Below are positions 1 to 64,000 of a stretch of DNA of 64,000 bases, in pieces. The notes under the pieces are model-generated. The model made no database searches and was not told the DNA's origin. It saw nothing but the letters and a program-made list of their open reading frames with translations. Source of the stretch: Patescibacteria group bacterium (lineage in GTDB: Bacteria; Patescibacteriota; Minisyncoccia; UBA6257; 2-01-FULL-56-20). How positions within the stretch are numbered: the stretch's first letter is position 1; each line of letters starts with the position of its first letter. The stretch spans positions 31,408-95,407 of the forward strand of contig JAGXBC010000001.1 of NCBI GenBank assembly GCA_018971305.1, given 5' to 3'. The translations under genes and the position numbers were made by a program.

Positions 1-754
1 CGGCCTTGCGCTGGAGGAGATGCGTGACGAAAGTCTTCCGGAACAGGTGGTGCTTGATCTGTTTTTTTATCCCGAGCTTTTCCGCGAGTTCCTGCAGATG
101 GTTCCGGATGTAGCCGCCGGAGCTCCCGCGCACCAGCCTCGCGCGGCCCGATATGAAGAGTGCGGAGTTGTCGTCGCGACGGTTTTCCAAATATCGTTTA
201 AGCCAACACAGGCTACGGTCCGAGAAATATACCTTTTGTCGTTCATGCGATTTCACGTTCGTGATGATCGCCTCTTTTTTCTCCCAATCGACGTCATCTC
301 TATTCATGGGTATGACTTCACCGATCCGCATGCCGGTAGCGTAAAGCACCTCGAGAAGCGTCCGGGTGCGAAGCCCGGCAGGCGTCGAGATGTCGATGGC
401 GTCGAGCAGTTGTTCGAGTTCTTCTTCGGTGAGATATTCGTTTTTCTTCTGAGGCACGGATGGAATCCTTATGTCCTGCCACCTGAACGGAGCCGGTTCA
501 CCGGAATACTTCAGGTATTTCAGGAACTTCCGCAACACAACGACCGAGCGCTGCGCCCCGTACCGGCCGTGTGAACGCCCAGCCTCTATCACCTTCGCCA
601 CGTCGGTCTTCTTGAGATCCGCGATGTCGATGTCGTGGATCGAGTGGGAAAGTGATCCGAGAAGATATACCCGATCGTTAAGAATAGTCTTCCCGCTCAT
701 GCCCATCTTCTCCTGATAGGCTAGGAATGCTTCGAATGCGTTTTTGGTTTTCAT
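1..754 (-). CDS. Tyrosine recombinase/integrase, paralog 1 (partial: C-terminus including the catalytic Tyr lies beyond the window start)
   Basis: Minus-strand translation from ATG at 752-754 gives MKTKNAFEAFLAYQEKMGMSGKTILNDRV...LRTRTLLEVLYATGMRIGEV...HHLFRKTFVTHLLQ. It parallels the adjacent recombinase residue for residue. The plus-strand ORF 20..574 is its antisense shadow. Confidence 0.75.
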   Translation of the reverse strand, partial: MKTKNAFEAFLAYQEKMGMSGKTILNDRVYLLGSLSHSIHDIDIADLKKTDVAKVIEAGRSHGRYGAQRSVVVLRKFLKYLKYSGEPAPFRWQDIRIPSVPQKKNEYLTEEELEQLLDAIDISTPAGLRTRTLLEVLYATGMRIGEVIPMNRDDVDWEKKEAIITNVKSHERQKVYFSDRSLCWLKRYLENRRDDNSALFISGRARLVRGSSGGYIRNHLQELAEKLGIKKQIKHHLFRKTFVTHLLQRKA

Positions 755-1656
755 GGTGCCATATTCCGGCCTCCACCAGTCTTCGGCTTTTTGAGCGTCG
801 CGTTCATGATCTTGGTATGGATCTCTTTCGAGCGCTCTTTGTTTATCGCCGCGTAATAGCGAAGTGTCGTGCGCACGTCCCGATGTCGGGCGAGCTGGCT
901 TACCGTCGCCGGATCCGCTCCTTCCTGGATGAGATGCGTCACGAACGATTTCCTGAAAATGTGGTTCTTGATGTGTTTGTTGATGCCGAGGTGCGCGGTA
1001 TGCGTGCGCAGATACGTGCGGGCCGTGATGTCGAGCAGCCTTCCTTTGCCCGACACGAACAGGTACGGCATGTCGTCCGTCCTCGCGTTGAGATACTTTC
1101 GAAGCCAGAGCAGCGCCCGGTCCGTGAAAAGCACCGACTGCTGGTCTCCATTTTTCGCATTTATGACGACGGCCTCCATCTTCTCCCAGTCGATGTCGCT
1201 TTTGTTTAACGAAATTGCCTCGGAGATGCGCATGCCGGTGGCGAACAGGATCTCGCAGAGCGCCCTCGTCCTCAGCCCATGCAGCTTGCTAAGGTCGAAT
1301 GACTCCATGACCTTGATGAGTTCTTCCTTCGTAAGATACTCGTTGATCTTCCTCGGCACGTGCGGCACTTCGATGTCGCGCCAGTCGAACGGGATCGGGA
1401 CGCTCGCGTCCTCAAGATACTTGAAGAACTTCCGGAGGGTGGTTACGGAGCGCTGCGGTCCGTACTCACCGTGGGCGCGGCCGGCGACGACCACGTCCGC
1501 GATATCTGTCATCTTGAGCGATCCTAACTCACGCTCCGAAATCGAGTGCGAGAACGATCCGTAGAGGATGATCTTGTCCGACGCGATCGTCTTCTGATCC
1601 ATCCCCAGTCGCCGCCTATGGTCGAGGTATCCCTCGAATGCATTTTTCACCGTCAT
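751..1656 (-). CDS. Tyrosine recombinase/integrase (XerC/XerD-like), paralog 2
   Basis: 301-aa ORF with a phage-integrase core: LRTRALCEILFATGMRISEA, HIFRKSFVTHLIQEG, LARHRDVRTTLRYYA (R..H..R..Y signature). Its TGA stop overlaps the ATG of the downstream paralog (ATGA at 751-754). Confidence 0.85.
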   Translation of the reverse strand: MTVKNAFEGYLDHRRRLGMDQKTIASDKIILYGSFSHSISERELGSLKMTDIADVVVAGRAHGEYGPQRSVTTLRKFFKYLEDASVPIPFDWRDIEVPHVPRKINEYLTKEELIKVMESFDLSKLHGLRTRALCEILFATGMRISEAISLNKSDIDWEKMEAVVINAKNGDQQSVLFTDRALLWLRKYLNARTDDMPYLFVSGKGRLLDITARTYLRTHTAHLGINKHIKNHIFRKSFVTHLIQEGADPATVSQLARHRDVRTTLRYYAAINKERSKEIHTKIMNATLKKPKTGGGRNMAP

Positions 1657-1793
1657 TTCTTTTTTTGCCTACAACACAACAAAGCCTTGAACCCTCGAAT
1701 ATAGCAACGCCAGTTATGCACAGCCGAGAAAAGCCTTTAAAAACCTTGCTTGTCCCGCTCCAGGCCGCCATTTCTTGATTGTCGGGGTTTGTT

Positions 1794-2099
1794 TTAGAAG
1801 CCTCGATATTTTGCCTGTGGCTCATCGCTATGGAGGTCGAACTTATCCCACTTGCCAGCAGAATTATTCATCGCAAACTCTATGGCCGTAGCAAGCGCCT
1901 TCCTGATGAGGCCGAACGCGTCGTCTTCCTCAATGAGAGCGCACTCGATGCGTTTAAGTTCTTTCTCGGTCAACTTGCGGCCGAAATTCGTCTCGGCCAC
2001 ATCTTGGACCGTCTCCTGATTAGCCACGTAGAAAGCGACAACGTCTTCGTCTGCCAAATCGATCACCATCGTTTTGTGTATTTGTTGATCGTCGAGCAT
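1794..2099 (-). CDS. Hypothetical small acidic protein (101 aa)
   Basis: ORF starts 5 nt after the stop of the upstream winged-helix gene on the same strand and directly precedes the recombinases; no recognisable motif. Confidence 0.4.
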   Translation of the reverse strand: MLDDQQIHKTMVIDLADEDVVAFYVANQETVQDVAETNFGRKLTEKELKRIECALIEEDDAFGLIRKALATAIEFAMNNSAGKWDKFDLHSDEPQAKYRGF

Positions 2100-2103
2100 T
2101 GTT

Positions 2104-2601
2104 TTATTTTTCTTTCCTGAGCTTCTTTAGTATTTCCTCAAGGCGCCGATCGACCTGACTTGCTCCGGCGCCCTCTTCATCTCGATTGATCTCAATTTTG
2201 TCCCAAAGCCGTTTCTGTCGCGCATGTTTATTGATTTTCTCCATAAATGGTCGGAGGTCGTAGATATTCGTCCGCAGATCGTTTCGCTCATTAATGATCG
2301 CGAGGTATCCTTTTCCGACCAGCCGCTTTTTCGCTCCATGCAGCGTCGTCGGCGTGCAACCGAGCTGTTTTGCAACCTTCGCGATCGGAGGACCAATAAT
2401 GTTGCCGTATTCTCCGTCTTTAACGCGGGATAAGAGCTGCAAGATGAAATCCATTTCAGATATGGTCAGCTGCAACTCGTTTCGGCGCTGAAGAAGAATG
2501 TTCGGGATTGCCGTCATGCCAAAATGCAGCACGTCGTCATCATATGCCGCCTTCCGTGGAATGATATTTTCGTCCTCTGTTTTTTCAGTACTTATGTCCA
2601 T
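2104..2601 (-). CDS. Winged-helix DNA-binding protein (replication-initiator / replisome-organiser-like), 165 aa from internal ATG
   Basis: Internal Met (MDISTEKTED...) chosen. HTH-like segment ISEMDFILQLLSRVKDGEYGNIIGPPIAKVAKQLGCTPTTLHGAKKRLVGKGYL with a basic C-terminal tail; first gene of the recombinase operon. Confidence 0.45.
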   Translation of the reverse strand: MDISTEKTEDENIIPRKAAYDDDVLHFGMTAIPNILLQRRNELQLTISEMDFILQLLSRVKDGEYGNIIGPPIAKVAKQLGCTPTTLHGAKKRLVGKGYLAIINERNDLRTNIYDLRPFMEKINKHARQKRLWDKIEINRDEEGAGASQVDRRLEEILKKLRKEK

Positions 2602-3136
2602 GTCTGTATTTCTCCGCTTTTCTCCGAACAGAGACGAGAAGGGGAAAAGCCATACTCGGCCCTGTTTTTTTGACAAGTTGGTCCGTTGTCTCCCGGCTTG
2701 CCTCACCTTCCGCTCTCCGCAGGTCGCTGCATGCGCCATATTGGGTACGAAGCTGCCGCCGGATAGTGACGACAGTCTCTCGCTCATCTCCGACATAGAG
2801 ACTTTCGATTGCTGTCGAAAGCGCATCGGGGCTGAGTCCGGTCATTTAACTGGCGAGCAGAGGAGGCTGTACCGGTTCGCCGCACCTTTCCCCCACAACG
2901 AAATGCAAGGACCTGCCAGTACGGTGAGACCTGGCAGGTCCTTGCATGCAAGGCCGCACCGTATACTGAAGTCGGTCTTGTACTTCCGACTTCTGTTTTA
3001 CGGTATCAAATAGCAGTGCGGGGTCCGCTGAACTTAAAAACCGCCCGTGTCCCGAGCGGCTTTGCAACTGCCGTATTATCAATCCTTTTTAGAAAATGGC
3101 GTGTCCGCAGAATAGTCAGAAAACAGGTCAGGCCGG

Positions 3137-3697
3137 TCAGCCCAGTTTTATAACAAGTCTGCATTGTGTCCTAGTTCTATCGATCCTAATAGGAATCATT
3201 TTCTCCGCTATCCGCGAATTGAAGCGAGTTATCTGCTTGATAACAGCACCTTCGGTCCGCGCACCAGTCACAAACTTGAGATTCTTTACGGACATAGTCC
3301 GGGGTCTCCGACTCACAATCGCATTGCCTTTCATTTCAAATCTTCCCTCCCATAAGACTTTGATTATTTTAATTATTTTCGTACCTTCCAGATTCTTGCG
3401 GCTATTGAGCGGCAGTGCTTCTTGTCCATTGTTTATGATGATCATGTTGTCGTCAAAACGGACCGATTTGATCTTGATGGGCCCGTCATTGGCAGCAGAG
3501 CTCTTTCGCTTATCCGACGATCCAAACAACGCACGCACGTGTGGCTTCGGCGATACAAGCATCCGCATTTGTCCATCGTGAAGGGGGTTGAGGTATTGAA
3601 AGTCATAATCGCCCGTATTGAGCCCGGTCTCTGTCGTGGTGGGCGGGAAAACTGTTCGTTGCGCCTTTTTACTTTTATCACCGTTGCGATTGCTCAT
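3137..3697 (-). CDS. Hypothetical protein (186 aa)
   Basis: Long minus-strand ORF with an intergenic gap below its stop (3082-3137); no recognisable motif. Confidence 0.4.
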   Translation of the reverse strand: MSNRNGDKSKKAQRTVFPPTTTETGLNTGDYDFQYLNPLHDGQMRMLVSPKPHVRALFGSSDKRKSSAANDGPIKIKSVRFDDNMIIINNGQEALPLNSRKNLEGTKIIKIIKVLWEGRFEMKGNAIVSRRPRTMSVKNLKFVTGARTEGAVIKQITRFNSRIAEKMIPIRIDRTRTQCRLVIKLG

Positions 3698-3952
3698 TTC
3701 ACCGTTATTTCGCTTTATTTTATCGCATTTCTAAAAATAGGGCTACACATTTCGTTCTGAATAAGTTAGCATTCCATCATAACTGAATATGAGGCCTAAT
3801 CCCCGTAGAAATGCGAGGCAGGGCTAAAAATACCAGTCAAGGTCAAAGATCCCATCATGTGGGAGCGCCTTGACTGGTCATACCTCGAAAGGGGTATGGG
3901 TCTCGCAAGAGATCGCCCATGTGGTGGGTTTTTTGATGTTAAATATATCATC

Positions 3953-4330
3953 ATGAAAACAATAACCGATTTAAACAACAAGATGTGGTACAGATTTTTG
4001 AAGGTTTTTTACATCCTTCTAATTTTTGTAGTCATCACCATCACGATTATGATTGGTTGGTCAGACACTTCTTATACGCCATTCGACCCATCTCAGTTTG
4101 GAGCAATACCAGTACAGCCAAAAGATCTTGGCTACTTACCCGTGGACACATCCGCTCCAAACATAAATCAGCTCAGTCCCAGCGACTACACTACGGCACA
4201 GAAATCAAATGGCTTGATGCAGTTCCTCGGTGAGGTTGTCCCGATATTGATCGTGGAGCTATTACTATTTGAGTTTGCCCGAAGAGCTTTCTATTACATA
4301 GTTCTGGGTACCTGGAGGCCTAAAAGATAG
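3953..4330 (+). CDS. Hypothetical small membrane protein (2 predicted TM helices)
   Basis: From internal ATG MKTITDLNNKMWYRFLKVFYILLIFVVITITIMIGW... and a second hydrophobic stretch VVPILIVELLLFEF. Confidence 0.4.
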   Translation: MKTITDLNNKMWYRFLKVFYILLIFVVITITIMIGWSDTSYTPFDPSQFGAIPVQPKDLGYLPVDTSAPNINQLSPSDYTTAQKSNGLMQFLGEVVPILIVELLLFEFARRAFYYIVLGTWRPKR

Positions 4331-4896
4331 CTCCGAGAATATATAGATAAATCAGTTCCATCATTTTCGAATTTCTGATTTTGGTGATTTTTTTCAATTT
4401 TTCAAGTTTGGCGATATTGCTCTCATCGGGTCGAAATCCAATCGGTCCCGAAATGGGAGTTTGGGATTTTCGTCCGGTCTCTTTTTTCAGTTTTTCAGTT
4501 TTATCATAAATGTAGTTTAAGTGTTCAGATTTTGAACATCCTCTCGCTGCTGATTTGCAGTAGATGCAGCGAAAATGCCGTTTCTGATTGTGACACCAGT
4601 TTGCCAGTATTTTTCCAGTATTTACTGGCTACTCATTGCGATATTTTGACCGCACGGCAGTATTTTGGAACGATTTTGACCGGTTTCTTCTGTTCAAATC
4701 ATCAAGTTGGAAGAAATAATTTTGGTAGTTTTTTTAATTATTTAATTTCCCCGATCGCATGTTCAATTTTTGCACATACGAAAACAGCTCCGATGATTCG
4801 GAGCTGTTCGTGTATCCAATTGCTAACCACTCACTCCTTCAATTTGCAACTTAGGCAGTTCATTTTGGCAAAAGGCCGATTTGTTAAGCTTATTAT

Positions 4897-5703
4897 ATGC
4901 CGTTCGTCTCTCTCTCTCTCGTAAATATGATAACGCCACCCGTGCAGTTTCCTTCGGTATTCAAAGATGGGATTGATTTCGCCCTTTCCGCGAGCGTTTT
5001 AGCCATCGGCGTTATCGCCTGTTTTTTCTTCTTTATCGAGTGGCTGAAGCACAAGCACCATAAGTTCCTGCTCTACTGGTCTTTGGGATTTTTAGGAATC
5101 TACTGGTTCCAGATACCGGCTATATTGTTCCATGCTGGAGCCAGTTTCACGTTATCAGATTTCAACCTCTTTTATTCTATATCTTTTCCACTGGCCTTCA
5201 TCGGCCTCGTTGCCATATACAAAGGCATACGCTCGGTAGGTTTTTTGAAGCCTGGCTGGATCAAGAACTATCACCTCTGGATTTGGATGATCCTTTCCCT
5301 CGCCGTATTCGGGACATACGTCTATCTCTTCGGCAGTGCGCCGGACAACTATGTCATTGAGTTCCTGGTCGTCTTCCTCTTTTTCCTGCCGGTTTATTTC
5401 CTCAATATGTACGGTCTGATCCAATGGAAGCGTGACTGGAAGGCAGTAGCTACTAAAACCATCAACGCCGGCATAGTGCTCATGTTTGTAGGCCTGCTTA
5501 TAGGACTATCGGAGAATTTCCTCGCCCTGCGGCAGATACTCATGTACCCTCCGCAGTTCTGGTTCCTGGCCGTCGCTTCGTCGCGGGTTATGTATCTCCT
5601 CCAGTCCGTCGGGATGGTTTTCATGATTACCGGATTTTTCTTCACGCATCACGGGTTCAAAAGAATGAAGTCGGAAGATGTCAAAAGTATTGCCGGGGTT
5701 TAA
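4897..5703 (+). CDS. Hypothetical polytopic integral membrane protein (268 aa, about 7 hydrophobic segments)
   Basis: Repeated 20-aa hydrophobic segments throughout; followed by a terminator hairpin at 5732-5754. Confidence 0.55.
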   Translation: MPFVSLSLVNMITPPVQFPSVFKDGIDFALSASVLAIGVIACFFFFIEWLKHKHHKFLLYWSLGFLGIYWFQIPAILFHAGASFTLSDFNLFYSISFPLAFIGLVAIYKGIRSVGFLKPGWIKNYHLWIWMILSLAVFGTYVYLFGSAPDNYVIEFLVVFLFFLPVYFLNMYGLIQWKRDWKAVATKTINAGIVLMFVGLLIGLSENFLALRQILMYPPQFWFLAVASSRVMYLLQSVGMVFMITGFFFTHHGFKRMKSEDVKSIAGV

Positions 5704-5720
5704 TTATATAAACCGAGGCT

Positions 5721-5754
5721 TTAATAAAAAACGGCTCCGATGTCCTCGGAGCCG
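5721..5754 (-). terminator. Rho-independent terminator downstream of rpsI (usable in both directions)
   Basis: Stem cggctccg(5732-5739)/cggagccg(5747-5754) with loop atgtcct, preceded on the plus strand by an A-run (TTTTTTATT on the minus strand). Confidence 0.6.
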
Positions 5755-5781
5755 TTCGATGACTGTCCAAAAATTATACAC

Positions 5782-6237
5782 TCACCTCTTCGCCCACTGG
5801 GGAGCTCTCCTTGCTTTCTTTAAGCCATATTTCTTTCTCTCAACCATCCTCGCATCGCGGGTAAGCAGGCCTAACTTATGCAAACGTACTCCAAAATCCG
5901 GATTATTTTCGGCGAGCGCCCGGGATATGCCTAGACGCACTGCTTCCGCTTGAGCATTAATTCCGCCGCCGGAAACCTTTACACTGCCGTCGAATTTATC
6001 GACAACTTTTAAGATTGTAAGCGGCGAAAGAACAAGTTCCCTAAGGCGCTTTGTTGCAAAATATTGCTCCGAATCTTTTCCGTTCACGCCAAACTTTCCG
6101 TGGCCGCCAACAAGGCGGACGCGGGCAATGGCGGTTTTTCTGCGGCCTACACCCTCGATATATCTCGCGTGAGATATTTTGACTGCCGGCTCGGCCGCTT
6201 TATGATGAACTGATTTTTTTGGTTCTTTGGTAGGCAT
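5782..6237 (-). CDS. rpsI: 30S ribosomal protein S9
   Basis: GRRKTAIARVRL...GGGINAQAEAVRLGISRAL...YGLKKARRAPQWAKR, the S9 signature C-terminus. Confidence 0.9.
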   Translation of the reverse strand: MPTKEPKKSVHHKAAEPAVKISHARYIEGVGRRKTAIARVRLVGGHGKFGVNGKDSEQYFATKRLRELVLSPLTILKVVDKFDGSVKVSGGGINAQAEAVRLGISRALAENNPDFGVRLHKLGLLTRDARMVERKKYGLKKARRAPQWAKR

Positions 6238-6248
6238 GATTTATTTAT

Positions 6249-6602
6249 TTATGACTTATCATCAGCAACGAAAATCAGATTCTTCAATCTTTTCTGATTC
6301 AAAAAATTTTTAGGCAGCATATGGCGCACAACCTCGCGTAAAACACGCTGGGGGTTTTTTGTCATAGCTTCCTCGAGACTCGTCTCCTTAAGATGGCCCA
6401 TATAGCCGGTGTGACGATAGTAAATCCTCCCCTTCAGCTTATTCCCGGTTACCTTGAGGCCTTTGCAGTTTTTTACAAAAACTTTATCGCTGCCGATTAA
6501 GCGCGGCTCGTAATGAGGATTCTTTTTCCCCTGCAAGATAATAGCTATCTCGGAAGCCAAGCGTCCCAATATTTTATTTTTAGCGTCTATGTGGTATTCC
6601 AT
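6249..6602 (-). CDS. rplM: 50S ribosomal protein L13
   Basis: KILGRLASEIAIILQGKKNPHYEP...YYRHTGYMGHLKE motifs typical of L13. Confidence 0.9.
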   Translation of the reverse strand: MEYHIDAKNKILGRLASEIAIILQGKKNPHYEPRLIGSDKVFVKNCKGLKVTGNKLKGRIYYRHTGYMGHLKETSLEEAMTKNPQRVLREVVRHMLPKNFLNQKRLKNLIFVADDKS

Positions 6603-6606
6603 TTAT

Positions 6607-6960
6607 TTATACAAACTCTATTTTGGCCAGACGGCTGCCATCGCGTTTTTTTGATTTAGAAAGCTTGATTATTCTTAAATATCCCCCCCTCCTCTCGGCA
6701 TAACGCTTGGCGAGATCTCCATAAAGCTTTTCCGCCACAACGCTGTTTTGCGTGCGGGCCAGCAAAATCCGCCTTGATGCCAAGTTCTGCTTTTTGGCCA
6801 TAGTAACCAATTTCTCTACGATCGGCCTGATAGCTTTCGCTCTTATTTCGGTAGTTTCCATCCCGCCAGTTCTTACGAGATCGTTGGCCAGGTTCCTAAG
6901 GAACGAACGCCTCTGCCCGGATAATCTATGAAATTTTTTTCCTTTCTTTAAATGACGCAT
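6607..6960 (-). CDS. rplQ: 50S ribosomal protein L17
   Basis: MRHLKKGKKFHRLSGQRRSFLRNLANDLV...GGYLRIIKL, typical of L17. Confidence 0.9.
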   Translation of the reverse strand: MRHLKKGKKFHRLSGQRRSFLRNLANDLVRTGGMETTEIRAKAIRPIVEKLVTMAKKQNLASRRILLARTQNSVVAEKLYGDLAKRYAERRGGYLRIIKLSKSKKRDGSRLAKIEFV

Positions 6961-7002
6961 AAATTTTTATCTCATTACAATCAAACACCTGTTTGAGTTT
7001 TA

Positions 7003-7782
7003 TTATTCGGCTTTCTCGGCTTTCTTTGAACGTACTTTCTTCTTGGGTGCGTCTTCTGCCGCCGGAACTTTTTCCTCGGCAAGCTCCTGAACGGCAACTA
7101 CTGAAATCTTCTCAAAGTGGTCCTTTAGAACATTCGCCGACTTATGAAGCGCCGAGGATGGGCTTATGGTACCGTCCGTTTCCACTTCAAGGCGCAGACG
7201 GTTATAGTCCGTCCTGTCGCCAACACGCATATCTTCAACCACGAAATTTACTTTGGTAACCGGAGTGAATATGGCATCGATGGCAATCGTGCCGATATTC
7301 AACCTCCCCTCCTTTCTGCTTTCTACGGCGGAATATCCGAGACCACGCTCAACTTTTACCTCAATTTCCAATTCGGCGTCCTTAGAAGTCAGCGTCGCCA
7401 ATGGTTCGTCTGGGTTCATAATCTCCACCTCCGAGGTAGTTTTTATATCGGCTGCCGTAATAACCTTTTCGCCCTTCACCTTCAGAATCAATACCTGCGG
7501 CTCATCGATATGCATTTTAAATCTGAGTCTTTTGAAATTAAGGCTGAGCTCAACCAAATCCTCTTTCAGCCCGGGCAATGTTGAAAATTCGTGCGGAGCG
7601 TTCTTAACTTTTATCTCGGTGACCGCGGCGCCTGGCAAAGAAGACAAAAGGACCCGGCGCAAAGCATTGCCTACAGTAAGACCGTATCCGGCGAATAATC
7701 CCTCAACTTCAAAAGTTCCCTTTTTAGAATCTTCGGAAACTGTTTTAATTGTTACTGTTTCGCTTAGATGGGTAAATTGCAT
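7003..7782 (-). CDS. rpoA: DNA-directed RNA polymerase alpha subunit, short form (259 aa, N-terminal domain only)
   Basis: TVGNALRRVLLSSLPGAAVTEIKV...ATLTSKDAELEIEVKVERGLGY matches the alpha NTD. The ORF ends in a lysine-rich tail with no alpha-CTD. Position rpsD-rpoA-rplQ is canonical. Confidence 0.85.
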   Translation of the reverse strand: MQFTHLSETVTIKTVSEDSKKGTFEVEGLFAGYGLTVGNALRRVLLSSLPGAAVTEIKVKNAPHEFSTLPGLKEDLVELSLNFKRLRFKMHIDEPQVLILKVKGEKVITAADIKTTSEVEIMNPDEPLATLTSKDAELEIEVKVERGLGYSAVESRKEGRLNIGTIAIDAIFTPVTKVNFVVEDMRVGDRTDYNRLRLEVETDGTISPSSALHKSANVLKDHFEKISVVAVQELAEEKVPAAEDAPKKKVRSKKAEKAE

Positions 7783-7807
7783 GGTTTTAGTTTTATTTAC
7801 TTGGATT

Positions 7808-8416
7808 TTATTTGGAAAATGCTTCGACTAAGAGTTTTACTTCGAAAGGCGTTGAGGAGTCGGTAGGAGGAGAAAGAACGCGGCCTTCAAATGTATCCCT
7901 GTCCAAGGCGAGCCATTCCGGCGGTTCGTATTTTTTTAAGATGTCTTTCCTTTTTTCAATAACATTCAAGCTATTATCTACCTTGACCACATCACCAGTT
8001 TTAACTGTAAATCCGGGAGAATGCACCTTCTTACCATTAACAGAAACGTGTCCGTGCACGATAATCTGGCGCGCCGAGCCGCGAGAAGATGTAAAACCGA
8101 ACCTGTAAACGACGTTGTCAAGCCTTTTTTCCAAAAATTCTATCATCTTGGCAGCTGATGAACCTTTGGCCTTCTTGGCTTCCGAGAATATTCTCAAGAG
8201 AGTGCTCTCGTTCAATCCATAGCTCCATTTAAATTTTTGCTTTTCTTTCGTCTGCAATCCAAACTCAGAAACGCTTCTGCGCCTGGCCGACTGTCCGTGT
8301 GCGCCCGGCTTGTAAGGCTTCCTTACCATTGCGCATTTCGTGGAATTGCAACGTTCGCCTTTTAAATGAAGGCGCTCGCCAACCGCTCTCTCTTTTTTTT
8401 CTTTAGGACCGATCAT
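7808..8416 (-). CDS. rpsD: 30S ribosomal protein S4
   Basis: RLHLKGERCNSTKCAMVRKPYKPGAHG...QIIVHGHVSVNGKKV, typical of S4. Confidence 0.9.
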   Translation of the reverse strand: MIGPKEKKERAVGERLHLKGERCNSTKCAMVRKPYKPGAHGQSARRRSVSEFGLQTKEKQKFKWSYGLNESTLLRIFSEAKKAKGSSAAKMIEFLEKRLDNVVYRFGFTSSRGSARQIIVHGHVSVNGKKVHSPGFTVKTGDVVKVDNSLNVIEKRKDILKKYEPPEWLALDRDTFEGRVLSPPTDSSTPFEVKLLVEAFSK

Positions 8417-8471
8417 AAAAATATGGTTTGAATGTAGGGTTTAGATTACAGTGATTATTGATAAAAAGCAA

Positions 8472-8918
8472 CTATACGCGCCTTACTTTGGGCGGCCTCG
8501 GGCCGTTGTGCGGAATAGGCGTAGCATCTTTTATAGAAAGAACATTGAAGCCCTGGTTGATAAGCGATCTTACGGCTGAATCCCGTCCGCCGCCTATGCC
8601 TTTAACTATCACGTTCACATTAACCGGTCCGGCATCCTTGAGTTTCTCCGTGATGGCCGCAATAACCTTGGAAGAAGCAAATGGCGTAGCCTTCTTTGGT
8701 CCGGCAAAACCGAGAGATCCAGCCGAAGCCCAAGCCAGAACATTCCCTGATTTATCCGTGACTGTAACGACCGTATTGTTATACGAAGCGTTCACATAAA
8801 CCCTGCCTTCCTCAAATTTTTTGGATTTCCTTGCAACCTGAGGAACCGCAGCCGTAGCAGCCGGGGTCTGTTCTTTAGATGCCTCTTTTAATGGTTCTTT
8901 TACTTTTTTCTTACCCAT
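8472..8918 (-). CDS. rpsK: 30S ribosomal protein S11
   Basis: Start placed at internal MGKKKVKEP to avoid overlap with rpsM. GRVYVNASYNNTVVTVTD...GFNVLSIKDATPIPHNGPRPPKVRRV. Confidence 0.9.
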   Translation of the reverse strand: MGKKKVKEPLKEASKEQTPAATAAVPQVARKSKKFEEGRVYVNASYNNTVVTVTDKSGNVLAWASAGSLGFAGPKKATPFASSKVIAAITEKLKDAGPVNVNVIVKGIGGGRDSAVRSLINQGFNVLSIKDATPIPHNGPRPPKVRRV

Positions 8919-8955
8919 GTGTTTGTTTATAGGCGCGTTTATCGCCAAAGATATT

Positions 8956-9339
8956 TTATTTGAGGTCAACTTTTCTCTTACCGCTGCCAGCCGTCTTTCT
9001 CACATTGCCGCGAACGGTACGGGAATTCGTTTTAGTGCGTTGACCGCGCACTGGCAGACGCCTCAAATGCCTGGTCCCCCGATAGGTCTTAAGATCTTTT
9101 AATCTTTGAATATTGCGCTTGATCAATTGCCTCAATTCTCCTTCTAGGCGATAATTTTTTTCCACAAACCCGTTGATTCTGGCTATTTCTTCTGCGGTTA
9201 GGGTGTTAGTCCTTTTACTAATGTCAATTTTGGCAGCTGTTAAAATTTTTCGGCTGGTTGATCTGCCAATACCAAAAATATAAGTAAGCGATACTTCTAC
9301 TCTCTTATTATCAGGAATGTTTACACCTAGCATTCTCAT
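8956..9339 (-). CDS. rpsM: 30S ribosomal protein S13
   Basis: MRMLGVNIPDNKRVEVSLTYIFGIGRSTSRKIL...KDLKTYRGTRH, typical of S13. Confidence 0.9.
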   Translation of the reverse strand: MRMLGVNIPDNKRVEVSLTYIFGIGRSTSRKILTAAKIDISKRTNTLTAEEIARINGFVEKNYRLEGELRQLIKRNIQRLKDLKTYRGTRHLRRLPVRGQRTKTNSRTVRGNVRKTAGSGKRKVDLK

Positions 9340-9360
9340 AATCGTAAATAAATATTATTT

Positions 9361-9474
9361 TTATCCTTGTTTTTGTTTGTGCTTCGGATTATTACAAACA
9401 ATATAAAGCCGGCCCTTACGCTTAACGACCTGGCAATTTTTACATATCTTTTTTATTGAACTTCTGACTTTCAT
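9361..9474 (-). CDS. rpmJ: 50S ribosomal protein L36
   Basis: Unlisted small ORF read by hand: [37 protein letters not shown] (37 aa), lying between rpsM and infA as expected. Confidence 0.8.
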
Positions 9475-9494
9475 TTTTTATTTGAGAAATATTA

Positions 9495-9704
9495 TCACAA
9501 TCGGCGCACTATCCTTCCCCTTCTGCCATCCGGACCCATTTCCACAAGAACGCGGTCTCCGGGAAGAACCCTGATGTTATGAATCTTCATCTTGCCTGCT
9601 AAATGAGCCAAAACTTCCCCATCGGGTTTGTTTTTAAGCCCGATTCTGAAAGTAAGGCCTGGCAAGGCTTCCTTAACTATTCCTTCTTCGGATGCAACCC
9701 TCAT
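9495..9704 (-). CDS. infA: Translation initiation factor IF-1
   Basis: [63 protein letters not shown], an S1-like fold typical of IF-1. Confidence 0.9.
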
Positions 9705-9809
9705 TTACTGAAGTATTTCTGATTCATAACTACCTGTTTAAAAGCGGTAATGTAGGTTATTGGTTCTATGGGATTATAGACGATGATCATCATTCTTGTC
9801 AATAAAGGC

Positions 9810-11468
9810 TCAGTTCACTAAAACCTTTATTTTATTAGCGGCGGAAGGCATATTTTTCAGCCATACAGGCCACAAAGAAATTTTAGCATTCACCAAGTGC
9901 GGCAGACCGGTAATAAGCTTTTGAGCATCATCCACGCTCTTACCCAATATTTGCGCCACAAAATCATCGGCGGAGAAATCCGGCTTCAACGTTCCTTTTG
10001 CCGTCAGGTCAAACGACTCGCTACCTTTAATTAAATCAACTTGTACTTTTCCATATGTGAGATCTAGGGAGTCAAACACCATTCCCGGATTGTCCTTTTG
10101 CGCTAAAGCCGTCAGCACGGACTTCAAATCGGATTCCTTAAAGCCGACCGTCTTCATATTGGCTTCGCCGAAAACATTAAAAGTGCCGCTGGCGTTGGCG
10201 ATAGCATCGGCACTTAATTTTGTAATGGTAATAGACGATGCTCCTTCCAATATTTTAAAATCAGCGGGGTAAGAGGAGAGGAAGCTGCTGTTTAACCTGG
10301 TTGTTAAAAGATCCGACACTCTTGCCTTAGACTTACTTATATCCCCTGCAGTAGGAACCGCGCTGAATCCGACAAACCCTCCGCTTGTGGGAATTTTTAT
10401 TCCCCCATAAAACCCGGCGTAGCGCGGCGTACCCTGAAAACCGGGAATAGTAAGCTTGGCAATCGGTCCGACGTTGTAGCTGACACCGGCTTTATCAGCA
10501 ATGATATTCGCATCAATGCTTGATGGGGTAATCTGACCATTTTTGATTACGGCTCCCGGAACAATAACTTGGTTAATTATTCTAAATATTTTTCCATCGG
10601 GAGTCGCAAAACGGGTAGTGGCCACAAGAGTTTGCGGAGCGGAGCTGTAGGCATTGTAAATAGTAATTTTCCCCGTTGCCTTCTCGGAAACCGTGCTGGA
10701 ACCAGAAGCTGGAAATGGCTGGACCATATTGGTCTGCGGGGTAAAGAATTCCGCCGGCAAAATATTGTTATCGGCATTTATTTTTGCAACAGCGGAATCC
10801 GCTGTAAATTGATGTTCATAAGACCAAGGCGTCCTCCGAAAATTTATCTGGATGGTTGCCCTGTTCAAGAATCTTCCCGTAACAAAAAACCCTGCGATTA
10901 CAAGAACCACAACGCCAATCACAAGCAAAGCCCTCTTTCCTCCAAGTTTAGGCAGGCGCAAGCGAGGCAGAGACATCCACTCTCTTGCTTTGGATTCCTG
11001 GGCCCGCTCTTTCCTTCCTACCCTAGCTTCCAAAATAACCTCTTCCTCCTCTTCTTCGCCTTCCGTTATGCTTGGTTTGAAATTATAACTAACTGGTTTT
11101 TCTTCCGCACGGCGATTAGGTTCCTTTTTTGACTTCCTGGATAATTGTTCCGGTCTGTTTTTTTTATCGCCAGCTATGCTAAGCGGCACAATATCTGAAA
11201 GTGCCGAACCCTTCCTGTCTAAAAGCGGATGAACCGCCTCCAAGTCGCTCGACTGCGCAAGCGCCAAAACGCTTTCATCAACGGATTCAATAGTCACGGT
11301 TTTACCGGCAGATTCGGCCTCTCTTTTTATAAGATGGAAGTTGCTCACCGAACCTCCCAAGGCAGCGTTTTTGGGAACAACTAAAGTTACGCTGTCTTCC
11401 TCGCTGCCGATGATCTTTTCAACTATTTCGGCAACGCCTTCGCTTTTATCTATAAAAAGTTTTTCCAT
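9810..11468 (-). CDS. Hypothetical membrane-anchored protein (552 aa from MEKLF; acidic N-domain, one TM helix, large extracytoplasmic domain)
   Basis: Start trimmed to the internal ATG that avoids overlap with the upstream gene. EEEEEE acidic stretch, then TM LLVIGVVVLVIAGFFV, then a Gly/Thr/Ser-rich domain. Confidence 0.5.
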   Translation of the reverse strand: MEKLFIDKSEGVAEIVEKIIGSEEDSVTLVVPKNAALGGSVSNFHLIKREAESAGKTVTIESVDESVLALAQSSDLEAVHPLLDRKGSALSDIVPLSIAGDKKNRPEQLSRKSKKEPNRRAEEKPVSYNFKPSITEGEEEEEEVILEARVGRKERAQESKAREWMSLPRLRLPKLGGKRALLVIGVVVLVIAGFFVTGRFLNRATIQINFRRTPWSYEHQFTADSAVAKINADNNILPAEFFTPQTNMVQPFPASGSSTVSEKATGKITIYNAYSSAPQTLVATTRFATPDGKIFRIINQVIVPGAVIKNGQITPSSIDANIIADKAGVSYNVGPIAKLTIPGFQGTPRYAGFYGGIKIPTSGGFVGFSAVPTAGDISKSKARVSDLLTTRLNSSFLSSYPADFKILEGASSITITKLSADAIANASGTFNVFGEANMKTVGFKESDLKSVLTALAQKDNPGMVFDSLDLTYGKVQVDLIKGSESFDLTAKGTLKPDFSADDFVAQILGKSVDDAQKLITGLPHLVNAKISLWPVWLKNMPSAANKIKVLVN

Positions 11469-11493
11469 ATACCAAATTATATCACGGAGCTTT

Positions 11494-12633
11494 TTATTGC
11501 ACCAACCAATGTATCCTCCTGCGCAGATGGTGGTTAATTTCCGAATCGCGCTTGTCGTAGTAGAACTCAAAAAATGGTGCCAGGCGCATAAAAATTTCGT
11601 TGGGCGGCATGGGCCAGTCGGCAAAATCCAATCCAAAACCGAATTTATCAAAGGCCTCCCTCGCCGGCAGATCATGGAGCGTAAATCGCCCGTAATTCAG
11701 AGGCGTATCTATCGGCAAAGGCAATAAAGAATGGAAAAACGTCTGTCCCTTGAGCCTGGATGACTTTAGACCGTTTAAGAAATTACTGACTTCCGGCTTC
11801 AATATTCTGTCCATAAATTTCTTAAAGCTTTCGGAAATATCTCCCGAAAGATACTTTCTGTAAATTAATTCCGCTGACTCCTGCCCAACATGGAAAGCCG
11901 AAATAATGCTGTCTATTAAAGAATTATGCCGCCAGTCAAATTTTTCTTCGTAAACAACATTTCCCCAGGCGGATTTCTCCAGAGAAAAACAGGATACTCC
12001 TCCGGAGCCGATTATAGCTAAATTCACAGGCGGCTGCTGAATTTTGGCAAGAGAAAAAAGCCCAGCCCGGGCTTCGGATGTAAAGAAAAATCCATCTCCG
12101 GAACCGAAGAAGTATTTTAGATAATCAAAAACAGGGCGGGCGGTAAAAGTAAGCCGCATCACGGCGCCGACTACCTTACCCGGGAAAGAAAGCGGGTTCA
12201 CGACATAGTGCCCGTCTATTTTAAAATTATCCACTTCGGCATTAACGAGTACGGTATCAAGTTCGTGCAGTCCTAAACGCCTCGCCGCCTCGGCCCTTTC
12301 CGGTCCGAATCCTTTGCCGATGGCCTGCGACAAGAGATTATCCAATTCGACCATATTCAGCTGTTTCGTGTGGTCGTCCGGCGCACGTTTCATTTCTATC
12401 GGATAAGAAACCGCCACCGCCAAAGAGGGGTCAGCCGAAACTATCATATTTCTTTTCCTTAATTTAGTTATTTTGGAATTGTGCCAGGTCTCCAAAGGAA
12501 ATTCTGCCCAAATTTTTTCCAGAGTAAGGTTCTTGTCTTTATCTAAACCCAAAAGCAAACCCCTTGTCTTCTGCGGAGCAATATCAATCAGAAGATATTT
12601 TTCTTTTGGGCGCCAGAACTTTAGGTCAATCAC
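11494..12633 (-). CDS. Hypothetical protein (379 aa)
   Basis: Long ORF tightly packed between alaS and the 552-aa gene; no firm motif (weak resemblance to actin-like ATPase N-termini, not relied on). Confidence 0.5.
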   Translation of the reverse strand: MIDLKFWRPKEKYLLIDIAPQKTRGLLLGLDKDKNLTLEKIWAEFPLETWHNSKITKLRKRNMIVSADPSLAVAVSYPIEMKRAPDDHTKQLNMVELDNLLSQAIGKGFGPERAEAARRLGLHELDTVLVNAEVDNFKIDGHYVVNPLSFPGKVVGAVMRLTFTARPVFDYLKYFFGSGDGFFFTSEARAGLFSLAKIQQPPVNLAIIGSGGVSCFSLEKSAWGNVVYEEKFDWRHNSLIDSIISAFHVGQESAELIYRKYLSGDISESFKKFMDRILKPEVSNFLNGLKSSRLKGQTFFHSLLPLPIDTPLNYGRFTLHDLPAREAFDKFGFGLDFADWPMPPNEIFMRLAPFFEFYYDKRDSEINHHLRRRIHWLVQ

Positions 12634-12675
12634 TTATTTTTATTGTAGCACAGGGCGAATATCCGAGTTCTCGCC

Positions 12676-14595
12676 TCATTCCACAACACCCTTGATCCGC
12701 CGCACTCCTGCCCCAACTGCTTCTTCTTTAGAAATTCTGAATTTACCGATTTGGCCCGTATGCGTAACGTGCGGACCGCCGCAAAATTCTATGGAAAATG
12801 CTTTTTCAAATTGCGGGTTCTCCTGCGTGGCTGATTTTGGACCAATGGAATAAACAGAAACGCGGTCCGGATATTTCTGACCGAACTCGTGCTCGGCACC
12901 AAGTTTTTCCGCTTCATCTTTGGCTATTTCGCTACGTATAACAGGCAAATCTTCGGCAATTTTTTCGTTAACAATGCGCTCTGTTTCTTTTTTCTGTCCG
13001 TCCGTCATTTTCGCGCCATAAGAAAAATCCATCCGCAGGCGCTCGCTCGTGATGTTGCTCCCCCGCTGTTTAACTTCTGGACCGAGCACTGTCTGCAGAG
13101 CTTTTAATAATAGGTGATGTGCCGTGTGAAGTCGTGTGGTTTTTTCCGAATGATCGGCCAGTCCGCCTTTAAACGTGCCGGTGGATGAGGTACGAGAAAG
13201 ATTTTGGTGTTTCTGAAATTTTTTCTTAAAACCATCGACATCAACTTTGGCACGTTCCATAGTTAGCTCCAAAGGAAATCCATATGTAGTAAACAGAATA
13301 AACGCCTGTTCGCCAGTAATCTCATGTTTGCCATTTTCAATTAAATACCTTTCAAGCACTTTCAAACCAGAATCGAGAGTCGTCAAAAACTGTTCCGCCT
13401 CGGCTACTATTGTATCCTTAATTACCGATTCTTTTTCTGGCAAATCTTTATAAAATTCGGCGTATTCCGAAAGATATCTTTGTGCAATTCTAAACATTAA
13501 TACGCCCACCGAGGAATTAAATTTCGATTGGGAATGCTGTCGCACTTCAAAAACGCTTTTTCTAATCAATCGGCGCAATAAATATCCACGCTCCTTGTTA
13601 CCTGGCTGCACTCCATCATTTATAAGAAATACGGCTGCGCGAATATGATCAGCGATAATACGCATCGCTTTTGCTTCTTTTGGGTAGGTCACTCCAAATA
13701 AAGATTGGATCTCATCAATTGCACCACGAAGCGCACTGATATTAAAAATATCCGGATCTTTATTCTCTGCCGCCGTAATTCTCTCTAAACCTCCACCGAA
13801 GTCGACATTACGCTGTTTCAATTTTTCGAACGTCCCGTCCTCCTTCTTTCTGTATTCCATAAAAACCGAGTTGCCGATCTCAAGGAAGCGGCCGCAGTCA
13901 CAGTTCGGGTGACACTCTTTACCGAACTTCTCGTCGTGCCGCGGGACACCCCGCTCATCCGCAGAACCGAAATCGTAAAACACTTCCGAGTCCGGTCCGC
14001 CCGGCTCACCCGTGGGCATCTTTAATGGTGTGCCTGCGCGGCTCCACCAGTTCTTCTTTACGTCATAGGAAAAAATTCTACCGCCCTGCATACCTTTCTC
14101 GCTCCCTTCTTTTTCTGATCCAAGTGCGACATACTTTGCTTCAATTTTTTTCTCATTAAAAAGTTCTTCCCAAATTTTTATCGATTCGTCATCCTGCGGA
14201 ATTTTGGTCTCTAGATCGCCGCCAAAAACAGTTACATATAAATTTTCGGGTTTTAATCCGATCTCGTCGGTCAAAAACTCGAAAAACCACGGCAGCTGTT
14301 CCTGTTTCCAATAGTCTCCGAAAGACCAATTACCAAGCATTTCGAAGAAAGTCGTGTGACGATTGTCTCCTATCTCATCAATATCTTCGGCGCGAAAACT
14401 TTTTTGCGAATTAGCGACACGTTTACCTAAAGGATGCGGCGTTCCCAAAAGATATGGCACTAATGGTTGCATGCCGCTTCCAGTAAAAAGCGTCGTTGGA
14501 TCGTTTTCTGGCACAAGCGAAGCGGAGGGAATGATGGCGTGCCCGCGCTTTTCAAAAAATTCCAGAAATTTTTGGCGTATTTCGGCGGAAGTCAT
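12676..14595 (-). CDS. alaS: Alanine--tRNA ligase, short form (639 aa, no C-terminal DHHA1-type domain)
   Basis: N-terminal class II AlaRS core (FLEFFEKRGHAIIPSASLVP..DPTTLFTGSGMQP...FEMLGNWSFGDYWK) and editing-domain HxxxH/CxxxH region (HTAHHLLLKALQTVLG...CGGPHV). Confidence 0.9.
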   Translation of the reverse strand: MTSAEIRQKFLEFFEKRGHAIIPSASLVPENDPTTLFTGSGMQPLVPYLLGTPHPLGKRVANSQKSFRAEDIDEIGDNRHTTFFEMLGNWSFGDYWKQEQLPWFFEFLTDEIGLKPENLYVTVFGGDLETKIPQDDESIKIWEELFNEKKIEAKYVALGSEKEGSEKGMQGGRIFSYDVKKNWWSRAGTPLKMPTGEPGGPDSEVFYDFGSADERGVPRHDEKFGKECHPNCDCGRFLEIGNSVFMEYRKKEDGTFEKLKQRNVDFGGGLERITAAENKDPDIFNISALRGAIDEIQSLFGVTYPKEAKAMRIIADHIRAAVFLINDGVQPGNKERGYLLRRLIRKSVFEVRQHSQSKFNSSVGVLMFRIAQRYLSEYAEFYKDLPEKESVIKDTIVAEAEQFLTTLDSGLKVLERYLIENGKHEITGEQAFILFTTYGFPLELTMERAKVDVDGFKKKFQKHQNLSRTSSTGTFKGGLADHSEKTTRLHTAHHLLLKALQTVLGPEVKQRGSNITSERLRMDFSYGAKMTDGQKKETERIVNEKIAEDLPVIRSEIAKDEAEKLGAEHEFGQKYPDRVSVYSIGPKSATQENPQFEKAFSIEFCGGPHVTHTGQIGKFRISKEEAVGAGVRRIKGVVE

Positions 14596-14695
14596 TACTC
14601 AATCATAAAAAATAAAGCCGCTTTTTACAATCCAAAAAATTTACCAGTAGTCTTTTGCCAGTATAAAAATCTGACGCCTCGGATGAGGCGTCATT

Positions 14696-15133
14696 TTAGC
14701 GCTTAAATAAACTATTCAGTTCTTCCGATGCTTCTCGTTCGAATTTATCAGCAAGGCGCCAGATTGCCCGATTTATCTTCCTCGTAAGTTTTCTATCTTC
14801 GTGAATCTTGTGCAGATCTCCCCAAGTAAATTGACCCAAAAAACTCGCACGCAGTCTATCGGCAAAATTTATTTTTAAACGCGGCTCTCCGATAAAAAAA
14901 TATGGATTGTTTGCATCTTCCTTATGGTCAGAAAATTTAAATCCCGAACTTCCGGATTCCGCGCGCGCATCGATCTTTGTGCCATCTTTCTTGCATTCTG
15001 CGTGAATGACGAACATACCAGAACCTATACCAAAACAAATTACCAATCTTTGTCCTGGTCTGAGTCTAAACTTTTTATTTCTAGTAAGTCGTTCTTTTCT
15101 CTTGCCTTTAGCCACGTTTCCTCCTTTAGCCAA
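14696..15133 (-). CDS. Hypothetical basic protein (145 aa)
   Basis: ORF between alaS and rpoD with a Lys/Arg-rich N-terminus; no recognised motif. Confidence 0.35.
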   Translation of the reverse strand: MAKGGNVAKGKRKERLTRNKKFRLRPGQRLVICFGIGSGMFVIHAECKKDGTKIDARAESGSSGFKFSDHKEDANNPYFFIGEPRLKINFADRLRASFLGQFTWGDLHKIHEDRKLTRKINRAIWRLADKFEREASEELNSLFKR

Positions 15134-15176
15134 TAAAAATAACTATGCTAACGATAACATGCGCAAGAAAAACTGG

Positions 15177-16409
15177 CTAAACCAAATTCTCAAATCCCTC
15201 CAGAGCGTTCGCTTTGCCGTGATCGCGGATTTTCTCCAGTGCCTTCGCTTCAATCTGCCTGATTCGTTCGCGCGTAACGCCGAAAGCCTTACCCACTTCT
15301 TCTAATGTGTGGTTCACGCCGTCTTCCAAGCCAAAACGCATTTTGAGAATTTTCTGTTCTCGCTCTGTAAGATCAACTAAAATTTCTTTTATTAAATCGC
15401 GTAAAAGCGCGTGCGCCGTTAATTGCTGGGGGGTGGAATTTCTCTCGTCGGGAATGAAATCCGACAAAGTGGAATCTTCTTCATCTCCTATTGGCGTTTC
15501 AATAGAGAGAACTTCCTGGGAAATTTTTTGAATATGTCGGACTTTATCAACCTCCAATCCCATCTCGGAAGCAATTTCTTCCGCCAACGGGTCGCGTCCC
15601 AGTTCCTGGATAAGCTGGCGGCGGGCCTGAGTGTATTTGGAAATCGTCTCTACCATGTGGACAGGAATACGGACCGTGCGTGACTGGTCGGCCAGAGCCC
15701 TGGTTATCGCCTGTCTAATCCACCAAGTAGCATAAGTGGAAAATTTGAAACCTTTCCTATAATCAAACTTCTCCACGGCGCGCGAAAGGCCGATGTTTCC
15801 CTCTTGGATCAAATCCAGAATACTCAAATTCGGCGTGCGGTTCACATAGCGCTTGGCGATGGAAACAACCAGACGCAGGTTGGCTTTCATTAATCTCTGG
15901 CGCGCGTCTTCGTCGCCTTTCTCGGCACGCTTCGCAAGCTCTCTTTCTTCCAGTTTAGTAAGAAGCGGCGTCTTGCCGATTTCCTTCAAGTACATTTGAA
16001 CAGCGTCGGGGACATCGCCTTCCATCATCAGGGCATCATCAAGCTCTTTCTGATTAAGCTCAGCCTTGGAAAAACCGATAAGTGCGCTCGTTTCTATAAC
16101 CTTAATTCCGGCTTTCTCCAGCCGGTCGTATATTTCGTCAAGCAAAGTAACGTTGTCCTCTATCTTTGGAAAAAGATAAAGTATCTCGTTGTCGGTCACA
16201 AAACCTCGCGGCCGGCCGCGGTCCAAAAGTTCGTTTATCGCTTCTTCGTTGGAGGCGGATATTTTTTTGGCCTTAACATCCTTCGCCGATGTCTTGGCGA
16301 GCTTTTTCCCATGCTCTACTGGCCGCCCCCTGCGCTTGAGAGCCGGCCTGCCTCGCCGAGCGTGTTTAGCGCCTGTTTTTTTTGTTTTTTTCTTCTTGGG
16401 TTTGGCCAT
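15177..16409 (-). CDS. rpoD: RNA polymerase sigma-70 factor
   Basis: Region 2 [40 protein letters not shown] and region 4 [15 protein letters not shown]...[24 protein letters not shown]. Start placed at MAKPKKKK. Confidence 0.85.
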
Positions 16410-16510
16410 TAGGTGATTGTTGGGAATTATAACAGGCAATGAGAATAAAATAAATAGCTGTTTTTTATTTTATACGATACAGCCCGGTTCGTGAGTGTAG
16501 CGACTATAGA

Positions 16511-18247
16511 CTACGACTCAAAAACTTGCAAGGGAATATTGTTCAGCTCTTCCAGCGCCGAACGCAGGCGCGCTTCGTTTCCTTCTTTCTCGGCGCTCTG
16601 CACGGCACGCGCAAGAAAGAGTTTTTTATCTTTATAATGTTCTTTAATAAGTTCATTCTTCAGCTTGGTGACTTCTTTATCCCCGGGATTCTCTGAACCG
16701 AGAATTATGAAATCTATAAGTTCGTCCAAGACGGGGTCTTCGCTCTTGCGCGAGCCGGTCTTCAGAATCTTGAAAATCTTGCCATGAACATCGGCGAAAT
16801 ACGGCGCACAATCCTCAACCAATGAAAAATCATTTTTGGCCACGGCCGCGCGCAACAGCCCCTCGCCTATAAGCTCGCGCCGCGAATATTTGTGCTGGCC
16901 AATCAACGACTTCTCGGCAGCTTCGCTGGCATCTTTAGAGAAATCCGTTTTAGGCAGACCTACTTTCTCGGACTCTTCCAGAAGTATTCTATCTTCTATA
17001 CCGCTTCTCTTTGATAATTCTTTCATCCAAAAAGCGCGCTCAATAGGGCTTGTTATGCTGTTCAGCTTGGTTAAAACAAAGCGGATGTTATTTAAAGTGC
17101 CACGGTCGGAATAATTAACGGAACCCGAAGACACCTCGGTCTTAGCAGGCAGATATTTGCCGAAATAAAACTCCGGTGCCGGAACGGCTTTGTTTATGGC
17201 GTTCATCAGCTTCTCCGCTCCAGCTTGTGCCGCTTCCGCCGGATCCTTAAAATCGGAGAAGGTCACAACCTTAACTCCGAAATCATTAGCTTCGGCAAGA
17301 TCTATAACCCGCTCGGAAGCTGCCGAACCGGCCGAATCGGAATCAAAACTGAGAATGATCTCGTCGGCTAAGCGGCGAAGAGAATGCAGGTGATCCAGGG
17401 TCAGAGCAGTACCCGATGTCGCCACAACATTTTTAACTCCTGCCTGCCAGCTCATCAGAAGGTCCATCTGGCCCTCAACTAAAAAGACATTGCCCGCTTC
17501 CCTGATAAAGTTTTTGCTTTTGTCCAATCCATAGAGCAGACGCGACTTCTGGAAAACTGGTGACTCCGGGCTATTCACGTATTTTCCGAAATCCGCGCTT
17601 TCAAATTGCGGCAAAACCCGCCCGGTGAATCCCACAACCTTTCCGACATGATTGTGAATCGGGAACATGATCCTTCCGCGGAATCTGTCTAAGAGCAATC
17701 CGCGTTCTGTTTTAAGAGCGAGTCCGGCACGCACTACGTCCTCTGGCGCATAACGCGAATTTAACAATTGCATCGTGAGCGCCTCCGCGGCATTAGGCGC
17801 CCAACCCAATTCAAATTCTTCTATTGTTTCTTTTTTTAGCCCGCGCTCAGCCAAATATTTTTTTGCCGGCTCTGAAGCTGTTAGAGATTTTTTAAAGAAT
17901 TCTTTTGCGGCATTATTAAGTTCATATAAAAGTCCGGTGTATTTGTGTTCCGCCGGGTCAAGCCGCCTCAGCTCCACTCCCGCTTTCTCTGCGAGTACAC
18001 GCAGAGCCTCGGAGAACTCCAGATTTTCGTAGCGCATCACGAAACCAAAAACATCTCCACCTAAACCGCAACCGAAACAATGCCACGACTGTCTGTCGGG
18101 CGAAATCATAAAAGAAGGGGTTTTCTCTTTATGGAACGGGCAGATGGCCTTGAAATTCTTTCCGGCTGGCTGGAGATTCAAATAACCACGGAGAAAATCA
18201 ACAATATCAAGCTTTTCTTTAATGGTTTCGGTAGTGGACGATGGCAT
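16511..18247 (-). CDS. dnaG: DNA primase
   Basis: Zinc-ribbon CPFHKEKTPSFMISPDRQSWHCFGCGLGGDVFGFV, then TOPRIM motifs (EGQMDLL...SFDSDSAG). Confidence 0.85.
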   Translation of the reverse strand: MPSSTTETIKEKLDIVDFLRGYLNLQPAGKNFKAICPFHKEKTPSFMISPDRQSWHCFGCGLGGDVFGFVMRYENLEFSEALRVLAEKAGVELRRLDPAEHKYTGLLYELNNAAKEFFKKSLTASEPAKKYLAERGLKKETIEEFELGWAPNAAEALTMQLLNSRYAPEDVVRAGLALKTERGLLLDRFRGRIMFPIHNHVGKVVGFTGRVLPQFESADFGKYVNSPESPVFQKSRLLYGLDKSKNFIREAGNVFLVEGQMDLLMSWQAGVKNVVATSGTALTLDHLHSLRRLADEIILSFDSDSAGSAASERVIDLAEANDFGVKVVTFSDFKDPAEAAQAGAEKLMNAINKAVPAPEFYFGKYLPAKTEVSSGSVNYSDRGTLNNIRFVLTKLNSITSPIERAFWMKELSKRSGIEDRILLEESEKVGLPKTDFSKDASEAAEKSLIGQHKYSRRELIGEGLLRAAVAKNDFSLVEDCAPYFADVHGKIFKILKTGSRKSEDPVLDELIDFIILGSENPGDKEVTKLKNELIKEHYKDKKLFLARAVQSAEKEGNEARLRSALEELNNIPLQVFES

Positions 18248-18353
18248 TTGTTTTGATTGTAATCCTAAAATCGGTTTTCGGGCAAGCAAAAATGTGCAGT
18301 TCTTGGGTACGAAAAATTATCAATAATTGTGGGGTAAATAGATAGGATAATCT

Positions 18354-20147
18354 CTATCGTGCTATCGGCAACGAAAAACCGAAAGTTGAGCCCTTCCCTT
18401 CTCCTTCGGATTCTCCCCAAATTTTCCCTCCCATTTTTTCTACGATTTGCTTCACGATAAAAAGCCCCAAACCTGTGCCGGTAATATTCTGCGTCTTCTC
18501 TGTCTGCACGCGATAAAACTTTTCGAACAATTTTTTCTGGGCTTCTGGGGCCATACCAAAGCCATTGTCCGTAACATAGGTTATAAGCATCTTATTCTTC
18601 ACCTCATGCTTCACACGCACCCAGCCGCCATCGTTATTGTATTTTATGGCATTACCGACAAGGTTCGTCATAACCTCTTTGACCCTATCGGAATCAGCCA
18701 TAACCTTCGGAAGATTTTCCGGAATTTCATAACTCATCTCAACCGATTTATCTTCGGCTAGAGGCCTCAATTCATTCATAACAACGTCTATCGGTTCCTC
18801 AATATCAATCGCCGCAACCTTAATGGTTAACTTACCGACTTCCGAGCGAGAAACTTCCAATAAGTCGTTTACGAGTTGTATCAAGCGTTGATTGGAATTA
18901 ATAACCTTTTTTATTAGATCTTTGGTTTTATCCGTTATCGGACCGGTAACACCGTCCAATACCAGGGAGAGATAGCCCCTGATCGCGGCGACGGGGGTGC
19001 GCAGTTCATGGGCAGCTATAAAAACGAACTCGTCTTTAAGTTCTTGGAGCTGCTTCAGGCCGGCAATCATTTTATTGAAGGCATTACCCAATTCTTCCAA
19101 TTCGTCTCCTGTGTTAATTTTCACTCTTTCTTCAAATTTCCCCTGAGACACCAATTCAGTTCCCTTTTCTAATGCTTTGATAGGACGGACAAGAATAATT
19201 GCGAATATTATGCTCACGATAATCACCAAAACCAGCACGGCTCCGGACAATAGAATATTTTTATAAAGAATATCGTTCACGCTCGCATCCGCTTCTGAAG
19301 TCGGCCACTCGGCAATAAGACCCCATTTGAATTCCGGAAGATAGCGGGCAGCGGCAACAACCTCCGCGCCGAAATGATTAAGATATCTTTCCTGGGCACT
19401 CGCTCCCAAAAAATTCTCTCCGCTTATAACCGCCGAAACGATAGCCGTATTTCTCAAATCAATTGATGACGTAGTATTCGGCATTCCTCCGATAAGCTCT
19501 CCCGAATCATCAACCAGATAAACATAACCGCTTGCGCCAAGACTGGTTTCTTTTACTATGTCCTGCAATTGGCTTAAATTAACGTCGGCGACCACTGCTG
19601 AAATTGGCACGTTGCCGTTGTTAACGTTAGGGCCCGCAATCTCCATAACAGGGCCCTTTCCGGTAAAATGCGCCGCACCGAAATAATCAATTCCCGTATG
19701 AGCGCTGGAGAGTTCCGGAGAACCACTCCAATCTTTAAGCTGGTCGTCGGGAACGCCGTCGGGGTATTCTCGGCTGAATTTTGCCACCTCCTTTCCGTCC
19801 GAACCTATAAAAGCCACGTCCTCCAAGGGAGGAATTGTGGAAAGAAATTGTTTTAAGAGAAATTTCTTTGTGCTAAGGGTGAAATCGCTGTCGTCGGTTT
19901 TGTCGGTAGCAACCTTAACTTCTATGACGCCGGTAATGCCATTTATGAAATTCCTGATCTCTCCATATTTTTGGTCTATAAGAACCGACTCCAGGTTGGC
20001 AACGTCAACTTTGTGCGACTCTCTTATGCTGTAAACCGAAATGAGCCCGGCAATCACGATCGGCACTACGCTTACGGATGCTATCACGAGAAAAATCTTA
20101 TTGCGCAACCTTCCCTTGGGGCGGCGTTCTTCGGGAATCTTATCCAT
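18354..20147 (-). CDS. Sensor histidine kinase (N-terminal TM, periplasmic domain, second TM, HAMP, HisKA, HATPase)
   Basis: H-box FVFIAAHELRTPVAAIRGYLSL; N/G boxes NLVGNAIKYNNDGG...TGTGLGLFIVKQIVEKMGG. No response regulator gene is adjacent. Confidence 0.8.
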   Translation of the reverse strand: MDKIPEERRPKGRLRNKIFLVIASVSVVPIVIAGLISVYSIRESHKVDVANLESVLIDQKYGEIRNFINGITGVIEVKVATDKTDDSDFTLSTKKFLLKQFLSTIPPLEDVAFIGSDGKEVAKFSREYPDGVPDDQLKDWSGSPELSSAHTGIDYFGAAHFTGKGPVMEIAGPNVNNGNVPISAVVADVNLSQLQDIVKETSLGASGYVYLVDDSGELIGGMPNTTSSIDLRNTAIVSAVISGENFLGASAQERYLNHFGAEVVAAARYLPEFKWGLIAEWPTSEADASVNDILYKNILLSGAVLVLVIIVSIIFAIILVRPIKALEKGTELVSQGKFEERVKINTGDELEELGNAFNKMIAGLKQLQELKDEFVFIAAHELRTPVAAIRGYLSLVLDGVTGPITDKTKDLIKKVINSNQRLIQLVNDLLEVSRSEVGKLTIKVAAIDIEEPIDVVMNELRPLAEDKSVEMSYEIPENLPKVMADSDRVKEVMTNLVGNAIKYNNDGGWVRVKHEVKNKMLITYVTDNGFGMAPEAQKKLFEKFYRVQTEKTQNITGTGLGLFIVKQIVEKMGGKIWGESEGEGKGSTFGFSLPIAR

Positions 20148-20267
20148 TGTTTATAAATTATAGCACTACAACTTATCTGAATATTCCAAAAGACACAGTA
20201 TCTTTAAGGAAAAAATGGCTAATCGTGTTTTGTCTTAGTGTGTTGAAAATTATACAATGAAACATAA

Positions 20268-20990
20268 ATGGATAAGTTGTTATCGGTAAAAAATCTCAGT
20301 GTTTCGTTTGAGGGGAAGCCGGTTATCTCGGGCATCAGCTTTGATTTAAGTGTCGGTGAGAATCTGGCAATCATCGGACCGAACGGCTCAGGGAAAACCG
20401 TGCTCTTAAAGTCTCTAATTGGTATCCTGCCTTATAATGGAGAGGTTTCTTGGACACCTCATACAAAGATCGGATACGTTCCTCAAAAAATTGACGCCGA
20501 CAGGCATCTGCCGCTTACCATAGAAAATCTTCTGCACGCCAAGGCCGGTGCCATTGGATTGAAAAAATTTTCCGTAAAAAATTCCCTGGAGGAGGTCGGT
20601 CTCGGACATTCTGCGGCCAAAACTCCGATAGGCCATCTTTCCGGCGGAGAATTCCAAAGAGCGCTAATTGCCTTCGCCCTCCTCGGGAATCCAAAAGTAT
20701 TGCTATTTGACGAACCGACGGCTTCAATTGACGTCTCAGGAGAGGAACTGATCTACGAACTCATCCACGAACTCCAAGACAAGCGGGGAATCTCCGCGAT
20801 AGTCGTCTCGCACGACCTGAGCTTTGTTTATAACTACGCCACCAATGTTTTATGCGTGAACAAAACCGGCCTCTGTTTCGGCCCTCCGGAAAAAACGCTG
20901 AATGCCCAGGTTTTAGAAAAAGTTTACGGTCCGCATAAATATTTCCATCACTTCCATCATAAGGACCAAGAAGAACACAAAAATGCTTAG
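20268..20990 (+). CDS. Metal (Zn/Mn-type) ABC transporter ATP-binding protein
   Basis: Walker A GPNGSGKT, signature LSGGEFQRA, Walker B LLFDEPTASID; His-rich C-terminal tail HKYFHHFHHKDQEEH. Overlaps the permease start by 8 nt. Confidence 0.85.
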   Translation: MDKLLSVKNLSVSFEGKPVISGISFDLSVGENLAIIGPNGSGKTVLLKSLIGILPYNGEVSWTPHTKIGYVPQKIDADRHLPLTIENLLHAKAGAIGLKKFSVKNSLEEVGLGHSAAKTPIGHLSGGEFQRALIAFALLGNPKVLLFDEPTASIDVSGEELIYELIHELQDKRGISAIVVSHDLSFVYNYATNVLCVNKTGLCFGPPEKTLNAQVLEKVYGPHKYFHHFHHKDQEEHKNA

Positions 20991-21750
20991 CCCGATTTAT
21001 TCAATAATTCTTGCTGTTCTTGCGGCGGCAGCAGCAGGCCTGGTCGGCTCTTTCGCCTTGATGAAAAAAACAGTTCTCGCCGGAGATGTAATGTCGCATG
21101 TCGCTATCCCCGGACTCGGATTGGCTCTGATCTGGAATATCAATCCCCTAATCGGCGGAGCAGCTACGCTCCTTTTGGGAGCTATAATCATTTGGCGGCT
21201 TGAGGAAAAAACTTCTTTGTCTTCGGAAGCCGCAATCGGCGTAATCTTCGCCTCTTCTGTCGCGCTCGGAGCGCTGCTTATAAATTCCAAAGAAGAGTTG
21301 ATAGACGCGCTCTTCGGCGGATTCGGCGGATTATCCACTAATGAATTTATTTTTGGCGTCGCCGCCAGCCTGTTCGTTATAATAGTGCTTTGGATTCTTA
21401 GAAATAAATTGATTATAAATCTTTTCTCGTCCGATCTTGCCGCTTCTGCCAATATCAACACGAGCGGCCTGAACCTTTGGTTTATAATTCTCTTTGCTCT
21501 TACGATACTCTCTGGGCTCCGCTTCCTCGGAGCACTGCTCGCCGGAGCATTGATAATCGTGCCCGCAGCGGCCGCGAGGCAACTGACTCACAGCCTGGGC
21601 TGGTTCATCGGAATGTCAACTTTGTTGTCCGTGGTTTCCGTGATATTGGGCTTTATCATCTCTAATACTTATGGCTTAGAGCTCGGCCCAACGGTTGTAG
21701 TAGTTGCGGCAGGAATTTTCGTTTTAAGTTTGCTAAAGAAAAAAGAATAA
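20983..21750 (+). CDS. Metal ABC transporter permease (ABC-3 / ZnuB family)
   Basis: Polytopic protein with DVMSHVAIPGLGLA and LIIVPAAAARQLT motifs typical of ABC-3 permeases. Confidence 0.85.
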   Translation: MLSPIYSIILAVLAAAAAGLVGSFALMKKTVLAGDVMSHVAIPGLGLALIWNINPLIGGAATLLLGAIIIWRLEEKTSLSSEAAIGVIFASSVALGALLINSKEELIDALFGGFGGLSTNEFIFGVAASLFVIIVLWILRNKLIINLFSSDLAASANINTSGLNLWFIILFALTILSGLRFLGALLAGALIIVPAAAARQLTHSLGWFIGMSTLLSVVSVILGFIISNTYGLELGPTVVVVAAGIFVLSLLKKKE

Positions 21751-21895
21751 CTACGGAGCGGGTAAAGGGAGGCGAACAAAATTTCGCCTACGCGAAATTT
21801 TTTGAAACCCAGCGGTTTCAAAACTTCCGCAACGGGAAACCTCCCGGTTTCCCGACCCCATCCACGTTCGATTCCCATTATTACCAATTGCAGAT

Positions 21896-21930
21896 ATAAA
21901 ATCAGCCCACTTACAGCGAGCTGATTTTAT
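21896..21930. terminator. Palindromic hairpin (11-bp stem ATAAAATCAGC / GCTGATTTTAT), a plausible bidirectional terminator
   Basis: Perfect inverted repeat seen directly; it has A/T-rich ends on both sides and lies between the ABC operon and the tRNA gene. Confidence 0.45.
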
Positions 21931-21935
21931 ATCTG

Positions 21936-22006
21936 AGCGGGTAACGGGAATCGAACCCGTGTCTAAACCTTGGGAAGGTCTCGTTCTGCCACTGAACCAT
22001 ACCCGC
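21936..22006 (-). tRNA. tRNA-Gly (anticodon CCC)
   Basis: Minus-strand cloverleaf read by hand: acceptor GCGGGTA/TACCCGC, D-arm GTTC-AGTGGCA-GAAC, anticodon stem AGACC/GGTTT with loop TTCCCAA, T-arm ACGGG-TTCGATT-CCCGT, discriminator U; 71 nt, no encoded CCA. Confidence 0.8.
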
Positions 22007-22240
22007 GTTAGAATATCTTAACAAGCTTGCGAGTTTAGATATTCTTACCCTAGCCTGACGGCCGGCAGGCATCCCGCCAGCGGCGGGGCAATAACTCCCG
22101 CCAGTTTATCAACAACACAAAATAAAAACCGAAATTCTCTTCCTCTGAAATTTTATACGGAACAATAGCATCTTGTCCAACGTACAAATATGGACTGGAA
22201 TGAAAAACCGCCGATACGTGACCGGCGGCCCAGAAAAAAC

Positions 22241-23251
22241 CTATTTCGGTATGCTCAAGTAATACGTCTTGAGGTCTTCCAAAAATTTTCCTCCGAAATT
22301 CTTTGGCGTGAAAGGGAACGGCAGCCACTCCTTGGAAGTCGTCTGCCAAACCTCGGTGATAATTCCTTTCCGATGGTTAACCAGAAAAACGGGAATATCG
22401 CGTTCCTCTCCCCAAAGCAATTCGCACTGCAAATTGAGTTCTAAAAGGTGCTGGCGATCCTTATACATAACGTGCGGCGGACCGGGGCTCAGTTCTTCGT
22501 CATGAAGAATAAAAACGTATCTGAGAATCGACGAGTTTGCCCTACGCATCTGACGCACAGCGTCGCGAAGCGGATAGATGGGATGATATTCGCACATTCC
22601 GTCGATCGCGCCGATGTAATGATCTTTTCCCATAATCAAGGCGGAATAGCGCCTATCCGGAAAAACACTCCTCGGACTATAGGCGTCGTTGGTTAGTTTT
22701 TTCTCCTCGCGGAGCAATTCTTCGGCAAGGCCTTGAAAATACTCAAGGGTTTCCCCGCAAAGGTCAACGGCTTTTTTCTTTACGTCAAAGAGCAAAAGCC
22801 TCATGGAAGAAACCGCAGCTTCGTGTGTTTCGCGATTTCCACAAACAAATTCAAAATCCGTTCCCAGGCCGCCGAGAATAACGTCACGGCAATTTCCGCA
22901 ACAGGTCGGAGGAGAGTTAAATTCCTTGCGAACGGACGTGAATCCGAAAATAATATCGCCTTGCTCGGACCAGCCATAACGCGAACGGAATGCCGCCACG
23001 GCACACTCCTCGCAATGCAATGCCTGCATTACCCCATATTCAATATTCCCCACAGGAAGGAATTCTCCACTCCATATCCCGATAGAACCGCGGACGAAAT
23101 AATTGGAGAATATCGGCATAGACACGCTAGAGTCATGCGCCACTTCCAATGCTTTTCCGTATGAATAAACCTTACGTTGTTGCAGATCCGAAAGCGGGGT
23201 ACTTCGTATTTTCCCTTCGTGATCAAGCTCGAGATTCCTGAAGTTCCACAT
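22241..23251 (-). CDS. cdd: Cytidine deaminase, two-domain (E. coli Cdd-like) type
   Basis: Zinc-ligand motifs HCEECAV (H-x-E) and PPTCCGNCRD (PCxxC) in the CDA-fold context SNYFVRGSIG...GNIEYGVMQAL; a second zinc-less repeat follows. Confidence 0.6.
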   Translation of the reverse strand: MWNFRNLELDHEGKIRSTPLSDLQQRKVYSYGKALEVAHDSSVSMPIFSNYFVRGSIGIWSGEFLPVGNIEYGVMQALHCEECAVAAFRSRYGWSEQGDIIFGFTSVRKEFNSPPTCCGNCRDVILGGLGTDFEFVCGNRETHEAAVSSMRLLLFDVKKKAVDLCGETLEYFQGLAEELLREEKKLTNDAYSPRSVFPDRRYSALIMGKDHYIGAIDGMCEYHPIYPLRDAVRQMRRANSSILRYVFILHDEELSPGPPHVMYKDRQHLLELNLQCELLWGEERDIPVFLVNHRKGIITEVWQTTSKEWLPFPFTPKNFGGKFLEDLKTYYLSIPK

Positions 23252-23314
23252 AATACACGCTCCTGTACTGGAAAGTTACTGGCTAAAGAATAACCGCAAA
23301 CCTGCATTACGGTC

Positions 23315-23354
23315 AAGAAAAAACAAAAAGGCCGAGGGTTTTTAATCCTCGGCC
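23315..23354 (-). terminator. Rho-independent terminator directly after the 914-aa gene
   Basis: Stem ggccgagg(23330-23337)/cctcggcc(23347-23354), followed on the minus strand by TTTTTGTTTTTT. Confidence 0.65.
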
Positions 23355-23360
23355 ACTGAA

Positions 23361-26105
23361 TTATACCGGTATATATCCAGTCAATTCATCTATCATGTTC
23401 TCAATGAACGGCGCCATCTTACCTTGTTGATATCCCTTGGTTCCTTCCGCCGGACGCACAAATTCATCATCCTTGCCTTTGTAGGCAGGACTCTGGAATT
23501 TGTAGTTCAGCAAGAATTCCCAGGGAACAAACTCAACAGTGATGCCGTGATGAGTGGAGAATTCGATCAGAGTGAACATAACCGTGGACATGAGCCCAGC
23601 ACGCAGCTCATAGCCGCTTTGTCCGGCAGCAGCTCCCGCCTGAACGATGACCTTGTCTCCAAGCTCAGTCATCCAAACGGAATGTTTATCGCCACCGAGG
23701 AGAAGATCAATCCCCCTTGAGGCGCGAGCCATATTTCTGAGCCACTTCTTCCCTTCATCCGCGGGCGTTCTTCCGGCGAAGGGCTGCCACATATGCTGAA
23801 TGGCAACCTTGAATCCGCAGATTGTATCCACAAAGAAAGGCCAATTAACAATATCGCCTTGTGGATTGTGGGTATCCATCCAGCGAATCCTGCTAATTGT
23901 CAGAGCTTTCTTAAGCGGATTATCAATGCCGAGTCGCTCTCGTTCCATTAAAACTCCCTGAAGACCTGTCTCAAGGAACGTTAACGGACTATCACCCGAA
24001 CGCTTGGCATCAAAATTATTCCACTCGTGATTTCCAAGCCATGCAGCCACATCCTTAAGATTAGGAGCACCAAGAATCAAAGGCGCAACCAATCCGAAGG
24101 AAAACTTCTTTTGGGCGTGCATACTCGTCAAGCGAGTCGGCCTATTTTCCGCGGTATTCTGCGGATACATGTTGCCGTGGATGAAATCTCCATTGATCCA
24201 CAGATGCTCTGCTTGCCGCTCATGAAGCCCATAGTCAAGAAATTTAACCACGAGCTCTGGCCATTGAGTAATAGAGCCGAATTGCTCGTCCGTGGCAAGA
24301 AGCCCCACAGAACGCTGCTCCTTCATACCCTTGTGTGCTTCAATTACTTTCATAACCGAGCGATTCAAAATCCTGAAACGAAGACGGCCGTCAGCGCATA
24401 AAATGATTTCTGGCGCCGATGGAGAAACAGGTTCCTTGCGAACCCTGTCTTGTCTCCGCTCTTTGGATTCCAAAATTCTCGTATTCCATTCTTTCATCGT
24501 GTATGCCGCAGCAGGCATAGTATTCTGCATTCCTGGCAAATTAAGTATCCAGGTGCCCATCAAGTATTCCGCGAAGAAACTTTCTTGATGGAAATCGGCA
24601 AGCATCCAGGGCAGCTCCTGACGTGAGAGACCAAGGTGCCTCGCAATAGCATCCATATGTTGAATGGTTGCTTGATATTGCGTGATGTCGGAGAATCCGG
24701 CGTTGTGGACAACACGAATTTCTTTATTATCCGCGACTTTGAGCCGCAGGGTATCGGGCGTCACGATACGTTTTCCAATATTGCCATAAAGGGCCGCAAC
24801 GTTTACCACCTTTTCGTAATCTTTCGGATAATTGAAGCCATACTGCTTGGCCAGCCTAATCTCAATGATTAGACGATATTCGCTCTTCCGAATGCCAATC
24901 TTGTTATAAACCTCTTGACGGTTCAAGAGAGAACTACCGATCCTCAGTTGGTACGTATCAATGATTTCCCACTGAGCCCTGATCTTTCGACGAAGCTCCT
25001 TGTTGTCCAAGCGACGCGTCATCTCGGCAGAAAAACTCTGCCAGTTAACGCCGAACTTCCAAGGATTCTTACCTTCGGCGAGGTGCATCAGTGTGGCATA
25101 ATCTTCAGCCAATCGCCAATCGTCATCTCCCTGAATCACGCAAACTTTATTAGTAACGATTTTTTCCATCCAATCCAGCAACAAGCCGGCGGAATGGAAT
25201 TGGGACTCGATTTTGTGCAGTCCGCCCTCTTCCACCAACATATTTGATTTGGCTTTATTCTTTACCTCAAAACGCCCCTGTACCAACCCGCTCGTAATAA
25301 CGAGACTGGGCTTGTCGGTTGCGCTCAGGATCCATTCAAGCAATTCTTCGTCCGTATATTGGCTTCCGTAGAGAACTTCCCCCACGAAAAGAAGTTTAAG
25401 GTCTTTGCCTTTCAGCTCTTCGCTGAGGTCGGTTACCGGGACCATTTTATTCACCCGATCTTTTTTCAAGATTTCTCTTACTTCCGCAAGAGATGCGGGC
25501 ATATCACCAGACTCTTCGCCTTTCACAAAAATCTTGTTTTCCAGAGCGGTGGTTTCCAGTGTCATTATGGACTGGGCATCAACACCTAACTCAACACCGC
25601 GCGGGGTAAGAGAATATTCATTGCCTTTTTTGTTTGCGCGAATCAATCCAAGTGCCAGGTAATAAGCAAAGAGTGTCGTTAAAAACTCAACCCCCTGCTT
25701 TTCGCTGCCATAGAGTGCATTGGCAATCATCAATAAAGAAATCGGATGATCGCTTAACTGACCAAGGATCCTGTTTTTTTCTTTTTCGGGAAGAAGCTTG
25801 TAGAGCTCATCCGATTTATAAAAACCGGCTTGGTTGGAAAAATACCAGTGGCAATCGTTAGCACGATCTCTGACTTTAACCAGAAATCCCTGGTCTTCAA
25901 GTTTGTCAAGAATACCGCGCGTCCAGTTTTTATTCCGCTTAAGGAGCCGCGATGCTTGACGATTTCTTAATCGCCTTGCCCTCTGGAGATGTGGCTCTAA
26001 TTTTTTGTATGCTTGCAAAACTTCCTGTTTTTCTTTTTTGGCTTGCTCCGGACTAATTGGCTTAGGATCAACAGCGACAATCTCTTTCTTTTTGTTTTTG
26101 TTCAT
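23361..26105 (-). CDS. Large hypothetical protein (914 aa): Lys-rich N-terminus, uncharacterised ~480-aa N-domain, C-terminal region with calcineurin-like metallophosphoesterase-type motifs
   Basis: Phosphoesterase-like motifs in order: LADFHQE (D-x-H), WINGDFIHGN (GD..H), WLGNHEWN (GNHE), LGGDKHSVW, STHHGIT. The N-half has no motif I recognise. Monocistronic, with its own terminator. Confidence 0.5.
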   Translation of the reverse strand: MNKNKKKEIVAVDPKPISPEQAKKEKQEVLQAYKKLEPHLQRARRLRNRQASRLLKRNKNWTRGILDKLEDQGFLVKVRDRANDCHWYFSNQAGFYKSDELYKLLPEKEKNRILGQLSDHPISLLMIANALYGSEKQGVEFLTTLFAYYLALGLIRANKKGNEYSLTPRGVELGVDAQSIMTLETTALENKIFVKGEESGDMPASLAEVREILKKDRVNKMVPVTDLSEELKGKDLKLLFVGEVLYGSQYTDEELLEWILSATDKPSLVITSGLVQGRFEVKNKAKSNMLVEEGGLHKIESQFHSAGLLLDWMEKIVTNKVCVIQGDDDWRLAEDYATLMHLAEGKNPWKFGVNWQSFSAEMTRRLDNKELRRKIRAQWEIIDTYQLRIGSSLLNRQEVYNKIGIRKSEYRLIIEIRLAKQYGFNYPKDYEKVVNVAALYGNIGKRIVTPDTLRLKVADNKEIRVVHNAGFSDITQYQATIQHMDAIARHLGLSRQELPWMLADFHQESFFAEYLMGTWILNLPGMQNTMPAAAYTMKEWNTRILESKERRQDRVRKEPVSPSAPEIILCADGRLRFRILNRSVMKVIEAHKGMKEQRSVGLLATDEQFGSITQWPELVVKFLDYGLHERQAEHLWINGDFIHGNMYPQNTAENRPTRLTSMHAQKKFSFGLVAPLILGAPNLKDVAAWLGNHEWNNFDAKRSGDSPLTFLETGLQGVLMERERLGIDNPLKKALTISRIRWMDTHNPQGDIVNWPFFVDTICGFKVAIQHMWQPFAGRTPADEGKKWLRNMARASRGIDLLLGGDKHSVWMTELGDKVIVQAGAAAGQSGYELRAGLMSTVMFTLIEFSTHHGITVEFVPWEFLLNYKFQSPAYKGKDDEFVRPAEGTKGYQQGKMAPFIENMIDELTGYIPV

Positions 26106-26220
26106 TCAATCCTCCCATATTATAAGGTATCAAAATTACTTTCTGCCTTCATCGTTGCAGAAAAGACAACTGCAGTCAATAGCAACAGCACCACAAAAAT
26201 CCTGCATCTAATACAAGAAC

Positions 26221-27690
26221 TTACGCCTTCTTCACGCCCTCAAAATGCCCGGCGGCAGTTTGCTCTATAAATCTTCCTTTATCCCGCAATTCCCCTAAGT
26301 TTTTCACGCCCAAATAGGCCATCGTGGAAGCAAGGCCGCGCAGCAGGTCGTCCACTATTTCATGGATAGTCCCGGTCACCGGCACGACCTGAGTGACACC
26401 CTCCGGCCGGCGGATGGATTTCAGATCGCCCCTCCGATACCTGGCTAGTTGCGCGGCGAAAGACGCCGAACCTGTATAATTTTTTACAGGACGATTGTCT
26501 TCGTCGACGAACATAGGGCTCGCCGATTCTCTGGCACGCACAAGAAGATTCCCGAGCATCACCGCCCTAGCTCCCACAATAAGAGCCTTAGCTAAGTCAC
26601 CGGGGTTTTTTATGCCGCCGTCGGCAATGACAGTTTTTTTATAACGGCCGGCGATAACCGCACACTCGGCAACAGCCGTAAGTTGCGGAACCCCTACTCC
26701 AACCTCGCGGGTGCGACAGACAAATCCAGGCCCCTGTCCGACCTTCACGATGTCGGCTCCGATCTCAAACAAAAATTTCGCGCCCTCAGCGGTGGAAACG
26801 TTGCCAACAACAAGCGGCAATTTCGGAAATTCTTTTTTTATCTTTTTGATGGCTTCTTCTGTGTTCACCGAATACGCCCGCGCCGTATCTATCAGCAAAA
26901 TTGAGACACCATTTTTTATCTGCGCTTCAACTTCCCGCAAGTGCTTAGCGGTAAATGTTTGCCCCACACCTATACTTCCGGCACGCAAAAACCTTCCCTT
27001 GTCATCACGTGTCGCCCGCGGATAACGCGATTTATAGAAAAGACCATTCGCGGTAATAAGGCCGGCGAGTTTGCCACTTTTATCAACGAGCGGAAGTTTT
27101 TCAATTTTATTTTTACGCAGGAGCTCTCCGGCTTTTTTAAAATCAATGCCAAGCGCCGCGACAATAAGCTTTTTGGACATTAAATCGCCCACGGATTTCC
27201 CGTCTTTTTCTTCGTAGAGCCAATCTCTTTTGGATAAAATACCCACGGGCTTTTTATTTTTATCAATAACGATAAGGCTACGCACGCCGAACTGCGACAT
27301 TTGCTTCTTCGCATCCTCAAGCGCAGTATTCGGCTTGGTTGTAAGCGGTTCGTCAATCAAAGCGGAGTCGGCGCGGCTAATCCTTGTTATTAATTCCACC
27401 CGCTCCTCAATGGGCAAGCTTTGAGGCGGGAAAGCCAATCCCCCCTCCCGTTCCAAAGCCACGGCGAGCTCCAAGCCGGTTACGGATTCCATATTGGCGC
27501 TCACTATCGGTATGGAAAGATTGAGGTTTTGCGATAATCTCGTTTCAAAATTAAAAACTTCCGACCGCGAACGGATGTCGGAATAGTTCTCCGGCAAAGA
27601 GACATCGCTAAAAGTAAGAGCACGGCCTGTCGGCAGACCCTTGGATGCAAAAAATTCGTGGATGGCAGATTTTTCTTCGTTCGTCAGCAC
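26221..27690 (-). CDS. guaB: Inosine-5'-monophosphate dehydrogenase family protein with CBS pair
   Basis: TIM-barrel motifs [10 protein letters not shown], catalytic loop [36 protein letters not shown]; CBS pair in the middle. Confidence 0.8.
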
Positions 27691-27790
27691 AAGAACTATT
27701 ATACTTGGCAGCGAAGAAAAGATAAACAGCGCAGATATTTATCTTTTATGAGCAAACCGGGTTCATGGGCGAAACGATTATATAACAAAC

Positions 27791-27819
27791 TTGACCAGCC
27801 ATAAAACCTCCAATAATAT
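27791..27819 (+). promoter_or_regulatory. Sigma-70-like promoter for add (-35 TTGACC, 17-bp spacer, -10 TAATAT), followed by RBS AGGAGG at 27845-27850
   Basis: Hexamers and spacing read directly; the RBS lies 5 nt before ATG 27856. Confidence 0.4.
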
Positions 27820-27855
27820 TTAACGAGCGCTCAATTTTACATCTAGGAGGTGAAT

Positions 27856-28878
27856 ATGTCTGCACCGTTCGCCAGAATAAATAACAGCACCCACACCCAC
27901 ATGGACGGAGCCTTCGCTCTTATCTCTATCCTGCCGCAGCTTTACGATATGGCGAAAATAGAATTTCCCTTCAATCGCTGGGGAAATTACCACAAAGAAA
28001 TCAAGAAGTTGTTCTATGAACCGCAAGGAGACATAGTACAATTATTTTCCAACATCACGAAAGTTATGCAGACAAAAGAAGCGCTCATTCTCGTAGCTGC
28101 AACCTTTACCCGTTTCCACGCACGACAAGGATTCAGATATTGCGAGGCAACAATCGCACCGCAATATCACACAAAAGCGGGGCTTACGGAAGAAGAAGTT
28201 ATCCGTGCCCTCGTTAAAGGAATAAAAATCGGCGAAAGAGAATATCCGGAAATTGAAATGAATATAATTTTTACTATCGGACGAGAGGCTTCGCCCGAAG
28301 AAGGCGTACGTCTTGTCGAAGCCGCCAGCCGTTGCAACAGAAACTATGTCGTAGGCATCGGCCTTGCCTGCGACGAAGCGGGGTATCCTCCTCAAAGACA
28401 CATTCCGGCTTTCAGGCGAGCGAAAGAACTGGGATTTAAAACCACGGCCCATGCCGGAGAGTGGGCAAGCGCGGACTTGAATGCCGAAATGTACGAGGCG
28501 CAGCTTGTAGAAAACATCCGCTGCGCAATATTTGATCTTGAAGTTGATAGGATCGGCCACGCCATTCCCCTCGGTCGGCATCCGGAACTCATATCGGAGG
28601 TCGTAAAAAGAGGAGTCGGCATTGAGGGCTGCCCCGGCTCAAATCTGGCATCGGAGTTGATTCCCAATATGAAATATTTGAAAATTCGCGACATGCTCCA
28701 GGCTGGAGTTCTCTATTTCATTAACGCGGACGACGATTTATTCCTCCCCGACATCAACGAAACTTACTGGTTATGTGACGAGGAATACGATTTCAGCGAC
28801 GAAGAAAAAGCGCAGATGATAAAAAATTCCTGGCTGACCAGATTCGGCAGAAGAAAATACCAATCCCCCGTTCTATAG
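27856..28878 (+). CDS. add: Adenosine/adenine deaminase family protein
   Basis: Metal-binding HTHMDG (HxHxDG), TAHAGE and FINADDD motifs of the adenosine deaminase family. ATG with AGGAGG RBS chosen over the upstream GTG. Confidence 0.8.
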   Translation: MSAPFARINNSTHTHMDGAFALISILPQLYDMAKIEFPFNRWGNYHKEIKKLFYEPQGDIVQLFSNITKVMQTKEALILVAATFTRFHARQGFRYCEATIAPQYHTKAGLTEEEVIRALVKGIKIGEREYPEIEMNIIFTIGREASPEEGVRLVEAASRCNRNYVVGIGLACDEAGYPPQRHIPAFRRAKELGFKTTAHAGEWASADLNAEMYEAQLVENIRCAIFDLEVDRIGHAIPLGRHPELISEVVKRGVGIEGCPGSNLASELIPNMKYLKIRDMLQAGVLYFINADDDLFLPDINETYWLCDEEYDFSDEEKAQMIKNSWLTRFGRRKYQSPVL

Positions 28879-28891
28879 CGGGGGCTTTATT

Positions 28892-29182
28892 TTACTGGCC
28901 CGAAGAAGTTGCCGAACTTGTGGATGGTACGATGATTATCATATTCTCGCCAGGGCTTTTGTAGTTGAAGCGCGCCCTCAGTTCTTTTTCCAGATTGACA
29001 GGATTAGTATAATAATCCAACTCCGATTGGAAATCGGCGGCGTCCAATTTCGCCTGATCAAGTTTTGCCTTCATAACGGAAAAATCATTTTGCGCAGACA
29101 CGGTCAAGCCAGAAAACCGGTAGATTTGTACGCTCAGAAATATAATAATGGCGGACAAAATGATTATCGCGAATAGCTTCAT
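28892..29182 (-). CDS. Septum formation initiator FtsB/DivIC-like protein
   Basis: N-terminal TM, coiled coil, and C-terminal EKELRARFNYKSPGENMIIIV resembling FtsB. Confidence 0.55.
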   Translation of the reverse strand: MKLFAIIILSAIIIFLSVQIYRFSGLTVSAQNDFSVMKAKLDQAKLDAADFQSELDYYTNPVNLEKELRARFNYKSPGENMIIIVPSTSSATSSGQ

Positions 29183-29241
29183 TATGTATTTAGAATACAG
29201 CTTGGAAGAAAATTTGGAAACAATAAAAAACCGGCCAAAGT

Positions 29242-29484
29242 TCAGGGCCGGTTAATTTCACACTCGTTACAGGATATTCCACTTTTGATACCATTTAATT
29301 CTCGCCTTCTGGCTAGAGATTGCAGTACGATACCGACGGAAAAGACGAATAGGAAATAACCGATTGTCCTTAGCCCCCTATTCAATTGCTCCGATTCAAT
29401 TGGGGTATTGATTACGATGCGCAGCGTTGCCATAACCATTCCTGCAAGCGAAAAAATTGATAATTTTCTGCCCCAATTCACCAT
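29242..29484 (-). CDS. Hypothetical small membrane protein (80 aa)
   Basis: Two hydrophobic segments; weak call. Confidence 0.3.
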   Translation of the reverse strand: MVNWGRKLSIFSLAGMVMATLRIVINTPIESEQLNRGLRTIGYFLFVFSVGIVLQSLARRRELNGIKSGISCNECEINRP

Positions 29485-29565
29485 ACCTCACCCCCTCAAG
29501 CAGTGAACGCTGGAATCATACTATCTCTTAGAGAAAGAATGTCAATATTTTTGAGCGTTGCAAAC

Positions 29566-31815
29566 TTACTTCTTCAAAATCTCCCTGAATACCTCCGGCG
29601 ATAAACTCACCCTGCCCGTTTCTTTCAATCTTTTTTTGCCTCGCTGCTGTTTTTTCCAAAGCTTCATTTTCCGTGTTCTGTCGCCGCCGTTCTTCCCGAA
29701 ATCGCCGAGTGCTTTCTTCATCGCAGCAATCGTCTCGCGCGCGACAATCCTGCCCATAGCCCGAGCCTGCACCGCTTGGGAAAATTGCTGTTTCGGAAGG
29801 AGCTCTTTTAATCTTTCAACTGAGGTCCGCGCCTCGCGTTCCATATCTTTTTTGGCAACTATGCGAGTCAAAGCCGGCACGACTTCCTCCGCCACCAAAA
29901 TTTCCAATTTCTCAACCTCCGCTTCCGCCTCGCCGTCCAACTCGTAGCTGAACGACGCAAATCCAGCTGATACCGATTTCAACTTGTCATCAAAATCACG
30001 GATAAGTTCGGAAAGCGGCATGCGCGCGATTATGAGCAGATTGTCACCGATATTTTTTATCTCGGAAACTTCAATATCGAAAATTGTTTTAAGATTAACG
30101 ACTTGGCTAAGGTAGGCCTGAGGCGCGAGTATTTCCATTTTTATCATCGGCTGCCAGACACGCTCGGGCTTCATGGGAAATTCGTGCGGTTCCTTGACGA
30201 TAAAATCTTTTCCGCCGTCGCGTACTCGGTAAGCGATAGAAGGAAAGCTTGTTAAAAATTCCAGATTGAATTCTCTCTCCAGGCGGCTCGCAGTAATTTC
30301 AAAGTGGAGCTGACCCAAAAAACCCACTTTTAAACCTCTGCCCAGAGCTTCGTTCGCGTCGGGCTCAAAGCTCAAAGCGGCGTCAGTTAAACGCAAACGT
30401 TCCAACCCCCTCTGTAAATCTTCAAATTTTGTATCTCCGTCCGGATAGAATGCTATAAAGACTACCGGCGCTGGCTCTTTATATCCATGCAATTGCTCCG
30501 CCTTTGAACCTGCAATCGCAATAGTGTCTCCAATATGAACTAGCGCTGGCTCCTTTAGCCCTGTTGCCACATAGCCCATTTCATCGGGACCTATCGCCGG
30601 GGTCGCCTTCAGTTCCGGAGAAAAATAACCGACCTCCTTGATTTTGAATTTTGCTCCCGTGGCGAGAAGAACAACTTCGCTTCCGGAATTAATAGAATTG
30701 TCGCTTACGCCGGGGAAAACCCGCACGAAAGCCAATATGCCTTTGTGATCGTCGTACAAAGAATCAAAAATCAAAGCACGCGGCTCTTGGCCTCCGGTAT
30801 CATCAATTTTTTTAGGCGGCGGCGTTTGCTTCACGACGCCACCCAAAAGTTCTTTAACTCCTTCGCCGGTCTTCGCAGAAATCCTGAATATCTCTTCTTC
30901 TCCAACTCCGAGTAAGTCCGCGGTTGCCTTAATCACTTTATTTATATGAGGCAGGTCCAGGTCTATTTTATTTACTGCTCCGATAATAGTAAGCCCGGCT
31001 TTTCGTGCCGCACGCAAATTAGAAAGTGTCTGCGCCTGGATTCCTTTCGCGCCGTCAATTAAAAGTACTGCCCCTTCAACTGCCGTTAATGCCCGCGAGA
31101 CCTCGTAAGAAAAATCGCTGTGGCCCGGGGTGTCAATCAGGTTGAGTATATACTCAACCTGCTCAGATTTTCGCAGATCAGACGCAGATGTACGCCGATC
31201 GCGAGCGGAATCGTAAACAATTCTTTCGATTTCAACGCCCTTGGGAGCAAAGTTGATCAAGAGAGATATTTTATAATCAGAACCTCGCAGATAAGACCAG
31301 GCTTGTTTTTTTTCGGTATCGCCAATAAAGGGCAGGGCTTTAAGCTCAATTAAAACCTCCTTATTGATCAGCAGGTCAGGATAATAATCGCCAACAGGTT
31401 TATCATCGTATTGTATTTTTAAATGCGGTTGGGCAATAAAATCAACGCCCCGACTTTTTAGCTCAATCTCCAAGGATTTCTGATATACCGATTCACGAAA
31501 TCCTGGACCAATTTTATTCCAAACATCAAAAGCAGCTCCTCGTATTTTGTAGGTTAATTCCTTGTATAAAAATTTGGTATCTGCGTTTATCTGCGTATCA
31601 TCGGCGTTAATCTGCGCAGGATGCTTATAGAGCATCCTGACGGGCGCCATTTTTATAGTAATCCCCCGCTCGCGCTCCAATTCCAATTTATCCAAATACT
31701 GCGGTTTCATCCGCCGCGCGTCCACCGTTCCCGTAATCTCCAAAAGTCGATCCGCCAAAGTTGATTTACCGGAGTCAATATGCGCGATAATTACGAAGTT
31801 TCTTATATTCTCCAT
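29566..31815 (-). CDS. lepA: Elongation factor 4 (LepA) with an in-frame ~156-aa GxxExxY / PD-(D/E)XK-like insertion in the G domain
   Basis: G1 AHIDSGKST, G2 RGITIK, G3 DTPGHSDF, and the LepA-specific C-terminus GDRTRKMKLWKKQQRGKKRLKETGRVSLSPEVF. Between G2 and G3 (residues ~66-221, nt ~31153-31620) lies a GxxExxY-family module GPGFRESVY...YPDLLINKEVLIELK. Start placed at MENIRNF. Confidence 0.85.
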   Translation of the reverse strand: MENIRNFVIIAHIDSGKSTLADRLLEITGTVDARRMKPQYLDKLELERERGITIKMAPVRMLYKHPAQINADDTQINADTKFLYKELTYKIRGAAFDVWNKIGPGFRESVYQKSLEIELKSRGVDFIAQPHLKIQYDDKPVGDYYPDLLINKEVLIELKALPFIGDTEKKQAWSYLRGSDYKISLLINFAPKGVEIERIVYDSARDRRTSASDLRKSEQVEYILNLIDTPGHSDFSYEVSRALTAVEGAVLLIDGAKGIQAQTLSNLRAARKAGLTIIGAVNKIDLDLPHINKVIKATADLLGVGEEEIFRISAKTGEGVKELLGGVVKQTPPPKKIDDTGGQEPRALIFDSLYDDHKGILAFVRVFPGVSDNSINSGSEVVLLATGAKFKIKEVGYFSPELKATPAIGPDEMGYVATGLKEPALVHIGDTIAIAGSKAEQLHGYKEPAPVVFIAFYPDGDTKFEDLQRGLERLRLTDAALSFEPDANEALGRGLKVGFLGQLHFEITASRLEREFNLEFLTSFPSIAYRVRDGGKDFIVKEPHEFPMKPERVWQPMIKMEILAPQAYLSQVVNLKTIFDIEVSEIKNIGDNLLIIARMPLSELIRDFDDKLKSVSAGFASFSYELDGEAEAEVEKLEILVAEEVVPALTRIVAKKDMEREARTSVERLKELLPKQQFSQAVQARAMGRIVARETIAAMKKALGDFGKNGGDRTRKMKLWKKQQRGKKRLKETGRVSLSPEVFREILKK

Positions 31816-31890
31816 GATGTGAGTGTACAAATAAAAATGGCCATCCACAAGGAATGGCCGGTAAAACATAACAAACACCCGACTCGGTCT

Positions 31891-32112
31891 TCAGCGACTG
31901 AAAGGCAATGATATTGTACGGCTAACTTCTGCCTCTTTGACGCCGTCAAACTCTCTATGTATCTTAACCCGCAACTCAATAGAGGTTTCTCCGGAAAAAC
32001 CATAACTTCCAAGAGCTTCTACAAGCTTCTGCAAATCTCTTTGGATGCACTTCTCGCCGGCATTGATCATTTTTGTCATCGACTGCCTATTCTCATTAGT
32101 CATTGTTACCAT
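31891..32112 (-). CDS. Hypothetical small protein (73 aa)
   Basis: ORF between lepA and the 684-aa gene; no motif. Confidence 0.3.
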   Translation of the reverse strand: MVTMTNENRQSMTKMINAGEKCIQRDLQKLVEALGSYGFSGETSIELRVKIHREFDGVKEAEVSRTISLPFSR

Positions 32113-32158
32113 ATCAGCCTACTCCTTGATGAATAAATTTACCTAGTGGGATTATACT

Positions 32159-34141
32159 CTATATCTTCTCCAATGTCAAGTTTACAATCAATCTTCCCGG
32201 CATGCCGCCCGACGATAGATCGGAATTACCGGAATCGTATTCATACACAGGCAGATCATTTTCTTTGAACTTATAGCCGACCGGAGCGCTGATAGTAAAT
32301 TTATAACTCCGTGGCGCGCCGATTCCCGGCAAAGCGGAAGTACTTGTGCTCTGCGGTATAAAAGTCCCCGCCTGTTTCTCAAATACAAATTGGTAGGTTT
32401 GCCCGTCCGAAGGCGCAAGCGGCAAACGGTGCGTGTAGTCAAAAACTAATTCTGTTTTCCCTCCGGCCGCAACGCGCGACCACGTGGCAAAAACCTCTTT
32501 ACCGAATTCTTCGTATTTAAAAGCGGCGGGGTAATTAAATATCCTTTCCGTGGAAGAATCTATTTGCCCCACAAAATCGTCTGCCATATATCCATTTTTC
32601 GCATAGTTGGTCGGCGCGTAAATTTTCTTTTCCAAACCACCACTGAAATTAGCTAGTTGGCTATCAGGCTGAACAAATACCTGAAGATAATCCTGATTCG
32701 TGGTTTTATACCACCAATCGCTGCCCTTATTCCCCTCGTGGGCGCGATCTATGGTTAAATGGTCGCTCACCGTTCCGTCTTCGTTAATCTGGCTCTCCAA
32801 AGAAACATCTTCTCTTACGAATAAATCCGATTTGCCGCCGCCGATATTCGCGTTCGCCACCGCAAGATAGTCGCCTTCAAAGTCATTCGGCAAGGCGTAA
32901 ACGCCGCCATCGCCGCCGTAGTAGGAAACAAATTTTTCCATATCGGGATCCGCAAAGTAAACCATCAAATCTTTATTCTTGAACCAATCCCGTACCAGCG
33001 ATATGAATGTCTGCTTTTGGGAACTGTCCATGGCCACAAGTTTCTTAAAAACCTCCGCCGCGAATTCTCTGAGCGCGGCTTTGGGATATGATACTCCGGT
33101 CACCTGTCCCTGTTCCACGCTTTTTTGTAATTCTCCCAAAAAATTTTCCGAGTCGATAGTCAATTTATAATCTTTTAATTCTATTGGTCCTGTTATATTC
33201 AATATGTCGGCAAGGACTTGCGGAGAAATTGCAATCGCCCCGCCAAAAATCGTGGAACTCGCGCTGTATAATTTGGAAGCGTCGGCAAATTTAACGGCTT
33301 GCGCCGCCGAAGACGGAAAATCAAAGAACCAATTGGAATCTGCAGTGCGCCAATTGGTAATAAGAGCTTGCAGCGGCTGCGGCGGAATCGTCTTTAAAGA
33401 AAGAGTCCGATCAATTTCGTTTATGTCATGAACCTCTGCTCCGGCAACTCCTCCCCGACCAATGGCCACATCCGCATAGCTTCCCAAAAATCCTCCGGCG
33501 GGGCGCATCTCCGAAGGATTCTGCAGCATGACAAAAATATGCCTCGGCGTGCCGGCGGAAAGCCAGCTTATCAGAGATTTCAAAAAATCATCAATACGAG
33601 CTATGTCCAGCTTCGCGGGAATATACATATCGAAAATCCCCGGTGAGATTCCTTCAAATTTTGAGGAGGCGGCGGATATCTCATCGCCGGCGGAGCTCAA
33701 CGAAGCCAAGGTTGCCTCGGTGGTTTTAAGGTGAGATAAGAATTCCTCGCCGTTACTTCCGGAGATTAGAGCCGATAGGTTATTTTCGAAATACGACAGC
33801 TCTTCTGCTATGGCCACACCTCCGGAAGCCAAATTTTTAAAGCCGGAGAGGGCATCTCCAGTCCCGCCGAACATTGATTGCAGTACAGAAATAAAGTCAC
33901 CGAACGACATATCCGTACCGCTCGCTACCGACAGGAATTTTTTCTGTGCGGCATCCGGATTAAGATTTTTCAAATCAGTTATTCCGGACCGGAAGTCGTC
34001 TAAATTGTTGGCCAAAGAGCTTTTAACTTTATTGGCTTGCCCGTAGATATATATTCCCGCCCCGGCGATAAAAATAATTATAAGAGCCGCTATCCCCCAA
34101 AAAATACCTTTGGGTAAAGAACGTTTTTCATTATCAGCCAT
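32159..34141 (-). CDS. Hypothetical large membrane-anchored extracytoplasmic protein (660 aa from MADNEKRS)
   Basis: Single N-terminal TM IFWGIAALIIIFIAGAGIYIY, then a large Gly/Ser/Asp-rich domain. Confidence 0.5.
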   Translation of the reverse strand: MADNEKRSLPKGIFWGIAALIIIFIAGAGIYIYGQANKVKSSLANNLDDFRSGITDLKNLNPDAAQKKFLSVASGTDMSFGDFISVLQSMFGGTGDALSGFKNLASGGVAIAEELSYFENNLSALISGSNGEEFLSHLKTTEATLASLSSAGDEISAASSKFEGISPGIFDMYIPAKLDIARIDDFLKSLISWLSAGTPRHIFVMLQNPSEMRPAGGFLGSYADVAIGRGGVAGAEVHDINEIDRTLSLKTIPPQPLQALITNWRTADSNWFFDFPSSAAQAVKFADASKLYSASSTIFGGAIAISPQVLADILNITGPIELKDYKLTIDSENFLGELQKSVEQGQVTGVSYPKAALREFAAEVFKKLVAMDSSQKQTFISLVRDWFKNKDLMVYFADPDMEKFVSYYGGDGGVYALPNDFEGDYLAVANANIGGGKSDLFVREDVSLESQINEDGTVSDHLTIDRAHEGNKGSDWWYKTTNQDYLQVFVQPDSQLANFSGGLEKKIYAPTNYAKNGYMADDFVGQIDSSTERIFNYPAAFKYEEFGKEVFATWSRVAAGGKTELVFDYTHRLPLAPSDGQTYQFVFEKQAGTFIPQSTSTSALPGIGAPRSYKFTISAPVGYKFKENDLPVYEYDSGNSDLSSGGMPGRLIVNLTLEKI

Positions 34142-34262
34142 TTGATAAATTCTAACGCGGCAGGCAAGAAACTCAAAAGCCGGAAAAATAAAAACCTGGA
34201 TTAAAAGATACAAGCTTATGGCAGGTGATGTTCAATCTTTTTGCTATAATAAACTTAATTGC

Positions 34263-36218
34263 ATGCAATTTCTGCAAAAAATTTCTTCCCGCACAGCTTT
34301 GTACGTGCTCATCATAATCTGCGTCGCATCTTTTTCCTTGATGCTTTACGCTTCGCGGGGCGACTCCGCCATTGACGACGAACTTGCCCATATTCCCGCG
34401 GGCTACGCCTACGTTCACAATCTTGATTACCGCCTTAATCCGGAACACCCGCCGCTCGTAAAAGCTCTGGCCATGCTGCCGGTTTTGTTTTTAAACCCGA
34501 ATTTCCCCGCGCAAAGCGATACCTGGATACATGAAACGAACAAACAGTGGGATATGGGCACGCAATTCCTCTACAATTCTGGAAACGATGCGAACCAAAT
34601 AATCCAACTGGGGCGATTCGGACCGATGTTGCTTACGATACTGCTCGTAATTCTCATATACGTCTGGTCGCGAGAAATTTTCGGTGAATGGTGGGCCCTT
34701 TTGCCGGCCTTTATTTTCGCTTTCTCTCCGACAGTACTCGCTCACGGGCATTACGTAACAACCGACGTCGGCGCCGCTTTCGGGACGGTTCTCTCTACAT
34801 ATTTTTTCATAAAATTTCTGCTCAGTCCTTCGCGCAGACACCTGTTCTATGCCGGTCTCGCTTTGGGCATAGCGGAGGTAACTAAATTTTCCACGGTTCT
34901 GCTCGTACCCTACTTCATCATAATTCTCATAATTTACTATTTTATCGGATTGGCGAGAGACTGGCACCAAACAGAAACCGGCAAACGCCTCAAACGTTTT
35001 TCGATAAGAGCGTGGCATTATCTGAAATCGCTTGTGATTGTTTTTTTTATCGGTTACGCCCTCATCGTCTATCCGATCTATTTTCTATTCACGTTTAATT
35101 ACCCCATACAGAAACAAGTGTCCGATACCGAATCTATTTTAAATTCCTTCGCCAGCGGTCCGACTACGGCGGGAGAATATTGCCACGGACTGCGCTGCCT
35201 GGCAGATCTGGATGTCTGGATGAGTAAGCACGAATCGACGCGCCCGCTTGCGGAATATATGCTTGGAGTGCTTATGGTTATGCAACGTTCGTCCGGAGGA
35301 AATACCCATTATTTTCTGGGCCAGGTTTCCGCAGACGGTTCGCCAATCTACTTTCCTATCGTTTATCTCCTTAAAGAACCTCTGCCGGTTCTCATAATGG
35401 TACTACTCGCCCTGACTATCTCCTGTTGGAATATATTAAAAAAGATGCGGGGGCAAGCGCATCTTGTTGCAACACACCTTTTCAATTGGCTCGAGCTGAA
35501 TTTCACGGAATTTTCCATGCTGACTTTTATTTTTATCTATTGGGACTACAGTATTCATAGCACTCTGAACATAGGCTTCCGGCACCTCTTACCAACATTG
35601 CCATTCATTTATATTCTCACTGCCGGATTTTGGAAAAAATGGATAATGACCATAAATCTGCCACCCACATCTTCAATCTGGAAAAACCTCGGAATAAAAT
35701 TAAGAGTGCTGATTTCTTCTTCTTTTAAATACGTATTTTTAATACTTCTGGTTGTTTGGTTTTTCTTTGAAACCATGGCAGCCGCGCCGTACTTCCTGTC
35801 TTATTTCAACGAAATAGGCGGCGGCGTCTGGGGTGGCTACCGCTACGTAACCGATTCCAATTACGACTGGGGGCAAGATTTATTGCGTTTACAGCAATTC
35901 ATAAAATCCCATCCGGAAATAGATAAGATTGCCGTTGACTACTTCGGCGGCGGCAATCCCAAATATTATTTGGGCAACAAAGAAGTTGATTGGCAGTCAT
36001 CCAAAGGCAATCCCACGGACCAAGGCATCCATTGGCTTGCTGTTTCAATAAATACTTTACAAGGAGCGATCCAGCCGCTTGCCCCGGAGCAGGCGCGCGA
36101 ATCCCAGGAGTCATATTCTTGGCTCAACTCTTTGCGGCATCCTACTCCCGGCCTGGGTAATGTTCCGGAACCGGATTATCGGTCGGGGACTTCAATATTC
36201 ATTTATCACTTGCAATAA
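34263..36218 (+). CDS. GT-C fold glycosyltransferase (ArnT/PMT-like, GT39/GT83-type)
   Basis: Polytopic membrane protein with an early DDELAHIPAGY motif (the DE..H region of ArnT/PMT-type transferases) and many TM helices. Start at MQFLQK is uncertain (alternative 34218). Confidence 0.65.
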   Translation: MQFLQKISSRTALYVLIIICVASFSLMLYASRGDSAIDDELAHIPAGYAYVHNLDYRLNPEHPPLVKALAMLPVLFLNPNFPAQSDTWIHETNKQWDMGTQFLYNSGNDANQIIQLGRFGPMLLTILLVILIYVWSREIFGEWWALLPAFIFAFSPTVLAHGHYVTTDVGAAFGTVLSTYFFIKFLLSPSRRHLFYAGLALGIAEVTKFSTVLLVPYFIIILIIYYFIGLARDWHQTETGKRLKRFSIRAWHYLKSLVIVFFIGYALIVYPIYFLFTFNYPIQKQVSDTESILNSFASGPTTAGEYCHGLRCLADLDVWMSKHESTRPLAEYMLGVLMVMQRSSGGNTHYFLGQVSADGSPIYFPIVYLLKEPLPVLIMVLLALTISCWNILKKMRGQAHLVATHLFNWLELNFTEFSMLTFIFIYWDYSIHSTLNIGFRHLLPTLPFIYILTAGFWKKWIMTINLPPTSSIWKNLGIKLRVLISSSFKYVFLILLVVWFFFETMAAAPYFLSYFNEIGGGVWGGYRYVTDSNYDWGQDLLRLQQFIKSHPEIDKIAVDYFGGGNPKYYLGNKEVDWQSSKGNPTDQGIHWLAVSINTLQGAIQPLAPEQARESQESYSWLNSLRHPTPGLGNVPEPDYRSGTSIFIYHLQ

Positions 36219-36338
36219 AAATACCGCGAGTGATTCTCGTAACACCTCGCTTCTATTAAACTATGCTAATTCTAAGAACGCCGACATTTATAAATCAATA
36301 GCTTTGAATCAAAATCGTTCACGACGACTTCACGGATT

Positions 36339-37211
36339 TTATTTGTAATACGCCCTGTTCTCAACTCGAAAATCAAAATATTGCCAGTTACTGAAACCCG
36401 GCTTGGACATAAAATTATTCAAAACCGATAAATCGTTATCGGCCGGGAAACGCAGGCTGAAATAAAGAGTCGGTCCGTCGTGCGTATCTACCTCCAGCTC
36501 TTCCAAAGACAAATCATTCAAACGAATTTCTTTTACGCTCACGCCGCTGTTCCGTAAAACCTTAAAGATGCTATTAAGTTTATCCATAAACTTTGATGGC
36601 AGAACGGTTCTGCCCAAACCTAAATTTTTCTGGTAATAATCGTCAACGACCATTATCAGGCTTCCCTGCGCAGGAACCGCTCTTTGGAAAACCGTGCCCT
36701 CGTTGTCAAACCACCAGCAACTGTCACCTGTGGAGGCGGCAGACATACCCTGATCACCTTTGGCGTCCGCCTGCATGCCACCCACGTCTGTCTGCGACCC
36801 CCGAAGACACCAAATTCCATACGGCTGTCGTTCTTCGACCATAACGGAAACAGTTCTGTCTTGAAAATCCTTTTCTATCTTCAGACTTTTAATTTCCGGC
36901 ACGAGAGCTAAGTCTTTATCCGACGGTAATTCGGGCCAGATCAAAATATTATTGAAACCGAGAATTGCGTGCGAGAAATTGCCGGCAATAAGCCGCGAAT
37001 CAAGCAGGTCCATAATCGTACTGCTTGCCACCGATTTATTGCCGATAATGTTTATCTCTTTAATGCGGAAAACAGGTGAACGGAAAACAAGCCAGCTTGC
37101 TCCCAAGAGAATCAAATAAACTATTAAAATAATTATCCCAACAAAAATATACAGGCGTTGACGCCTTTTTCTGTCCCGTAATTCCGAAATGTTTATTTCT
37201 GCGTTGGACAT
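36339..37211 (-). CDS. Cell division protein FtsQ/DivIB-like (TM + POTRA)
   Basis: N-terminal TM LYIFVGIIILIVYLILLGASWLVF, then POTRA-like FRIKEINIIGNKSVASSTIMDLL; contains a Gly/Asp-rich insert. Confidence 0.55.
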   Translation of the reverse strand: MSNAEINISELRDRKRRQRLYIFVGIIILIVYLILLGASWLVFRSPVFRIKEINIIGNKSVASSTIMDLLDSRLIAGNFSHAILGFNNILIWPELPSDKDLALVPEIKSLKIEKDFQDRTVSVMVEERQPYGIWCLRGSQTDVGGMQADAKGDQGMSAASTGDSCWWFDNEGTVFQRAVPAQGSLIMVVDDYYQKNLGLGRTVLPSKFMDKLNSIFKVLRNSGVSVKEIRLNDLSLEELEVDTHDGPTLYFSLRFPADNDLSVLNNFMSKPGFSNWQYFDFRVENRAYYK

Positions 37212-37260
37212 CTTTGCCTACATAAATAATAACAATGACTATATAATTAGAAAAACAGCC

Positions 37261-38376
37261 ATGAGAGCGTTATTCCGCAAAATAAGAGATATGCGGTTCC
37301 AGCATGAACCGCTTATTACTGTCATTATCCACCGCGACCGCATTCTCCATAACCTCCGCGAGTTCCAAAAATCCGTCCCTGCCGTCGCGCCAGTACTAAA
37401 AGCCAATGCCTATGGCCACGGCCTTGTTCAGGTCGCCCAAATTCTGGAAAGCGGGCATCTCCCCTTCTTTTGTGTTGATTCCTATGTGGAGGCGATGATC
37501 CTGCGCAACGAAGGCATAAAAACCCCGCTTCTTATAATCGGCTACACGCCGCTCAAAAATATTGAACGCAGCCGACTCAAAAACGTGGCTTATGGAATTA
37601 TGAGTATGGAAGAATTGCAGCGCCTCGCGCGCGACTGCCGGCGTCCTACCAGCATCCATTTGAAAGTTGATACCGGCATGCACAGGCAGGGAATTCTTTT
37701 AGAAGAACTAAGCGAAGCGCTAGACACCCTGGAACGGAACGAAAAAATAATGCTTGAAGGCGTTTATTCCCATCTTGCCGATGCCGATAACGAAAAATCA
37801 ACCCTCACGGAAAAACAAATAGGGCTGTGGAACGCCGCCGCCCGCGAAGCAAGAGACAGATTCCAAAGCGTACGCTGGTTCCACTTGTCCAACACGGCAG
37901 GCAGTAAGTACGCAAAAAATATTGACGCGAACGTTATGCGCCTCGGGCTCGGGCTTTATGGGATAGGCGCAAATAATTTATTGCCGGCACTGGAAATGAA
38001 AACGCGTCTAACATCGGTGCGCAAAATCACTGTGGGCGAAAGCGTGGGCTACAACGCGACCTTCACTGCAAAAAATGAAATGACTGTCGCCACAATTCCC
38101 GTGGGCTACGCCGAAGGCCTGGACAGGCGGCTCTCCAATAAAGGCAGCGCAACTGTTAAGGGCGTCAATTGCCCATTTGTCGGCCGCGTTAATATGAATA
38201 TAACTTCCATCGATGTTTCGCGCGTGCCGAACCCAAAACTGGACGACGAAGTGCTTGTTATCAGTTCCGAGCGCAACGCGCCGAATTCAATTGAGAACAT
38301 GGCGAAAACCTGCGACACAATCCCCTACGAACTCTTGATACGCATCCCGGCACAGATACGCAGATACGAAGAGTAG
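37261..38376 (+). CDS. alr: Alanine racemase
   Basis: PLP-lysine motif VAPVLKANAYGHGLVQVAQIL and C-terminal domain. Start at MRALFRK chosen to avoid the overlap with FtsQ. Confidence 0.85.
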   Translation: MRALFRKIRDMRFQHEPLITVIIHRDRILHNLREFQKSVPAVAPVLKANAYGHGLVQVAQILESGHLPFFCVDSYVEAMILRNEGIKTPLLIIGYTPLKNIERSRLKNVAYGIMSMEELQRLARDCRRPTSIHLKVDTGMHRQGILLEELSEALDTLERNEKIMLEGVYSHLADADNEKSTLTEKQIGLWNAAAREARDRFQSVRWFHLSNTAGSKYAKNIDANVMRLGLGLYGIGANNLLPALEMKTRLTSVRKITVGESVGYNATFTAKNEMTVATIPVGYAEGLDRRLSNKGSATVKGVNCPFVGRVNMNITSIDVSRVPNPKLDDEVLVISSERNAPNSIENMAKTCDTIPYELLIRIPAQIRRYEE

Positions 38377-38392
38377 TAGAAAAATAAAATCT

Positions 38393-38920
38393 ATGCTATT
38401 TTATTTAAAAAAAATAAAGAGGCTGCCTATAATAGTTTCCGCTATATTATTACTCCTGATAGTGGGCGGGGTAGTATGGTTCCGTTCCCAGCAGCAGAGA
38501 GCATTAAATCAAGCAGATCAGCGGGAGTATAATGGTCACGATGATATTTCGATAGTTCAGCTTGCACACGAAGCAGTTAATTATCTAAACGATTTTTACA
38601 ATATGAATCATCAATTTCCTTCGGATCACGAATGGGAAACGCAATTCCTTACACCACACAACCTTGGAACATATAGCGACAATATGCGAACAACATTGCT
38701 TCAATACGATAATCACCAGAATTATTCGGAGGTTATCAATGGCCAAACCCAATATGGACCACGTTCCGACACATTCCTGCTGAGATACGACCTAAGACAC
38801 CCAGAATCGTTTGCTGTAGGTGAACTAGTACAATCTTACTTTTGTATTTTTGGATGCGGCACAGATACAGAATATTGGATCACCAATAAAACCTATAAAG
38901 GTTTTATGACTGCTCCTTGA
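38393..38920 (+). CDS. Hypothetical membrane-anchored protein (175 aa)
   Basis: N-terminal TM LPIIVSAILLLLIVGGVVWF; no other motif. Confidence 0.4.
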   Translation: MLFYLKKIKRLPIIVSAILLLLIVGGVVWFRSQQQRALNQADQREYNGHDDISIVQLAHEAVNYLNDFYNMNHQFPSDHEWETQFLTPHNLGTYSDNMRTTLLQYDNHQNYSEVINGQTQYGPRSDTFLLRYDLRHPESFAVGELVQSYFCIFGCGTDTEYWITNKTYKGFMTAP

Positions 38921-39152
38921 AGAATGGAGCATCACGATTTCCCGGTCGCGGCCCGGCTGCCCGCGGGAGAACGGATACCAGGAATCGTTCTATGGCAAGT
39001 TCAAAGTTGATTTCGGGGACCCGAACCGGTTCAGAACTTTGGGCGAACTGGTTGCCGCTATCTACCGCACGATCTGGGAATACAACCATACAAGGATTCA
39101 TTCCGCGCTCAAGATGCCCCCGTCGGTGTTTGCGGAGAAGATGGCGGCATGA
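38910..39152 (+). pseudogene. IS3/IS481-superfamily (rve integrase-core) transposase, C-terminal remnant only (~70 aa, no start codon)
   Basis: Frame open from the TGA at 38907-38909. It reads SRSRPGCPRENGYQESFYGKFKVDFGDPNRFRTLGELVAAIYRTIWEYNHTRIHSALKMPPSVFAEKMAA*, matching the conserved end of rve-domain transposases (GxP.[DE]N...ESF.G..K.E...F.T..EL...I...I..YN..R.HS.L...P). Confidence 0.6.
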
Positions 39153-39385
39153 GAAAATGAAAAAACGGCGAGGGAATTCGCCGAATCAATGTCTAAAGAA
39201 ACCTATCCATTGCAGCCTAATATCTTGTACCAAGTAGCTTTATTTTTTGGGAAAAAGAGAACAGCACTAACTGCAAGCGTACCCGCGGTTATTCCGTGTT
39301 CAATATTTCCGGAATTCGACCGTTTGGAACCTTGGCCCCAAACTTGTTTTGAGTCTACTATCCAAAATCAAATTACCACATTGTG

Positions 39386-39426
39386 CGAAAAAAAGAAGGC
39401 CGCTGCATAAACTTCATGCAGCGGCC
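39386..39426 (-). terminator. Rho-independent terminator after the 211-aa ORFan
   Basis: 11-bp stem ggccgctgcat(39398-39408)/atgcagcggcc(39416-39426), followed on the minus strand by TTCTTTTTTTCG. Confidence 0.6.
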
Positions 39427-39447
39427 GAAATGCCGAGAGTCAAAGAG

Positions 39448-40083
39448 TTAAATAGACTTGCGGACAGCGGCGAAACGACAGATCGAGATCCACCCGCCGT
39501 CGAAACAGCCCAGGTACAGGACGCGCCCGCCGGAGCCCCTGCCGAGGCACACGACGAAGCGATCGCCGCGCCGGCCCCGCCACACGGAATTGGGGCCGAG
39601 GGCAACTATCGGGAATTCACGCTGCTTCTCCCTGTAAGCTGCGCCGAAAGCCAGAAGTTCCGGCAACTCGGCAGGACGGAAACCCATTCTGTCGAGTCCC
39701 CGCACCGCTCCGTCCGAATCAATGTCACGGTTGAAGTGAATCAATTCCACAACCACTTTTTCCTTGCCGCGATTTGCCCGCAACACGGGAAAGTGTTCCT
39801 CGGTGATGTCGGAATTAACCCAGTCATATTTCCCGGCGGCGATCATCCGTGACAAGGTCAGTGAGTAATAGACGATTACGCAGAAGATGTTCTTCGCGGC
39901 TTGCATCGCTTCCGCTAGAACGTCGGCGATCTTCTCGACCAAAGCATCCGGCGCTTCGCCGTCCTTCACAAGTTCATGAATCTGCTCGTCGGAAGCACCG
40001 AGGTTGCGCAGAGCTTTTTCGAGCTTGGATGCGAAACTTCCGATCCAGCCCGCGCCGCTCACGATTGCAGTTGGTTTTGCCAT
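39448..40083 (-). CDS. Hypothetical protein (211 aa) in a GC-rich island
   Basis: ORF with its own terminator; local GC content is visibly higher (about 58% by eye) than the flanks; no motif recognised. The plus-strand ORF 39349..39852 is its antisense shadow. Confidence 0.5.
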   Translation of the reverse strand: MAKPTAIVSGAGWIGSFASKLEKALRNLGASDEQIHELVKDGEAPDALVEKIADVLAEAMQAAKNIFCVIVYYSLTLSRMIAAGKYDWVNSDITEEHFPVLRANRGKEKVVVELIHFNRDIDSDGAVRGLDRMGFRPAELPELLAFGAAYREKQREFPIVALGPNSVWRGRRGDRFVVCLGRGSGGRVLYLGCFDGGWISICRFAAVRKSI

Positions 40084-40337
40084 TTCAGTTTCTCCTTCAT
40101 CCGCTCATCCCTCGGTCCGATAAACGAACAATCGGACTCCCGGATAAGTCGGCTGCCTGCAGCTTTCAACAAAATCAAAGATTTCAAGGTACGGCTTAAT
40201 TATACACCACAAACCCATATTATGTCAAGCGGTTGAAAAACTGCCTAAATATGGGGAAAAACTCTCTGCTGACCTACGCACTTCTATAAATAAATTAACT
40301 CTCTTCAATTCCGCCTCTCCGAACCGGTTGTGCGGGC

Positions 40338-40424
40338 TCATAAACGGACCTTCTTTAAGGCAACATTACCACCGAACCATCGGCGCGAGAGGCGCTCGTA
40401 CGCTGGGGTGATGTCAGTGACGAT
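40338..40424 (-). pseudogene. Displaced, diverged duplicate of the murI 3' end (28 codons + stop, no start)
   Basis: Minus-strand reading gives IVTDITPAYERLSRRWFGGNVALKKVRL*. The true murI C-terminus is LVTDITPEYVRFSRKWFGKTKLKTVEL* (17/27 identical, same length to the stop); the two copies match at about 79% nucleotide identity over the upstream ~48 nt. Confidence 0.6.
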
Positions 40425-40431
40425 GGTTATC

Positions 40432-40848
40432 TTAAAGATTGACTAAATATGTTTCCAGTAATTTTTCTACCGCGGCCAAGGTTTCCTTTTTTAGTTTCGG
40501 ATTGCTTGCCGCCACCCATTTGGCGAAGTTATAAAATTCCTGATTATCAACCTTGAGCCATTTTTTATTTTTGTAGAGAAAATATAATAGTGCGGTCATT
40601 GCGATACGTTTGTTGCCGTTCTGAAACGGGTGATTTTTCACAAGGAGATAAAAAAATATCGCGGCCTTGCCAAGGAGTCCCGAGTAAGCGGGCTTGCCGC
40701 CGAAACTCTGAAATGGCGCGATAAGGCAGCTTTCAAGAATGTTGGGAAAGCGTGAGCCGAACTCGGGAATAGGCTCGTCCCATGTCATCGTTTCTTTGGC
40801 CAAAGTATAGGCAACGTATTCCACCTCCCTGATCGTGAGCGATTTCAT
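40432..40848 (-). CDS. doc: Doc (death-on-curing) / Fic-family toxin
   Basis: Doc-type Fic motif HPFQNGNKRIAMTAL (HxFx[DN]GNKR); 138 aa; starts 7 nt after the stop of the upstream HTH gene. Confidence 0.8.
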   Translation of the reverse strand: MKSLTIREVEYVAYTLAKETMTWDEPIPEFGSRFPNILESCLIAPFQSFGGKPAYSGLLGKAAIFFYLLVKNHPFQNGNKRIAMTALLYFLYKNKKWLKVDNQEFYNFAKWVAASNPKLKKETLAAVEKLLETYLVNL

Positions 40849-40854
40849 TTCTCC

Positions 40855-41109
40855 TTATTCTTTGCCGAGCAATTTAAGGGTTTGACCGTATTCTTTCACT
40901 GTCTTCCTGACCGCGCTTTCTATTAGGCGCTTCTTGTCCTCACCTAGAACTATACCGAGTATCTCCGGAAACTCGCTCTTCCGCACAACAAAATTACGAC
41001 CAACCTTGCTAGCTTTTATTTCGCCGGATTTGATTTTTTTAAAGACAGCAATTCGGCTTATACCCAAAAGCCTGGCAACCTCGCTTGTAGAAAGCAATTC
41101 TTTTTCCAT
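40855..41109 (-). CDS. Helix-turn-helix (excisionase/MerR-like HTH_17) DNA-binding protein, likely antitoxin of the Doc toxin
   Basis: LLSTSEVARLLGISRIAVFKKIKSGEIKASKVGRNFVV fits the excisionase-family HTH pattern; 84 aa, immediately upstream of doc. Confidence 0.7.
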   Translation of the reverse strand: MEKELLSTSEVARLLGISRIAVFKKIKSGEIKASKVGRNFVVRKSEFPEILGIVLGEDKKRLIESAVRKTVKEYGQTLKLLGKE

Positions 41110-41139
41110 ATAAATGAATATTAATCCTTGTTAACCGAC

Positions 41140-41175
41140 TTGTCAATGGTTAACATATGTTAACCAAACCGCCTT
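41140..41175. promoter_or_regulatory. Triple GTTAAC(C) palindromic repeat in the 70-bp leader of the HTH-doc operon (candidate operator)
   Basis: tGTTAACCgacttgtcaatgGTTAACatatGTTAACCaaacc read directly, between murI stop 41180 and HTH start 41109. Confidence 0.35.
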
Positions 41176-41179
41176 TTAT

Positions 41180-41971
41180 TCATAATTCAACTGTCTTCAG
41201 CTTCGTCTTCCCAAACCATTTACGCGAGAAGCGCACGTACTCCGGAGTGATGTCGGTGACCAAGAGTTCCCTCTTCCAATTTTCGCTCAAGAGCGAATCA
41301 ATTTCCGGGTGGTGCGAAAGATAATCCTTCAGCTTCCGTGGAATAATTTCGTCTTGCGAAACCACGGGCACGCCGGCAATCCTGCGAATCATATTTTTCA
41401 ACGCCGGATAATGAGTGCAACCCAAGATTATTTTTTGTACTTTTTTCCGCTTTAATGGCTTAAGATACTCACGCACGAATGGCTCGGCGCGTTTAAACTC
41501 CCCGCTTTCTATTAACGGCACAAGCATCGGTGCGGCATTCTGGAAAACTTTTACGCCGCGGTTAAGCTTTTTTAACTCCCGTATATAGGCGCCGGAATTT
41601 ACAGTCCCCTGCGTCGCTAAGACTCCTATTTTTTCGATTTTTTTATCTTTAAGCGCTTCTTCGACCGTAGGAATTATCACGCCTAAAACCCGCCGCTTCG
41701 GATAATGCTTCGGCAAATAATTCCTCTGAATTTTCCGCAACGCCTCGGCGGACGCAGTATTACAGGCAACGATGATCAATCCGCAATCTTTTTTAAATAA
41801 ATATCTCACCGCCTCCTCTAAAAACCGGTAAACTGTTTCGGGCGAGCGGTTGCCATAGGGAACGCGCTGCGTATCGCCCAGATAAACATAATCATAACGC
41901 GGCAATTTGCGCACCAAAGCCCGCATAACGAAGAGCCCGCCCAGTCCCGAATCAAAAACGCCGATCTTCAT
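41180..41971 (-). CDS. murI: Glutamate racemase
   Basis: MKIGVFDSGLGGLFVMRAL...IIVACNTASAEAL...KIILGCTHYPAL, typical of MurI. Confidence 0.9.
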   Translation of the reverse strand: MKIGVFDSGLGGLFVMRALVRKLPRYDYVYLGDTQRVPYGNRSPETVYRFLEEAVRYLFKKDCGLIIVACNTASAEALRKIQRNYLPKHYPKRRVLGVIIPTVEEALKDKKIEKIGVLATQGTVNSGAYIRELKKLNRGVKVFQNAAPMLVPLIESGEFKRAEPFVREYLKPLKRKKVQKIILGCTHYPALKNMIRRIAGVPVVSQDEIIPRKLKDYLSHHPEIDSLLSENWKRELLVTDITPEYVRFSRKWFGKTKLKTVEL

Positions 41972-41977
41972 CGCGCG

Positions 41978-43213
41978 CTAGCCGATAACTTTCTTCCCGA
42001 AATATTTTTGCAAAGCTTCCGGAACGTCAATTTTCCCGTCTTCCCTCTGATAATTTTCCAAAACAGCGATGATTCCCCGCGAGGTGGCGATGGCAGTGCC
42101 ATTCAGGGTATGGACGAATTCCGGCTTATCCGCAGTCTGCCCTTTGTATTTGATATTCAGCCTCCGCGCCTGATAGTCTGTTGTGTTGGAAGTTGAGGTA
42201 ACTTCTCCGTAATCGCCCCTCCCCGGCATCCAGGCCTCCAGGTCAAACTTGCGTGCCGCCATCGCACCCAAGTCACCGGCGCACATCTCAAGTACGCGGT
42301 AAGGAATACCGAGGGATTGCCAGAGTTCTTCTTCCAGGGCCAGCAGCTCTTCGTGGATCGCGGGCGATTCTGCCGGCTTCGCGTAAGCGAACATTTCCAC
42401 TTTCGTAAACTGATGCACGCGGTAAAGTCCCCGAGAATATTTTCCGTAAGCGCCTCCTTCCTGGCGGAAACAATGCGAATAGCCCGCATAGCGCTTAGGC
42501 AGATCTTTTTCCTGCAGAACTTCATCGGCGTGAATGGCGGCAAGCGTTACCTCGGCTGTGGCAATAAGGCCCAAGTCGGAATCGGCAACCAGATAAGTCT
42601 GCGCCTCCGGCCCGCGCGGATTGTAACCTGTGCCCAAATAGAATTTATCTTTTGCCAAATCCGGCGTAAGCCAAAGGTCAAAACCTTTCTTGCGGAGAAA
42701 ATCCAAAGCATACTGCACAAGCGCGAGCTCTAAGAGCGCACCGTCGTTCTTCAGATAATAAAATCCCGAACCGGCAACTTTGGCGCCGGAGGCGAAGTCA
42801 ATTATTCCCAGGGCCTCCCCCAATTCCAGGTGGTCTTTCGGCTTGAAAGTAAATTCTGTCTTTTTTCCCACTTCGCGCAGAACCTTGTTTTCCGATTCGT
42901 TGAAACCCTGCGGCACTTCCGGCAAGGGCAGATTGGGAATTTTCATCCAGGCCTCATCCCGCTCTTTCTCCAATTCCGTAATCTCCAATTCCGCCGCTTT
43001 TATTTCTTCCTTATTCTTTTTGGCTTCCTCAACGTTGCGCTCCTTGGAAAGCTTATTCTGCTTGGCACGGAGTTCGTCGAGCTTAACCCTGAATTCGCGC
43101 CAGTTATTGTCACTCTCCAAAAAATCGTCCACGAGCGCCGGGTCGGCGTTTTTGGCCTTGAGCCCCGCCTTAACTGTTTCCGTATCTTCGCGTAAAAGTT
43201 TGATGTCCAGCAT
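41978..43213 (-). CDS. serS: Serine--tRNA ligase
   Basis: Coiled-coil N-arm MLDIKLLREDTETVKAGLKAKNAD and class II motifs (FRQEGGAYGKYSRGLYRVHQFTKVEM; GAMAARKFDLEAWMPG). The start could instead be 43231 (MIYDKKM). Confidence 0.85.
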   Translation of the reverse strand: MLDIKLLREDTETVKAGLKAKNADPALVDDFLESDNNWREFRVKLDELRAKQNKLSKERNVEEAKKNKEEIKAAELEITELEKERDEAWMKIPNLPLPEVPQGFNESENKVLREVGKKTEFTFKPKDHLELGEALGIIDFASGAKVAGSGFYYLKNDGALLELALVQYALDFLRKKGFDLWLTPDLAKDKFYLGTGYNPRGPEAQTYLVADSDLGLIATAEVTLAAIHADEVLQEKDLPKRYAGYSHCFRQEGGAYGKYSRGLYRVHQFTKVEMFAYAKPAESPAIHEELLALEEELWQSLGIPYRVLEMCAGDLGAMAARKFDLEAWMPGRGDYGEVTSTSNTTDYQARRLNIKYKGQTADKPEFVHTLNGTAIATSRGIIAVLENYQREDGKIDVPEALQKYFGKKVIG

Positions 43214-43289
43214 TTTTTTATCATATATCATTTGACAAGATTTTTGAAATCCGGGAACATTTAAAGAGCTCTGATAATCGGAGGATAAT

Positions 43290-43673
43290 ATGCCTGAAAA
43301 TAAGTTGGCTAGCTCGCATCGCTTTCTCATGATTTTGTTCGTAATGATCCTGACGATGCCTGTCGCAATAGCTTCCAAGTCCACCACCAGCACCAAAACC
43401 ACAACTCAAACCCCAGGGAAAATCTGCCCGCCAGAAACCCCGAATGACTATCCGGCGGAAGAAATGTGCCAGAAATGCTGCTGCATGAAAAGTAAATACA
43501 AAGACTGCGATACAGAATGTAAGCAGATGAGAGAAGCCAAGGCCGACATTAACGGAACTCCCGTAGAGGTTTATAAAGATCTCGTTGGCTTGAAAGATGC
43601 AAATAACAGCATGTGCACGAAGCTATGCAAAATCCCGAAACAGAATACGAACACACATAAACACAAACACTAA
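43290..43673 (+). CDS. Small secreted cysteine-rich protein (127 aa, signal peptide, 8 Cys, His/Lys-rich C-terminus)
   Basis: Signal-like MILFVMILTMPVAIASKST, Thr-rich linker, then CPPETPNDYPAEEMCQKCCCMKSKYKDCDTECK...CTKLCK. Followed by terminator 43686-43716. Confidence 0.45.
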   Translation: MPENKLASSHRFLMILFVMILTMPVAIASKSTTSTKTTTQTPGKICPPETPNDYPAEEMCQKCCCMKSKYKDCDTECKQMREAKADINGTPVEVYKDLVGLKDANNSMCTKLCKIPKQNTNTHKHKH

Positions 43674-43685
43674 ATTATTTGATGG

Positions 43686-43716
43686 AAAGCCGAGCCCACG
43701 CTCGGCCTTTTTATTT
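43686..43716 (+). terminator. Rho-independent terminator after the Cys-rich ORF
   Basis: Stem gccgagc(43689-43695)/gctcggc(43700-43706) with loop ccac, then CTTTTTATTT. Confidence 0.6.
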
Positions 43717-43749
43717 CTCAAAACCAGGAAAAGGTTTTATACTGAAACA

Positions 43750-45522
43750 ATGCCCAAACAACCGGATGTTTCCAAAATAGAAGCCATCCGCCACTCGCTC
43801 GCCCATCTTTTGGCAGCTGCCGTATTAAAAAAGTTTCCCGATGCCAAGCTCGGTATAGGCCCGACGATTGATAACGGCTTTTATTATGATTTCCTTCTGC
43901 CACGGACTCTCACTCCCGAAGATTTGAAAGAGCTTGAGAAAACCATGCGCGGACTGGCGCACCAAAACCTCCCCTTCTCAGGCAAAGAAGTAACTGCCGC
44001 CGAAGCGAAAAAGGTATTCAAAGACCAGCAATTCAAGCTGGATTTAATAAAAGAGTTTTCCAATCCGCCAGCTGACGGGAAAAAACCGCTTACGATTTAC
44101 TACACCGGTGACGCATTTTTTGACCTCTGCCGCGGCGGGCATGTGGAAAACACCAAAGAAATTCCGGCAGATGCCTTTAAGCTGGACAAGATAGCCGGCG
44201 CCTACTGGCGTGGCGACGAAAAGAATCCGCAGCTGCAAAGGATTTACGGCTTGGCGTTCGAGACGAAAAAAGAATTGGAGGATTACCTTAAGCTCCGCGA
44301 AGAAGCGGCCAAGAGAGACCATAAAATCCTGGGGAAAAAACTCCGGCTTTTTGTATTCTCTCCGGAAGTCGGTCCAGGTCTGCCGATGTACACCCCGCGA
44401 GGTAACGCCATACGCGAAACACTTCTCAACTATATAGCCGGGCTTAAACGCAGCCGCGGTTACAGTTTTGTTTGGACTCCTCATTTGGCTAAAAAACAAC
44501 TCTATATAAAATCAGGACATTTGGGAAAATATGACGCCATGCTGCCCCCTATCAAGATAGAGGACGACGAAGAGCTGGTCGTAAAACCGATGAATTGCCC
44601 GCATCACTTTGCAATATACAATTCGGAACCTCATAGCTACCGCGACCTTCCTTTCCGAATCGCCGAGAACGCTACCGATTACCGCAATGAGAAATCCGGA
44701 GAGCTCAATGGTCTCTTCCGTGTCCGATCTCTCACACAGGATGATACGCACCATATTATCCGGCACGACCAGATAGCTTCGGAAATAGATACGATACTCG
44801 GATTGACGCGCGAGGTTTACGAAAATTTCGGATTCAAAAACTATAAGGTTGAAATTTCCACCTGGGACCCCAAGAATAAGAAAAAATATTTTGGGACCGA
44901 GAAAGCCTGGGAGGAAGCCCAAAACTCGCTTATTGCCGGAGCCAAGCGCTGGAACGCACCCTATAAAGTTGTTGAAGGTGAAGCGGCTTTTTACGGACCG
45001 AAGATAGACATCAGGGTTGAGGATGCCCTTGGGCGCGATTGGCAGCTCACGACCGTCCAGCTGGATTACAACCAACCGGAGAACTTTGATATGACCTATA
45101 CCGACGACAAGGGCGGAAAAGCCCGGCCAGTTGTAATTCACGCGGCTATTTTGGGTTCCGTGGACAGATTTATGGGAGTAATCATAGAACACTTTGCCGG
45201 AGCGTTCCCTTTGTGGCTCGCGCCCGTGCAAGTTTCTATCCTGCCAATCAGCGAGAAACAAAACAAATACTGCTCGGCGATTTTAGAAAAACTATCCGCA
45301 AGCGGCGTACGCGCCGAGATGCCCGATGCCAATGAATCCCTCGGAAAACGCATCCGCGAAGCGGAAATCATGAAAGTACCTTACGTTTTGGTTGCTGGTG
45401 AGAAAGAAGAAAAAAACGGCACGATAAACGTCCGTCATTACAAGCGAGGGCAGGAAGGAGAGATAGATATAGAAAATCTTTTAGAGAAAATCTCGAGTGA
45501 AATAAAAAATAAGGTCATTTAA
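43750..45522 (+). CDS. thrS: Threonine--tRNA ligase (no N-terminal TGS domain)
   Basis: Starts in the N2/editing region (IRHSLAHLLAAAV), then the class II catalytic core (RVRSLTQDDTHHI) and anticodon-binding domain. Start placed at MPKQPD. Confidence 0.9.
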   Translation: MPKQPDVSKIEAIRHSLAHLLAAAVLKKFPDAKLGIGPTIDNGFYYDFLLPRTLTPEDLKELEKTMRGLAHQNLPFSGKEVTAAEAKKVFKDQQFKLDLIKEFSNPPADGKKPLTIYYTGDAFFDLCRGGHVENTKEIPADAFKLDKIAGAYWRGDEKNPQLQRIYGLAFETKKELEDYLKLREEAAKRDHKILGKKLRLFVFSPEVGPGLPMYTPRGNAIRETLLNYIAGLKRSRGYSFVWTPHLAKKQLYIKSGHLGKYDAMLPPIKIEDDEELVVKPMNCPHHFAIYNSEPHSYRDLPFRIAENATDYRNEKSGELNGLFRVRSLTQDDTHHIIRHDQIASEIDTILGLTREVYENFGFKNYKVEISTWDPKNKKKYFGTEKAWEEAQNSLIAGAKRWNAPYKVVEGEAAFYGPKIDIRVEDALGRDWQLTTVQLDYNQPENFDMTYTDDKGGKARPVVIHAAILGSVDRFMGVIIEHFAGAFPLWLAPVQVSILPISEKQNKYCSAILEKLSASGVRAEMPDANESLGKRIREAEIMKVPYVLVAGEKEEKNGTINVRHYKRGQEGEIDIENLLEKISSEIKNKVI

Positions 45523-45630
45523 AAAGGAAGGAGCCCACACGGGAGGTGTGGGCTTTAAAAGAGGAATGGCTCGGGCTTATAGTTTCAGGACGAAACTACA
45601 ATCCGAGTCGGGGAGGTTTAGTGGGGTGGA

Positions 45631-46023
45631 TTACGACAAGCTTGCCGTTGGCCGGTAGAACTCGCTGTGGCCATTAGAGACCAACAACGAGTCAACCTTC
45701 TGGCCATTGTTCCGGCGGCGGCAGACCTTACCACTTACCACGCGAAGGGTAACAACCTCTCCGCATGGCCGTTCGTAGGCGACGGTCTGTCCGCGCCGCT
45801 TGAACGTGCGAATCGTTGGCTGCGCTGGCGGCTGACGCCGGAAGTGGTCCAAGAATCCGACTGGCTTTGATAATGGAACGGGTAACGCAGGCTCAATCTG
45901 CTTCGCTGCCCTGGTCATAACATCGTCATCATGCAGTGGAGTCACCACCATTAATCTGGTGGTTTTGGGAGACGTAGAATTACGCACTCCGAGAATCGAA
46001 TACAGCAGATTCAAAAATTTCAT
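45631..46023 (-). CDS. Hypothetical secreted protein (130 aa)
   Basis: Signal-like N-terminus MKFLNLLYSILGV; slightly GC-richer than the flanks; no motif. Confidence 0.35.
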   Translation of the reverse strand: MKFLNLLYSILGVRNSTSPKTTRLMVVTPLHDDDVMTRAAKQIEPALPVPLSKPVGFLDHFRRQPPAQPTIRTFKRRGQTVAYERPCGEVVTLRVVSGKVCRRRNNGQKVDSLLVSNGHSEFYRPTASLS

Positions 46024-46121
46024 GATTTTCTCTCCTCTAAGGAATTTTTGCCTTAAACTACGAGGCCTTTCCCCACTGACAAAACTTTACTCTTTGGATA
46101 TGCTAGCATATTATATATAAA

Positions 46122-47084
46122 ATGTCAAGTAATAAACCTCTGCCCAAAATCTTAGTCGTCGTTGGCCCTACAGCAAGCGGTAAATCGTCTCTGGCCATAA
46201 AATTGGCTCGCAAATTCAACGGCGAAATTATTTCCGCCGATTCACGGCAAGTCTACAGAGGAATGGATATTGGAACGGGTAAGGTCAGCAAGAAGGAAAT
46301 GAGTGGTATCCCCCACCATCTCTTAAGCATCGCCTCGCCTAAAAGGATATTTACCGCTGCCCATTATCAGAAACTGGCACGCCAAGCCACAAAGAAAATA
46401 ATAAATAGAGGGAGGTTGCCGATAGTTGTAGGTGGCACGGGGCTTTATATGGATGCGCTTCTATATGACTATCCACTACCGAAAGTAAGACCTAATTCTA
46501 AATTGAGAAGTATCCTGGAGAAACGCTCTGCTGAATCTCTTTTTTCAGAACTGGAAAAATTAGACGGCCGCCGCGCAAAAACCATAGATAGACACAATAA
46601 GCGTCGTCTCATACGGGCCTTAGAAATAATTTCTGCAACAGGTAAACCCGTGCCAAGGCTGGCCGCTAAGGAACCTCTTTTTGATATATTGAAGATAGGG
46701 CTAAACCCACCAGATAATGAATTAAGAAGAAAGATAGCCACACGACTCCGCTTAAGATTAAAACGAGGAATGATAGCCGAAGTTAAGCGCTTACTTGCAA
46801 ATGGTGTAAGCTCAAATCGTCTGAACAATCTCGGTCTGGAATATCGTTTTGTCAGCAGTTACTTAAAAGGATCAATAACGAAGGAGGAAATGCTGGAGAC
46901 CCTAGAGAAGGAAATCATACGCTACGCCAAACGGCAGATGACCTGGTTTAGAAAAGGTGGGCAGACGATGTGGATAAAAAATTTGGCGGCGACCATAAAA
47001 GAGGTGAAGGATTTCTTGGATATTGACAGAAAACATACAGAGTACAATCGAGGTAATAAAATTCAGGGGAATATTGTAATATAA
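46122..47084 (+). CDS. miaA: tRNA dimethylallyltransferase
   Basis: P-loop VVGPTASGKSSLAIKLA, SADSRQVYRGMDIGTGK, GGTGLYMDALL, typical of MiaA. Confidence 0.85.
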   Translation: MSSNKPLPKILVVVGPTASGKSSLAIKLARKFNGEIISADSRQVYRGMDIGTGKVSKKEMSGIPHHLLSIASPKRIFTAAHYQKLARQATKKIINRGRLPIVVGGTGLYMDALLYDYPLPKVRPNSKLRSILEKRSAESLFSELEKLDGRRAKTIDRHNKRRLIRALEIISATGKPVPRLAAKEPLFDILKIGLNPPDNELRRKIATRLRLRLKRGMIAEVKRLLANGVSSNRLNNLGLEYRFVSSYLKGSITKEEMLETLEKEIIRYAKRQMTWFRKGGQTMWIKNLAATIKEVKDFLDIDRKHTEYNRGNKIQGNIVI

Positions 47085-47128
47085 GTTAAGATAACGAAAG
47101 GTCGGAGGAATATTAAACTAGACAAGAT

Positions 47129-47497
47129 ATGGATAATAATCAAAAATCTCAGGATCAAGAAAAAATGGAGTGTAAATGCCCGCTCTGTGAGGGCAAAGGG
47201 ATAATGCATGGCGGTATGTGTCAATTGTGCCATTGGGGGCATTGGGGCCATGGAGGCGGACACAGAATTTTCCGGCTGCTCATAAAACTCGCAATTATTT
47301 TTTTGGTCTTCTGGTTCGGCGTAAAAGTCGGGCAAGTGAGTAATCGCTTCAGGACATATATGCACAACGGAGTTCAGGGCGGTTATTACAATATGATGGC
47401 TCCAGACGAAAATTACGGCGGGGGCTATGGCCCATGGATGATGCGTGGCTACAATGGCTATGCAGCTCCGCAGCAATCAACGACAACCCAAAAATAA
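47129..47497 (+). CDS. Small Cys/His-rich membrane protein (zinc-ribbon-like CxxC-x10-CxxC, HWGHWGHGGGH repeat, one TM, Gly/Tyr-rich tail)
   Basis: CKCPLCEGKGIMHGGMCQLCHWGHWGHGGGH, then TM LLIKLAIIFLVFWFGV, then GGYYNMM..GGGYGPWMMRGYNGY. Confidence 0.45.
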   Translation: MDNNQKSQDQEKMECKCPLCEGKGIMHGGMCQLCHWGHWGHGGGHRIFRLLIKLAIIFLVFWFGVKVGQVSNRFRTYMHNGVQGGYYNMMAPDENYGGGYGPWMMRGYNGYAAPQQSTTTQK

Positions 47498-47512
47498 TCG
47501 TACTCACACAAT

Positions 47513-47551
47513 AATAAAAATACCCCTAGCATTAGGCTAGGGGTATTTTTA
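47513..47551. terminator. Bidirectional Rho-independent terminator between the convergent 47129 ORF and the HIT gene
   Basis: Stem acccctagc(47522-47530)/gctaggggt(47536-47544), flanked by AATAAAAAT upstream and ATTTTTA downstream. Confidence 0.65.
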
Positions 47552-47556
47552 TTAAA

Positions 47557-48006
47557 TCAATAATTTTTTATTTTTGATCTTAAGTTGGACGCCAAAACTG
47601 ATAATTCTTTTTCGGGTAATGGTTCACGCGAACGGGGACGATAAAGAAATTCTCGCGGATCATACTTTAATACCCCTTTGTCATTTTTCTTTCTCGGCAA
47701 TATGTGCAAATGGAAATGGTCCACTTGCTGGCCAGCTACCGGTCCCTCATTCCAGGCATAATTAAACCCGCTCGCTTTGAATATTCTTTTTAGAGCTGTC
47801 TTTAATTTTTTCTGCAAATGAATGATGGCTGTTATCTCAGAAGCCGTAAGATCGTTCACGGTGCTGGCGTGCCTCTTTGGAGCGATCAACATGTGCCCTG
47901 GCACTACCGGAATATGCGTAAGGAAGGCCCAGGCCAGTTTATTTTCAATAATCTTTCTTCTTTTAATTTCAGGCGACGTACAAAATGGACAATTTTTGTC
48001 AGTCAT
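47557..48006 (-). CDS. HIT-family (histidine triad) nucleotide hydrolase/transferase
   Basis: Histidine triad DHFHLHILPR and N-terminal CPFC zinc motif. Confidence 0.8.
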   Translation of the reverse strand: MTDKNCPFCTSPEIKRRKIIENKLAWAFLTHIPVVPGHMLIAPKRHASTVNDLTASEITAIIHLQKKLKTALKRIFKASGFNYAWNEGPVAGQQVDHFHLHILPRKKNDKGVLKYDPREFLYRPRSREPLPEKELSVLASNLRSKIKNY

Positions 48007-48117
48007 CGGACTTATAATATCAGATTATCTCTGAATTTCATGAATTATTTTTTTATTGCTGTAGTTTTATACCCCTATAATAGCATATCTAATCTTCACA
48101 AATGATAATACTTATAG

Positions 48118-48149
48118 AAAAAAATCGGCTGGCGCAATCGCGAAGCCGA
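48118..48149 (-). terminator. Rho-independent terminator-like hairpin in the GNAT-HIT intergenic region
   Basis: Imperfect stem within tcggctggcgcaatcgcgaagccga, followed on the minus strand by TTTTTTTCTAT. Confidence 0.4.
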
Positions 48150-48410
48150 CACAATATTGTGAGCACCCTAATCGGTATCTGCTGTAGCATCATATTTATC
48201 TGAAATACCATGCATCAATTTCCAGCCATTAAAATAAGCTATCGCAATTACAACAATAACTTCTCGTAAGAAACTCAGCCCTCGCTTTATCCGCTTCATA
48301 TCTATAAACTCCTAGAAAAATAAACGTCTATAACAAATTGTATCTGTTCCAAGATAATATTCAAGACACTGCCTGTCGTCTGCTCTTAAAATACCTAACC
48401 ACCGAACGCA

Positions 48411-49508
48411 TCAAAAATCTTCCTTGCCTGCCTGGCCGTGATCGGCCGCCGCATATTCGCGGAACAACAAGCCTTTTCCCCTCGCTCGTTCCCGCGCTTC
48501 TTTTGTAAGGAATATCAACTGGCCATTATTATTCAAATCGCCCTCAAATTCATCCGCAATCTTGTTGTTATAATCCAAGTGGGCCTGATAAGCAGCCGGG
48601 TTATCTTTAAAGGCTTCCTGCGGCCAAATATTATTCCAGCGGTAAAACGCGCGCACAGTCTGCATCACATCTATCTTGCTCGGCGGCTGCTGGCCGAAGC
48701 TGTCAATCATCAAGTGTTCCGGCGCTTCACCGGAACCCTCTGCGGGCAAACCGGTATCCTCATCAAAATCCAGAGCCGGCTGAACATATTTAACTTCTTC
48801 GTATTTTTTCGGATCTTCCGGATTTTCCATATACGAACGGCTCCAGCCGACTTTGTTCCAAAAATTTTCCGAAGTATACGTAAATTCCCCGGCGGCGAAA
48901 GCCAGCTCTTTGCCATCACTCTCGGCATCAATTGCGGAATCCATAATAGCCGAGGTATAAGCTTCACGGGCCAATCCTCCCTGCCTGCATTCCTTGTCGG
49001 TAACGGCATAAGCGACCATAAACATCTTCTTCCCCGTAGGCTTATTCTGCTCGTCGTATAAATCCAAAGAACCACCGGTTACGGTAGAGACGACCTTGCC
49101 CTCGGCGTTCTTAACAACAAAAACTTTATAAACTACACCGTCTTTAGTGCCAAAAGGAGTTTTTCCTTCTACGGCAGCCCTTAAAATTTCTTCCGAGTCA
49201 ACTTCTTCTTTACCGAACGTTCTTTCAAATAATCCCTGCACTTCGGTGAGTTCGGGGCTGTCCGAACGTTCAATTGCTTCAATCTTGAATTTATCGCCGT
49301 TAATTTCAATTTCTCCCGAAGGAGAGTCCGGACTCTGGCGAGAAAATTTGCTTTCGCGCTGCAACTTCTTAACGGTCCGCCAAACAGGCCGGCTCTTCGC
49401 GGCCTCTACCATGCATTCTTCGCATTTATCTCCGCGCGCAACGCCATGAGGGCATAAGGCCCCCTCTGAAGATTTCCCCAAATTGATACCTATATGCTCA
49501 AAGCCCAT
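48411..49508 (-). CDS. Hypothetical protein with N-terminal zinc-ribbon (CPHG...CEEC) and a GNAT-like acyltransferase-fold core
   Basis: CPHGVARGDKCEEC at the N-terminus; a GNAT motif-A-like segment MFMVAYAVTDKECRQGGLAREAYTSAI; acidic C-terminal domain. Confidence 0.45.
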   Translation of the reverse strand: MGFEHIGINLGKSSEGALCPHGVARGDKCEECMVEAAKSRPVWRTVKKLQRESKFSRQSPDSPSGEIEINGDKFKIEAIERSDSPELTEVQGLFERTFGKEEVDSEEILRAAVEGKTPFGTKDGVVYKVFVVKNAEGKVVSTVTGGSLDLYDEQNKPTGKKMFMVAYAVTDKECRQGGLAREAYTSAIMDSAIDAESDGKELAFAAGEFTYTSENFWNKVGWSRSYMENPEDPKKYEEVKYVQPALDFDEDTGLPAEGSGEAPEHLMIDSFGQQPPSKIDVMQTVRAFYRWNNIWPQEAFKDNPAAYQAHLDYNNKIADEFEGDLNNNGQLIFLTKEARERARGKGLLFREYAAADHGQAGKEDF

Positions 49509-49537
49509 GTTAGCCGTAGTTTAATCTATTATTAAAC

Positions 49538-50959
49538 TTACTTCAATTCTTTCTCAAAAATTTCTTTGAGTGTCGCGGGATTGCCACGCCCCTTGAGGCG
49601 GCCCATCGCCTGGCCAATCAGAAACTGCATGCTCGCCGCCTTGCCTTTTTTATAATCCTCAACGGCTTTTGGATTTTTTTCTAGAATTTCTTTAACGACT
49701 TTTTCCAATTCGCCGGAATCGGAAACGGTTTCCAGGCCTTCGCTTTTTATGATATCCTCTGGGTCCAACCCAGTATCAAACATTTTCTTAAGAACATCTT
49801 TAGCCTGGCGGCTGCCGATCTTCCCTTTCTCTATAAGAGACACGAGATGCGCTAAATGTTCCGGGTCAATTTTAATGTCGGCAAAACCGGTATCAGATTC
49901 GTTCATTAAACCACGTAAGTCGCTGGTTAAATAATGGTAAGTAGCAATCGCCCCAGATGATAACACAGTAGGTTTTGTTATCATCGCGCGAAGTTCGGAA
50001 ATCGCCTCTTCAAAATAATTTGCCATATCTGGACTACCAACGAGTATCTCTATTTGTTTATCATCGAGCTTATATTCTTTCGCAAACCGAGCACGCTTCT
50101 GCGCCGGCAATTCGGTGATGGAATCTTTCAACGCCTCCAAATCAAAAACGTTGGTTTCGAACGGAGGCAAGTCCGGCTCCGGGAAATAACGATAATCGTG
50201 CGCTTCTTCTTTGCTCCGCTGGCTTACCGTTTTTCTTTTAGCCTCGTCCCAACCACGAGTCTCCTGCCTTATCTCCACACCTTTTTCCAAATCTTCAATT
50301 TGCCGCTTGATTTCATATTCAATCGCGTCTTTCGCAAAACGGAAAGAATTTATGTTCTTCAACTCCGTCTTCGTTCCCATATTAATGCTGACATTCGCTT
50401 CTATGCGCATCTGGCCTTTTTCCATATCGGCATCGGCAACGCCCAAATAGCGCAAAATAAGCTGGAGTTCCCGGGCAAAAGCAGTAACTTCTTCTGCCGA
50501 CTTCAAGTCCGGCTCGGTGACGAGTTCCATAAGCGGCACACTCGCACGATTGAAATCAACTAAGCTGGAATTATCTTTATTGTCGTGAATCAGCGTTCCA
50601 GTATCTTCTTCTAAGTGCACGCGGCGAACGCGCACACCATTCAATTCACCCCCAACAACCAGCGGTTGGTCGTATTGCGAAATTTGATAGCCTTTAGGCA
50701 AATCCGGATAAAAATAATTCTTGCGGTCAAATTTCGTAATGGGATTTATCTTCCCGCCGAGAGCGAAACCGACTTTAATAACGTGCTCTACTGCTTGCTT
50801 ATTGATGGTCGGCAAAGCTCCGGGATGCCCCAGACACACCGGGCAGACATTTTCGTTCGGATGTTTTTCATTCGGGTCGTTCAAAGAATCGCAGAACATT
50901 TTCGTCCGTGTCTTCAACTCAGCATGTATCTCCAGACCAATTGTCGGCTTGTAGTCCAT
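49538..50959 (-). CDS. gatB: Asp-tRNA(Asn)/Glu-tRNA(Gln) amidotransferase subunit B
   Basis: MDYKPTIGLEIHAEL...CPVCLGHPGALP...YFYPDLPKGYQISQ, typical of GatB; C-terminal YqeY-like domain. Confidence 0.9.
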   Translation of the reverse strand: MDYKPTIGLEIHAELKTRTKMFCDSLNDPNEKHPNENVCPVCLGHPGALPTINKQAVEHVIKVGFALGGKINPITKFDRKNYFYPDLPKGYQISQYDQPLVVGGELNGVRVRRVHLEEDTGTLIHDNKDNSSLVDFNRASVPLMELVTEPDLKSAEEVTAFARELQLILRYLGVADADMEKGQMRIEANVSINMGTKTELKNINSFRFAKDAIEYEIKRQIEDLEKGVEIRQETRGWDEAKRKTVSQRSKEEAHDYRYFPEPDLPPFETNVFDLEALKDSITELPAQKRARFAKEYKLDDKQIEILVGSPDMANYFEEAISELRAMITKPTVLSSGAIATYHYLTSDLRGLMNESDTGFADIKIDPEHLAHLVSLIEKGKIGSRQAKDVLKKMFDTGLDPEDIIKSEGLETVSDSGELEKVVKEILEKNPKAVEDYKKGKAASMQFLIGQAMGRLKGRGNPATLKEIFEKELK

Positions 50960-51073
50960 TTACTTAATATTAAAACGCTGCGGCAGTTTTTGGAATAGCG
51001 CCCGAGATTGACCAGTTTGTATTTGTGTTATAAGTTGTGATTAGCAACGATAAAAAAACCGAGGAGGTAACGC

Positions 51074-51844
51074 ATGGTAATCCGTAGGTGGGAACACGAA
51101 GTATTCGATATTTTGCCACAGGAGAGAAGGGCAAATATAGACATAGTTTCCAGCGCCTATAGTTCCGTGCTTGGAGATAAGGCATACCTGTCAATGCCCA
51201 TCACAAGCGGGAAAAGATATTACGAAATTCTTGATCATTATGGCGTCAAAACAGTAGAAGAGTTGGAGAAAAAAATCCCCGGGGCTCTGCGTGAAGAGAT
51301 TATCATACCCAACATAGATGATGGTAAAAAATTCGCCGAGCGATTGGCGCCAGAACTTGATTCGTCTCTTATAGTTCCAGCCATATTCGAAGCCCGCAGA
51401 CAACGCTGGACCCAAGAAGAATACATGGTTCTCTGGCTTCGCCTGCTTACCAAATCAGTCAAAGAAATATATCTTCTTGACGGCTGGGAATACTCCAACG
51501 GCGGTGCGATTGAATTCGCTCGCGGACTGATGATTCGCTATCGTTTTATCGAAGAACGCAATGACCGCCTCCTGATCTACGATCATAAGAAACGGCCGGT
51601 CAGCATAGAAGAAGGAGCAAGAAAATTGACCGAGGCGATAAAAGACCTAACGCGGAGAGGACATCAAACAAGTACTCTGCGCAAAGAACTTGGCAGGGTT
51701 GCCGGCATCGCGGCATATTGCAACGATTATCTAACCAGCCGAGATAAATGGGCCTACCATGCCAACGGAATCGGATTGAATTCAGGCGCAACTATCACTG
51801 CAGCCAAATCTGTCGGCGCAATGATAGCACTAACACGGGATTAG
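51074..51844 (+). CDS. Nucleoside 2-deoxyribosyltransferase-like (DUF4406-like) protein
   Basis: YLSMPITSG and LLDGWEYSNGGAIEFARGL resemble the deoxyribosyltransferase-like catalytic Glu/Gly region; extra ~90-aa C-terminal extension. Confidence 0.45.
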   Translation: MVIRRWEHEVFDILPQERRANIDIVSSAYSSVLGDKAYLSMPITSGKRYYEILDHYGVKTVEELEKKIPGALREEIIIPNIDDGKKFAERLAPELDSSLIVPAIFEARRQRWTQEEYMVLWLRLLTKSVKEIYLLDGWEYSNGGAIEFARGLMIRYRFIEERNDRLLIYDHKKRPVSIEEGARKLTEAIKDLTRRGHQTSTLRKELGRVAGIAAYCNDYLTSRDKWAYHANGIGLNSGATITAAKSVGAMIALTRD

Positions 51845-51902
51845 GAACCACCCGGCGATTTTATCCGCCGGGATTTTTATTTCTATATTTTGCTTCCGAG
51901 GT

Positions 51903-52361
51903 TTACGCCAATCGCTTCAGTAATTCCTCCGGAGTTGAAACTGCTTCGTGAATAAGCTTCTGGCTGGACGGCTCTTCGTAGAGGTCGTTGGGATAACTCC
52001 CCATCAGCGTTTTCGGATTCAACGCATAGCACATTTTCCCGGCCATGGCTGCGGCGAACAATTCTCCGGTGGTATTAACTCCCAGATAACCGTCTTTGTT
52101 AAAAATAAAACAAACGTCGGCAACCCGGACCTTGCGGAAAAGATGATCGTAAACTTTTCCGGCGACTGTTTCCCGGTAATTCGGTTCGTTCAACCTATCT
52201 TTTTCGTGCAGCTTCTCAAAATTCGGCGAACGGTCTTCAAAATTCGGTTCCAAAATAACAGGGTGCAATCCTTTTTCGGCTGCGACAATTTTTAATTGTG
52301 TTATAAATTCTCCTAACTCTTTTTTAAAACGGACGCTTGAACAAAAGACAACTGATTTCAT
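51903..52361 (-). CDS. Nucleoside 2-deoxyribosyltransferase family protein
   Basis: Classic YLGVNTTGELFAAAMAGK (D.GT..E.G.A.A.GK) motif near the C-terminus. Confidence 0.6.
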   Translation of the reverse strand: MKSVVFCSSVRFKKELGEFITQLKIVAAEKGLHPVILEPNFEDRSPNFEKLHEKDRLNEPNYRETVAGKVYDHLFRKVRVADVCFIFNKDGYLGVNTTGELFAAAMAGKMCYALNPKTLMGSYPNDLYEEPSSQKLIHEAVSTPEELLKRLA

Positions 52362-52454
52362 GTTTTTGATTAATTATAAGCCGCCACAGAACAAACTGTC
52401 CTGTGCACAACTCCATAAAAATCTTTGTTGGGGGTCAAATAATAGGAACTGCCC

Positions 52455-52883
52455 TCAGATAACGATTTTGAGAGCAGGAAAAATATATTGAAACCAGGCA
52501 GGATCACATTCTCCGCTTAAAACGAATAGCTTCATCTCGCTCGGGGACATAAACTTAAGGAATTTATGCTTATCCGGCTCCTTGAGTTCCGTCTGACCGG
52601 CAACAACCACCTCATAAACCCACCACTCATGAGCCGTATGCCCCTTTTTAGGACAGGGGTTGGGAAAAGTGTCATTCAAAACTAGCTTGGCGCTCGTTAC
52701 CGTAAGCCCGGTTTCTTCTATAAGCTCCCTTTTAAGGGCCTCTTCCGGCCCCTCACCGGGGTCAACATGCCCGGCCGGCAACGCTAAACCCAACGGATGC
52801 CTAAGGCGATACTGGGTCAAATATTCTCCTTGTTCATTCCTTATAATCGCACCTATGCTTTTACCGATATTTTCTTCCGACAT
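52455..52883 (-). CDS. NUDIX hydrolase
   Basis: Nudix box GHVDPGEGPEEALKRELIEETGL (Gx5Ex7REuxEExGu). Confidence 0.8.
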   Translation of the reverse strand: MSEENIGKSIGAIIRNEQGEYLTQYRLRHPLGLALPAGHVDPGEGPEEALKRELIEETGLTVTSAKLVLNDTFPNPCPKKGHTAHEWWVYEVVVAGQTELKEPDKHKFLKFMSPSEMKLFVLSGECDPAWFQYIFPALKIVI

Positions 52884-52931
52884 AATATTACTTGATTATT
52901 GACGACTTGGAGCATAAAGTAAAGCTAATAA

Positions 52932-54215
52932 ATGCCCAAACGCTCCATACATACCCCCAAAGTCGTCGCCGACCCTCTTTACGGCATAATCGACATCCGC
53001 CCCGTCCTGCCAATGATAGAAACGGAAGAATTCCAGCTACTCGGAGACAAGCGCCAGCTCGGAATGTCTTACCTTACCTTTCCTTCGGCTACACATACCA
53101 GGCGCGCGCATTCTTTGGGAGCATATCACGCAACAAGAGAATTGGCGGACCGCTGGCTGGAATTCTGATTAATAAACGATAAAGAGGCCGACGCTCTGTC
53201 CGGCTACGCTCTTTACCACGATATCGGCCACCCGGCATTCTCCCATGTGACGGAAGATCTCTGTAAAATGGACAACGACGGCCTGGGATTGCAAATAATC
53301 AAAGGTCTTAGAAAACCGATAGAAGCCTGCGGCATAGATTATGATCTTCTGAAAAAAATGGCGAGTCACGATAATCCGCTATATCTCGCAGTACATGATA
53401 AAAATCTAGGGATGGAAAAGTTGGACTACTTGGAACGCGACGGACTCTATACCATACTCGCCCGCCCGGCCGGTATTGAATATCTACGGAGGCACGTTTA
53501 CTTCATTAACGGCGAGCTCGCGATTGACGAGAAGGTCATTGATAACGCTGTAGAAGCCCAGAATTTTTATATGAAAATGTATAAAAATGTTTATCTGCGA
53601 AAAAGTTCAGCCATCGCCCAAAGAATGGTGCAAAAAATGGTTTACCACCTTATAGCCGCGGGGGAAATAACCGTGGATGACCTGCCGAAACTAACGGATT
53701 CGGAGCTCGTGGGCTTTATATACTTTTCCCGAGATGAGACCGTAAAGACTCTCTATAGATTTCTGCGACGCCGTGACCTGTTCCGCGAAGCGATAATCTT
53801 CCGACCGGAAGCGTTCGCCAAATCGGAAGAAAAAAATGGCAAGTCCGTGAAAGTATTCGGGGTTACTAGCGGGGAAATAAAGGGGCTGACCTCTTCCCCC
53901 TCGCTCAAACAAAAAAATCTCTCCGGCCTAGAAGAATTGGAGGGTAAAATTGCCGCTTTATCCGGTATTCCCAAAAATTCAGTTCTGATAGTACCAGTTT
54001 TCAACCCCGATCGTTTCACGGCCAAGGATATAAAAATATATAAAAGTAATGGTAACCCGGAATCTCTCCAGAAACTCCTCCCGGCGCATTTCAAGAATAT
54101 GGAAGAAATTGCCCACTCCTACTGGACCTTGCGCATCTGCACTCAAGAACAATACAGAAATACTTTAAGTTCACCGAAGGTGGCCAAAGAAATTTTTGAC
54201 CTGCTCATAAAATAG
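52932..54215 (+). pseudogene. HD-domain phosphohydrolase (COG1078 / dNTP triphosphohydrolase-like) interrupted by a single in-frame TGA at 53166-53168
   Basis: ORFs 52932..53168 and 53247..54215 are in the same frame. Between them the frame reads ...ATHTRRAHSLGAYHATRELADRWLEF*LINDKEADALSGYALYHDIGHPAFSHV..., so the stop falls between the His motif and the HD motif of one HD domain. Confidence 0.6.
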
Positions 54216-54251
54216 CTGCCTCCGTCATGGCGGTCGTCATCGTTATCTTCT

Positions 54252-54881
54252 CTAAAACAACCCGCTTACTGTCTGCCAGATTTTTTCATGCAAAGTCTGC
54301 TGCGACTTAGTCGCATCCAATATTATCCAATGCTTTCTATCCGCGCGAGCCTGAGACAAAAATCCTTTCCGCACCAGATTATGGAATGCTATTTTCTCTT
54401 TCTCGAACGATGTCGCCTTCTTGATCCTGCGCATAAGTTGCGCCGGGTTGCCATCTAACAGGAAAATAATATCTGGGTAATATTTTTGCCTTACCGTTTC
54501 GTCCACAATTTTCATAATTTTCTCGTGTGTCTTAATGAGACCACGGCCGTATCCCTGATAGGCGAAAGTAGAACCAAAATTCCTGTCTTGGATAATATCG
54601 AAGCCGCCCTGCAAAAAAGGGATAATGTTCTGCTTATAGTCCAGAGATCTGTCGGACTCAAACAACAGAAACTCGGATAAAGGATCGAGCTCTCCCTGTG
54701 AACCCAGTAAAATATTACGGATCTTAAAACCTGCCGATGTGGATCCGGGTTCGTCGTTATATTTCACCTGCCGGCCTAATCTTTTTAATCTTTGGAATAA
54801 AAGAGTTGTCTGAGTAGTTTTCCCAGAACCCTCTCCACCCTCGAAAACTATGAATAATGGTTTTTGTTTTTGCCAAGGCAT
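54252..54881 (-). CDS. tmk: Thymidylate kinase
   Basis: P-loop FIVFEGGEGSGKTTQ; DR(N/Y) and lid regions present. Confidence 0.85.
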   Translation of the reverse strand: MPWQKQKPLFIVFEGGEGSGKTTQTTLLFQRLKRLGRQVKYNDEPGSTSAGFKIRNILLGSQGELDPLSEFLLFESDRSLDYKQNIIPFLQGGFDIIQDRNFGSTFAYQGYGRGLIKTHEKIMKIVDETVRQKYYPDIIFLLDGNPAQLMRRIKKATSFEKEKIAFHNLVRKGFLSQARADRKHWIILDATKSQQTLHEKIWQTVSGLF

Positions 54882-54903
54882 GACTTTATTAATATATTAC
54901 AGA

Positions 54904-54937
54904 AAAATAACAAAAATGCCGAGTGGACAACTCGGCA
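54904..54937 (-). terminator. Rho-independent terminator downstream of rplK
   Basis: Stem tgccgag(54917-54923)/ctcggca(54931-54937), followed on the minus strand by TTTTTGTTATTTTTCT. Confidence 0.6.
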
Positions 54938-54962
54938 GATGATTACAATCAGGACTCTTTCA

Positions 54963-55388
54963 TTAATTCACGACCTCAATCCCCATGTTCCTCGCAGTTC
55001 CTTCTATTGTCCTCATCGCGGCTTCAATATCGTTGGCATTCAAATCAACCATCTTTTTTTCGGCAATTTTCCTGATGTCGGCTTTGGTTACCTTGCCAAC
55101 CTTGATTTTAAGGGGGTCGCTGGAGCCCTTTTCAATGCCGGCCGCTTTTTTGAGCAATGCCGAAGCGGGTGGGGTTTTAAGCTTAAAAGTGAAAGTCCTG
55201 TCTTCGTAGATGGTGATTTCGGCGGGAACGACGTCGCCCGTCATATCCTTCGTCATATCGTTGAATTTCTTGCAGAAATCCTGGATATTCACGCCCTGAG
55301 GCCCTAAAGCCGTACCTATCGGAGGCGCGGGGTTAGCTTTACCGGCTTCTATCTGTATTTTTAAAATTGTTTTAACTTTTTTAGCCAT
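54963..55388 (-). CDS. rplK: 50S ribosomal protein L11
   Basis: [34 protein letters not shown]...[12 protein letters not shown], typical of L11. Confidence 0.9.
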
Positions 55389-55462
55389 TATAATTGATAA
55401 CCATTAGGGTACAGCAAATACTGCCAAGCGTCAATAATATTCCGATGCCGACTATTCAATAC

Positions 55463-55912
55463 TTAGAAAGGCAAGTCTTCCGGTTTTACTTCGCCCTCTT
55501 CTTCTAGATTAATAGTTGGAATTTCTTCTGCCGCCGCATCGGAATCAATCTTTGCCGCTACGTTTACCGGTCTCGCTCCTCCTTGCGGCCTCGGACCAAA
55601 TTGAACTCTTTCCGCCACAATATCCGTTGTCTTTCTTGACTGACCCTGTTTATCCTGCCAAGATCGCGTTTGCAAACGGCCCTCAATCATAACTGTTGAA
55701 CCCTTAGTGAGGAACTGGCTCGTAATCTCCGCTTGCCTGCCCCAAACCACTATATTATGGAACTCGGTGCTTTCCTGCTTGGCGCCGGATTTATCCGTCC
55801 AAACACGATTGGTAGCCAAGCTGAAACTCGCCACCGACTGCCCGCCGGCAGTCGTTCTTAACTGCGGATCTGCTGTTAACCTGCCAATGAGAAAAACTTT
55901 ATTAAGATTCAT
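55463..55912 (-). CDS. ssb: Single-stranded DNA-binding protein
   Basis: OB-fold MNLNKVFLIGRLTADPQLR..., Gly-rich tail and acidic C-terminal tip ending DLPF. Confidence 0.9.
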   Translation of the reverse strand: MNLNKVFLIGRLTADPQLRTTAGGQSVASFSLATNRVWTDKSGAKQESTEFHNIVVWGRQAEITSQFLTKGSTVMIEGRLQTRSWQDKQGQSRKTTDIVAERVQFGPRPQGGARPVNVAAKIDSDAAAEEIPTINLEEEGEVKPEDLPF

Positions 55913-56019
55913 ATTGAATATTAGCGAGCAATACCGACATACAGCGAATAATACGAATTATTAATTTTTATTATAATCTATCCGCATTGTTTTGCAAAGA
56001 TTTACAGCATCGATTACCA

Positions 56020-56451
56020 CTATTTCAATATTTCCTCTATCTTCTGCTCTAGAATCTCATTACTCAGAGTTTTCGGCTCGGAAGGCGCAGCCGGACGTAC
56101 TGTTTTTCTTATAATCGGCTTTCTCGGCGATCTAGATTGCTCGGACATTATCTGGCGCTTAGGCAAGCTGATTATTAAAAATCTTAAGACTTCGGCGTTC
56201 GTACTCAAATCGTGTTCCAATAATTTTATATCGGATGGATAAGCGCTAACGTGGACAAAACCAAAATTTGCGCTATCCAGATGTTTTATTTTGTAAGCCA
56301 AGCTGATTTTTTTTATCGGAGAGATCGGGCCGGCTTCAACACTGTGTTGGCCCATAAGCCGGAGAATATCGGCTGCCGCCTCTTCCTTCTGTACTAAAAA
56401 AGAAAGCTCGTAACTTTTTTTGTCCGCCTCCTGTTTCTGGTTTGTATCCAT
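56020..56451 (-). CDS. rpsF: 30S ribosomal protein S6
   Basis: YELSFLVQKEEAAADILRL...ANFGFVHVSAYPSDIKLLEHDL matches the S6 fold; sits upstream of ssb in the conserved rpsF-ssb arrangement. Confidence 0.8.
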   Translation of the reverse strand: MDTNQKQEADKKSYELSFLVQKEEAAADILRLMGQHSVEAGPISPIKKISLAYKIKHLDSANFGFVHVSAYPSDIKLLEHDLSTNAEVLRFLIISLPKRQIMSEQSRSPRKPIIRKTVRPAAPSEPKTLSNEILEQKIEEILK

Positions 56452-56469
56452 AAATTTGATTCTACGATT

Positions 56470-59400
56470 CTACTCGGTTTGCGATTCTTTTGCAACTTCT
56501 GGAACGGGAGCCTGAAGCTCCGATACTTCATCATCGGAATCACCGGCTCTTTTCACCTTAATCTCTCCGGAAGGTATTAATCTGCCTATAATCACATTTT
56601 CTTTAAGCCCGCGCAGATTATCGGTCCTGCCCTCGATAGCCGCCTTCACTAAAACTCTTGCCGTATCCTGGAAAGACGCTGCGGCAAGGAAACTATCGGA
56701 AGAAATAGCAACCCGCGTTATGCCTAATAGAATTTCTTCGGCCTTAGCAACCTTGAGACCCTGTTTTTTAAGTTCTTTATTGACGTCCATCAGCAAAGCT
56801 TTTTCAATGATTTCCCCCATGACAAAATCCGAAGCATCTCCGGCATCCTTGATTTTAACCCTGGAGAACATCTGCTTGATGATAACTTCTATGTGCTTGT
56901 TGTTTATAGAGGCACCTTCGGAGAGATAGATCCTTTGAACTTCGTTCACAACGTAGCGCTCAACTTCCCTTACGCCTCTGAATTCCAAAAGTTCTCTCAA
57001 GTCAATGTGACCCTCGGAAATCTGCTGGCCTTTTTCAATTTTATCTCCGGCTTTCACGAACAAAAGAGCGGAACGCGGCACCGAGAACTCCTGGGCTTTT
57101 TTCTTTTTGGTTTTCTGAGGATTTTTTTCCAATAGTTTTATTATCTTGCTCGTCCCCTTTTCTTCTATAACATCAATCGAGCAATCAAAGGGAGCTAAAA
57201 TAGCCTTGCCTTTCGGCGGGCGGACTTCAAAAATTTCTTCCACGCGCGGCAAACCGTGGGTGATGTCCACTCCGGCAACACCTCCGGTGTGGAAAGTTCT
57301 CATCGTAAGCTGCGTTCCAGGTTCACCGATTGATTGCGCGGCAAGTACCCCTACCGCTCCACCCAGTTTAACCGGTTCATTGCTGCCGAGATCCAGTCCG
57401 TAACAAGTGGCGCAAAGACCGTAAAGAGTTTTACAGTAAATAGCCGAACGAACTTTAACTGATTCCAATTTGGATTTATCCAGCATCTCGGCTATCGCTC
57501 TTGTGATCACTTCTCCGGCGCGAACAACGATCTTCCTGTCGATTCTTATGTCTTCTAAAGCTGTTCTTGAGAACACTCTGCTAGAAAAAGACTGATTGAA
57601 TTCTTTCCCGTCTTTGCGCAAAATTTCTATCCCCTCTTTCGCGCGGCAATCGTTTTCCCTGATTATGAGATCCTGAGAAACATCAACCAAACGCCTGGTA
57701 AGATATCCTGCTTGTGCAGTTTTTAAAGCCGTGTCCGTAGTACCCTTTCTAGCGCCGGTAGTGGAAATAAAGTATTCCAAAACAGAAAGACCCTCTTTAA
57801 AAGATGATTTGATAGGCAATTCAATCGTTTCTCCTTTCGGATTAGCCACCAATCCTTTCATACCCAACATCTGTATCGGCTGAGCCCAGGAACCGCGCGA
57901 ACCGGAATCGATAATCTGGTAGATGGAATTGTTCTTCGGCAGGGAAGTGGCAACAAGCTTGGCAATGGTTTCCTTCGCTTTTTCCCAGACGCTGATTGTC
58001 CGCGCCCTGCGCTCGGATTCGGTAAGCAAACCCTCGTTCCACTGATCGTGAACAATGTCTATTTCTTTTTCTGACGCTCTGATGATATCTTCCTTTGTGC
58101 CAGGTGCGACAAGGTCGGATATTGCCCAAGTGATTCCAGACCTTGTGGCCATATCAAAACCGAGTGATTTTACCTCATCCAAAACCTCGCGAGTCACCTT
58201 TAATCCGCGGCTCTCCAATATCTTTTCAATAATAGAAGTAAGTTTTTTCTTGTTAATCGTGTCATTTACAAAATCCGCAGCGCCGCACAGGGCTTTATTA
58301 AACATCAACCGGCCCAAGGTTGTTTTTATTCCCTGGGATAATATCGGGTCGTGAAGCTTCAGGCTCCCTGACTCGTAGGCCAATACCGCCTCATCAAAAC
58401 CGGACATAGCTTTTATAAGGGCTTGGTTATCTTCTTTTATAAGTGTCAGATAATAAATACCGAGGACGACATCCTGGGTCGGATTGGTAATAAGATCACC
58501 GGTAGCTGGTTTCAAAAGATTTTGTCCGGCAGACATTATAGTAGCTGCTTCGTGCTGGGCATTCTCAGAAAGCGGCAGGTGGAGAGCCATTTGGTCACCA
58601 TCGAAGTCGGCGTTAAAAGCCGCGCAAACAAGCGGCGGAACGTGTATGGCTAATCCCTCAACAAGAAGCGGCCTGAAAGCCTGTACGCTCAAACGATGCA
58701 AGGTAGGAGCCCTGTTCAATAGAACCCATTTGTCTTTTATAATTTCTTCCAAAATCGCCCAAACCTCGTCACCGCCTTCTTCCATGAAGCGATTGGCGCT
58801 CCTGATGTTATGGGCCAATCCTCTTTTCATAACTTCGCTCAAAACGAACGGACGGAAAAGTTCCAAGGCCATTCGCTTGGGAACTCCGCACTCGTCAATT
58901 TTCAATTTAGGACCGACGACAATAACCGAACGGCCGGAGTAATCAACTCTTTTACCCAAAAGGTTCTGGCGGAACCTTCCTTGTTTGCCCTTAAGCATAT
59001 CTGCAAGGGAACGAAGCGGACGGCGCTGAGCGGACAATTGCTGCGTGCCGAAACGGGCAGAATTATCTATGAGGGCATCAACGGATTCCTGGAGCATTCT
59101 TTTCTCATTCCTCACGATCACATCTGGAGCTTTGATCTCCAAAAGCTTCTTCAAACGGTTATTGCGGTTGATGACGCGCCGATATAGGTCATTAAGATCG
59201 GATGTCGCATAGCGGCCGCCGTCCAGCGCGACCATCGGGCGCAGATCCGGAGGCAAAACCGGCAAAACATTAATTATCAGCCATTCCGGACGAGCCTGGT
59301 TCTTTATCATGGAACGGAACATCTTCAGGCGGCGCAATAATTTACCCTGGGTAAGCGGGTCTTTCGCGCCTTCAAGCTCTTTTTCTATCTCTCTCATCTC

Positions 59401-62400
59401 TTTTCTCAGATCCATTGACTTCAAAATTTCATATACGGCTTCTGCGCCGCTGCCCGCTTTGAACACATCGCCGAAGCGGCGGGAGAGATTGAAATATTCG
59501 GTCTCGCTCAAAACCTGGCCAACGCTAAGGTTTTCCAGGTAATTTCCGGTAACATCTGCTGCCTCGTTAAGTTCCTGTTTGGTCTTTTTGTCTTTGCCGC
59601 CAATCTTCAATTTACCCTTGAGCTGACGATTCAGGTCTTCCAAAGCCTGCTTCCTCAATTCTTCGTTAACCTCCGTGACAATATAAGCGGAGAAATAAAT
59701 AACTCTTTCCAGCTTTGTAGAAGGAACGTTAAGGGTCAGACTGAGGCGCGAGGGAACGCTCTTCAGAAACCAAATATGGCTGACCGGAGCTGCCAAGGCA
59801 ATGTGCCCGATTCTTTCGCGCCGCACGACAGCTCTTGTTACTTCAACACCGCACTTGTCGCAGACGACACCCTTATAACGAATCCTCCTGTACTTACCGC
59901 AATAGCATTCGTAATCTTTAGTCGGACCGAAAATTCTTTCCGAGAACAATCCGTCTTTTTCCGGACGCTGAGTTCTATAATTAATAGTTTCCGGTTTAAC
60001 CACCTCACCGTGTGACCATTTTAGAATATCTTCTGGAGAAGCGACGCTGATTTTAAGAGACTTGAAATCCTCCTTACGGGACATTTCTGACTCGTATGTC
60101 GGCTGAATATTAAAACACAACGATTTCAACTCGTTCACTAAAACATTGAAAGATGCCGGAAGATTCGGTTCCTTAATGGATTCGCCTCGAATAATAGACT
60201 CGTAAGCGGCGGCCCGTCCTAAGACATCATCCGACTTAATGGTCAGCATTTCCTGCAGGGTGTGGCGTGCCCCGTATCCCTCTAGGGCCCAGACTTCCAT
60301 TTCCCCGAAACGCTGCCCGCCGAATTGAGCTTTGCCGCCAAGCGGCTGTTGCGTAATTAAGGAATATGGTCCGATAGAACGCATATGCGCTTTATCTTCC
60401 ACTAAATGGTTGAGCTTCATGATATAAACCTGTCCGACCATTACCTTATTATCGAACTGCTTACCGCTCCTGCCGTCGTAAAGGGCAACCTTGCCGTCTT
60501 CGGGAAGCCCGGCTTTCTTTAATTCTTCTTTAATCTCCTCTTCGCTAGAAGAATCTAATCCGGGAGTAATGGCCCGATAACCGAGACGCTGGGCGGCCCA
60601 GCCTAAGTGAGTTTCCAAAATTTGCCCCAAGTTCATACGCGAAGCGACGCCAAGCGGATTCAAAATAATGTCTACCGGTGTCCCGTCTTCAAGATAAGGC
60701 ATATCTTCCACGCGCCTTACCTGGGAAATAACACCCTTGTTTCCGTGCCTGCCGGCAAGCTTATCTCCGGCCTGCACCTTACGAAGCTCAGCCACCTCAA
60801 CCTGAATTCTCTTGATGATTCCCGGCTCCAGCTTATCTCCTTTCTCACGGTCAAAAACCTTGATGTTCACAACGCGTCCGCGCTTGCCGTGAGGCAAGGT
60901 AAGAGACGTATCTTTCACATCGCGCGCTTTCTCTCCGAAAATAGCCCTGAGCAACCGCTCTTCAGAAGTAAGCTCGGCTTCGCCTTTCGGAGAAATTTTA
61001 CCAACCAAAATATCGCCGGATCTGACTTCTGCTCCGATTCTTACAATTCCTTCCTCGTCCAGATTCCTCAGTTTCTCCTCGGAAACGTTCGGGATGTCTG
61101 GTGTTGTGAGTTCCGGACCGAGCTTCGTGTCACGGACATCGTGGTAATAATCTTCTATATGGATGGAGGTGAATAGGTCGTCGCGCACAACCCGTTCAGA
61201 AAGAATAATTGCGTCCTCAAAATTCGCGCCTTCCCAAGACATGAACGAGACAAGAAGATTCTGTCCGAGAGCGAGCACTCCATTATCAATAGACGGCCCG
61301 TCAACCAAAACCTCTCCCTTCTTAACCGACTGTCCGGAGACGACAAGCGGCCTCTGGGATATACAGGTGAATTGGTTGGATCTCTTGAATTTTTCCAGTA
61401 TATAATTTTTTACGCTCTTAGCGTATTTAACTTTTACGTGGTTGCCATCCGATTCCAGGATCTTTCCATCCGCTTCGGCAATAACAACATAACCGGAATC
61501 GCGCGCCACTCTGTCCTCTTCTCCGGTGGAAACATAAGGAGCGTTCGGCCTAACGGAAACGACAGCTTGACGCTGCATGTTAGAACCCATCAGAGCGCGA
61601 TTGGCATCGTCGTGCTGCAAGAAAGGTATTAAAGATGTTGCCACGCTTACAAACTGATGGGGAGCAATGTCCGTAAAATCAAGGTCTTTGGGAGCGCAGG
61701 TGCTCGGCGCGCCATGAACTCTCGCCTCTACCAAATCTCCGGCAATATTGCCTTCGGGATCTTTTGCAACTCCCGCATGCGTAATTTTGTATTTCTCTTC
61801 TTCCAGGGCATCCAGCCAAACTATTTCTTCAGTAATACGACCGTTTTTAACCCTCGCGTAAGGCGTCTCTAAAAAACCGAAATCATTAACCCGAGCAAAG
61901 CTTGCTAAATAGTTGATGAGGCCGATATTGGCGCCTTCCGGAGTCTGAATCGGACAAATCCTGCCGTAATGCGAACGATGAACGTCACGCACTTCAAAGC
62001 TGGCGCGTTCGCGAGTAAGTCCGCCGGGGCCCAAAGCCGAAATTCTGCGCTTGTGTTCCAGCTCTGCCAATGGATTTACCTGGTCCATAAACTGCGAAAG
62101 CTGTGAGGATGCAAAAAACTCCTTGATAACCGCCGAGACGGGACGGAAATTAATTAGCTGCGCCGGCATCAGACGTTCCTTCTCTTCTGTGGACATCCTG
62201 TCCTGAATAATTCTGCGCAGGCGGGCGAAACCTATTCTTAATCTTCCTTGCAGCAACTCGCCAACAGCTTTAAGCCTTCTGTTTCCAAGGTGATCAATGT
62301 CGTCTGGCTGGGCGGCTGGATCATTATTTAAAGATATTATCTCGCGCACAATGCCGATGATGTCATCAAGGTCAAGAAGACGGTTATCTTTTTTACTGCC

Positions 62401-63225
62401 GAACTTCAACCGCTGATTGGTTTTGAAGCGGCCCACCGGAGACAGGTCGTATCTGTCCAAACGCTGGAACATAGCATCAATCAAGCTCTTGGCCGTTGCC
62501 GGCGTCGCCGGGTCACCCGGGCGCAAACGGCGGTAAATTTCCATATACGATTCATCAACGTTCTTAGCTACATCTTTTTTAAACGTAGCTTCAATATATT
62601 TGGCACCAACGCCGGGGAAAGCGTCTTTGATCTTATCCTCTTCCATACCGAAAATACGAAGCATATCTGTAACCGGCACCTTGCGGCGACGGTCGATTTT
62701 AACATGTATGGCTCCGTCCAAGTCGGTTTCAAATTCCAGCCAGGCACCCCTATTCGGAATAACCTTGGCCCCAAAAAGCTGCCTGCCCCTCGTAGGGACG
62801 GCGGTAAGATAAACCCCAGCCGATCTGATAAGCTGAGACACGACAACACGCTCAACGCCGTTAATAATAAAAGTGCCGCGCTCGGTCATTATCGGAAATT
62901 CCCCAAAATAAACTTCTTGCGTTTCCTTGTGGCCAGTTTTCTTGCTCTCCAGAGTAAGCTTTATGCGCAACGCTGCTTCATATGTGGCATCGCGATATCG
63001 CGCAGTGGCTTCGTCGTACTTAGGTTCATCAAAATGGTAATCACTGAAGCTCAATTCCAGTTCCTTACCGGTGTGGTCATAAATAGGAGAAATCTCGTCC
63101 AATAGTTCCCGTAATCCCTTTTTAAGGAACCACTCATAAGATTTCAACTGAGTCTCATTCAGATTGAATGGCTTGATGAGGGACTGGGATTTAGAGAAGT
63201 TTTTGGTTGATAAAAATTTAGGCAT
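56470..63225 (-). CDS. rpoBC: Fused DNA-directed RNA polymerase beta-beta' subunit (RpoB-RpoC in one 2251-aa ORF)
   Basis: The N-terminal ~1020 aa carry RpoB motifs ([29 protein letters not shown]; ...[48 protein letters not shown]). After the short linker [14 protein letters not shown], RpoC follows: zinc finger [35 protein letters not shown] catalytic loop. No stop or frame change occurs across the junction (~60.07-60.10 kb). Confidence 0.9.
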
Positions 63226-63374
63226 TGATACCTTTACGCAGGTTTGCGTTATATTTTAAAAAGTATTAAAACATCCCTCAAAAAATCCGAGAAAACTAAA
63301 TTATGTAACTGCGAAACCTGTTCATGGATAAGAACCGCAAAAATACCCCACAACAGGTCTCTTGTGTCGTTGGT

Positions 63375-64000
63375 TTACTTATCTAGGTATTTAACCCTAT
63401 TTTGATTCTGTTCGTCAAGGGTTTTACTAAATATTGTTTTCCCCGTCGCGGGGTCGCTCAAATAATACCAATAAGGGGAACTTTCCGGACTCAGGGCAGC
63501 CCTTATAGCAGTAAAGCCGGGGCTACCTATGGGTTCCGGAGGCAAACCCGCATGCAAGTATGTATTGTAAGGCGAATCTATTTTAAAGTCAAGTGCCGAA
63601 AGTGGATAACAGGAAGAAGCCGCAGGATAGGCTCGCGACTCCTTAATGTAGCAGATTGACGCGTCCACCTGAAGAGGCATGTGCGCAGAAATGCGTTTAA
63701 GTAAAATTCCGGCAACTATTCTCTGATCAGCCTCACTGGGAACTTCTGTTTGAAGGATGGATGCAAGAATTATCGCCTCACTCGCAAGTTTTTCATCACG
63801 GGGAAGAATCTGCGAAGTCTTATCTTCAAAATTTTTTAGAAATTTATCAACGACGCTCGAGGCCTGCGAATCTGTAAAAAATTTATACGTATCCGGAAAT
63901 AATTTCCCTTCCAGATTTCCCTTGGGGTTAGCAGCAACTATGCTACCAGAGGCAACCACTCCGGCGTCGCTCAAAATTCTGTCCACATCATAAACAGACG
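63375..64000 (-). CDS. mltG: Endolytic murein transglycosylase MltG/YceG-like, partial (N-terminus beyond the window end)
   Basis: C-terminal YceG region LQTEVPSEADQRIVAGILLKRI...SPYNTYLHAGLPPEPIGSPGFTAIRAAL...YWYYLSD; the ORF stays open to position 64000. Confidence 0.7.
   Translation of the reverse strand, partial: SVYDVDRILSDAGVVASGSIVAANPKGNLEGKLFPDTYKFFTDSQASSVVDKFLKNFEDKTSQILPRDEKLASEAIILASILQTEVPSEADQRIVAGILLKRISAHMPLQVDASICYIKESRAYPAASSCYPLSALDFKIDSPYNTYLHAGLPPEPIGSPGFTAIRAALSPESSPYWYYLSDPATGKTIFSKTLDEQNQNRVKYLDK

Follow-up and report, generated by a model that had tools for sequence, protein, structure and literature searches.

The region from 38910 to 40337 of the 64,000-nt stretch of DNA that was analysed (the window) appears to be a diversity-generating retroelement (DGR) of the Patescibacteria type that has lost its back half and keeps the front half, and we put the probability of this reading at about 0.8. 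DGRs are targeted hypermutation systems that are common in Patescibacteria. Because the template repeat (TR), the accessory variability determinant gene (avd) and the reverse transcriptase gene (RT) were absent from the 64-kb window, the locus was taken to be a truncated DGR with an intact and apparently frozen variable region (VR). The locus comprises the following features.

38910-39150, plus strand: C-terminal remnant of an IS3-family transposase, 80 codons (rve_3 and NCBIfam IS3 matches)
39151-39215, plus strand: right end of the IS3-family element, non-coding (divergence point of three copies)
39216-39384, minus strand: truncated 5' part of a structured spacer RNA domain (nhmmer profile, blastn, covariation)
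39387-39426, minus strand: GC-rich hairpin (39398-39426) and T tract (39387-39397) (stem scan; positional conservation)
39448-40083, minus strand: intact gene for a 211-aa DGR variable protein, with an N-terminal helical domain and then a predicted C-type-lectin-fold domain
39457-39588, minus strand: VR, the part of the target gene that encodes SVWRGRRGDRFVVCLGRGSGGRVLYLGCFDGGWISICRFAAVRK (alignment to VRs and TRs of verified DGRs)
40199-40228, minus strand: promoter-like site TTGACA-18-TATAAT (consensus scan only, 12/12 matches)
40338-40430, minus strand: displaced murI 3' fragment, 30 codons and a stop (translation; direct repeat)
40432-40848, minus strand: Doc-family toxin (Pfam Fic, E = 1.6e-10; TIGR01550 DOC_P1)
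40855-41109, minus strand: HTH_17/excisionase-type antitoxin (HTH_17; TIGR01764)

Composition and gene neighbourhood of the locus

The GC content of 38910-40337 was 52.0%, compared with a window mean of 46.4% (z = 2.5; matched by 1.8% of the other segments of equal length). The high values were confined to two parts, the 211-aa ORF (57.7%; z = 3.6, reached by 0.13% of other segments) and the transposase stump (56.1%), and the GC content was at or below the flank level in 39151-39447 (42.8%) and 40084-40337 (44.9%). A sequence-only reading of the region had estimated about 58% for this region; the jump is present in the ORF and in the stump, but not over the full length. GC3 was 0.68 in the ORF and 0.52-0.58 in alr, murI, serS, thrS and Doc.

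Together with the IS remnant and the displaced murI tail on its flanks, this elevated composition of the ORF speaks for the explanation offered in that reading, namely that the region is a GC-rich foreign island whose ORFan arrived with a transposase-bearing element, in one of several insertions made in succession at the 3' end of murI. We regard this explanation as highly improbable. The family gene exceeded its flanks in GC content in 78/80 loci, by a mean of 11.2 points and across hosts of very different GC, and in intact cassettes only the target and TR were GC-rich, with avd and RT lying 4-5 points under the flanks. The GC and codon-usage check that had been proposed for foreignness returned a bias that belongs to the gene family wherever it is found; elevated GC characterises this family and is no sign of foreign origin. 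The gene order was thrS-serS-[family gene]-alr-ftsQ in L019, the serS of which is 72% identical to that of the window, and thrS-[target-TR-avd-RT]-serS-alr in L005 (Liptonbacteria). The synteny comparison, which had been proposed as a check, revealed relatives holding the same gene in a thrS-serS-alr neighbourhood, either between serS and alr or next to thrS/serS. Because the GC excess is family-wide and the synteny is common to L019 and L005, the gene is not foreign.

The displaced murI fragment reported at the end of the supposed island was recovered. The segment at 40338-40430 (minus strand) reads ...ITIVTDITPAYERLSRRWFGGNVALKKVRL before its stop codon and repeats the murI 3' end; the direct repeat 40372-40421/41211-41260, the second copy of which is the true murI 3' end, is 50 nt long and 80% identical with a spacing of 839 bp. 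It was confirmed that the 839-bp Doc/HTH toxin-antitoxin module was inserted between the intact murI and its 3' tail and displaced the latter. The alr segment beside the locus is inverted relative to relatives. Of the view of the region as a composite of insertions at murI, the IS3 remnant, the displaced murI tail and the rearrangement are supported, and the delivery of a foreign ORFan is not.

The 211-aa protein and the intact cassettes of its relatives

The 211-aa protein had been described as an ORFan with no recognisable motif. The ORF is present (39448-40083, minus strand), and no meaningful match to its product was found in scans of Pfam, NCBIfam, PHROGs and PADLOC. Homology searches revealed a large Patescibacteria family and not an ORFan: the first gave at least 200 homologues, and a profile search with a limit of E <= 1e-3 gave 8,307 cluster representatives. 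These representatives are nearly all labelled as Patescibacteria/CPR, which also argues against a foreign island. The sole Pfam line, a CMD domain with E = 0.05, lay below its cut-off and was rejected, and when the family profile was run against PDB sequences, the matches were all to designed helical repeats on the N-terminal helices and were treated as spurious. The best identity among JGI metagenomes searched for nearer relatives was 53%.

The identity of the protein to P0002, P0005, P0011 and P0012 was 55-67%, with 97-100% of its length aligned, and the VR/TR mismatches that fall on TR adenines at the loci of these four were 12/14, 17/22, 19/22 and 21/28. Judged from its sequence, the 211-aa protein is a member of the Patescibacteria DGR variable-protein (target) family, and its predicted fold is a C-type lectin that carries the VR. 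Homologues of the protein lay directly upstream of bAvd and RVT_1 genes. The cassette order in relatives was a target with a C-terminal VR, a GC-rich hairpin, a structured RNA of ~250 nt, TR (~135 nt), avd on the opposite strand, and RT. VR/TR pairs in three independent loci had 12/14 to 19/22 mismatches on TR adenines, and a survey of 80 GTDB species yielded 22 adenine-biased VR/TR pairs with a fixed cassette geometry. RT followed the family gene in 28/63 informative loci, and the RTs of relatives were 62-75% identical to one another.

When the VR of the window was aligned with the TR of L096, the closest intact cassette, 42 mismatches were found over 146 nt, and 28 of the 42 were at TR adenines. 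The A content of the VR coding strand was 6.1% in the window versus 24% in the family TRs. The family-variable residues fall within 39457-39588, set on an invariant scaffold, and the positions that appear hypervariable in the alignments coincide with TR Asn/adenine positions. Natural diversification was observed in a 90%-identity cluster of a cassette-linked homologue, which was near-invariant at residues 1-164 and had at least five different VRs. A tblastn match of the VR at 14981-15088 (E = 0.009) lay inside an unrelated 145-aa ORF and was judged to be due to chance. If the family works like the DGRs studied so far, RT and Avd would copy a TR-containing RNA into cDNA with misincorporation opposite template adenines, and this cDNA would replace the VR, by which ~15-20 codons on the ligand-binding face of the C-type-lectin-fold domain would be rewritten.

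The 211-aa family has no detectable sequence similarity to the C-type-lectin DGR variable proteins Mtd (Bordetella phage), TvpA (Treponema denticola), TaqVP (Thermus aquaticus) and AvpA (nanoarchaeal). Unlike these lectin-fold proteins, it has no Pfam FGE-sulfatase or DUF1566 match, is ~205 aa long and contains an N-terminal helical domain, and unlike their systems the window copy is without TR, avd and RT. A DGR clade restricted to Patescibacteria, with targets that have no known domains, has been reported (PMC8144416). The present family resembles this Patescibacteria/CPR clade ('clade 2', Roux et al. 2021, PMC8144416; CPR set, Wu et al. 2018, PMC5758913) in its Patescibacteria hosts, in targets without transmembrane or known domains and in the usual presence of one adjacent target, whereas the window locus differs from the clade in being a truncated cassette. 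Such an RT-less remnant would have gone uncounted in both surveys because they catalogued RT-containing elements.

The hairpin, the spacer RNA and the IS3 terminus

A strong terminator had been claimed at 39386-39426, and a hairpin was indeed found at this place. On the minus strand, 39426-39398 forms a 13-bp stem with 8 G-C pairs and a 3-nt loop, which is followed by TTCTTTTTTT and lies 22 nt past the stop codon. As a GC-rich stem-loop that follows a stop codon and precedes a T run, it is predicted to be an intrinsic (Rho-independent) terminator. Nearly all family loci had a post-VR hairpin, of different sequence, at the corresponding position, and the hairpin segment was also conserved 3' of stand-alone copies (L009-L012). 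The terminator-like hairpin occupies the place of the DGR target-recognition hairpin; hairpins of this kind have a described function in DGR homing (PMC3240598). The gene, this 'terminator' and the 230 bp 3' of the terminator correspond to the front of a DGR cassette, which the sequence-only reading had overlooked.

A spacer profile of 247 positions was built from 21 intact spacers and searched with nhmmer. It matched the window at 39384-39215 over model positions 3-169 (E = 6e-35), whereas the match in intact loci reaches approximately position 245 and ends at TR. The profile was matched by 30/31 RT-bearing GTDB loci, mostly at full length up to TR. In blastn comparisons of the window with more than 20 cassette loci, the homology always broke off at 39216-39219. 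The covariation analysis of the spacer RNA revealed 44 pairs, 38 of them with compensatory changes and 96% of cells paired, and 0/500 shuffles scored as high. Helix 1 (39322-39343) and helices 2/3 (39261-39297) are kept in the window; of the long-range helix 4 only the 5' strand (39220-39231) is left, its 3' strand being absent along with helices 5-6, and the profile match is not full length and does not end at a TR. No Rfam family was found at the spacer or TR when 38300-41300 of the window and three intact loci were scanned (Rfam 15 for the intact copies).

Like the Bordetella phage DGR RNA (Handa et al. 2018, PMC6182149; bioRxiv 10.1101/2023.10.23.563531), the spacer is a structured RNA that immediately flanks TR and would be part of the DGR RNA, and a long-range helix closing just before TR is common to both. 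Unlike the phage RNA, it is a six-helix domain of 247 positions that lies wholly upstream of TR, and its function is putative. In the published comparative analysis, the TR flanks were covered over only 40 nt on the upstream side and 100 nt on the downstream side.

The start-less C-terminal transposase fragment that had been recognised at the left edge was validated. The TGA after which its frame opens (38907-38909) lies inside the 3' end of the preceding 175-aa gene (gene end 38920), as had been noted, and the frame ends at 39150. In the NCBIfam IS3 model the stump matched positions 295-362 of 369, and it also matched rve_3 (E = 6e-14); the IS3 match was stronger than that to IS481. It is like IS3-family insertion sequences in that its rve_3 C-terminal region scores best in NCBIfam IS3 and its terminal non-coding sequence is common to other copies. 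The unrelated copies L094 and L095 could be aligned with it beyond the transposase stop through ...TGTCTAAAGAAACCnnTCCnTnnCAG, and all three diverge after CAG (39215). The stump has no start codon, catalytic (DDE) core, OrfA or left end/left inverted repeat and is not an intact IS3 element; the IS3 remnant amounts in total to a 306-bp right end, and no second copy of the stump was found within the 64-kb window. The IS end abuts and interrupts the DGR spacer and does not bracket the gene, and this is a further argument against the import of the gene by a transposase-bearing element. The possibility that the rve fragment is a conserved DGR-associated gene was considered, as its 107 homologues are all 48-140 aa, and was rejected: no DGR locus has one, and the inspected examples were IS debris.

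Probable loss of the diversification machinery and its meaning

Searches by tblastn with three family RTs and three family Avd proteins gave no match within the 64-kb window, and no TR, second VR copy or second spacer RNA match was found within it. What survives is the 211-aa gene with its VR, the promoter-like site located 115 nt upstream of its ATG (putative, from a consensus scan), the hairpin and the initial two-thirds of the RNA domain, which meets the IS3-family right end at 39215/39216. The remaining RNA, TR, avd and RT are gone from the window. A putative order of events would be an insertion of the IS into the spacer and then a deletion or rearrangement; the IS itself has been reduced to its last 80 codons. 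The window copy keeps two-thirds of the cassette RNA up to the IS terminus and is therefore RT-less by truncation.

Alternatively, the gene might be a live remote target whose VR is still diversified in trans, with RT, Avd and a matching TR coming from another DGR that lies beyond the window in this genome. Non-adjacent targets were found in 45/372 DGRs (PMC5758913), and 30/63 informative family loci were stand-alone copies without a cassette trace; in one of these, L019, the VR fits the TR of L002, a different contig that comes from the same site, and 22/28 mismatches are at TR adenines. The window gene is intact, with a consensus promoter-like site and a retained post-VR hairpin, and like non-adjacent DGR targets (e.g. 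Treponema; Wu et al. 2018) it combines a VR gene and a hairpin with no RT neighbour. Unlike such targets, it holds two-thirds of the upstream RNA of the cassette, ending at an IS terminus, and because it carries this cassette-type spacer RNA, it was an adjacent target and not a remote copy. Besides the absence of RT, TR and Avd within 64 kb, none of the best 120 of more than 8,000 RT matches was on the 319,838-bp contig from which the 64-kb window is taken. The identical 211-aa sequence was present in three separately deposited MAG protein records, MBU6500273.1, MDE2014970.1 and MDE2226399.1, each beside an identical stump, and the VR was also identical in Logan contigs, although the three records may stem from related samples and the term 'frozen' reflects thin sampling. 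We consider a remote target unlikely, and the VR of the truncated DGR is apparently frozen now.

It is also conceivable that the 211-aa ORF is a dead relic that is neither expressed nor useful and has merely not decayed so far. The diversification machinery is gone, and spacer RNA remnants were kept in 5/35 RT-less loci (L029, L046, L083, L054 and L031), L029 also having a degenerate TR, which shows that cassette decay recurs and suggests that it is not rare in the family. However, the reading frame is full length with every family-invariant residue retained, the 12/12 promoter-like site and the terminator-like hairpin lie on its flanks, and other genomes contain many conserved stand-alone members of the family, all of which make a dead relic quite improbable. 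In the truncated DGR, the protein probably still acts as a ligand-binding protein of fixed specificity.

We tentatively propose, at somewhat less than even odds, that the spacer is an undescribed six-helix covarying RNA domain that occurs in the Patescibacteria DGR clade alone and is required for cDNA synthesis by RT-Avd or for template selection. The window, with 169/247 positions, would then be a natural truncation mutant, and the RT-less remnants (the window and the five loci named above) would represent a recurrent route by which a once-hypervariable ligand-binding protein is fixed in CPR genomes.

In summary, an apparent foreign ORFan becomes interpretable as a hypermutation target whose machinery was severed by an insertion sequence. 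Local GC jumps can be intrinsic to DGR target genes and need not mean horizontal transfer, which calls for caution when islands are called in small CPR genomes. RT-less remnants go uncounted in DGR surveys that are centred on RT. The covarying RNA upstream of TR provides a testable handle on how the template RNA is built in a very abundant, unstudied DGR clade.

The 211-aa gene as a target of a diversity-generating retroelement

The 211-aa ORF (39448-40083, minus strand) showed no match in curated family libraries, and a promoter-like sequence (TTGACA-18-TATAAT, 12 of 12 consensus positions) was located 115 nt 5' of its ATG. The homologue search recovered at least 200 proteins, most of them about 205 aa in length, and those with a named source were annotated as Patescibacteria groups, e.g. 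Liptonbacteria, Parcubacteria, and Colwellbacteria. Run against 1.84 billion proteins, the family profile (46 members) matched 8,307 cluster representatives with E <= 1e-3, of which 1,790 reached E <= 1e-30. The sequence-only reading had seen no recognisable motif in this protein, but the protein is not an ORFan. Some family members were 320-640 aa long with two or three profile-matching stretches (e.g. P0228, 490 aa; P0275, 550 aa; P0299, 643 aa); possible explanations are fusion, a multi-domain variable protein, or tandem genes that were mis-called.

The genes of four homologues (P0005, P0011, P0012, and P0002) were each followed by an opposite-strand bAvd gene and then by an RVT_1 reverse transcriptase (RT). 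The last 135-150 nt of these genes recurred approximately 350-500 nt downstream, and the mismatches between the two copies fell at adenines of the downstream copy in 17 of 22, 12 of 14, 19 of 22, and 21 of 28 cases at the four loci. The few exceptions were located beyond the stop codon. The downstream copy reads in frame as ...WHNWNGNRNVAYLYRNADKRNLNLNWWSNRWNSNYRFAAV..., and its Asn positions were replaced by other residues in the gene copy. Because the mismatches between the variable region (VR) and the template repeat (TR) are concentrated at TR adenines and the genes lie in a bAvd/RVT_1 context, the family gene is the variable-protein target of a diversity-generating retroelement (DGR). A DGR clade confined to Patescibacteria, whose targets have no recognisable domains, is already known (PMC8144416; PMC5758913).

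Of 80 GTDB species loci surveyed, 63 had at least 2 kb of sequence downstream of the gene. An RT followed in fixed geometry in 28 of these 63, and 22 of the 63 had VR/TR pairs in which TR adenines accounted for at least 70% of the mismatches. In the 90%-identity cluster of P0012 (P0488-P0499, alignment A6), residues 1-164 were near-invariant and at least five different VRs occupied residues 165-200, so that public assemblies record the diversification of a DGR target in nature. The C-terminal 44 residues of the window protein aligned with the family VR. When the window VR was compared with the TR of locus L096, the closest intact cassette (with a 66%-identical target), TR adenines accounted for 28 of the 42 mismatches, and adenine made up 6.1% of the VR coding strand in the window versus 24% in family TRs.

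Base composition of the locus and of intact cassettes

The mean GC content of the window was 46.4% and that of 38910-40337 was 52.0% (z = 2.5), so the value of about 58% first read by eye for this stretch was overstated. The excess stemmed from two pieces, the 211-aa ORF and a transposase remnant:

38910-39150 (241 nt): transposase remnant, 56.1% GC
39151-39447: stretch between remnant and ORF, 42.8% GC
39448-40083 (636 nt), minus strand: 211-aa ORF, 57.7% GC (z = 3.6; reached by 0.13% of other equal-length windows)
40084-40337: stretch beside the ORF, 44.9% GC

The family gene exceeded its surroundings in GC in 78 of the 80 loci, by a mean of 11.2 points, in hosts whose own GC ranged from about 30% to 64%. 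Each part of 21 intact cassettes among loci L015-L088 was then compared with its flanks.

Table. GC of cassette parts relative to flanks (21 intact cassettes)
VR: +19.9 points
Target gene, non-VR part: +8.7 points (GC3 0.63)
Target gene, whole: +11.6 points
TR: +9.4 points
Spacer: -2.2 points, about level
avd: -5.0 points
RT: -4.2 points (GC3 0.43)

Since the excess is family-wide and confined to target and TR, the GC jump is a property of the gene family and not the mark of foreign DNA for which it had been taken. Single cassettes were strongly split in composition, with target and TR GC-rich and avd and RT under flank level. The sole other part of the window rivalling the target gene in GC was its first 2 kb (54-59%), which includes a 301-aa ORF (751-1656, minus strand), by its look a putative tyrosine recombinase (...ARHRDVRTTLRYY...).

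Spacer RNA and the break point

A GC-rich hairpin with a 13-bp stem and a T run behind it lies 22 nt 3' of the stop codon of the 211-aa ORF, where the sequence-only reading had placed a strong terminator. The position of the hairpin was kept across the family with differing stem sequences, and it was also retained 3' of stand-alone copies. Efficient homing of the Bordetella phage DGR depends on a GC-rich hairpin directly 3' of the VR, whose resemblance to terminators was noted by the authors of that work (PMC3240598). The interval between stop codon and hairpin contained several short CTTGG/CCTTGG-containing repeats in most family loci (alignment A3, columns 1-100); in the window it is a 21-nt remnant only (39427-39447).

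Past the hairpin, the window sequence still matched the VR-TR spacers of more than 20 cassette loci; in every case the homology ended at 39216-39219. For 21 intact loci (spacer alignment A4: L002:3418-3686, L015:5708-5965, L041:5645-5900, and 18 more), RNAalifold predicted six helices with 44 pairs, 38 of which had compensatory changes. Standard pairs made up 96.3% of cells versus 74% in shuffles, none of 500 shuffles reached the observed value, and pairing dropped to 38-48% when partners were slid by 1-3 columns. This six-helix domain of approximately 250 nt lies directly upstream of the TR in Patescibacteria DGRs; its nhmmer profile (247 positions) matched 30 of 31 RT-bearing GTDB loci, with the match ending at the TR, and no match was found among Rfam 15 families. 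Published comparative DGR-RNA work analysed 40 nt upstream of the TR, whereas the present domain lies outside that span. The covarying RNA domain, which may be previously undescribed, is the most novel by-product of the analysis.

In the window, the profile matched at positions 3-169 only (39384-39215, minus strand, E = 6e-35), so that the long-range helix 4 keeps its 5' strand without a partner. The adjoining transposase remnant matched rve_3 (E = 6e-14) and, in the 369-position NCBIfam IS3 model, positions 295-362. In agreement with the first description of this stump, its frame opens after a stop (TGA) that lies within the final codons of the 175-aa gene before it. It could be aligned with L094 and L095, two unrelated copies of this IS, beyond the stop codon as far as ...TGTCTAAAGAAACCnnTCCnTnnCAG; the three sequences diverged after CAG, at window position 39215. 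Because the alignments break there, the right terminus of the IS and the end of DGR homology meet at 39215/39216. No TR, avd, RT, or second RNA copy was detected when the 64-kb window was searched by tblastn (three RT and three Avd queries), by blastn (gene region as query), and with the RNA profile. In summary, the locus is a truncated Patescibacteria DGR, in which an intact variable-protein gene, the hairpin, and two-thirds of the RNA domain end at an IS3 terminus.

The IS3 stump had 107 database homologues, every one a fragment of 48-140 aa, and at L094:3815-5369 a stump-type fragment lay next to a more complete IS3-like OrfA/OrfB pair. The IS lineage is seen mostly as debris or at contig ends.

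Rearrangement and decay of the cassette

The gene order around the target was compared with two relatives:

L019 (serS 72% identical to window serS): thrS-serS-[family gene]-alr-ftsQ
L005 (Liptonbacteria): thrS-[target-TR-avd-RT]-serS-alr-ftsQ
Window, in target direction: thrS-p127-serS-murI-HTH-Doc-murI'-target-IS3'-p175-alr-ftsQ, with p175 and alr inverted

The family gene is thus found in the same thrS/serS/alr neighbourhood in relatives, an outcome that the sequence-only reading had itself named as refuting its view; the locus is real and rearranged, yet it is no foreign ORFan island. The window segment 37189-38920 (alr, p175) was inverted relative to the serS...alr-ftsQ order of L019 and L005. 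The predicted starts of alr and the ftsQ-like gene (36339-37211) face away from each other and overlap at 37189-37211, so a rearrangement breakpoint may lie at this point. In the simplest history, with the order of events as we infer it, an IS3-family element would first have entered the spacer RNA gene; the left portion of the IS and the remaining cassette would later have been lost through a deletion or rearrangement, and the alr segment would also have been inverted.

The displaced murI fragment of the sequence-only reading was confirmed: a murI C-terminal tail is encoded at 40338-40430, on the far side of the 211-aa ORF. Its 50-nt stretch at 40372-40421 was 80% identical to a direct copy at 41211-41260, the true murI 3' end, 839 bp apart. 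A Doc toxin and HTH_17 antitoxin pair (40432-41109), with no adjoining integrase, lies between the two copies. Its insertion gave murI a new tail and left the old one behind, an event separate from the truncated DGR.

The identical 211-aa sequence was present in three NCBI MAG protein records, each adjoining an identical 80-aa stump, and in Logan contigs; within this thin sampling, the identity fits a static window VR. Alternatively, a DGR elsewhere in this genome may act on this VR in trans. Of the 63 informative loci, 30 were stand-alone, without cassette trace, and for one of these (L019) the VR fits a TR from a different contig of the same aquifer site, that of L002; TR adenines accounted for 22 of the 28 mismatches. 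In this pair (L019:4845-5441 and L002:3682-3828, Hainich H43 site), the L019 gene, from a close relative, lies between serS and alr, and its N-terminal domain differs. The L019 gene is likely a remote second target.

Truncation, as read for the window DGR, was also seen elsewhere. Full or partial RNA remnants were found in 5 of 35 RT-less loci:

L029:5696-6079, RNA remnant, with a degenerate TR also retained
L046:5666-5917, RNA remnant
L083:5601-5819, RNA remnant
L054:5745-5872, RNA remnant
L031:1045-1095, RNA remnant

Because these RT-less loci still retain the upstream RNA, cassettes of this clade have lost their back half recurrently.

Follow-up and report, generated by a model that had tools for sequence, protein, structure and literature searches.

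A two-gene cassette of about 750 bp, comprising an HTH gene of the excisionase family and a Doc toxin gene, has inserted behind the glutamate racemase gene murI in the window (the whole stretch of 64,000 nucleotides that was analysed), and the end of murI is present on both sides of it. The downstream, spare end (P) is diverged from the working end (F) mainly at synonymous positions and has an intact reading frame. The account favoured here with moderate confidence is that the cassette is a type II toxin–antitoxin (TA) module, that the spare end came from another lineage and that homologous recombination placed it there. The features are collected in Table 1.

Reduced Patescibacteria genomes have been hypothesised to be largely without classical defence, including TA systems (a view cited in PMC12455944). 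The Doc cassette described here belongs to one family that has thousands of close relatives spread over unrelated sites, despite the tiny, streamlined genomes of its hosts. With the gene end present twice, such a cassette can adjoin an essential cell-wall gene harmlessly.

Table 1. Features of the murI–cassette region, in window coordinates and in the order of reading on the minus strand
Feature	Position	Strand	Evidence
murI (glutamate racemase), intact, 263 aa	41180-41971	minus	PF01177, E=1.4e-19; 79-homologue profile, positions 1-263
Upstream repeat copy F, working last 28 murI codons plus stop, LLVTDITPEYVRFSRKWFGKTKLKTVEL (stop)	41180-41266	minus	direct repeat D1; codon comparison
Cassette leader, 70 nt	41110-41179	minus	promoter scan; palindrome; cassette–cassette homology
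HTH gene, putative antitoxin, 84 aa, excisionase family	40855-41109	minus	PF12728 HTH_17, E=2.4e-8; TIGR01764
Doc (Fic-fold) toxin gene, 138 aa, motif HPFQNGNKR	40432-40848	minus	PF02661, E=1.6e-10; TIGR01550
Downstream copy P, start-less murI terminus with frame and stop intact, IVTDITPAYERLSRRWFGGNVALKKVRL (stop)	40338-40424	minus	MurI profile, E=1.1e-5
Sigma-70-type promoter of ORF211, 12/12; native flank, outside the inserted unit	40199-40228	minus	promoter scan
ORF211, first gene of the GC-rich island	39448-40083	minus	tblastx homology to L002 ORF206

The inserted unit and its relatives

The murI of the window is 100% identical to the NCBI entry 'glutamate racemase [Patescibacteria group bacterium]', and an independent Logan assembly (L001) matches the window at 100% identity over 4,397 nt spanning the whole structure, which rules out an assembly artefact. 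The insert between tails F and P measures about 755 nt and contains the leader, the HTH gene and Doc only, with 6 nt between the end of the HTH gene and the Doc ATG; P starts 7 nt past the Doc stop codon. The positions of murI, leader, HTH gene, Doc gene and pseudo-tail, all on the minus strand, are those given in the original prediction.

The leader contains a promoter (TTGACA at 41141-41146, a 17-nt spacer and TAATAT at 41118-41123; scan score 10/12) that ends 8 nt before the HTH ATG, a spacing at which the cassette transcript would be leaderless. It also contains a perfect palindrome, GGTTAACATATGTTAACC (41148-41165), which is unique in the window, and a further GGTTAAC half-site at 41130-41136. 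The pattern GTTAAC-N4-GTTAAC is present once in 33 of the 85 cassette loci, in each of them 40-75 nt ahead of the HTH ATG; it was not found in any murI locus examined. The leader palindrome is a putative operator. The HTH protein scores 37.9 bits against the excisionase-family model TIGR01764 (cut-off 28.8), and in 79 of 80 metagenome loci a homologue directly precedes Doc, a gene position that suggests an antitoxin. The Doc protein scores 47.8 bits against TIGR01550 (cut-off 38.65) and has the Doc-type motif of type II toxins, HxFx(D/N)(A/G)NKR. The small upstream partner gene in the same operon that characterizes Doc TA systems is present, and TA activity of the cassette is predicted from these features.

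Homologues of this Doc number 5,107 at E<=1e-5, the best being 70-90% identical, and nearly all are from Patescibacteria; homologues of the cassette were located at at least 85 unrelated loci in this group. The left ends of 2,027 pairwise alignments between cassette loci cluster 50-69 nt before the HTH ATG, with homology beginning about 55-67 nt before it, and their right ends cluster between -30 and +10 relative to the Doc stop codon, where homology ceases. The closest cassettes (L166-L170, Doc 83-90% identical) are found in unrelated contexts, with neither flanking repeats nor murI, and no Doc locus other than that of the window was found to adjoin murI. The inserted unit is thus the cassette itself, and the family is very mobile throughout Patescibacteria and moves as a bare two-gene unit.

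About one cassette locus in six has flanking direct repeats of its own (18-69 nt), different from those of the window, while about five in six have none; eight of 51 non-redundant loci score at least 34, compared with 0.27% of 740 mock positions. Three loci with apparent scores of 400-700 (L124, L134 and L163) were discarded, these values being indexing artefacts at the ends of contigs. The repeats, those of the window included, are 17-87 nt long and differ in sequence by locus. Duplicated targets are the typA 3' end with half a terminator (66-69 nt, about 96% identity), the end of a 352-codon reading frame (45 nt, 87% identity), the radA 3' end, a tRNA-Ala 3' end and terminators, and some duplications in the family are near-identical (36 nt at 100%, 40-50 nt at 90-95%). 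One of these loci, at typA, is available in both an occupied and an empty state, which supports the favoured account. By these counts, flanking duplication is a repeated habit of the cassette family and not a one-off. The original prediction considered that the cassette alone does not explain the footprint; its edges, however, are those of the unit at the 85 or more unrelated loci, and some of the family loci have these different duplications.

No recombinase was detected in the cassette or in the tested flanking ORFs of the window, and no integrase or recombinase was present among the called genes of the related cassette loci inspected. An IS- or MITE-type element was rejected, as a test of 56 loci gave no terminal inverted repeat (z averages -0.25 and never exceeds 3) and the duplications vary in length. 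A phage origin was rejected as no Doc relative occurs in 2.9 million viral contigs, and tandem cassette arrays were rejected as no locus has two Doc matches. Cassettes also carry along pieces of earlier neighbours: fragments of the radC 5' end (6, 10, 16 and 19 codons) lie behind Doc at four loci without the rest of radC. Locus L123, considered as a duplication of an intact radC start, instead has two radC 5' scraps and no radC gene.

Two murI tails and the empty sites

A repeat finder places a 50-nt direct repeat of 80% identity at 40372-40421 and 41211-41260 (spacing 839), close to the originally estimated 79% over about 48 nt. Identity between F and P is 67% when all 28 aligned codons are compared, and their longest exact match is 8 nt. 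The two copies had been described as identical in length, but P has one extra codon in register (WFGGNVALKKVRL versus WFGKTKLKTVEL). When a MurI profile built from 79 homologues was run on 2,368 six-frame pieces of the window, only two pieces gave E<1, namely murI itself and P, the latter aligning to profile positions 236-264 of 265; the search found no third murI fragment in the window. This match to the C-terminal positions establishes the second copy as a homologue of the murI terminus, as had been claimed. At the protein level the flank pair of the window scores 80; among 209 mock positions the highest score is 63 and the 99th percentile lies at 55.

The cassette and the second tail are both missing from six related murI loci that represent five lineages (L002/L003, L004, L005, L171 and L172), and a second tail is absent from all other murI loci (80 from genome contigs and the six relatives). 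These empty sites, which belong to other genera-level lineages and not to the species of the window, bear out the insertion footprint that was originally proposed. The spacer between murI and alr is a hot spot whose contents differ in every relative: murI is followed by a convergent alr in L172, by EamA in L004, by a 69-aa ORF in L005, by a membrane ORF in L171 and by ORF206 in L002/L003.

Downstream of P come the same promoter and the same ORF211/ORF206 gene that follow the true murI tail in L002/L003. Window positions 40182-40229 are 90% identical to positions 6944-6990 of L002, which lie between murI and ORF206 in a cassette-free genome; the neighbouring genes are about 75% identical. The ORF211 region has a GC content of 52-60%, compared with about 45% nearby, and ORF211 matches no Pfam or NCBIfam family. 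A larger or decayed element, or this GC-rich island with a transposase remnant, had been put forward as the integrator. The island is not the vehicle, however: ORF211 and its promoter lie outside the repeats, the same murI-tail junction exists in the cassette-free L002/L003, no murI tails flank the island, and the transposase remnant amounts to a weak rve_3 match (E=0.043). In L002, bAvd and RT adjoin ORF206. A diversity-generating retroelement in the island of the window was rejected, as neither a template/variable repeat pair nor an RT or bAvd is present.

The differences between F and P are concentrated at synonymous positions (pS 0.64, pN 0.28), and five loci pooled give pS 0.54 and pN 0.14 (p=0.005 versus a model of one-copy neutral decay); these are small codon samples (28 codons in the window, about 80 pooled) in which some boundary codons may fall outside the repeats. 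P has no frameshift or premature stop and keeps its stop codon at the homologous position; the spare copy bears a signature of constraint. The mean identity to five orthologous tails is about 0.70 for F and about 0.67 for P; F and P are thus about equally far from these tails, and P does not have a longer branch than the working copy. Over 87 nt, P and the murI tail of L171 are 78% identical, and P resembles the tails of L171 and L002 slightly more than it resembles F. F has the one-codon-shorter form and the 'RFSRKWFG' of the closest relative, P0002.

A sliding-window comparison of identity to five relatives gave no clear switch that would mark a breakpoint inside murI. The murI of the window is about equidistant from all five relatives (73.5-76.2% at the nucleotide level), so identity does not single out the native tail, and its designation would be provisional. 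Given tails that are 67% identical, differ mostly at synonymous positions and are equally distant from the orthologs, P is probably the recently frozen end of another lineage's murI. This origin points to homologous recombination with foreign DNA and not to a fresh duplication in situ. The earlier idea of a replacement or displaced terminus is upheld to the extent that one of the tails very probably belongs to a different lineage.

Possible origins of the spare murI end

In the recombination account, the cassette, with its own promoter and GTTAAC palindromes, its putative excisionase-family HTH antitoxin and its Doc kinase toxin, has entered the murI–ORF211 junction immediately after the murI stop codon. 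The family leaves, at a fraction of its loci, an 'insertion with long target duplication' of the landing site. With the last 87 nt or so of murI as the duplicated target, this essential gene still has a complete end, and a second, spare one lies behind the toxin gene. The spare end would be the still-unspoiled murI terminus of another lineage within the same clade, and homologous (homeologous) recombination with imported DNA is the most likely mechanism. This could have been a single crossover, of the Campbell or 'ends-in' type, by a molecule that brought in the cassette and a murI end, or a later recombinational replacement of one copy, and addiction to Doc would then disfavour loss of the cassette. 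Neither a circular, terminally redundant or excised form of the cassette nor an intraspecific empty murI site was seen, and the closest murI relatives have only 84% protein identity. The lack of flanking repeats at most cassette loci also speaks against this account. RecA-type recombination works poorly on 50 nt that are 80% identical, and the sharp and constant ends of the unit are more naturally explained by an end-recognising enzyme than by general recombination.

Such an enzyme could be an integrase acting in trans, an alternative that is considered unlikely. The cassette would be an integrase-less, CIME-like element with the repeats as attL and attR and would have supplied a replacement murI terminus, as in the model of the original prediction, the integrase coming from elsewhere in the genome or from a helper element and targeting the 3' ends of genes or tRNAs. 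The sharp unit ends are in keeping with this, as are the duplicated gene 3' ends and tRNA 3' end, which resemble classical att sites, the foreign appearance of one murI tail and the membership of the antitoxin in an excisionase family of DNA-binding domains. In addition, two cassette loci from two lineages lie 8-10 nt after tRNA-Ala(CGC), and about seven of 60 cassette loci lie within 250 nt of a tRNA gene; clustering near tRNA genes is typical of integrases. However, no integrase was found in or beside the cassette, in the window (64 kb examined) or at the other loci inspected. The repeats vary in sequence and length (17-87 nt) between loci, whereas an att site belongs to the element itself. 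The murI copies, moreover, have no identical core longer than 8 nt. These observations, together with the many different targets of the family, do not sustain the strict att-site analogy of the original prediction.

A similarly low probability is assigned to a pure in-situ insertion, in which staggered breaks about 87 nt apart were filled in and the copies then diverged for a long time within the lineage. It has a published precedent in restriction-modification (R-M) systems, identified by the same criteria (PMC2853133), and near-identical duplications exist elsewhere in the cassette family. At typA, where two occupied loci (L095/L173) can be compared with two empty ones (L174/L175; typA 86.8% identical at the nucleotide level), the copies are 95.5% identical to each other and the downstream copy is 93% identical to the single empty target. 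The typA copies thus resemble each other more than the downstream copy resembles the empty target, which looks like duplication in situ, and more than one process may act in the family. At murI, however, synonymous differences between the tails approach saturation (pS 0.64) while pN is 0.28, P lacks frameshifts and premature stops, and P is no further than F from functional ortholog tails and has more in common with the tail of L171 (78%) than with F (67%). So old an event should also be common to the relatives, from which it is absent.

It is equally doubtful, if conceivable, that the HTH–Doc pair is a minimal selfish element, a bare unit of 750 bp with constant ends and no recombinase gene that spreads through Patescibacteria, looping out and in via the long target duplications that it makes. 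The cassette would then carry along scraps of its old neighbours, such as gene ends, and a role in the DNA transaction itself might fall to the excisionase-family antitoxin and its GTTAAC palindromes. Such a cycle would correspond, for TA systems, to the 'virus-like life cycle' hypothesised for R-M systems, and the element would be of a kind so far undescribed among TA systems.

Less probable again is that P is a leftover of a second, imported murI or of an imported island, with the murI tail, promoter and ORF211 of a relative joined behind a pre-existing cassette by one-sided homologous plus illegitimate recombination or by deletion, so that the junction between tail and Doc is the breakpoint. 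The GC-rich ORF211 region, the promoter that is more similar to L002 (90%) than its neighbours are (about 75%), the slightly higher similarity of P to the tails of L171 and L002 than to F and the hot-spot character of the murI–alr spacer all agree with an import. This would require, however, a breakpoint no more than about 7 nt away from the right edge seen throughout the family, and a retained piece that matches the sequence preceding the cassette. The arrangement X-cassette-X, moreover, recurs elsewhere, for which a common mechanism is more economical, and the window holds no further murI fragments. Finally, a chance resemblance or an ancestral murI–HTH–doc synteny without insertion, favoured by nothing except the shortness of the repeat, is refuted by the MurI profile match aligned exactly to the C-terminal 29 positions, by a protein-level score above those of all 209 mock positions and by six relatives that lack the arrangement, with no second tail at other murI loci, and retains next to no probability.

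Comparison with known systems

Small, promoter-bearing mobile TA pairs are also found as cassettes of chromosomal (super)integrons; unlike these, the present cassette has no attC-like site at its Doc-side end, where homology between cassettes stops at the Doc stop codon, no integron integrase in the inspected neighbours and no array. With Phd–Doc of phage P1 and chromosomal Doc–Fic systems it shares the Doc signature, the kinase-type Fic motif, a small upstream partner gene in the same operon and a palindromic promoter region, but its partner is an excisionase-family HTH_17 protein and not a Phd/YefM-fold antitoxin. The literature searched contained no report of Doc in Patescibacteria or of long target duplications for TA cassettes.

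Elements that integrate at gene 3' ends and supply a substitute end include phage 21 and e14 in icd, and ICESt1/ICESt3 with their integrase-less CIME derivatives in fda. As in the window, the gene is left undamaged and its 3' end is found again, in diverged form, beyond the insert; CIMEs, too, lack a recombinase. These elements rely on a dedicated integrase and on a single, fixed att site whose core is identical, whereas the cassette has many unrelated targets and repeats and no integrase was found. Neither a recombinase in or beside the element nor an identical core with a constant target, the marks of attL/attR pairs, was observed; tRNA-Ala(CGC) is used twice.

Campbell-type insertion–duplication, which is used for mutagenesis in naturally transformable bacteria, is a laboratory phenomenon. 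Its product resembles the structure in the window, as a single crossover gives a segment–cargo–segment arrangement without a dedicated recombinase, in which the copies differ by the divergence between donor and recipient. As to such a divergence, the pooled synonymous bias is significant (p=0.005) and the branch lengths are equal, in a small sample in which no donor was identified. If the recombination account is true, spare gene ends are relics of past DNA exchange between lineages and could be used to trace exchange partners among uncultivated bacteria.

The closest parallel is with R-M gene complexes, whose insertion with long target duplication was reportedly described in 2000 by Nobusato et al. 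(Gene 259:99). In a later description of this phenomenon, the mechanism of which is unknown (Furuta, Abe & Kobayashi 2010 NAR, PMC2853133), the criteria are an insert that is shorter than 20 kb, holds the whole addiction complex and has no mobility gene, and a direct target duplication that exceeds 30 bp and aligns with a single copy in an empty-site genome; the published copies are about 93-100% identical (PMC2853133). The Doc cassette is likewise an addiction pair without a mobility gene that is inserted as a unit, with repeats of more than 30 bp that are specific to the site in sequence and length and often overlap a gene 3' end, and with empty sites in relatives. In the window, the insert of about 755 nt has no mobility gene, the repeat extends over 50 nt at 80% identity and over 87 nt at the codon level, and the single tails of L002, L171 and other relatives align with both copies. 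The near-identical copies of an in-situ event are found in the sister case L095/L173 and not in the window, where the copies are 67-80% identical and look xenologous. The present case also differs from the R-M cases in its host, Patescibacteria, and in its cargo, a TA pair; as the cargo is not an R-M system, the idea of DNA breakage offered for those does not apply. 'Insertion with long target duplication', known only for R-M systems, is thereby extended to an addiction module that does not cut DNA, which narrows the possible mechanisms.

Structure of the murI locus

The order predicted for this locus, in which murI is followed by a leader, an HTH gene, a Doc toxin gene and a second, start-less murI tail, was confirmed by gene coordinates, domain calls, a MurI profile and a repeat finder; the window belongs to a genome of the Patescibacteria (CPR). 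The profile, built from 79 homologues, matches only murI and the second tail within the window (E = 1.1e-5 for the tail, profile positions 236–264 of 265), and the repeat finder returned a direct repeat of 50 nt with 80% identity. The working murI end and the second tail are 67% identical over 28/28 aligned codons, and their protein-level score of 80 is higher than that at every one of 209 mock positions from comparable loci. The two copies had been described as identical in length; the second tail carries one extra codon. Mis-assembly is ruled out because an independent assembly of this locus (L001) is identical to the window across 4.4 kb.

Features of the murI locus and the adjoining island
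Feature	Window coordinates	Strand	Remarks
serS	41978–43402	minus	upstream neighbour of murI
murI	41180–41971	minus	PF01177; 100% match to NCBI 'glutamate racemase [Patescibacteria group bacterium]'
Working murI end	41180–41266	minus	last 28 codons
Cassette leader		minus	70 nt, between murI and HTH gene
HTH gene	40855–41109	minus	84 aa; HTH_17 and excisionase-family TIGR01764, 37.9 bits (cut-off 28.8)
Doc gene	40432–40848	minus	138 aa; PF02661 and TIGR01550, 47.8 bits (cut-off 38.65); motif HPFQNGNKR
Second murI tail	40338–40424	minus	start-less; 7 nt after the Doc stop; translation IVTDITPAYERLSRRWFGGNVALKKVRL*
Direct repeat	40372–40421 and 41211–41260
Promoter of ORF211	40228–40199	minus	sigma-70 type, 12/12
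ORF211	39448–40083	minus	GC 52–60%
37-aa ORF	39039–39152	plus	rve_3, E = 0.043
murI–alr spacer	38390–41180		2.8 kb, assorted contents

The mechanical serS reading frame is 474 aa from a GTG and gene callers give 417 aa (L001 3958–5211); translation probably starts after the N-terminal 57 codons. The NCBI annotation of Doc (P0125) starts later, giving 118 aa and covering 86% of the query, and the 138-aa form agrees in length with homologues of 138–141 aa elsewhere.

The inserted unit

Both the cassette and the second tail are absent from all six of the closest fetchable murI loci (five lineages; proteins 77–84% identical), which supplies the empty site named in the original prediction as a check, and a search of the remaining murI loci (80 on genome contigs, besides these six relatives) revealed no second tail. 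The cassette arrangement at murI is thus an insertion. In these relatives the spacer between the convergent murI and alr genes is a variable hot spot: the two genes abut directly in L172, an EamA gene separates them in L004, and murI is followed by a 69-aa ORF in L005, by a membrane ORF in L171, and by ORF206 and then a diversity-generating retroelement (bAvd and reverse transcriptase, RVT_1 in L002) in L002 and L003. The serS–murI spacer also varies: L005 has a ParE toxin pair there, and L002, L171 and L172 have an HTH_20 gene.

The inserted unit is the cassette itself. Doc homologues number 5,107 at E ≤ 1e-5, the best being 70–90% identical and nearly all from Patescibacteria, and the HTH gene precedes Doc in 79/80 metagenome loci. 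Across 2,027 pairwise alignments of these loci, homology starts 50–69 nt before the HTH ATG and stops within −30 to +10 of the Doc stop; in the window, at most 13 nt separate the murI stop from the start of this family-wide homology. The conserved leader carries a promoter of the TTGACA/TAATAT type as well as GTTAAC-N4-GTTAAC palindromes. The three closest Doc proteins (83–90% identical; five loci) are encoded in unrelated surroundings, such as upstream of ychF or between glycosyltransferase genes. Gene and domain calls bore out the predicted lack of a recombinase gene in the cassette, no terminal inverted repeats are present at its ends, and no relatives were found in viral contigs.

Beyond the second tail lie 108 nt, the promoter and then ORF211, the homologue of ORF206 of L002; the ORF211 promoter region and its counterpart between murI and ORF206 in L002 and L003 share 90% identity. 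Since the same promoter and gene follow, the second tail and its downstream DNA correspond to the murI–ORF206 junction of a cassette-free relative. The GC-rich island that begins with ORF211 is therefore outside the inserted unit, and this position and the L002/L003-like junction argue against the island as the integration vehicle. Integration by a larger or decayed element, as had been proposed, is not supported. The 'transposase remnant' reported there is a weak match below the curated cut-off, which does not establish a transposase fragment. Genes around the promoter region are only ∼75% identical to those of L002/L003, and the higher identity of the promoter region may reflect a recent exchange of the island between lineages. 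ORF206 adjoins the retroelement in L002, the window contains no reverse transcriptase, bAvd or template/variable repeat pair, and ORF211 may be an orphaned or decayed target gene of such an element.

Origin of the two murI ends

The working end and the second tail differ with a pS of 0.64 and a pN of 0.28, and in the second tail the reading frame is intact, the conserved residues TDIT and WFG are retained and the stop codon falls at the homologous position. Its identity to the L171 murI tail (78% over 87 nt) exceeds that to the working end in the same genome. Mean identities to five orthologous tails are similar (∼0.70 for the working end and ∼0.67 for the second tail), so that the second tail does not have a longer branch than the selected copy; neutral decay since an in-situ duplication would be expected to make its branch several times longer. 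Pooled coding repeats from five loci gave a pS of 0.54 and a pN of 0.14 (p = 0.005 against a model with one neutral copy). The pair does not represent a fresh duplication, and it is concluded with moderate confidence that one of the two tails belonged until recently to a working murI of another lineage. The earlier idea of a footprint left by integration, with one gene end not native, is broadly right. Like the closest relative (P0002), the working end lacks one codon and contains 'RFSRKWFG'; the second tail has the length found in all other relatives and an L002-like context. Sliding-window comparison detected no breakpoint within murI.

Flanking duplications and mode of insertion

When 200 nt on either side of the unit were compared, repeat scores of at least 34 occurred in 8/51 non-redundant cassette loci (window included) versus 0.27% of 740 mock positions from the same loci. 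The repeats differ in sequence between loci and comprise the typA 3′ end with half its terminator (L095/L173; 66–69 nt, ∼96% identity), the end of a 352-codon reading frame (L165; 45 nt, 87%), the 3′ ends of radA (L148) and tRNA-Ala (L090), and terminator hairpins (L125, L150 and L127; 36 nt at 100% in L125). For typA, close relatives (86.8% nucleotide identity in typA) provide occupied (L095, L173) and empty (L174, L175) sites, and the downstream copy is 93% identical to the single target. The cassette there is a variant (L095 3765–4415, L173 5204–5805) with an antitoxin cut to 60 aa that lacks the HTH part, a leader without the GTTAAC palindromes and a Doc frame without its own stop, ending inside the duplicated typA tail (...YIVDYER*).

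In four loci (L110 ∼1034, L097 ∼2404, L091 ∼929, L123 1441–1500), short fragments that we take to be radC 5′ ends from the RadC N-terminal motif (MKIKDLPKI.../MNLKNLPKIERPREKL) start directly at the Doc stop or shortly beyond it. They span 6, 10, 16 and 19 codons, the remaining radC is absent, and in L123 a second fragment precedes the cassette. They look like scraps carried from an earlier cassette position upstream of radC.

The facts are met most simply if a molecule carrying the cassette and a stretch of gene end integrates by homologous, Campbell-type ('ends-in') recombination, given a unit without a recombinase, duplications variable in length and sequence, donor- and recipient-like copies and the radC scraps. 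Against this, a 50-nt stretch with 80% identity makes a poor recombination substrate, and in the typA case the repeat seems to have arisen by true duplication in situ. The sharp and constant unit ends and the several cassette loci that adjoin tRNA genes also speak against it and would suit an unseen integrase acting in trans. Alternatively, after an initial long target duplication, one of the copies could have been exchanged for a relative's DNA through recombination. More than one process may be at work.

As to tRNA genes, ∼7/60 scanned cassette loci have one within 250 nt. Examples are L090 1181–1254, L137 3613–3686, L153 1789–1860 and L152 1906–1979. tRNA-Ala(CGC) lies 8–10 nt before the cassette in two lineages, with a 17–19-nt copy of its 3′ end 21 nt behind Doc in L090; tRNA-Gln genes directly follow Doc in two other loci.

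After insertion, addiction to Doc would plausibly account for the persistence of the cassette, by analogy with the Phd-Doc paradigm. The case would gain much in interest were the cassette shown to be a mobile element in its own right. No report of long-target-duplication insertion of toxin–antitoxin cassettes, or in Patescibacteria, was found in the literature searched. The footprint fits the 'insertion with long target duplication' described for restriction–modification systems (PMC2853133): in both, the insert holds a whole addiction complex and no mobility gene, and the duplication exceeds 30 bp and often overlaps a gene 3′ end. The murI case thereby extends this mode of insertion from restriction–modification systems to a patescibacterial Doc toxin–antitoxin cassette, and it is set apart by a duplicated gene end that looks xenologous.

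Follow-up and report, generated by a model that had tools for sequence, protein, structure and literature searches.

Bacterial and eukaryotic HD phosphohydrolases of the SAMHD1/EF1143/BT4208/Aq_1910 type combine an HD domain with an HD_assoc_2 region and carry metal ligands in an H...HD...D arrangement. The gene described here shares these features, as well as the fold modelled for a 73%-identical orthologue, but its sequence identity to these proteins is 17-20% and its reading frame is interrupted by a TGA at a position where relatives mostly encode glycine. In genetic code 25, used by the Gracilibacteria/Absconditabacteria/JAEDAM01, UGA occurs frequently in frame at glycine positions and does not terminate genes, and UGA-to-Gly recoding has been reported as restricted to the Gracilibacteria/JAEDAM01 lineage (PMC13293708). 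Our case resembles code 25 in having UGA at a Gly-conserved position and in belonging to the same phylum, yet the pattern that defines this code is not what we found: the interrupted gene is one case in ~18,450 codons, TGA terminates 12 of the 52 other predicted genes of the window (by which we mean the whole 64,000-nt stretch of DNA analysed, from a Patescibacteria group bacterium), no tRNA-Gly(UCA) is present in the window, and the recoded clade does not include this Paceibacteria-like lineage. Ordinary bacterial nonsense pseudogenes offer a further comparison, as here too a single base change appears to disable a gene at a conserved syntenic locus, leaving two pieces that are annotated as separate 'hypothetical proteins'; the difference is that no secondary decay is yet visible, which makes the mutation either young or only partly disabling. 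We put the probability that the locus represents a recent, population-wide nonsense allele, null or strongly hypomorphic, at about 0.8, and such an allele is an ordinary kind of gene knock-out, involving no new decoding.

The interrupted frame runs from 52932 to 54215 on the forward strand (428 codons, counting the terminal TAG at 54213-54215) and contains a single internal stop, the TGA, with 78 sense codons before it, starting from an ATG, and 348 after it (427 aa if read through; Table 1). The original prediction had described two ORFs in the same frame, separated only by this TGA and giving ~427 aa when joined, and both its coordinates and its sequence proved exact. It had further identified the product as an HD phosphohydrolase with the stop between its His and HD motifs, and this reading was borne out as well: the TGA lies between the first His of the HD domain (His60, in AHSLG) and His96-Asp97, following the residues RELADRWLEF and preceding LINDKEADALSGYALYHDIGHPAFSHV, and it cuts off 82% of the protein, the HD motif included. 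The start and sequence of the N-terminal piece are colinear with those of the orthologues (MPRRQIHTPKVVADP...), and the downstream piece contains His96-Asp97, His100, His105 and Asp165 (in KLDYLERD); no single encoded fragment holds all the HD metal ligands. ORF calling found no canonical start between the TGA and a GTG at 53247, which, together with an ATG at 53268, constitutes the first canonical starts after the stop, both of them 3' of the HDIGHPAFSH motif. It is at this ATG that the deposited 315-aa protein (P0005, locus tag KGJ89_00430) begins, the 78-aa piece being deposited separately as a hypothetical protein (KGJ89_00425), and the two share one 319,838-bp contig (record 'MAG: Patescibacteria group bacterium'). 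Counts of internal promoter, terminator and antisense features near the stop equalled those expected from shuffled sequence.

Table 1. Features of the interrupted HD phosphohydrolase gene and of the inverted repeat that ends on its mutated base
Feature	Position	Strand	Content or basis
N-terminal 78 codons of the HD phosphohydrolase gene	52932..53165	+	beta-hairpin, first helices, metal ligand His60
In-frame TGA at codon 79, in place of a conserved Gly codon	53166..53168	+	orthologue alignment
Remaining 348 codons and TAG	53169..54215	+	HD motif, KLDYLERD motif, HD_assoc_2 region
Left arm (AGAATTCCAGC) of a perfect 11-nt inverted repeat	53027..53037	+	repeat finder
Right arm (GCTGGAATTCT) of the 11-nt inverted repeat	53156..53166	+	last base is the mutated T

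Joined across the masked stop, the 427-aa sequence matched Pfam HD (PF01966) at 27.8 bits (cut-off 22) and HD_assoc_2 at 49.1 bits (cut-off 23.1), and the invariant columns of the PF01966 superfamily, namely His60, His96-Asp97 and Asp165, are all retained in it. It aligned across the stop to the intact BT4208 (2q14, E 6.5e-22) and to Aquifex O67745 (Aq_1910, 2hek, E 1.5e-19), deposited in the PDB under the names 'Phosphohydrolase' and 'Hypothetical protein', respectively, and, among further PDB sequence matches, to E. faecalis EF1143 (2o6i) and SAMHD1. The 73%-identical orthologue (P0001) was modelled with AlphaFold (pLDDT 89.7, pTM 0.89), and Foldseek matched the model over its whole length to 2q14, 9mr6, 3irh/4lrl (EF1143) and both fungal and human SAMHD1 (E 1e-16 to 1e-12, TM 0.65-0.72); by this fold and by the HD-associated C-terminal region of the joined sequence, the product falls among the SAMHD1/EF1143-type proteins. 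Based on the Pfam domains, the alignments to solved proteins and the fold match of the model, we assign the gene product as a SAMHD1/EF1143-like HD phosphohydrolase, and the fold predicts a dNTPase activity for the intact protein; enzymes of this type split dNTP into deoxynucleoside and triphosphate and are allosterically activated by nucleotides. Residue 79 falls, in the P0001 model, within a five-residue turn (78-82) that joins helix 57-77, which carries His60, to helix 83-95, which leads into His96-Asp97.

Two narrower assignments were considered and rejected. The model for Dgt-type dGTP triphosphohydrolases (TIGR01353) scored 21 bits against an NCBIfam cut-off of 152.35, and the match to an anti-phage dGTPase defence gene in PADLOC was weak and partial (E 2.6e-6, residues 33-109). 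Synteny of the form gatB ... HD ... L11-SSB-S6 is conserved in many of the genomes fetched, and the HD gene belongs to the clade's vertically inherited core; this conserved core setting suggests a housekeeping role rather than one in defence.

We searched 5.8 billion protein clusters and obtained 1140 homologues, the best 119 of which, the gene's own 315-aa fragment aside, are single proteins of 424-465 aa, with the best-listed ones coming from Patescibacteria, Paceibacteria, Liptonbacteria and Parcubacteria. One protein falling in the same cluster as the 78-aa fragment (P0122) was considered as a possible allele and rejected, as it is a distant intact orthologue. In addition, 80 loci were fetched from GTDB representative genomes and 80 from JGI metagenomes, giving, with the same organism left out, 155 orthologous loci that cover codon 79. 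The gene is uninterrupted at this codon in all 155 and a stop occurs there in none, so that the possibility that the two halves are normally separate genes, which would have undone the original prediction, was rejected: the orthologues are always one gene. Glycine occupies the position in 121 of these loci (GGT in 40, GGA in 36, GGC in 33 and GGG in 12), the others having Gln (10), Lys (9), Asn (5), Arg (4), Asp (3), Tyr (2) or Ser (1), and a direct comparison with one relative (L024) sets its GAATTC GGA TTGATCAAT against GAATTC TGA TTAATAAAC in the window. Because the orthologues are unsplit, mostly have Gly at this position (often as GGA) and never a stop, the simplest history would be a single G->T transversion at 53166 that changed GGA (Gly79) to TGA. 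A comparison of codons among orthologues had been proposed as a check, with TGG or TGY as the pointer to a point mutation; the point mutation stands, but the expected codons do not, since the ancestral one was apparently GGA.

A few orthologues carry lesions of their own. One (L108, VFSW01138452.1) has a TAA at query position 407, inside the conserved stretch RICTxE-stop-YR, four stops interrupt a degenerate stretch of another (L064), and in two more (L130 and L039) the gene is frameshifted. Such lesion-bearing orthologues make up ~3% of the loci and may be real pseudogenes or assembly errors; with four examples at hand, disruption of the HD gene appears not to be rare.

The state of the interrupted gene was assessed by comparison with 47 orthologues, leaving the query out and taking as near-invariant those columns at least 90% conserved. 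The window sequence keeps 83/83 invariant and 82/84 near-invariant columns (165/167, 98.8%), the two exceptions being Ile->Val and Ala->Ser, and intact orthologues subjected to the same leave-one-out procedure retain a mean of 97.1% (range 89-100%). All 43 conserved columns 5' of the stop are kept, and no further stops or frameshifts were found in the HD gene. Relative to the nearest orthologues, at ~73% identity, synonymous sites are saturated, and the sequences from the same species do not differ from one another. The absence of further decay indicates that the mutation is recent relative to the divergence of the species, or else that some selection persists.

What we observe is a stop codon early in the frame, where the intact, single-gene orthologues have a sense codon, and this is the hallmark of a nonsense pseudogene. 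The G->T change at 53166 would have turned the Gly79 codon from GGA into TGA, upon which translation would terminate after 78 residues, and products restarted at GTG 53247 or ATG 53268 would lack both His60 and His96-Asp97. As the 78-aa and the restarted products would both be incomplete, the enzyme is probably lost or reduced to basal UGA leakiness, and a loss of function of the HD phosphohydrolase is what the sequence predicts. Conservation of this gene among the reduced genomes of the CPR, at a constant place in the chromosome, makes it slightly unexpected to find a fixed null allele that has not decayed further, and residual function is possible.

The explanations that compete with a recent nonsense allele concern either the reality of the stop or its consequences. 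Errors do occur in MAG consensus sequences, isolated lesions are found on other orthologous contigs, and G->T is the typical artefact of oxidative damage, all of which would suit a sequencing or assembly artefact in a genome that truly reads GGA. This is contradicted by the recurrence of the allele: the split into 78-aa and 315-aa proteins is found under three NCBI MAG accession pairs (MBU6500289/90, MDE2014986/7 and MDE2226415/6), and the TGA is also present in two Logan assemblies, namely in a 7,983-bp contig of SRR32006850, of which the 6,023 nt retrieved match the window at 100% identity, and in a contig of SRR32006840, these assemblies representing separate runs and an assembler different from that of the MAGs. 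With the same allele in three MAG records and two Logan assemblies, a random consensus error is very unlikely and the lesion, judged from the assemblies, is very likely real; this recurrence, in every assembly available, also indicates that the allele is carried by the whole sampled population, in which a minority intact allele may exist alongside it. The artefact reading, to which we give little credence, is further weakened by the searches for an unbroken allele from the same species: neither the 5.8-billion-cluster protein set nor the GTDB representative genomes nor the JGI metagenomes yielded one, their best matches being 71-73% identical. Among the alternatives named in the original prediction, sequencing error thus recedes, whereas a recent nonsense pseudogene agrees with orthologues that are one gene with Gly (often GGA) and with the undecayed remainder of the frame.

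A real stop might still be overcome during translation. The gene is otherwise perfectly intact, the allele persists across several assemblies, UGA is the leakiest bacterial stop, and it falls here in a surface turn at which orthologues show G, D, K, N, R, Q, Y or S; each of these points would fit a functional decoding of the UGA, whether by Trp read-through, by a Gly suppressor tRNA or by a ribosomal hop, that keeps the gene under selection. The stop is, however, confined to this organism among the 155 orthologous loci, and TGA behaves in this window as the true stop it had been predicted to be: besides terminating the 12 genes mentioned above, it is absent in frame from 18,024 other codons, a set that includes a 2251-aa rpoB-rpoC ORF and 1,278 Gly codons, as compared to 398 and 472 occurrences in the other two frames, and on these grounds a whole-genome reassignment of UGA was rejected. 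One candidate for a second in-frame TGA (31891-31893, reverse strand, with 75 open codons upstream of the GTPase gene at 29566-31878) was also rejected, because the GTPase gene starts at MENIRNFVIIAHIDSGKST and the stretch upstream of it is unrelated. The window's only tRNA is Gly(CCC), and prfB is not among its annotated genes. The base following the TGA (+4) is T/U, and a +4 U is the strongest context for UGA termination in E. coli; the 101 nt around and after the stop are predicted to fold no better than shuffled sequences (z = -0.63), and Rfam gave no family match in 52000-55000, bar one chance-level match elsewhere. The suggestion of programmed read-through therefore found no support, with a stop unique to this organism, in a terminating context and accompanied by neither a structure nor an Rfam element. 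That the stop landed on a Gly codon is unremarkable, since GGA makes up 28% of the window's sense codons that lie one step from TGA, and, while UGA is indeed read as Gly elsewhere in the phylum, this recoding is reported to be confined to the Gracilibacteria/JAEDAM01 (PMC13293708). Taken together, functional decoding seems unlikely, and we see only a very slim chance that UGA is usefully decoded (as Gly via a UCA-anticodon tRNA, or as Trp) in this lineage outside the code-25 clade. If it were, a reassignment of UGA might have been caught here while still early and ambiguous, at a codon conserved for glycine; alternatively, a leaky stop might deliberately hold the gene at very low expression. 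The locus would bear on the beginnings of stop-codon reassignment only if decoding of the UGA were demonstrated. Insertion of selenocysteine, for which the in-frame UGA is the sole point in favour, can be set aside for practical purposes, as the orthologues have Gly and never Cys at this position and a downstream hairpin is absent (the z value given above), with no SECIS match in Rfam and a location in a surface turn, away from the active site. It is also highly improbable that the gene now encodes a split enzyme, in which the 78-aa piece and a C-terminal fragment, re-initiated at the in-frame AUA 53172 or CUG 53196 (8 nt past AAAGAGG), reassemble into an active HD domain. The break does fall in an inter-helix turn, and the Shine-Dalgarno-like AAAGAGG at 53181-53187 does lie 5' of the in-frame CTG; but AUA and CUG are very poor initiators, the GAGG stretch is conserved coding sequence for K-E-A, none of the orthologues is split, and the annotated C-terminal ORFs start 3' of the HD motif. 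Furthermore, a Shine-Dalgarno-like 4-mer is found 4-20 nt upstream of the start in just 9 of the window's 52 predicted genes, so this lineage seems to rely little on such pairing.

Under the preferred reading, that of a recent nonsense allele, the 78-aa and 315-aa 'hypothetical proteins' should be re-annotated as one disrupted SAMHD1-like gene, a pseudogene. A natural knock-out that recurs across several assemblies suggests, moreover, that a conserved enzyme is dispensable in at least one Paceibacteria population.

The sequence surrounding the stop hints at how the mutation may have arisen. The mutated T is the last base of a perfect 11-nt inverted repeat, whose arms are separated by 118 nt (Table 1); with the ancestral G, the repeat would extend over 10 nt and then meet a mismatch. 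Quasi-palindrome template-switch mutagenesis leaves its mark where an imperfect palindrome has been corrected from a template, and the lengthening of a perfect repeat from 10 to 11 nt by the new base is in line with such a process, hinting at a template-switch origin of the G->T change. The left arm would be the possible template, and such an origin predicts an ancestral GCTGGAATTCG opposite AGAATTCCAGC. In L002, a relative whose gene is intact, the repeat is present in a shorter form (GAATTCCA), and GGT comes next. Positions that abut a perfect inverted-repeat arm of at least 10 nt with a partner within 300 nt account for 0.64% of the window, and the coincidence amounts to ~0.2% (0.64% multiplied by a 1-in-3 chance of the right base), an estimate that is post hoc and uncorrected. 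In contrast to typical quasi-palindrome hotspots, the 118-nt spacing of the arms is long, and the ancestral sequence in this post hoc test is a reconstructed one. The pattern hints at a real mutation rather than a sequencing error, and the repeat ending on the mutated base constitutes a small candidate case of templated mutagenesis in an uncultured bacterium.

The flanking genes had all been described as intact nucleotide-sanitation genes. The identity of the NUDIX gene (family match E 7.8e-19) and of the thymidylate kinase gene (E 1.3e-38) was confirmed, but that of the two 'deoxyribosyltransferases' was not, in Pfam, NCBIfam or PDB sequences. The forward-strand ORF at 51074-51844 gave a match to DUF4406 that stayed below the threshold (19.6 bits, cut-off 22; E 1.2e-3), and the 152-aa ORF on the reverse strand at 51903-52361 matched nothing in any of these three collections; of the relatives fetched, L029 alone shares it, at 83% identity.

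Several further features of the window (46.4% GC) were recorded. Its 55 ORFs use TAA as a stop in 25 cases, TAG in 17 and TGA in 13. The genes rpoB and rpoC form one unbroken 2251-aa ORF at 56470-63225 on the reverse strand, with a junction near 60082-60084, where the beta-like part ends in NIQPTYESE and is followed by beta'-side sequence with no stop between them. Fusions of the beta and beta' subunits of RNA polymerase are known in Helicobacter and Wolbachia, and a literature search for fused rpoB-rpoC in Parcubacteria found nothing. Three reverse-strand ORFs, at 9810-11675, 11494-12633 and 48411-49508 (621, 379 and 365 aa), had no Pfam match. The first two of these overlap by 182 nt as called and were considered as a second broken gene, a possibility that was rejected, since the downstream one most likely starts at an internal Met (MEKLFIDKSEG...), making them two separate genes.

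Follow-up and report, generated by a model that had tools for sequence, protein, structure and literature searches.

The locus described here lies in a 64,000-nucleotide stretch of a Patescibacteria contig (JAGXBC010000001.1), to which we refer as the window and whose relevant features are collected in Table 1. Its central element is rpoBC, an open reading frame that starts with ATG and in which the genes for the beta (RpoB) and beta' (RpoC) subunits of RNA polymerase are joined. A preliminary description of this DNA had claimed that both genes share one 2251-amino-acid frame, and the ORF listing and the order of the Pfam domains bear this out. All six RpoB domains (Rpb2_1, 2, 3, 45, 6, and 7) are located at residues 22–1041 of the product and all five RpoC domains (Rpb1_1 to 5) at residues 1052–2156, the 11 domains following one another in order with E-values of 1e-9 to 1e-123. 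The catalytic and structural motifs, placed by their coordinates, are all intact, and the peptides quoted earlier for the RpoB start (MPKFLSTK...), the linker, the RpoC start, and the zinc finger are all present in the translation. The linker, previously put at 10–15 residues, measures 12 amino acids. The two halves are compact, as had been noted, but the sizes given for them (about 1020 and 1230 amino acids) have to be corrected to 1041 and 1198 amino acids on either side of the 12-residue linker. The gene is encoded on the minus strand, a point on which the preliminary description was silent.

Table 1. Features of the rpoBC locus, in positions of the window.
Feature	Position	Strand	Basis or remark
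rpoBC, fused RNA polymerase beta-beta'	56470..63225	-	single ORF, 2251 aa, ~252 kDa (predicted)
rpoBC stop codon	56470..56472	-	
beta (RpoB) module, aa 1-1041	60103..63225	-	Pfam and NF001616
Rifampicin-region motif in beta module	62068..62118	-	
RHGNKG motif in beta module	60733..60750	-	
GEMEVWA motif in beta module	60286..60306	-	
12-residue linker, aa 1042-1053	60067..60102	-	last beta-homologous to first beta'-homologous residue
In-frame ATG (M1048) inside linker	60082..60084	-	codon listing
beta' (RpoC) module, aa 1054-2251, ~1198 aa	56473..60066	-	Pfam and TIGR02386
Zinc finger in beta' module	59839..59907	-	
Catalytic motif NADFDGD in beta' module	58594..58614	-	
Bridge helix in beta' module	57679..57756	-	
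Second Cys cluster in beta' module	57403..57648	-	
Trigger loop in beta' module	57280..57327	-	
rpsF (ribosomal protein S6)	56020..56451	-	Pfam; starts 18 nt past rpoBC stop
ssb	55463..55912	-	follows rpsF
rplK	54963..55388	-	follows ssb
Promoter-like TTGAGG-17-TAAAAT upstream of rpoBC start	63253..63281	-	consensus match only

Judged by the curated NCBIfam equivalog cut-offs, which were used for the rpoB, rpoC, and fused-protein models alike, the product belongs to both subunit families. It scores 1505.7 bits against the rpoB model NF001616 (cut-off 896), with residues 7–1041 aligned to profile positions 3–1093 of 1096; 1489.3 bits against a further rpoB model, TIGR02013 (cut-off 801); and 1536.7 bits against the rpoC model TIGR02386 (cut-off 963.5), with residues 1057–2220 aligned to profile positions 2–1139 of 1147. 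It stays below the cut-offs of the two models for fused proteins, with 2169 bits in six stretches vs. 5372 for the Helicobacter-type model (NF007172/PRK09603) and 2069 bits in six stretches vs. 4632 for the Wolbachia-type model (NF011417/PRK14844). Read frame by frame, the junction contains stop codons in the other two frames and none in that of rpoBC. The gene is a natural beta-beta' fusion, with a single frame, the beta module first, and a junction free of stop codons and frameshifts. A chance origin of this ORF is excluded, because the open frame extends over 6.7 kb, carries 11 significant domains in order, and is kept in at least 120 homologues.

The linker is constrained in both length and sequence. 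Among 121 homologous sequences, it is exactly 12 amino acids long in 112, and residues P1042, Y1044, R1050, [KR]1051, and [DE]1052 are 87–97% conserved, giving the consensus P-x-Y-[ED]-x-x-x-x-R-[KR]-[DE]-x. An AlphaFold2 model of residues 860–1420, computed with 30 fused homologues, is poor overall (mean pLDDT 54.7, pTM 0.44), with a local pLDDT of 66–78 near the junction, where a strand-loop-strand is modeled over the linker; we take this only as a hint of such a geometry.

Around the gene, a weak AAGG is found 8 nt ahead of the ATG, and rpsF is probably co-transcribed with rpoBC. Promoter-like sites around rpoBC are no commoner than in shuffled sequence (15 vs. 11.9 ± 3.6), and the promoter and terminator scan of this region returned counts not above those of shuffled sequence and nothing at the junction. 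The window also contains rpoA, whose product of 259 amino acids would be an alpha subunit without the C-terminal domain.

The fusion recurs in related genomes, as the preliminary description had proposed to check. All of the 120 best-scoring homologues, which are cluster representatives from independent NCBI, JGI, ENA, and Logan assemblies, contain the 11 domains, are 2240–2322 amino acids long, share 70–82% identity with the window protein, and cross the junction in a single alignment. The named ones among these fused relatives are Candidatus Liptonbacteria, Ryanbacteria, and Paceibacterota (Patescibacteria/CPR). For example, a GTDB species genome of Paceibacterota (L001) encodes a fused RpoBC of 2281 amino acids, and another fused gene (P0039) lies on a contig of 913,682 bp in the gene order of the window, rpoBC-rpsF-ssb-rplK, the order recorded for the fused relative L081. 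The rpoBC fusion is fixed in this lineage and conserved across independent genomes.

In a neighbor-joining tree of fused and unfused sequences (2155 columns), all 100 bootstrap replicates recover the fused CPR clade as monophyletic, and it is nested among Patescibacteria with separate genes. The window protein is 72–83% identical to the fused members and shares at most 60% identity with the nearest unfused sequence. In this tree, the clade has no relationship to Helicobacter, M. wenyonii, or the remaining lineages with fused genes, and its fusion is of independent origin from those of the Helicobacter and Wolbachia types. How far the clade extends taxonomically is known only roughly, since the patterns with which the genome collection was scanned for the junction alignment (NYRTQRPE and GEVxKPETI) are universal in rpoC and the scan yielded a near-random bacterial sample, which was used for unfused genes and gene lengths.

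In the 65 genomes sampled in this way, the median lengths are 1268 amino acids for rpoB and 1412 amino acids for rpoC, and in unfused Patescibacteria these genes encode 1058–1134 and 1176–1317 amino acids, respectively. The halves of rpoBC, which had been called unusually compact, are compact in comparison with most bacteria but ordinary for Patescibacteria according to the lengths of the sampled genes; small size is typical of Patescibacteria generally and is not specific to the fusion. In length, the beta' part also matches the Bacillus-type beta' chains of PDB entries (1161–1199 amino acids). The closest non-fused relatives, represented by loci L002, L017, L024, L072, and L075, share 54–60% identity with the window protein, and their separate RpoB and RpoC are likewise compact, without large lineage-specific insertions. 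In these unfused Patescibacteria, rpoB and rpoC are adjacent, but rpoB still ends in a stop codon and rpoC has its own start beyond a spacer; in 10 unfused Patescibacteria loci, the stop codon is followed by a spacer of 6–100 nt. The spacer of L002 has only 9 nt and is in frame, and therefore one substitution would fuse the genes. Further, the unfused proteins carry RpoB C-terminal tails of 10–60 charged residues and RpoC N-terminal extensions, where the fused clade has its fixed 12-residue linker instead.

Might a stop codon or frameshift have been lost in assembly, the organism really having separate rpoB and rpoC? Such errors do occur in public data, where many short junction-spanning fragments from other lineages look frameshifted or garbled, with GC-rich nonsense linkers. 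However, an in-frame junction of equal length is present in the 120 best homologues from four data sources, in L001, and on the 913-kb contig, and the linker residues are conserved as protein, which read-through of a random spacer would not give. Because the in-frame junction recurs in independent assemblies, the question of an assembly-collapsed stop codon is answered; on these sequence comparisons an artefact appears effectively refuted, and we give it next to no credence. The fused ORF could also be pictured as a decaying or non-functional copy, accompanied by a functional split rpoB/rpoC pair elsewhere in the genome, considering that the visible sequence amounts to 64 kb of genome. This, however, is exceedingly improbable in view of the intact catalytic and structural motifs, the identity of 72–83% over 2250 amino acids within the fused clade, scores that exceed both the rpoB and the rpoC equivalog cut-offs, and the retained synteny with ribosomal genes. 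Moreover, Patescibacteria genomes are about 1 Mb in size, and a second copy of an essential gene of 7 kb would be unexpected in them.

A fused ORF might nevertheless give rise to two subunits, either by internal initiation at M1048 or by proteolysis of the linker. The ATG of M1048 is in frame and lies five codons ahead of the start of beta' homology, the sequence that begins there (MSRKEDF) resembles the head of the unfused RpoC of locus L047 (VSRVADF), and the conserved linker could in principle serve as a processing site; the ancestral rpoC may have had its start codon at M1048. However, the methionine is not conserved, and homologues mostly have T, S, G, or N in its place. The ATG is absent from L001 and L081, and the three DNA sequences compared (the window, L001, and L081) share neither an internal start codon nor a Shine-Dalgarno motif at the junction. 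Near the junction of the window, just one strong motif of the Shine-Dalgarno type occurs, AGGAGG, and it is unable to serve M1048, because it sits downstream of that ATG. A retained rpoC start at M1048 was rejected as a general mechanism, the position being unconserved and the Shine-Dalgarno motif not shared, although some separate beta' might still be made by internal initiation there in this one organism. In addition, the natural fusion of Helicobacter is reportedly expressed as a single polypeptide, as work of Zakharova and Severinov is said to have established. We consider the production of two subunits improbable on this evidence, and infer that rpoBC is translated as one polypeptide of approximately 252 kDa, which together with an alpha dimer and sigma would constitute the RNA polymerase. 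Taken together, the reading of rpoBC as a genuine, evolutionarily fixed rpoB-rpoC fusion in one clade of Patescibacteria (CPR), translated into this single polypeptide, is very likely.

In established structures of RNA polymerase, the C-terminal end of beta and the N-terminal end of beta' are neighbors in the clamp, and a short tether should therefore be tolerated; the closeness of the termini and the tolerance of a tether are said to go back to work of Severinov et al. in 1997 and Zhang et al. in 1999. Covalent linkage would fix the ratio of beta and beta' at 1:1 and would turn the last step of RNA polymerase assembly into an intramolecular one. As for its origin, the most likely course is that an ancestor with a very short in-frame spacer between rpoB and rpoC lost the rpoB stop codon, or a few bases by deletion, after which the leftover tails would have been trimmed to 12 residues. 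The linker might even be an ordered structural element, since its length is fixed and its sequence conserved, and might belong to a re-engineered minimal RNA polymerase, the fusion then not being a neutral accident. Such an enzyme would consist of an alpha subunit without the C-terminal domain, the single-chain beta-beta', and sigma, with the covalent tether taking the place of assembly help lost in ultra-small cells. We regard this extended reading as doubtful, though conceivable. If it were true, a large Paceibacteria branch would be defined by the fusion as a rare and obligatory genomic change, and among the natural single-chain catalytic cores of cellular RNA polymerases, that encoded by rpoBC would be the smallest.

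While our understanding of transcription is unchanged by the rpoBC fusion, it has practical implications. Fusions of rpoB and rpoC count as rare genomic events and serve as clade markers, for example for Helicobacteraceae; in the same way, rpoBC may provide a simple molecular character that delimits a large uncultivated group of Paceibacteria, the relatives of Liptonbacteria and Ryanbacteria. Marker-gene pipelines and annotators label the rpoBC product as beta' or hypothetical only, and therefore count one gene where two are expected. Further, a compact enzyme of 2251 residues with a linker of 12 residues is attractive for structural work or for a minimal RNA polymerase built from fewer genes.

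The preliminary description had stated that beta-beta' fusions are known in only a few lineages. This agrees with the literature, in which they are reported for Helicobacteraceae and Wolbachia (PMC7483510; PMC1557499), but the databases hold a dozen or so more fused lineages. These were found by searching a 250-amino-acid junction query against representatives at 50% identity, counting full-length proteins only. Short matches of the query in two stretches were rejected as fused lineages, their linkers being GC-rich nonsense or their halves reversed, and were treated as gene calls that are frameshifted or chimeric. Among the full-length fused proteins recovered, that of the window is the shortest, with 2251 amino acids vs. 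2456–2890 in the others (a 2153-amino-acid entry, P0163, was set aside); an example is WP_014849752.1 of Mycoplasma wenyonii, a fused beta-beta' of 2648 amino acids annotated in UniRef as 'Multifunctional fusion protein'. Like the window protein, they are single polypeptides with both modules, but their linkers of 4–63 amino acids are unrelated in sequence, they are 40–51% identical to it, and they branch outside Patescibacteria; the fused CPR clade collapses to one representative (P0057), and none of the other database fusions belongs there. A fused chain was absent from the best 60 matches of a PDB sequence search, and our literature searches returned no paper linking an rpoB/rpoC fusion with Patescibacteria, Parcubacteria, or CPR and nothing on a fusion in haemoplasmas.

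An artificial E. coli beta-beta' fusion reportedly gave an active enzyme, in work attributed to Severinov et al. in 1997. It indicates that the enzyme can stay active when the C-terminal end of beta is tethered to the N-terminal end of beta', which is the mechanism assumed for rpoBC. The system differs in being engineered from the larger E. coli subunits. The engineered fusion is also mentioned elsewhere (bioRxiv 10.1101/2021.11.05.467461).

Among natural systems, the RpoBC of Helicobacteraceae (Helicobacter and Wolinella; NF007172/PRK09603) is likewise a complete in-frame rpoB-rpoC fusion shared by a whole clade, in which the beta C-terminus is tethered to the beta' N-terminus as in the window, and it has been described as a rare genetic event (PMC1557499; PMC7483510). 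The Helicobacter-type proteins, however, are approximately 640 amino acids larger (2887–2890 vs. 2251), and their linker (...NVYGDKVDEFGLIKPLVVGEDEKDRPRDF...) is longer than that of the window protein and unrelated in sequence. The RpoBC of H. muridarum (L066), confirmed as fused with 2887 amino acids, shares 47% identity with the window protein and branches apart from it in the tree. Wolbachia, a bacterium with a reduced genome whose fusion is cited beside that of Helicobacter (PMC7483510), also has a natural beta-beta' fusion (NF011417/PRK14844), but its model spans 2839 positions and it belongs to the Alphaproteobacteria, a lineage unrelated to that of the window. The occurrence of such fusions in Wolbachia, a haemoplasma, and this CPR clade hints that they recur with reduced genomes, and rpoBC is a new and independent case of the rare type of fusion known from Helicobacter and Wolbachia.

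The fused rpoBC gene is read in a single open frame on the minus strand, the strand being a detail absent from the preliminary description, which had proposed that rpoB and rpoC share one uninterrupted frame. This proposal was borne out by a single ORF with 11 ordered Pfam domains, and each of the peptides quoted in that description is present in the translation. The RpoB part (aa 22–1041) contains Rpb2_1, Rpb2_2, Rpb2_3, Rpb2_45, Rpb2_6 and Rpb2_7, in that order, with the Rpb2_7 match reaching profile position 83 of 87, and the RpoC part (aa 1052–2156) contains the five domains Rpb1_1 to Rpb1_5, with the Rpb1_1 match starting at profile position 2. The coding frame runs open across the junction; both other frames contain stops there. 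The hallmarks of beta (rifampicin-region motif, RHGNKG and GEMEVWA) and of beta' (zinc finger, NADFDGD, bridge helix, second Cys cluster and trigger loop) are intact, and the predicted product is ~252 kDa. The beta module, linker and beta' module measure 1041, 12 and 1198 aa, slightly off the sizes estimated earlier.

A search of the full-length window protein against a collection of 5.8 billion proteins listed the best 120 cluster representatives, all of which are 2240–2322 aa long, share 70–82% identity with it and contain the full set of 11 domains. Their sources are assemblies from NCBI, JGI, ENA and Logan, and those with a name are assigned to Candidatus Liptonbacteria, Candidatus Ryanbacteria, Candidatus Paceibacterota/Pacebacteria, Minisyncoccia or "Patescibacteria group". 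In every one of the 120, a single BLAST alignment spans the 100-aa junction segment. The same fused ORF, 2281 aa long, occurs in L001, the locus from a GTDB species-representative genome of Paceibacterota. The homolog P0039 is encoded on a 913,682-bp contig, where rpsF, ssb and rplK follow rpoBC in an order identical to that in the window. The fusion is thus found in related genomes, where the preliminary description had suggested looking for it, and since the same junction recurs in many independent assemblies, in L001 and on the P0039 contig, an assembly artefact appears excluded for practical purposes. We also determined linker length, as the residues between the equivalents of Q1041 and F1054, in 121 sequences, and it is exactly 12 in 112 of them. 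Conserved positions include P at 1042 (105/121 sequences), Y at 1044 (107/121), R at 1050 (109/121), K or R at 1051 (111/121) and D or E at 1052 (117/121). Both length and residues are thus preserved, which accidental read-through of a spacer between genes would not achieve.

For comparison, 80 loci from diverse bacteria were taken from among the matches listed, using scan patterns universal in rpoC, and each was walked in frame upstream from the RpoC N-terminus. Among these 80 loci, a genuine fusion was found only in L001 and in Helicobacter muridarum (L066). One further locus, L077, has the same frame open for 3909 nt, yet was not counted as fused because its RpoB occupies a different frame. 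Ten other Patescibacteria loci, labeled Saccharibacteria, Parcubacteria, Zambryskiibacteriota, Paceibacterota or Minisyncoccia, have a stop codon, a spacer of 6–100 nt and a separate rpoC start. A neighbor-joining (NJ) tree was built from beta and beta', concatenated or fused, over 2155 well-aligned columns. In it the fused sequences from the candidate phyla radiation (CPR) form one clade in 100/100 bootstraps, nested among unfused Patescibacteria; the window protein shares 72–83% identity with the fused members, and the closest unfused sequence sampled reaches no more than 60%.

When the 50%-identity representatives were searched exhaustively with HMMER, using a 250-aa query across the junction, the entire fused CPR clade was represented by a single entry, P0057. 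The search also recovered about a dozen other full-length fused representatives (among P0129–P0219; 2153–2834 aa), including Mycoplasma wenyonii WP_014849752.1 (P0152) and P0156, which bears a "beta-beta'" label from JGI. These are 40–51% identical to the window protein and branch elsewhere in the NJ tree, and their linkers range from 4 to 63 residues with sequences unrelated to the window linker; the CPR linker is short and the most uniform among the fused proteins recovered here. Some of the further representatives are proteobacteria-like, and P0203 and P0219 adjoin Chloroflexi loci in the NJ tree. Given a clade recovered in all bootstraps among unfused relatives, and the distance of the other fusions, we infer that the window fusion took place once, and fairly long ago, within Patescibacteria, independently of those in Helicobacteraceae, M. 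wenyonii and the other fused lineages recovered here.

If rpoBC is translated as predicted, one beta-beta' chain would join an alpha dimer and sigma to form the holoenzyme, and both alpha and sigma are encoded within the window; sigma-70, rpoA and rpoBC together place four RNAP-related genes inside 64 kb. In bacterial RNAP structures, the C-terminus of beta and the N-terminus of beta' are neighbors in the clamp, so that a short tether would be tolerated, and an engineered E. coli beta-beta' fusion, which bioRxiv 10.1101/2021.11.05.467461 mentions, reportedly supports this closeness. Such a tether would guarantee a 1:1 ratio of the subunits and make the last assembly step intramolecular. The constant length of the linker and the conservation of several of its residues suggest an ordered element and not a flexible tether, and a low-confidence AlphaFold model of aa 860–1420 (mean pLDDT 54.7, 66–78 near the junction) hints at a strand-loop-strand in which the linker may form the loop. 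As the chief alternative, the cell could still make two subunits, by internal initiation or cleavage. Two results speak against this: no start codon at the junction is conserved among homologs, and the window, L001 and the relative L081 share neither a start codon nor a Shine-Dalgarno motif there. The window has its own ATG at 1048, which leaves a small possibility of this kind for this one organism.

A single chain could probably have arisen from in-frame neighbors by loss of the rpoB stop, with subsequent drift of the old start and disappearance of the RpoB tail. The two genes are adjacent in unfused relatives, and in one of these loci, L002, the gap reads TAA TAC TAT CGT ATG in frame, so that one stop-codon substitution would join them. 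The window linker ends in MSRKEDF, resembling VSRVADF at the N-terminus of the unfused RpoC in L047, and residue 1048 may therefore mark the former rpoC start; the codon at this position encodes T, S, G or N in most fused relatives, a drift expected once its start function had ended. The charged C-terminal tails (10–60 residues) of unfused CPR RpoB are missing from the fused proteins. This route parallels the "overlapping, then fused" scenario that Zakharova et al. 1999 reportedly name in their title.

Both halves had been described as unusually compact, and they do fall below the medians of a 65-genome sample (rpoB 1268 aa, range 1058–1501; rpoC 1412 aa), but they are ordinary for Patescibacteria. 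The smallest genes in the sample all belong to this group, with unfused rpoB of 1058–1134 aa and rpoC of 1176–1317 aa, so compactness characterizes Patescibacteria in general, and the fusion contributes only the loss of terminal tails. The beta' module matches Bacillus-type beta' chains in PDB in length (1161–1199 aa), and the beta module falls slightly short of the smallest beta (1100 aa) in the top PDB matches. The window rpoA lacks the alpha C-terminal domain, with a short K/E/A-rich tail instead, and fits a published remark that Parcubacteria are without it (PMC8321222); the short rpoA and the fused beta-beta' point to a pared-down RNA polymerase. Downstream of rpoA lie rplQ, rplM and rpsI.

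Features of the window by coordinates
Feature	Coordinates	Strand	Details
Phage_integrase-family ORF	751..1656	-	tyrosine recombinase; within 1..2000
LOOT RNA (Rfam RF03000)	3793..3914	+	full-length match; 93.7 bits vs gathering score 46.4
rpoA	7003..7782	-	259 aa; alpha N-terminal domain (Pfam RNA_pol_L + RNA_pol_A_bac)
621-aa ORF	9810..11675	-	no Pfam match at E <= 1e-5
379-aa ORF	11494..12633	-	no Pfam match at E <= 1e-5
Primary sigma-70, beside dnaG	15177..18289	-	420 aa; regions 1.1 to 4
914-aa ORF	23361..26105	-	no Pfam match at E <= 1e-5
LepA (EF4) ORF	29566..31878	-	770 aa
yceG/mltG, rpoBC, rpsF, ssb, rplK, tmk	54963..63986	-	gene order
rpoBC	56470..63225	-	2251 codons; ATG start

In the window, rpoBC lies outside the canonical rplKAJL-rpoBC operon; within its gene cluster, ssb is not followed by rpsR, nor rplK by rplA, and the order rpoBC-rpsF-ssb-rplK is kept in L081. 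The LepA ORF carries at aa 106–219 an in-frame PD-(D/E)XK_3 nuclease-superfamily domain (PF13366, E = 1.7e-31) that cuts its GTP_EFTU domain into two stretches, which is unusual for a translational GTPase. Positions 1..2000 have 54% GC compared with ~46% in the remainder, and together with the integrase ORF this could be the boundary of an integrated element.

The beta-beta' fusion has been reported for Helicobacteraceae and Wolbachia (PMC7483510) and regarded as a rare genetic event that characterizes the Helicobacter-Wolinella lineage (PMC1557499). The earlier statement that it is known in only a few lineages thus holds for the literature, but not for databases, where full-length fused proteins extend beyond the lineages named; with about a dozen such proteins, rpoB-rpoC fusion seems to have arisen repeatedly. 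No description of it in Patescibacteria or Parcubacteria was found in the open literature searched, and no fused chain occurs among the best 60 PDB matches. The CPR fusion thus appears undescribed in that literature while being present in public databases, where relatives are annotated only as "subunit beta'" or "hypothetical protein". This labeling is explained by the model scores of the window protein, which fails both NCBIfam models for fused types and exceeds the cut-offs of the plain rpoB and rpoC equivalog models. Overall, the sequence comparisons support the proposed fusion as real, lineage-wide and independently evolved, useful as a clade marker, an annotation caveat and an example of a compact single-chain polymerase core, although it leaves concepts unchanged. 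The window protein scores 2169 bits against the Helicobacter-type NCBIfam model NF007172 (cut-off 5372) and 2069 bits against the Wolbachia-type NF011417 (cut-off 4632); independence from the Wolbachia type is judged from the latter score, the recovered fused proteins including no identified Wolbachia sequence. Predicted to work like known fusions and yet, by these scores, a member of neither curated fused family, the window rpoBC is a new, independent natural beta-beta' fusion.
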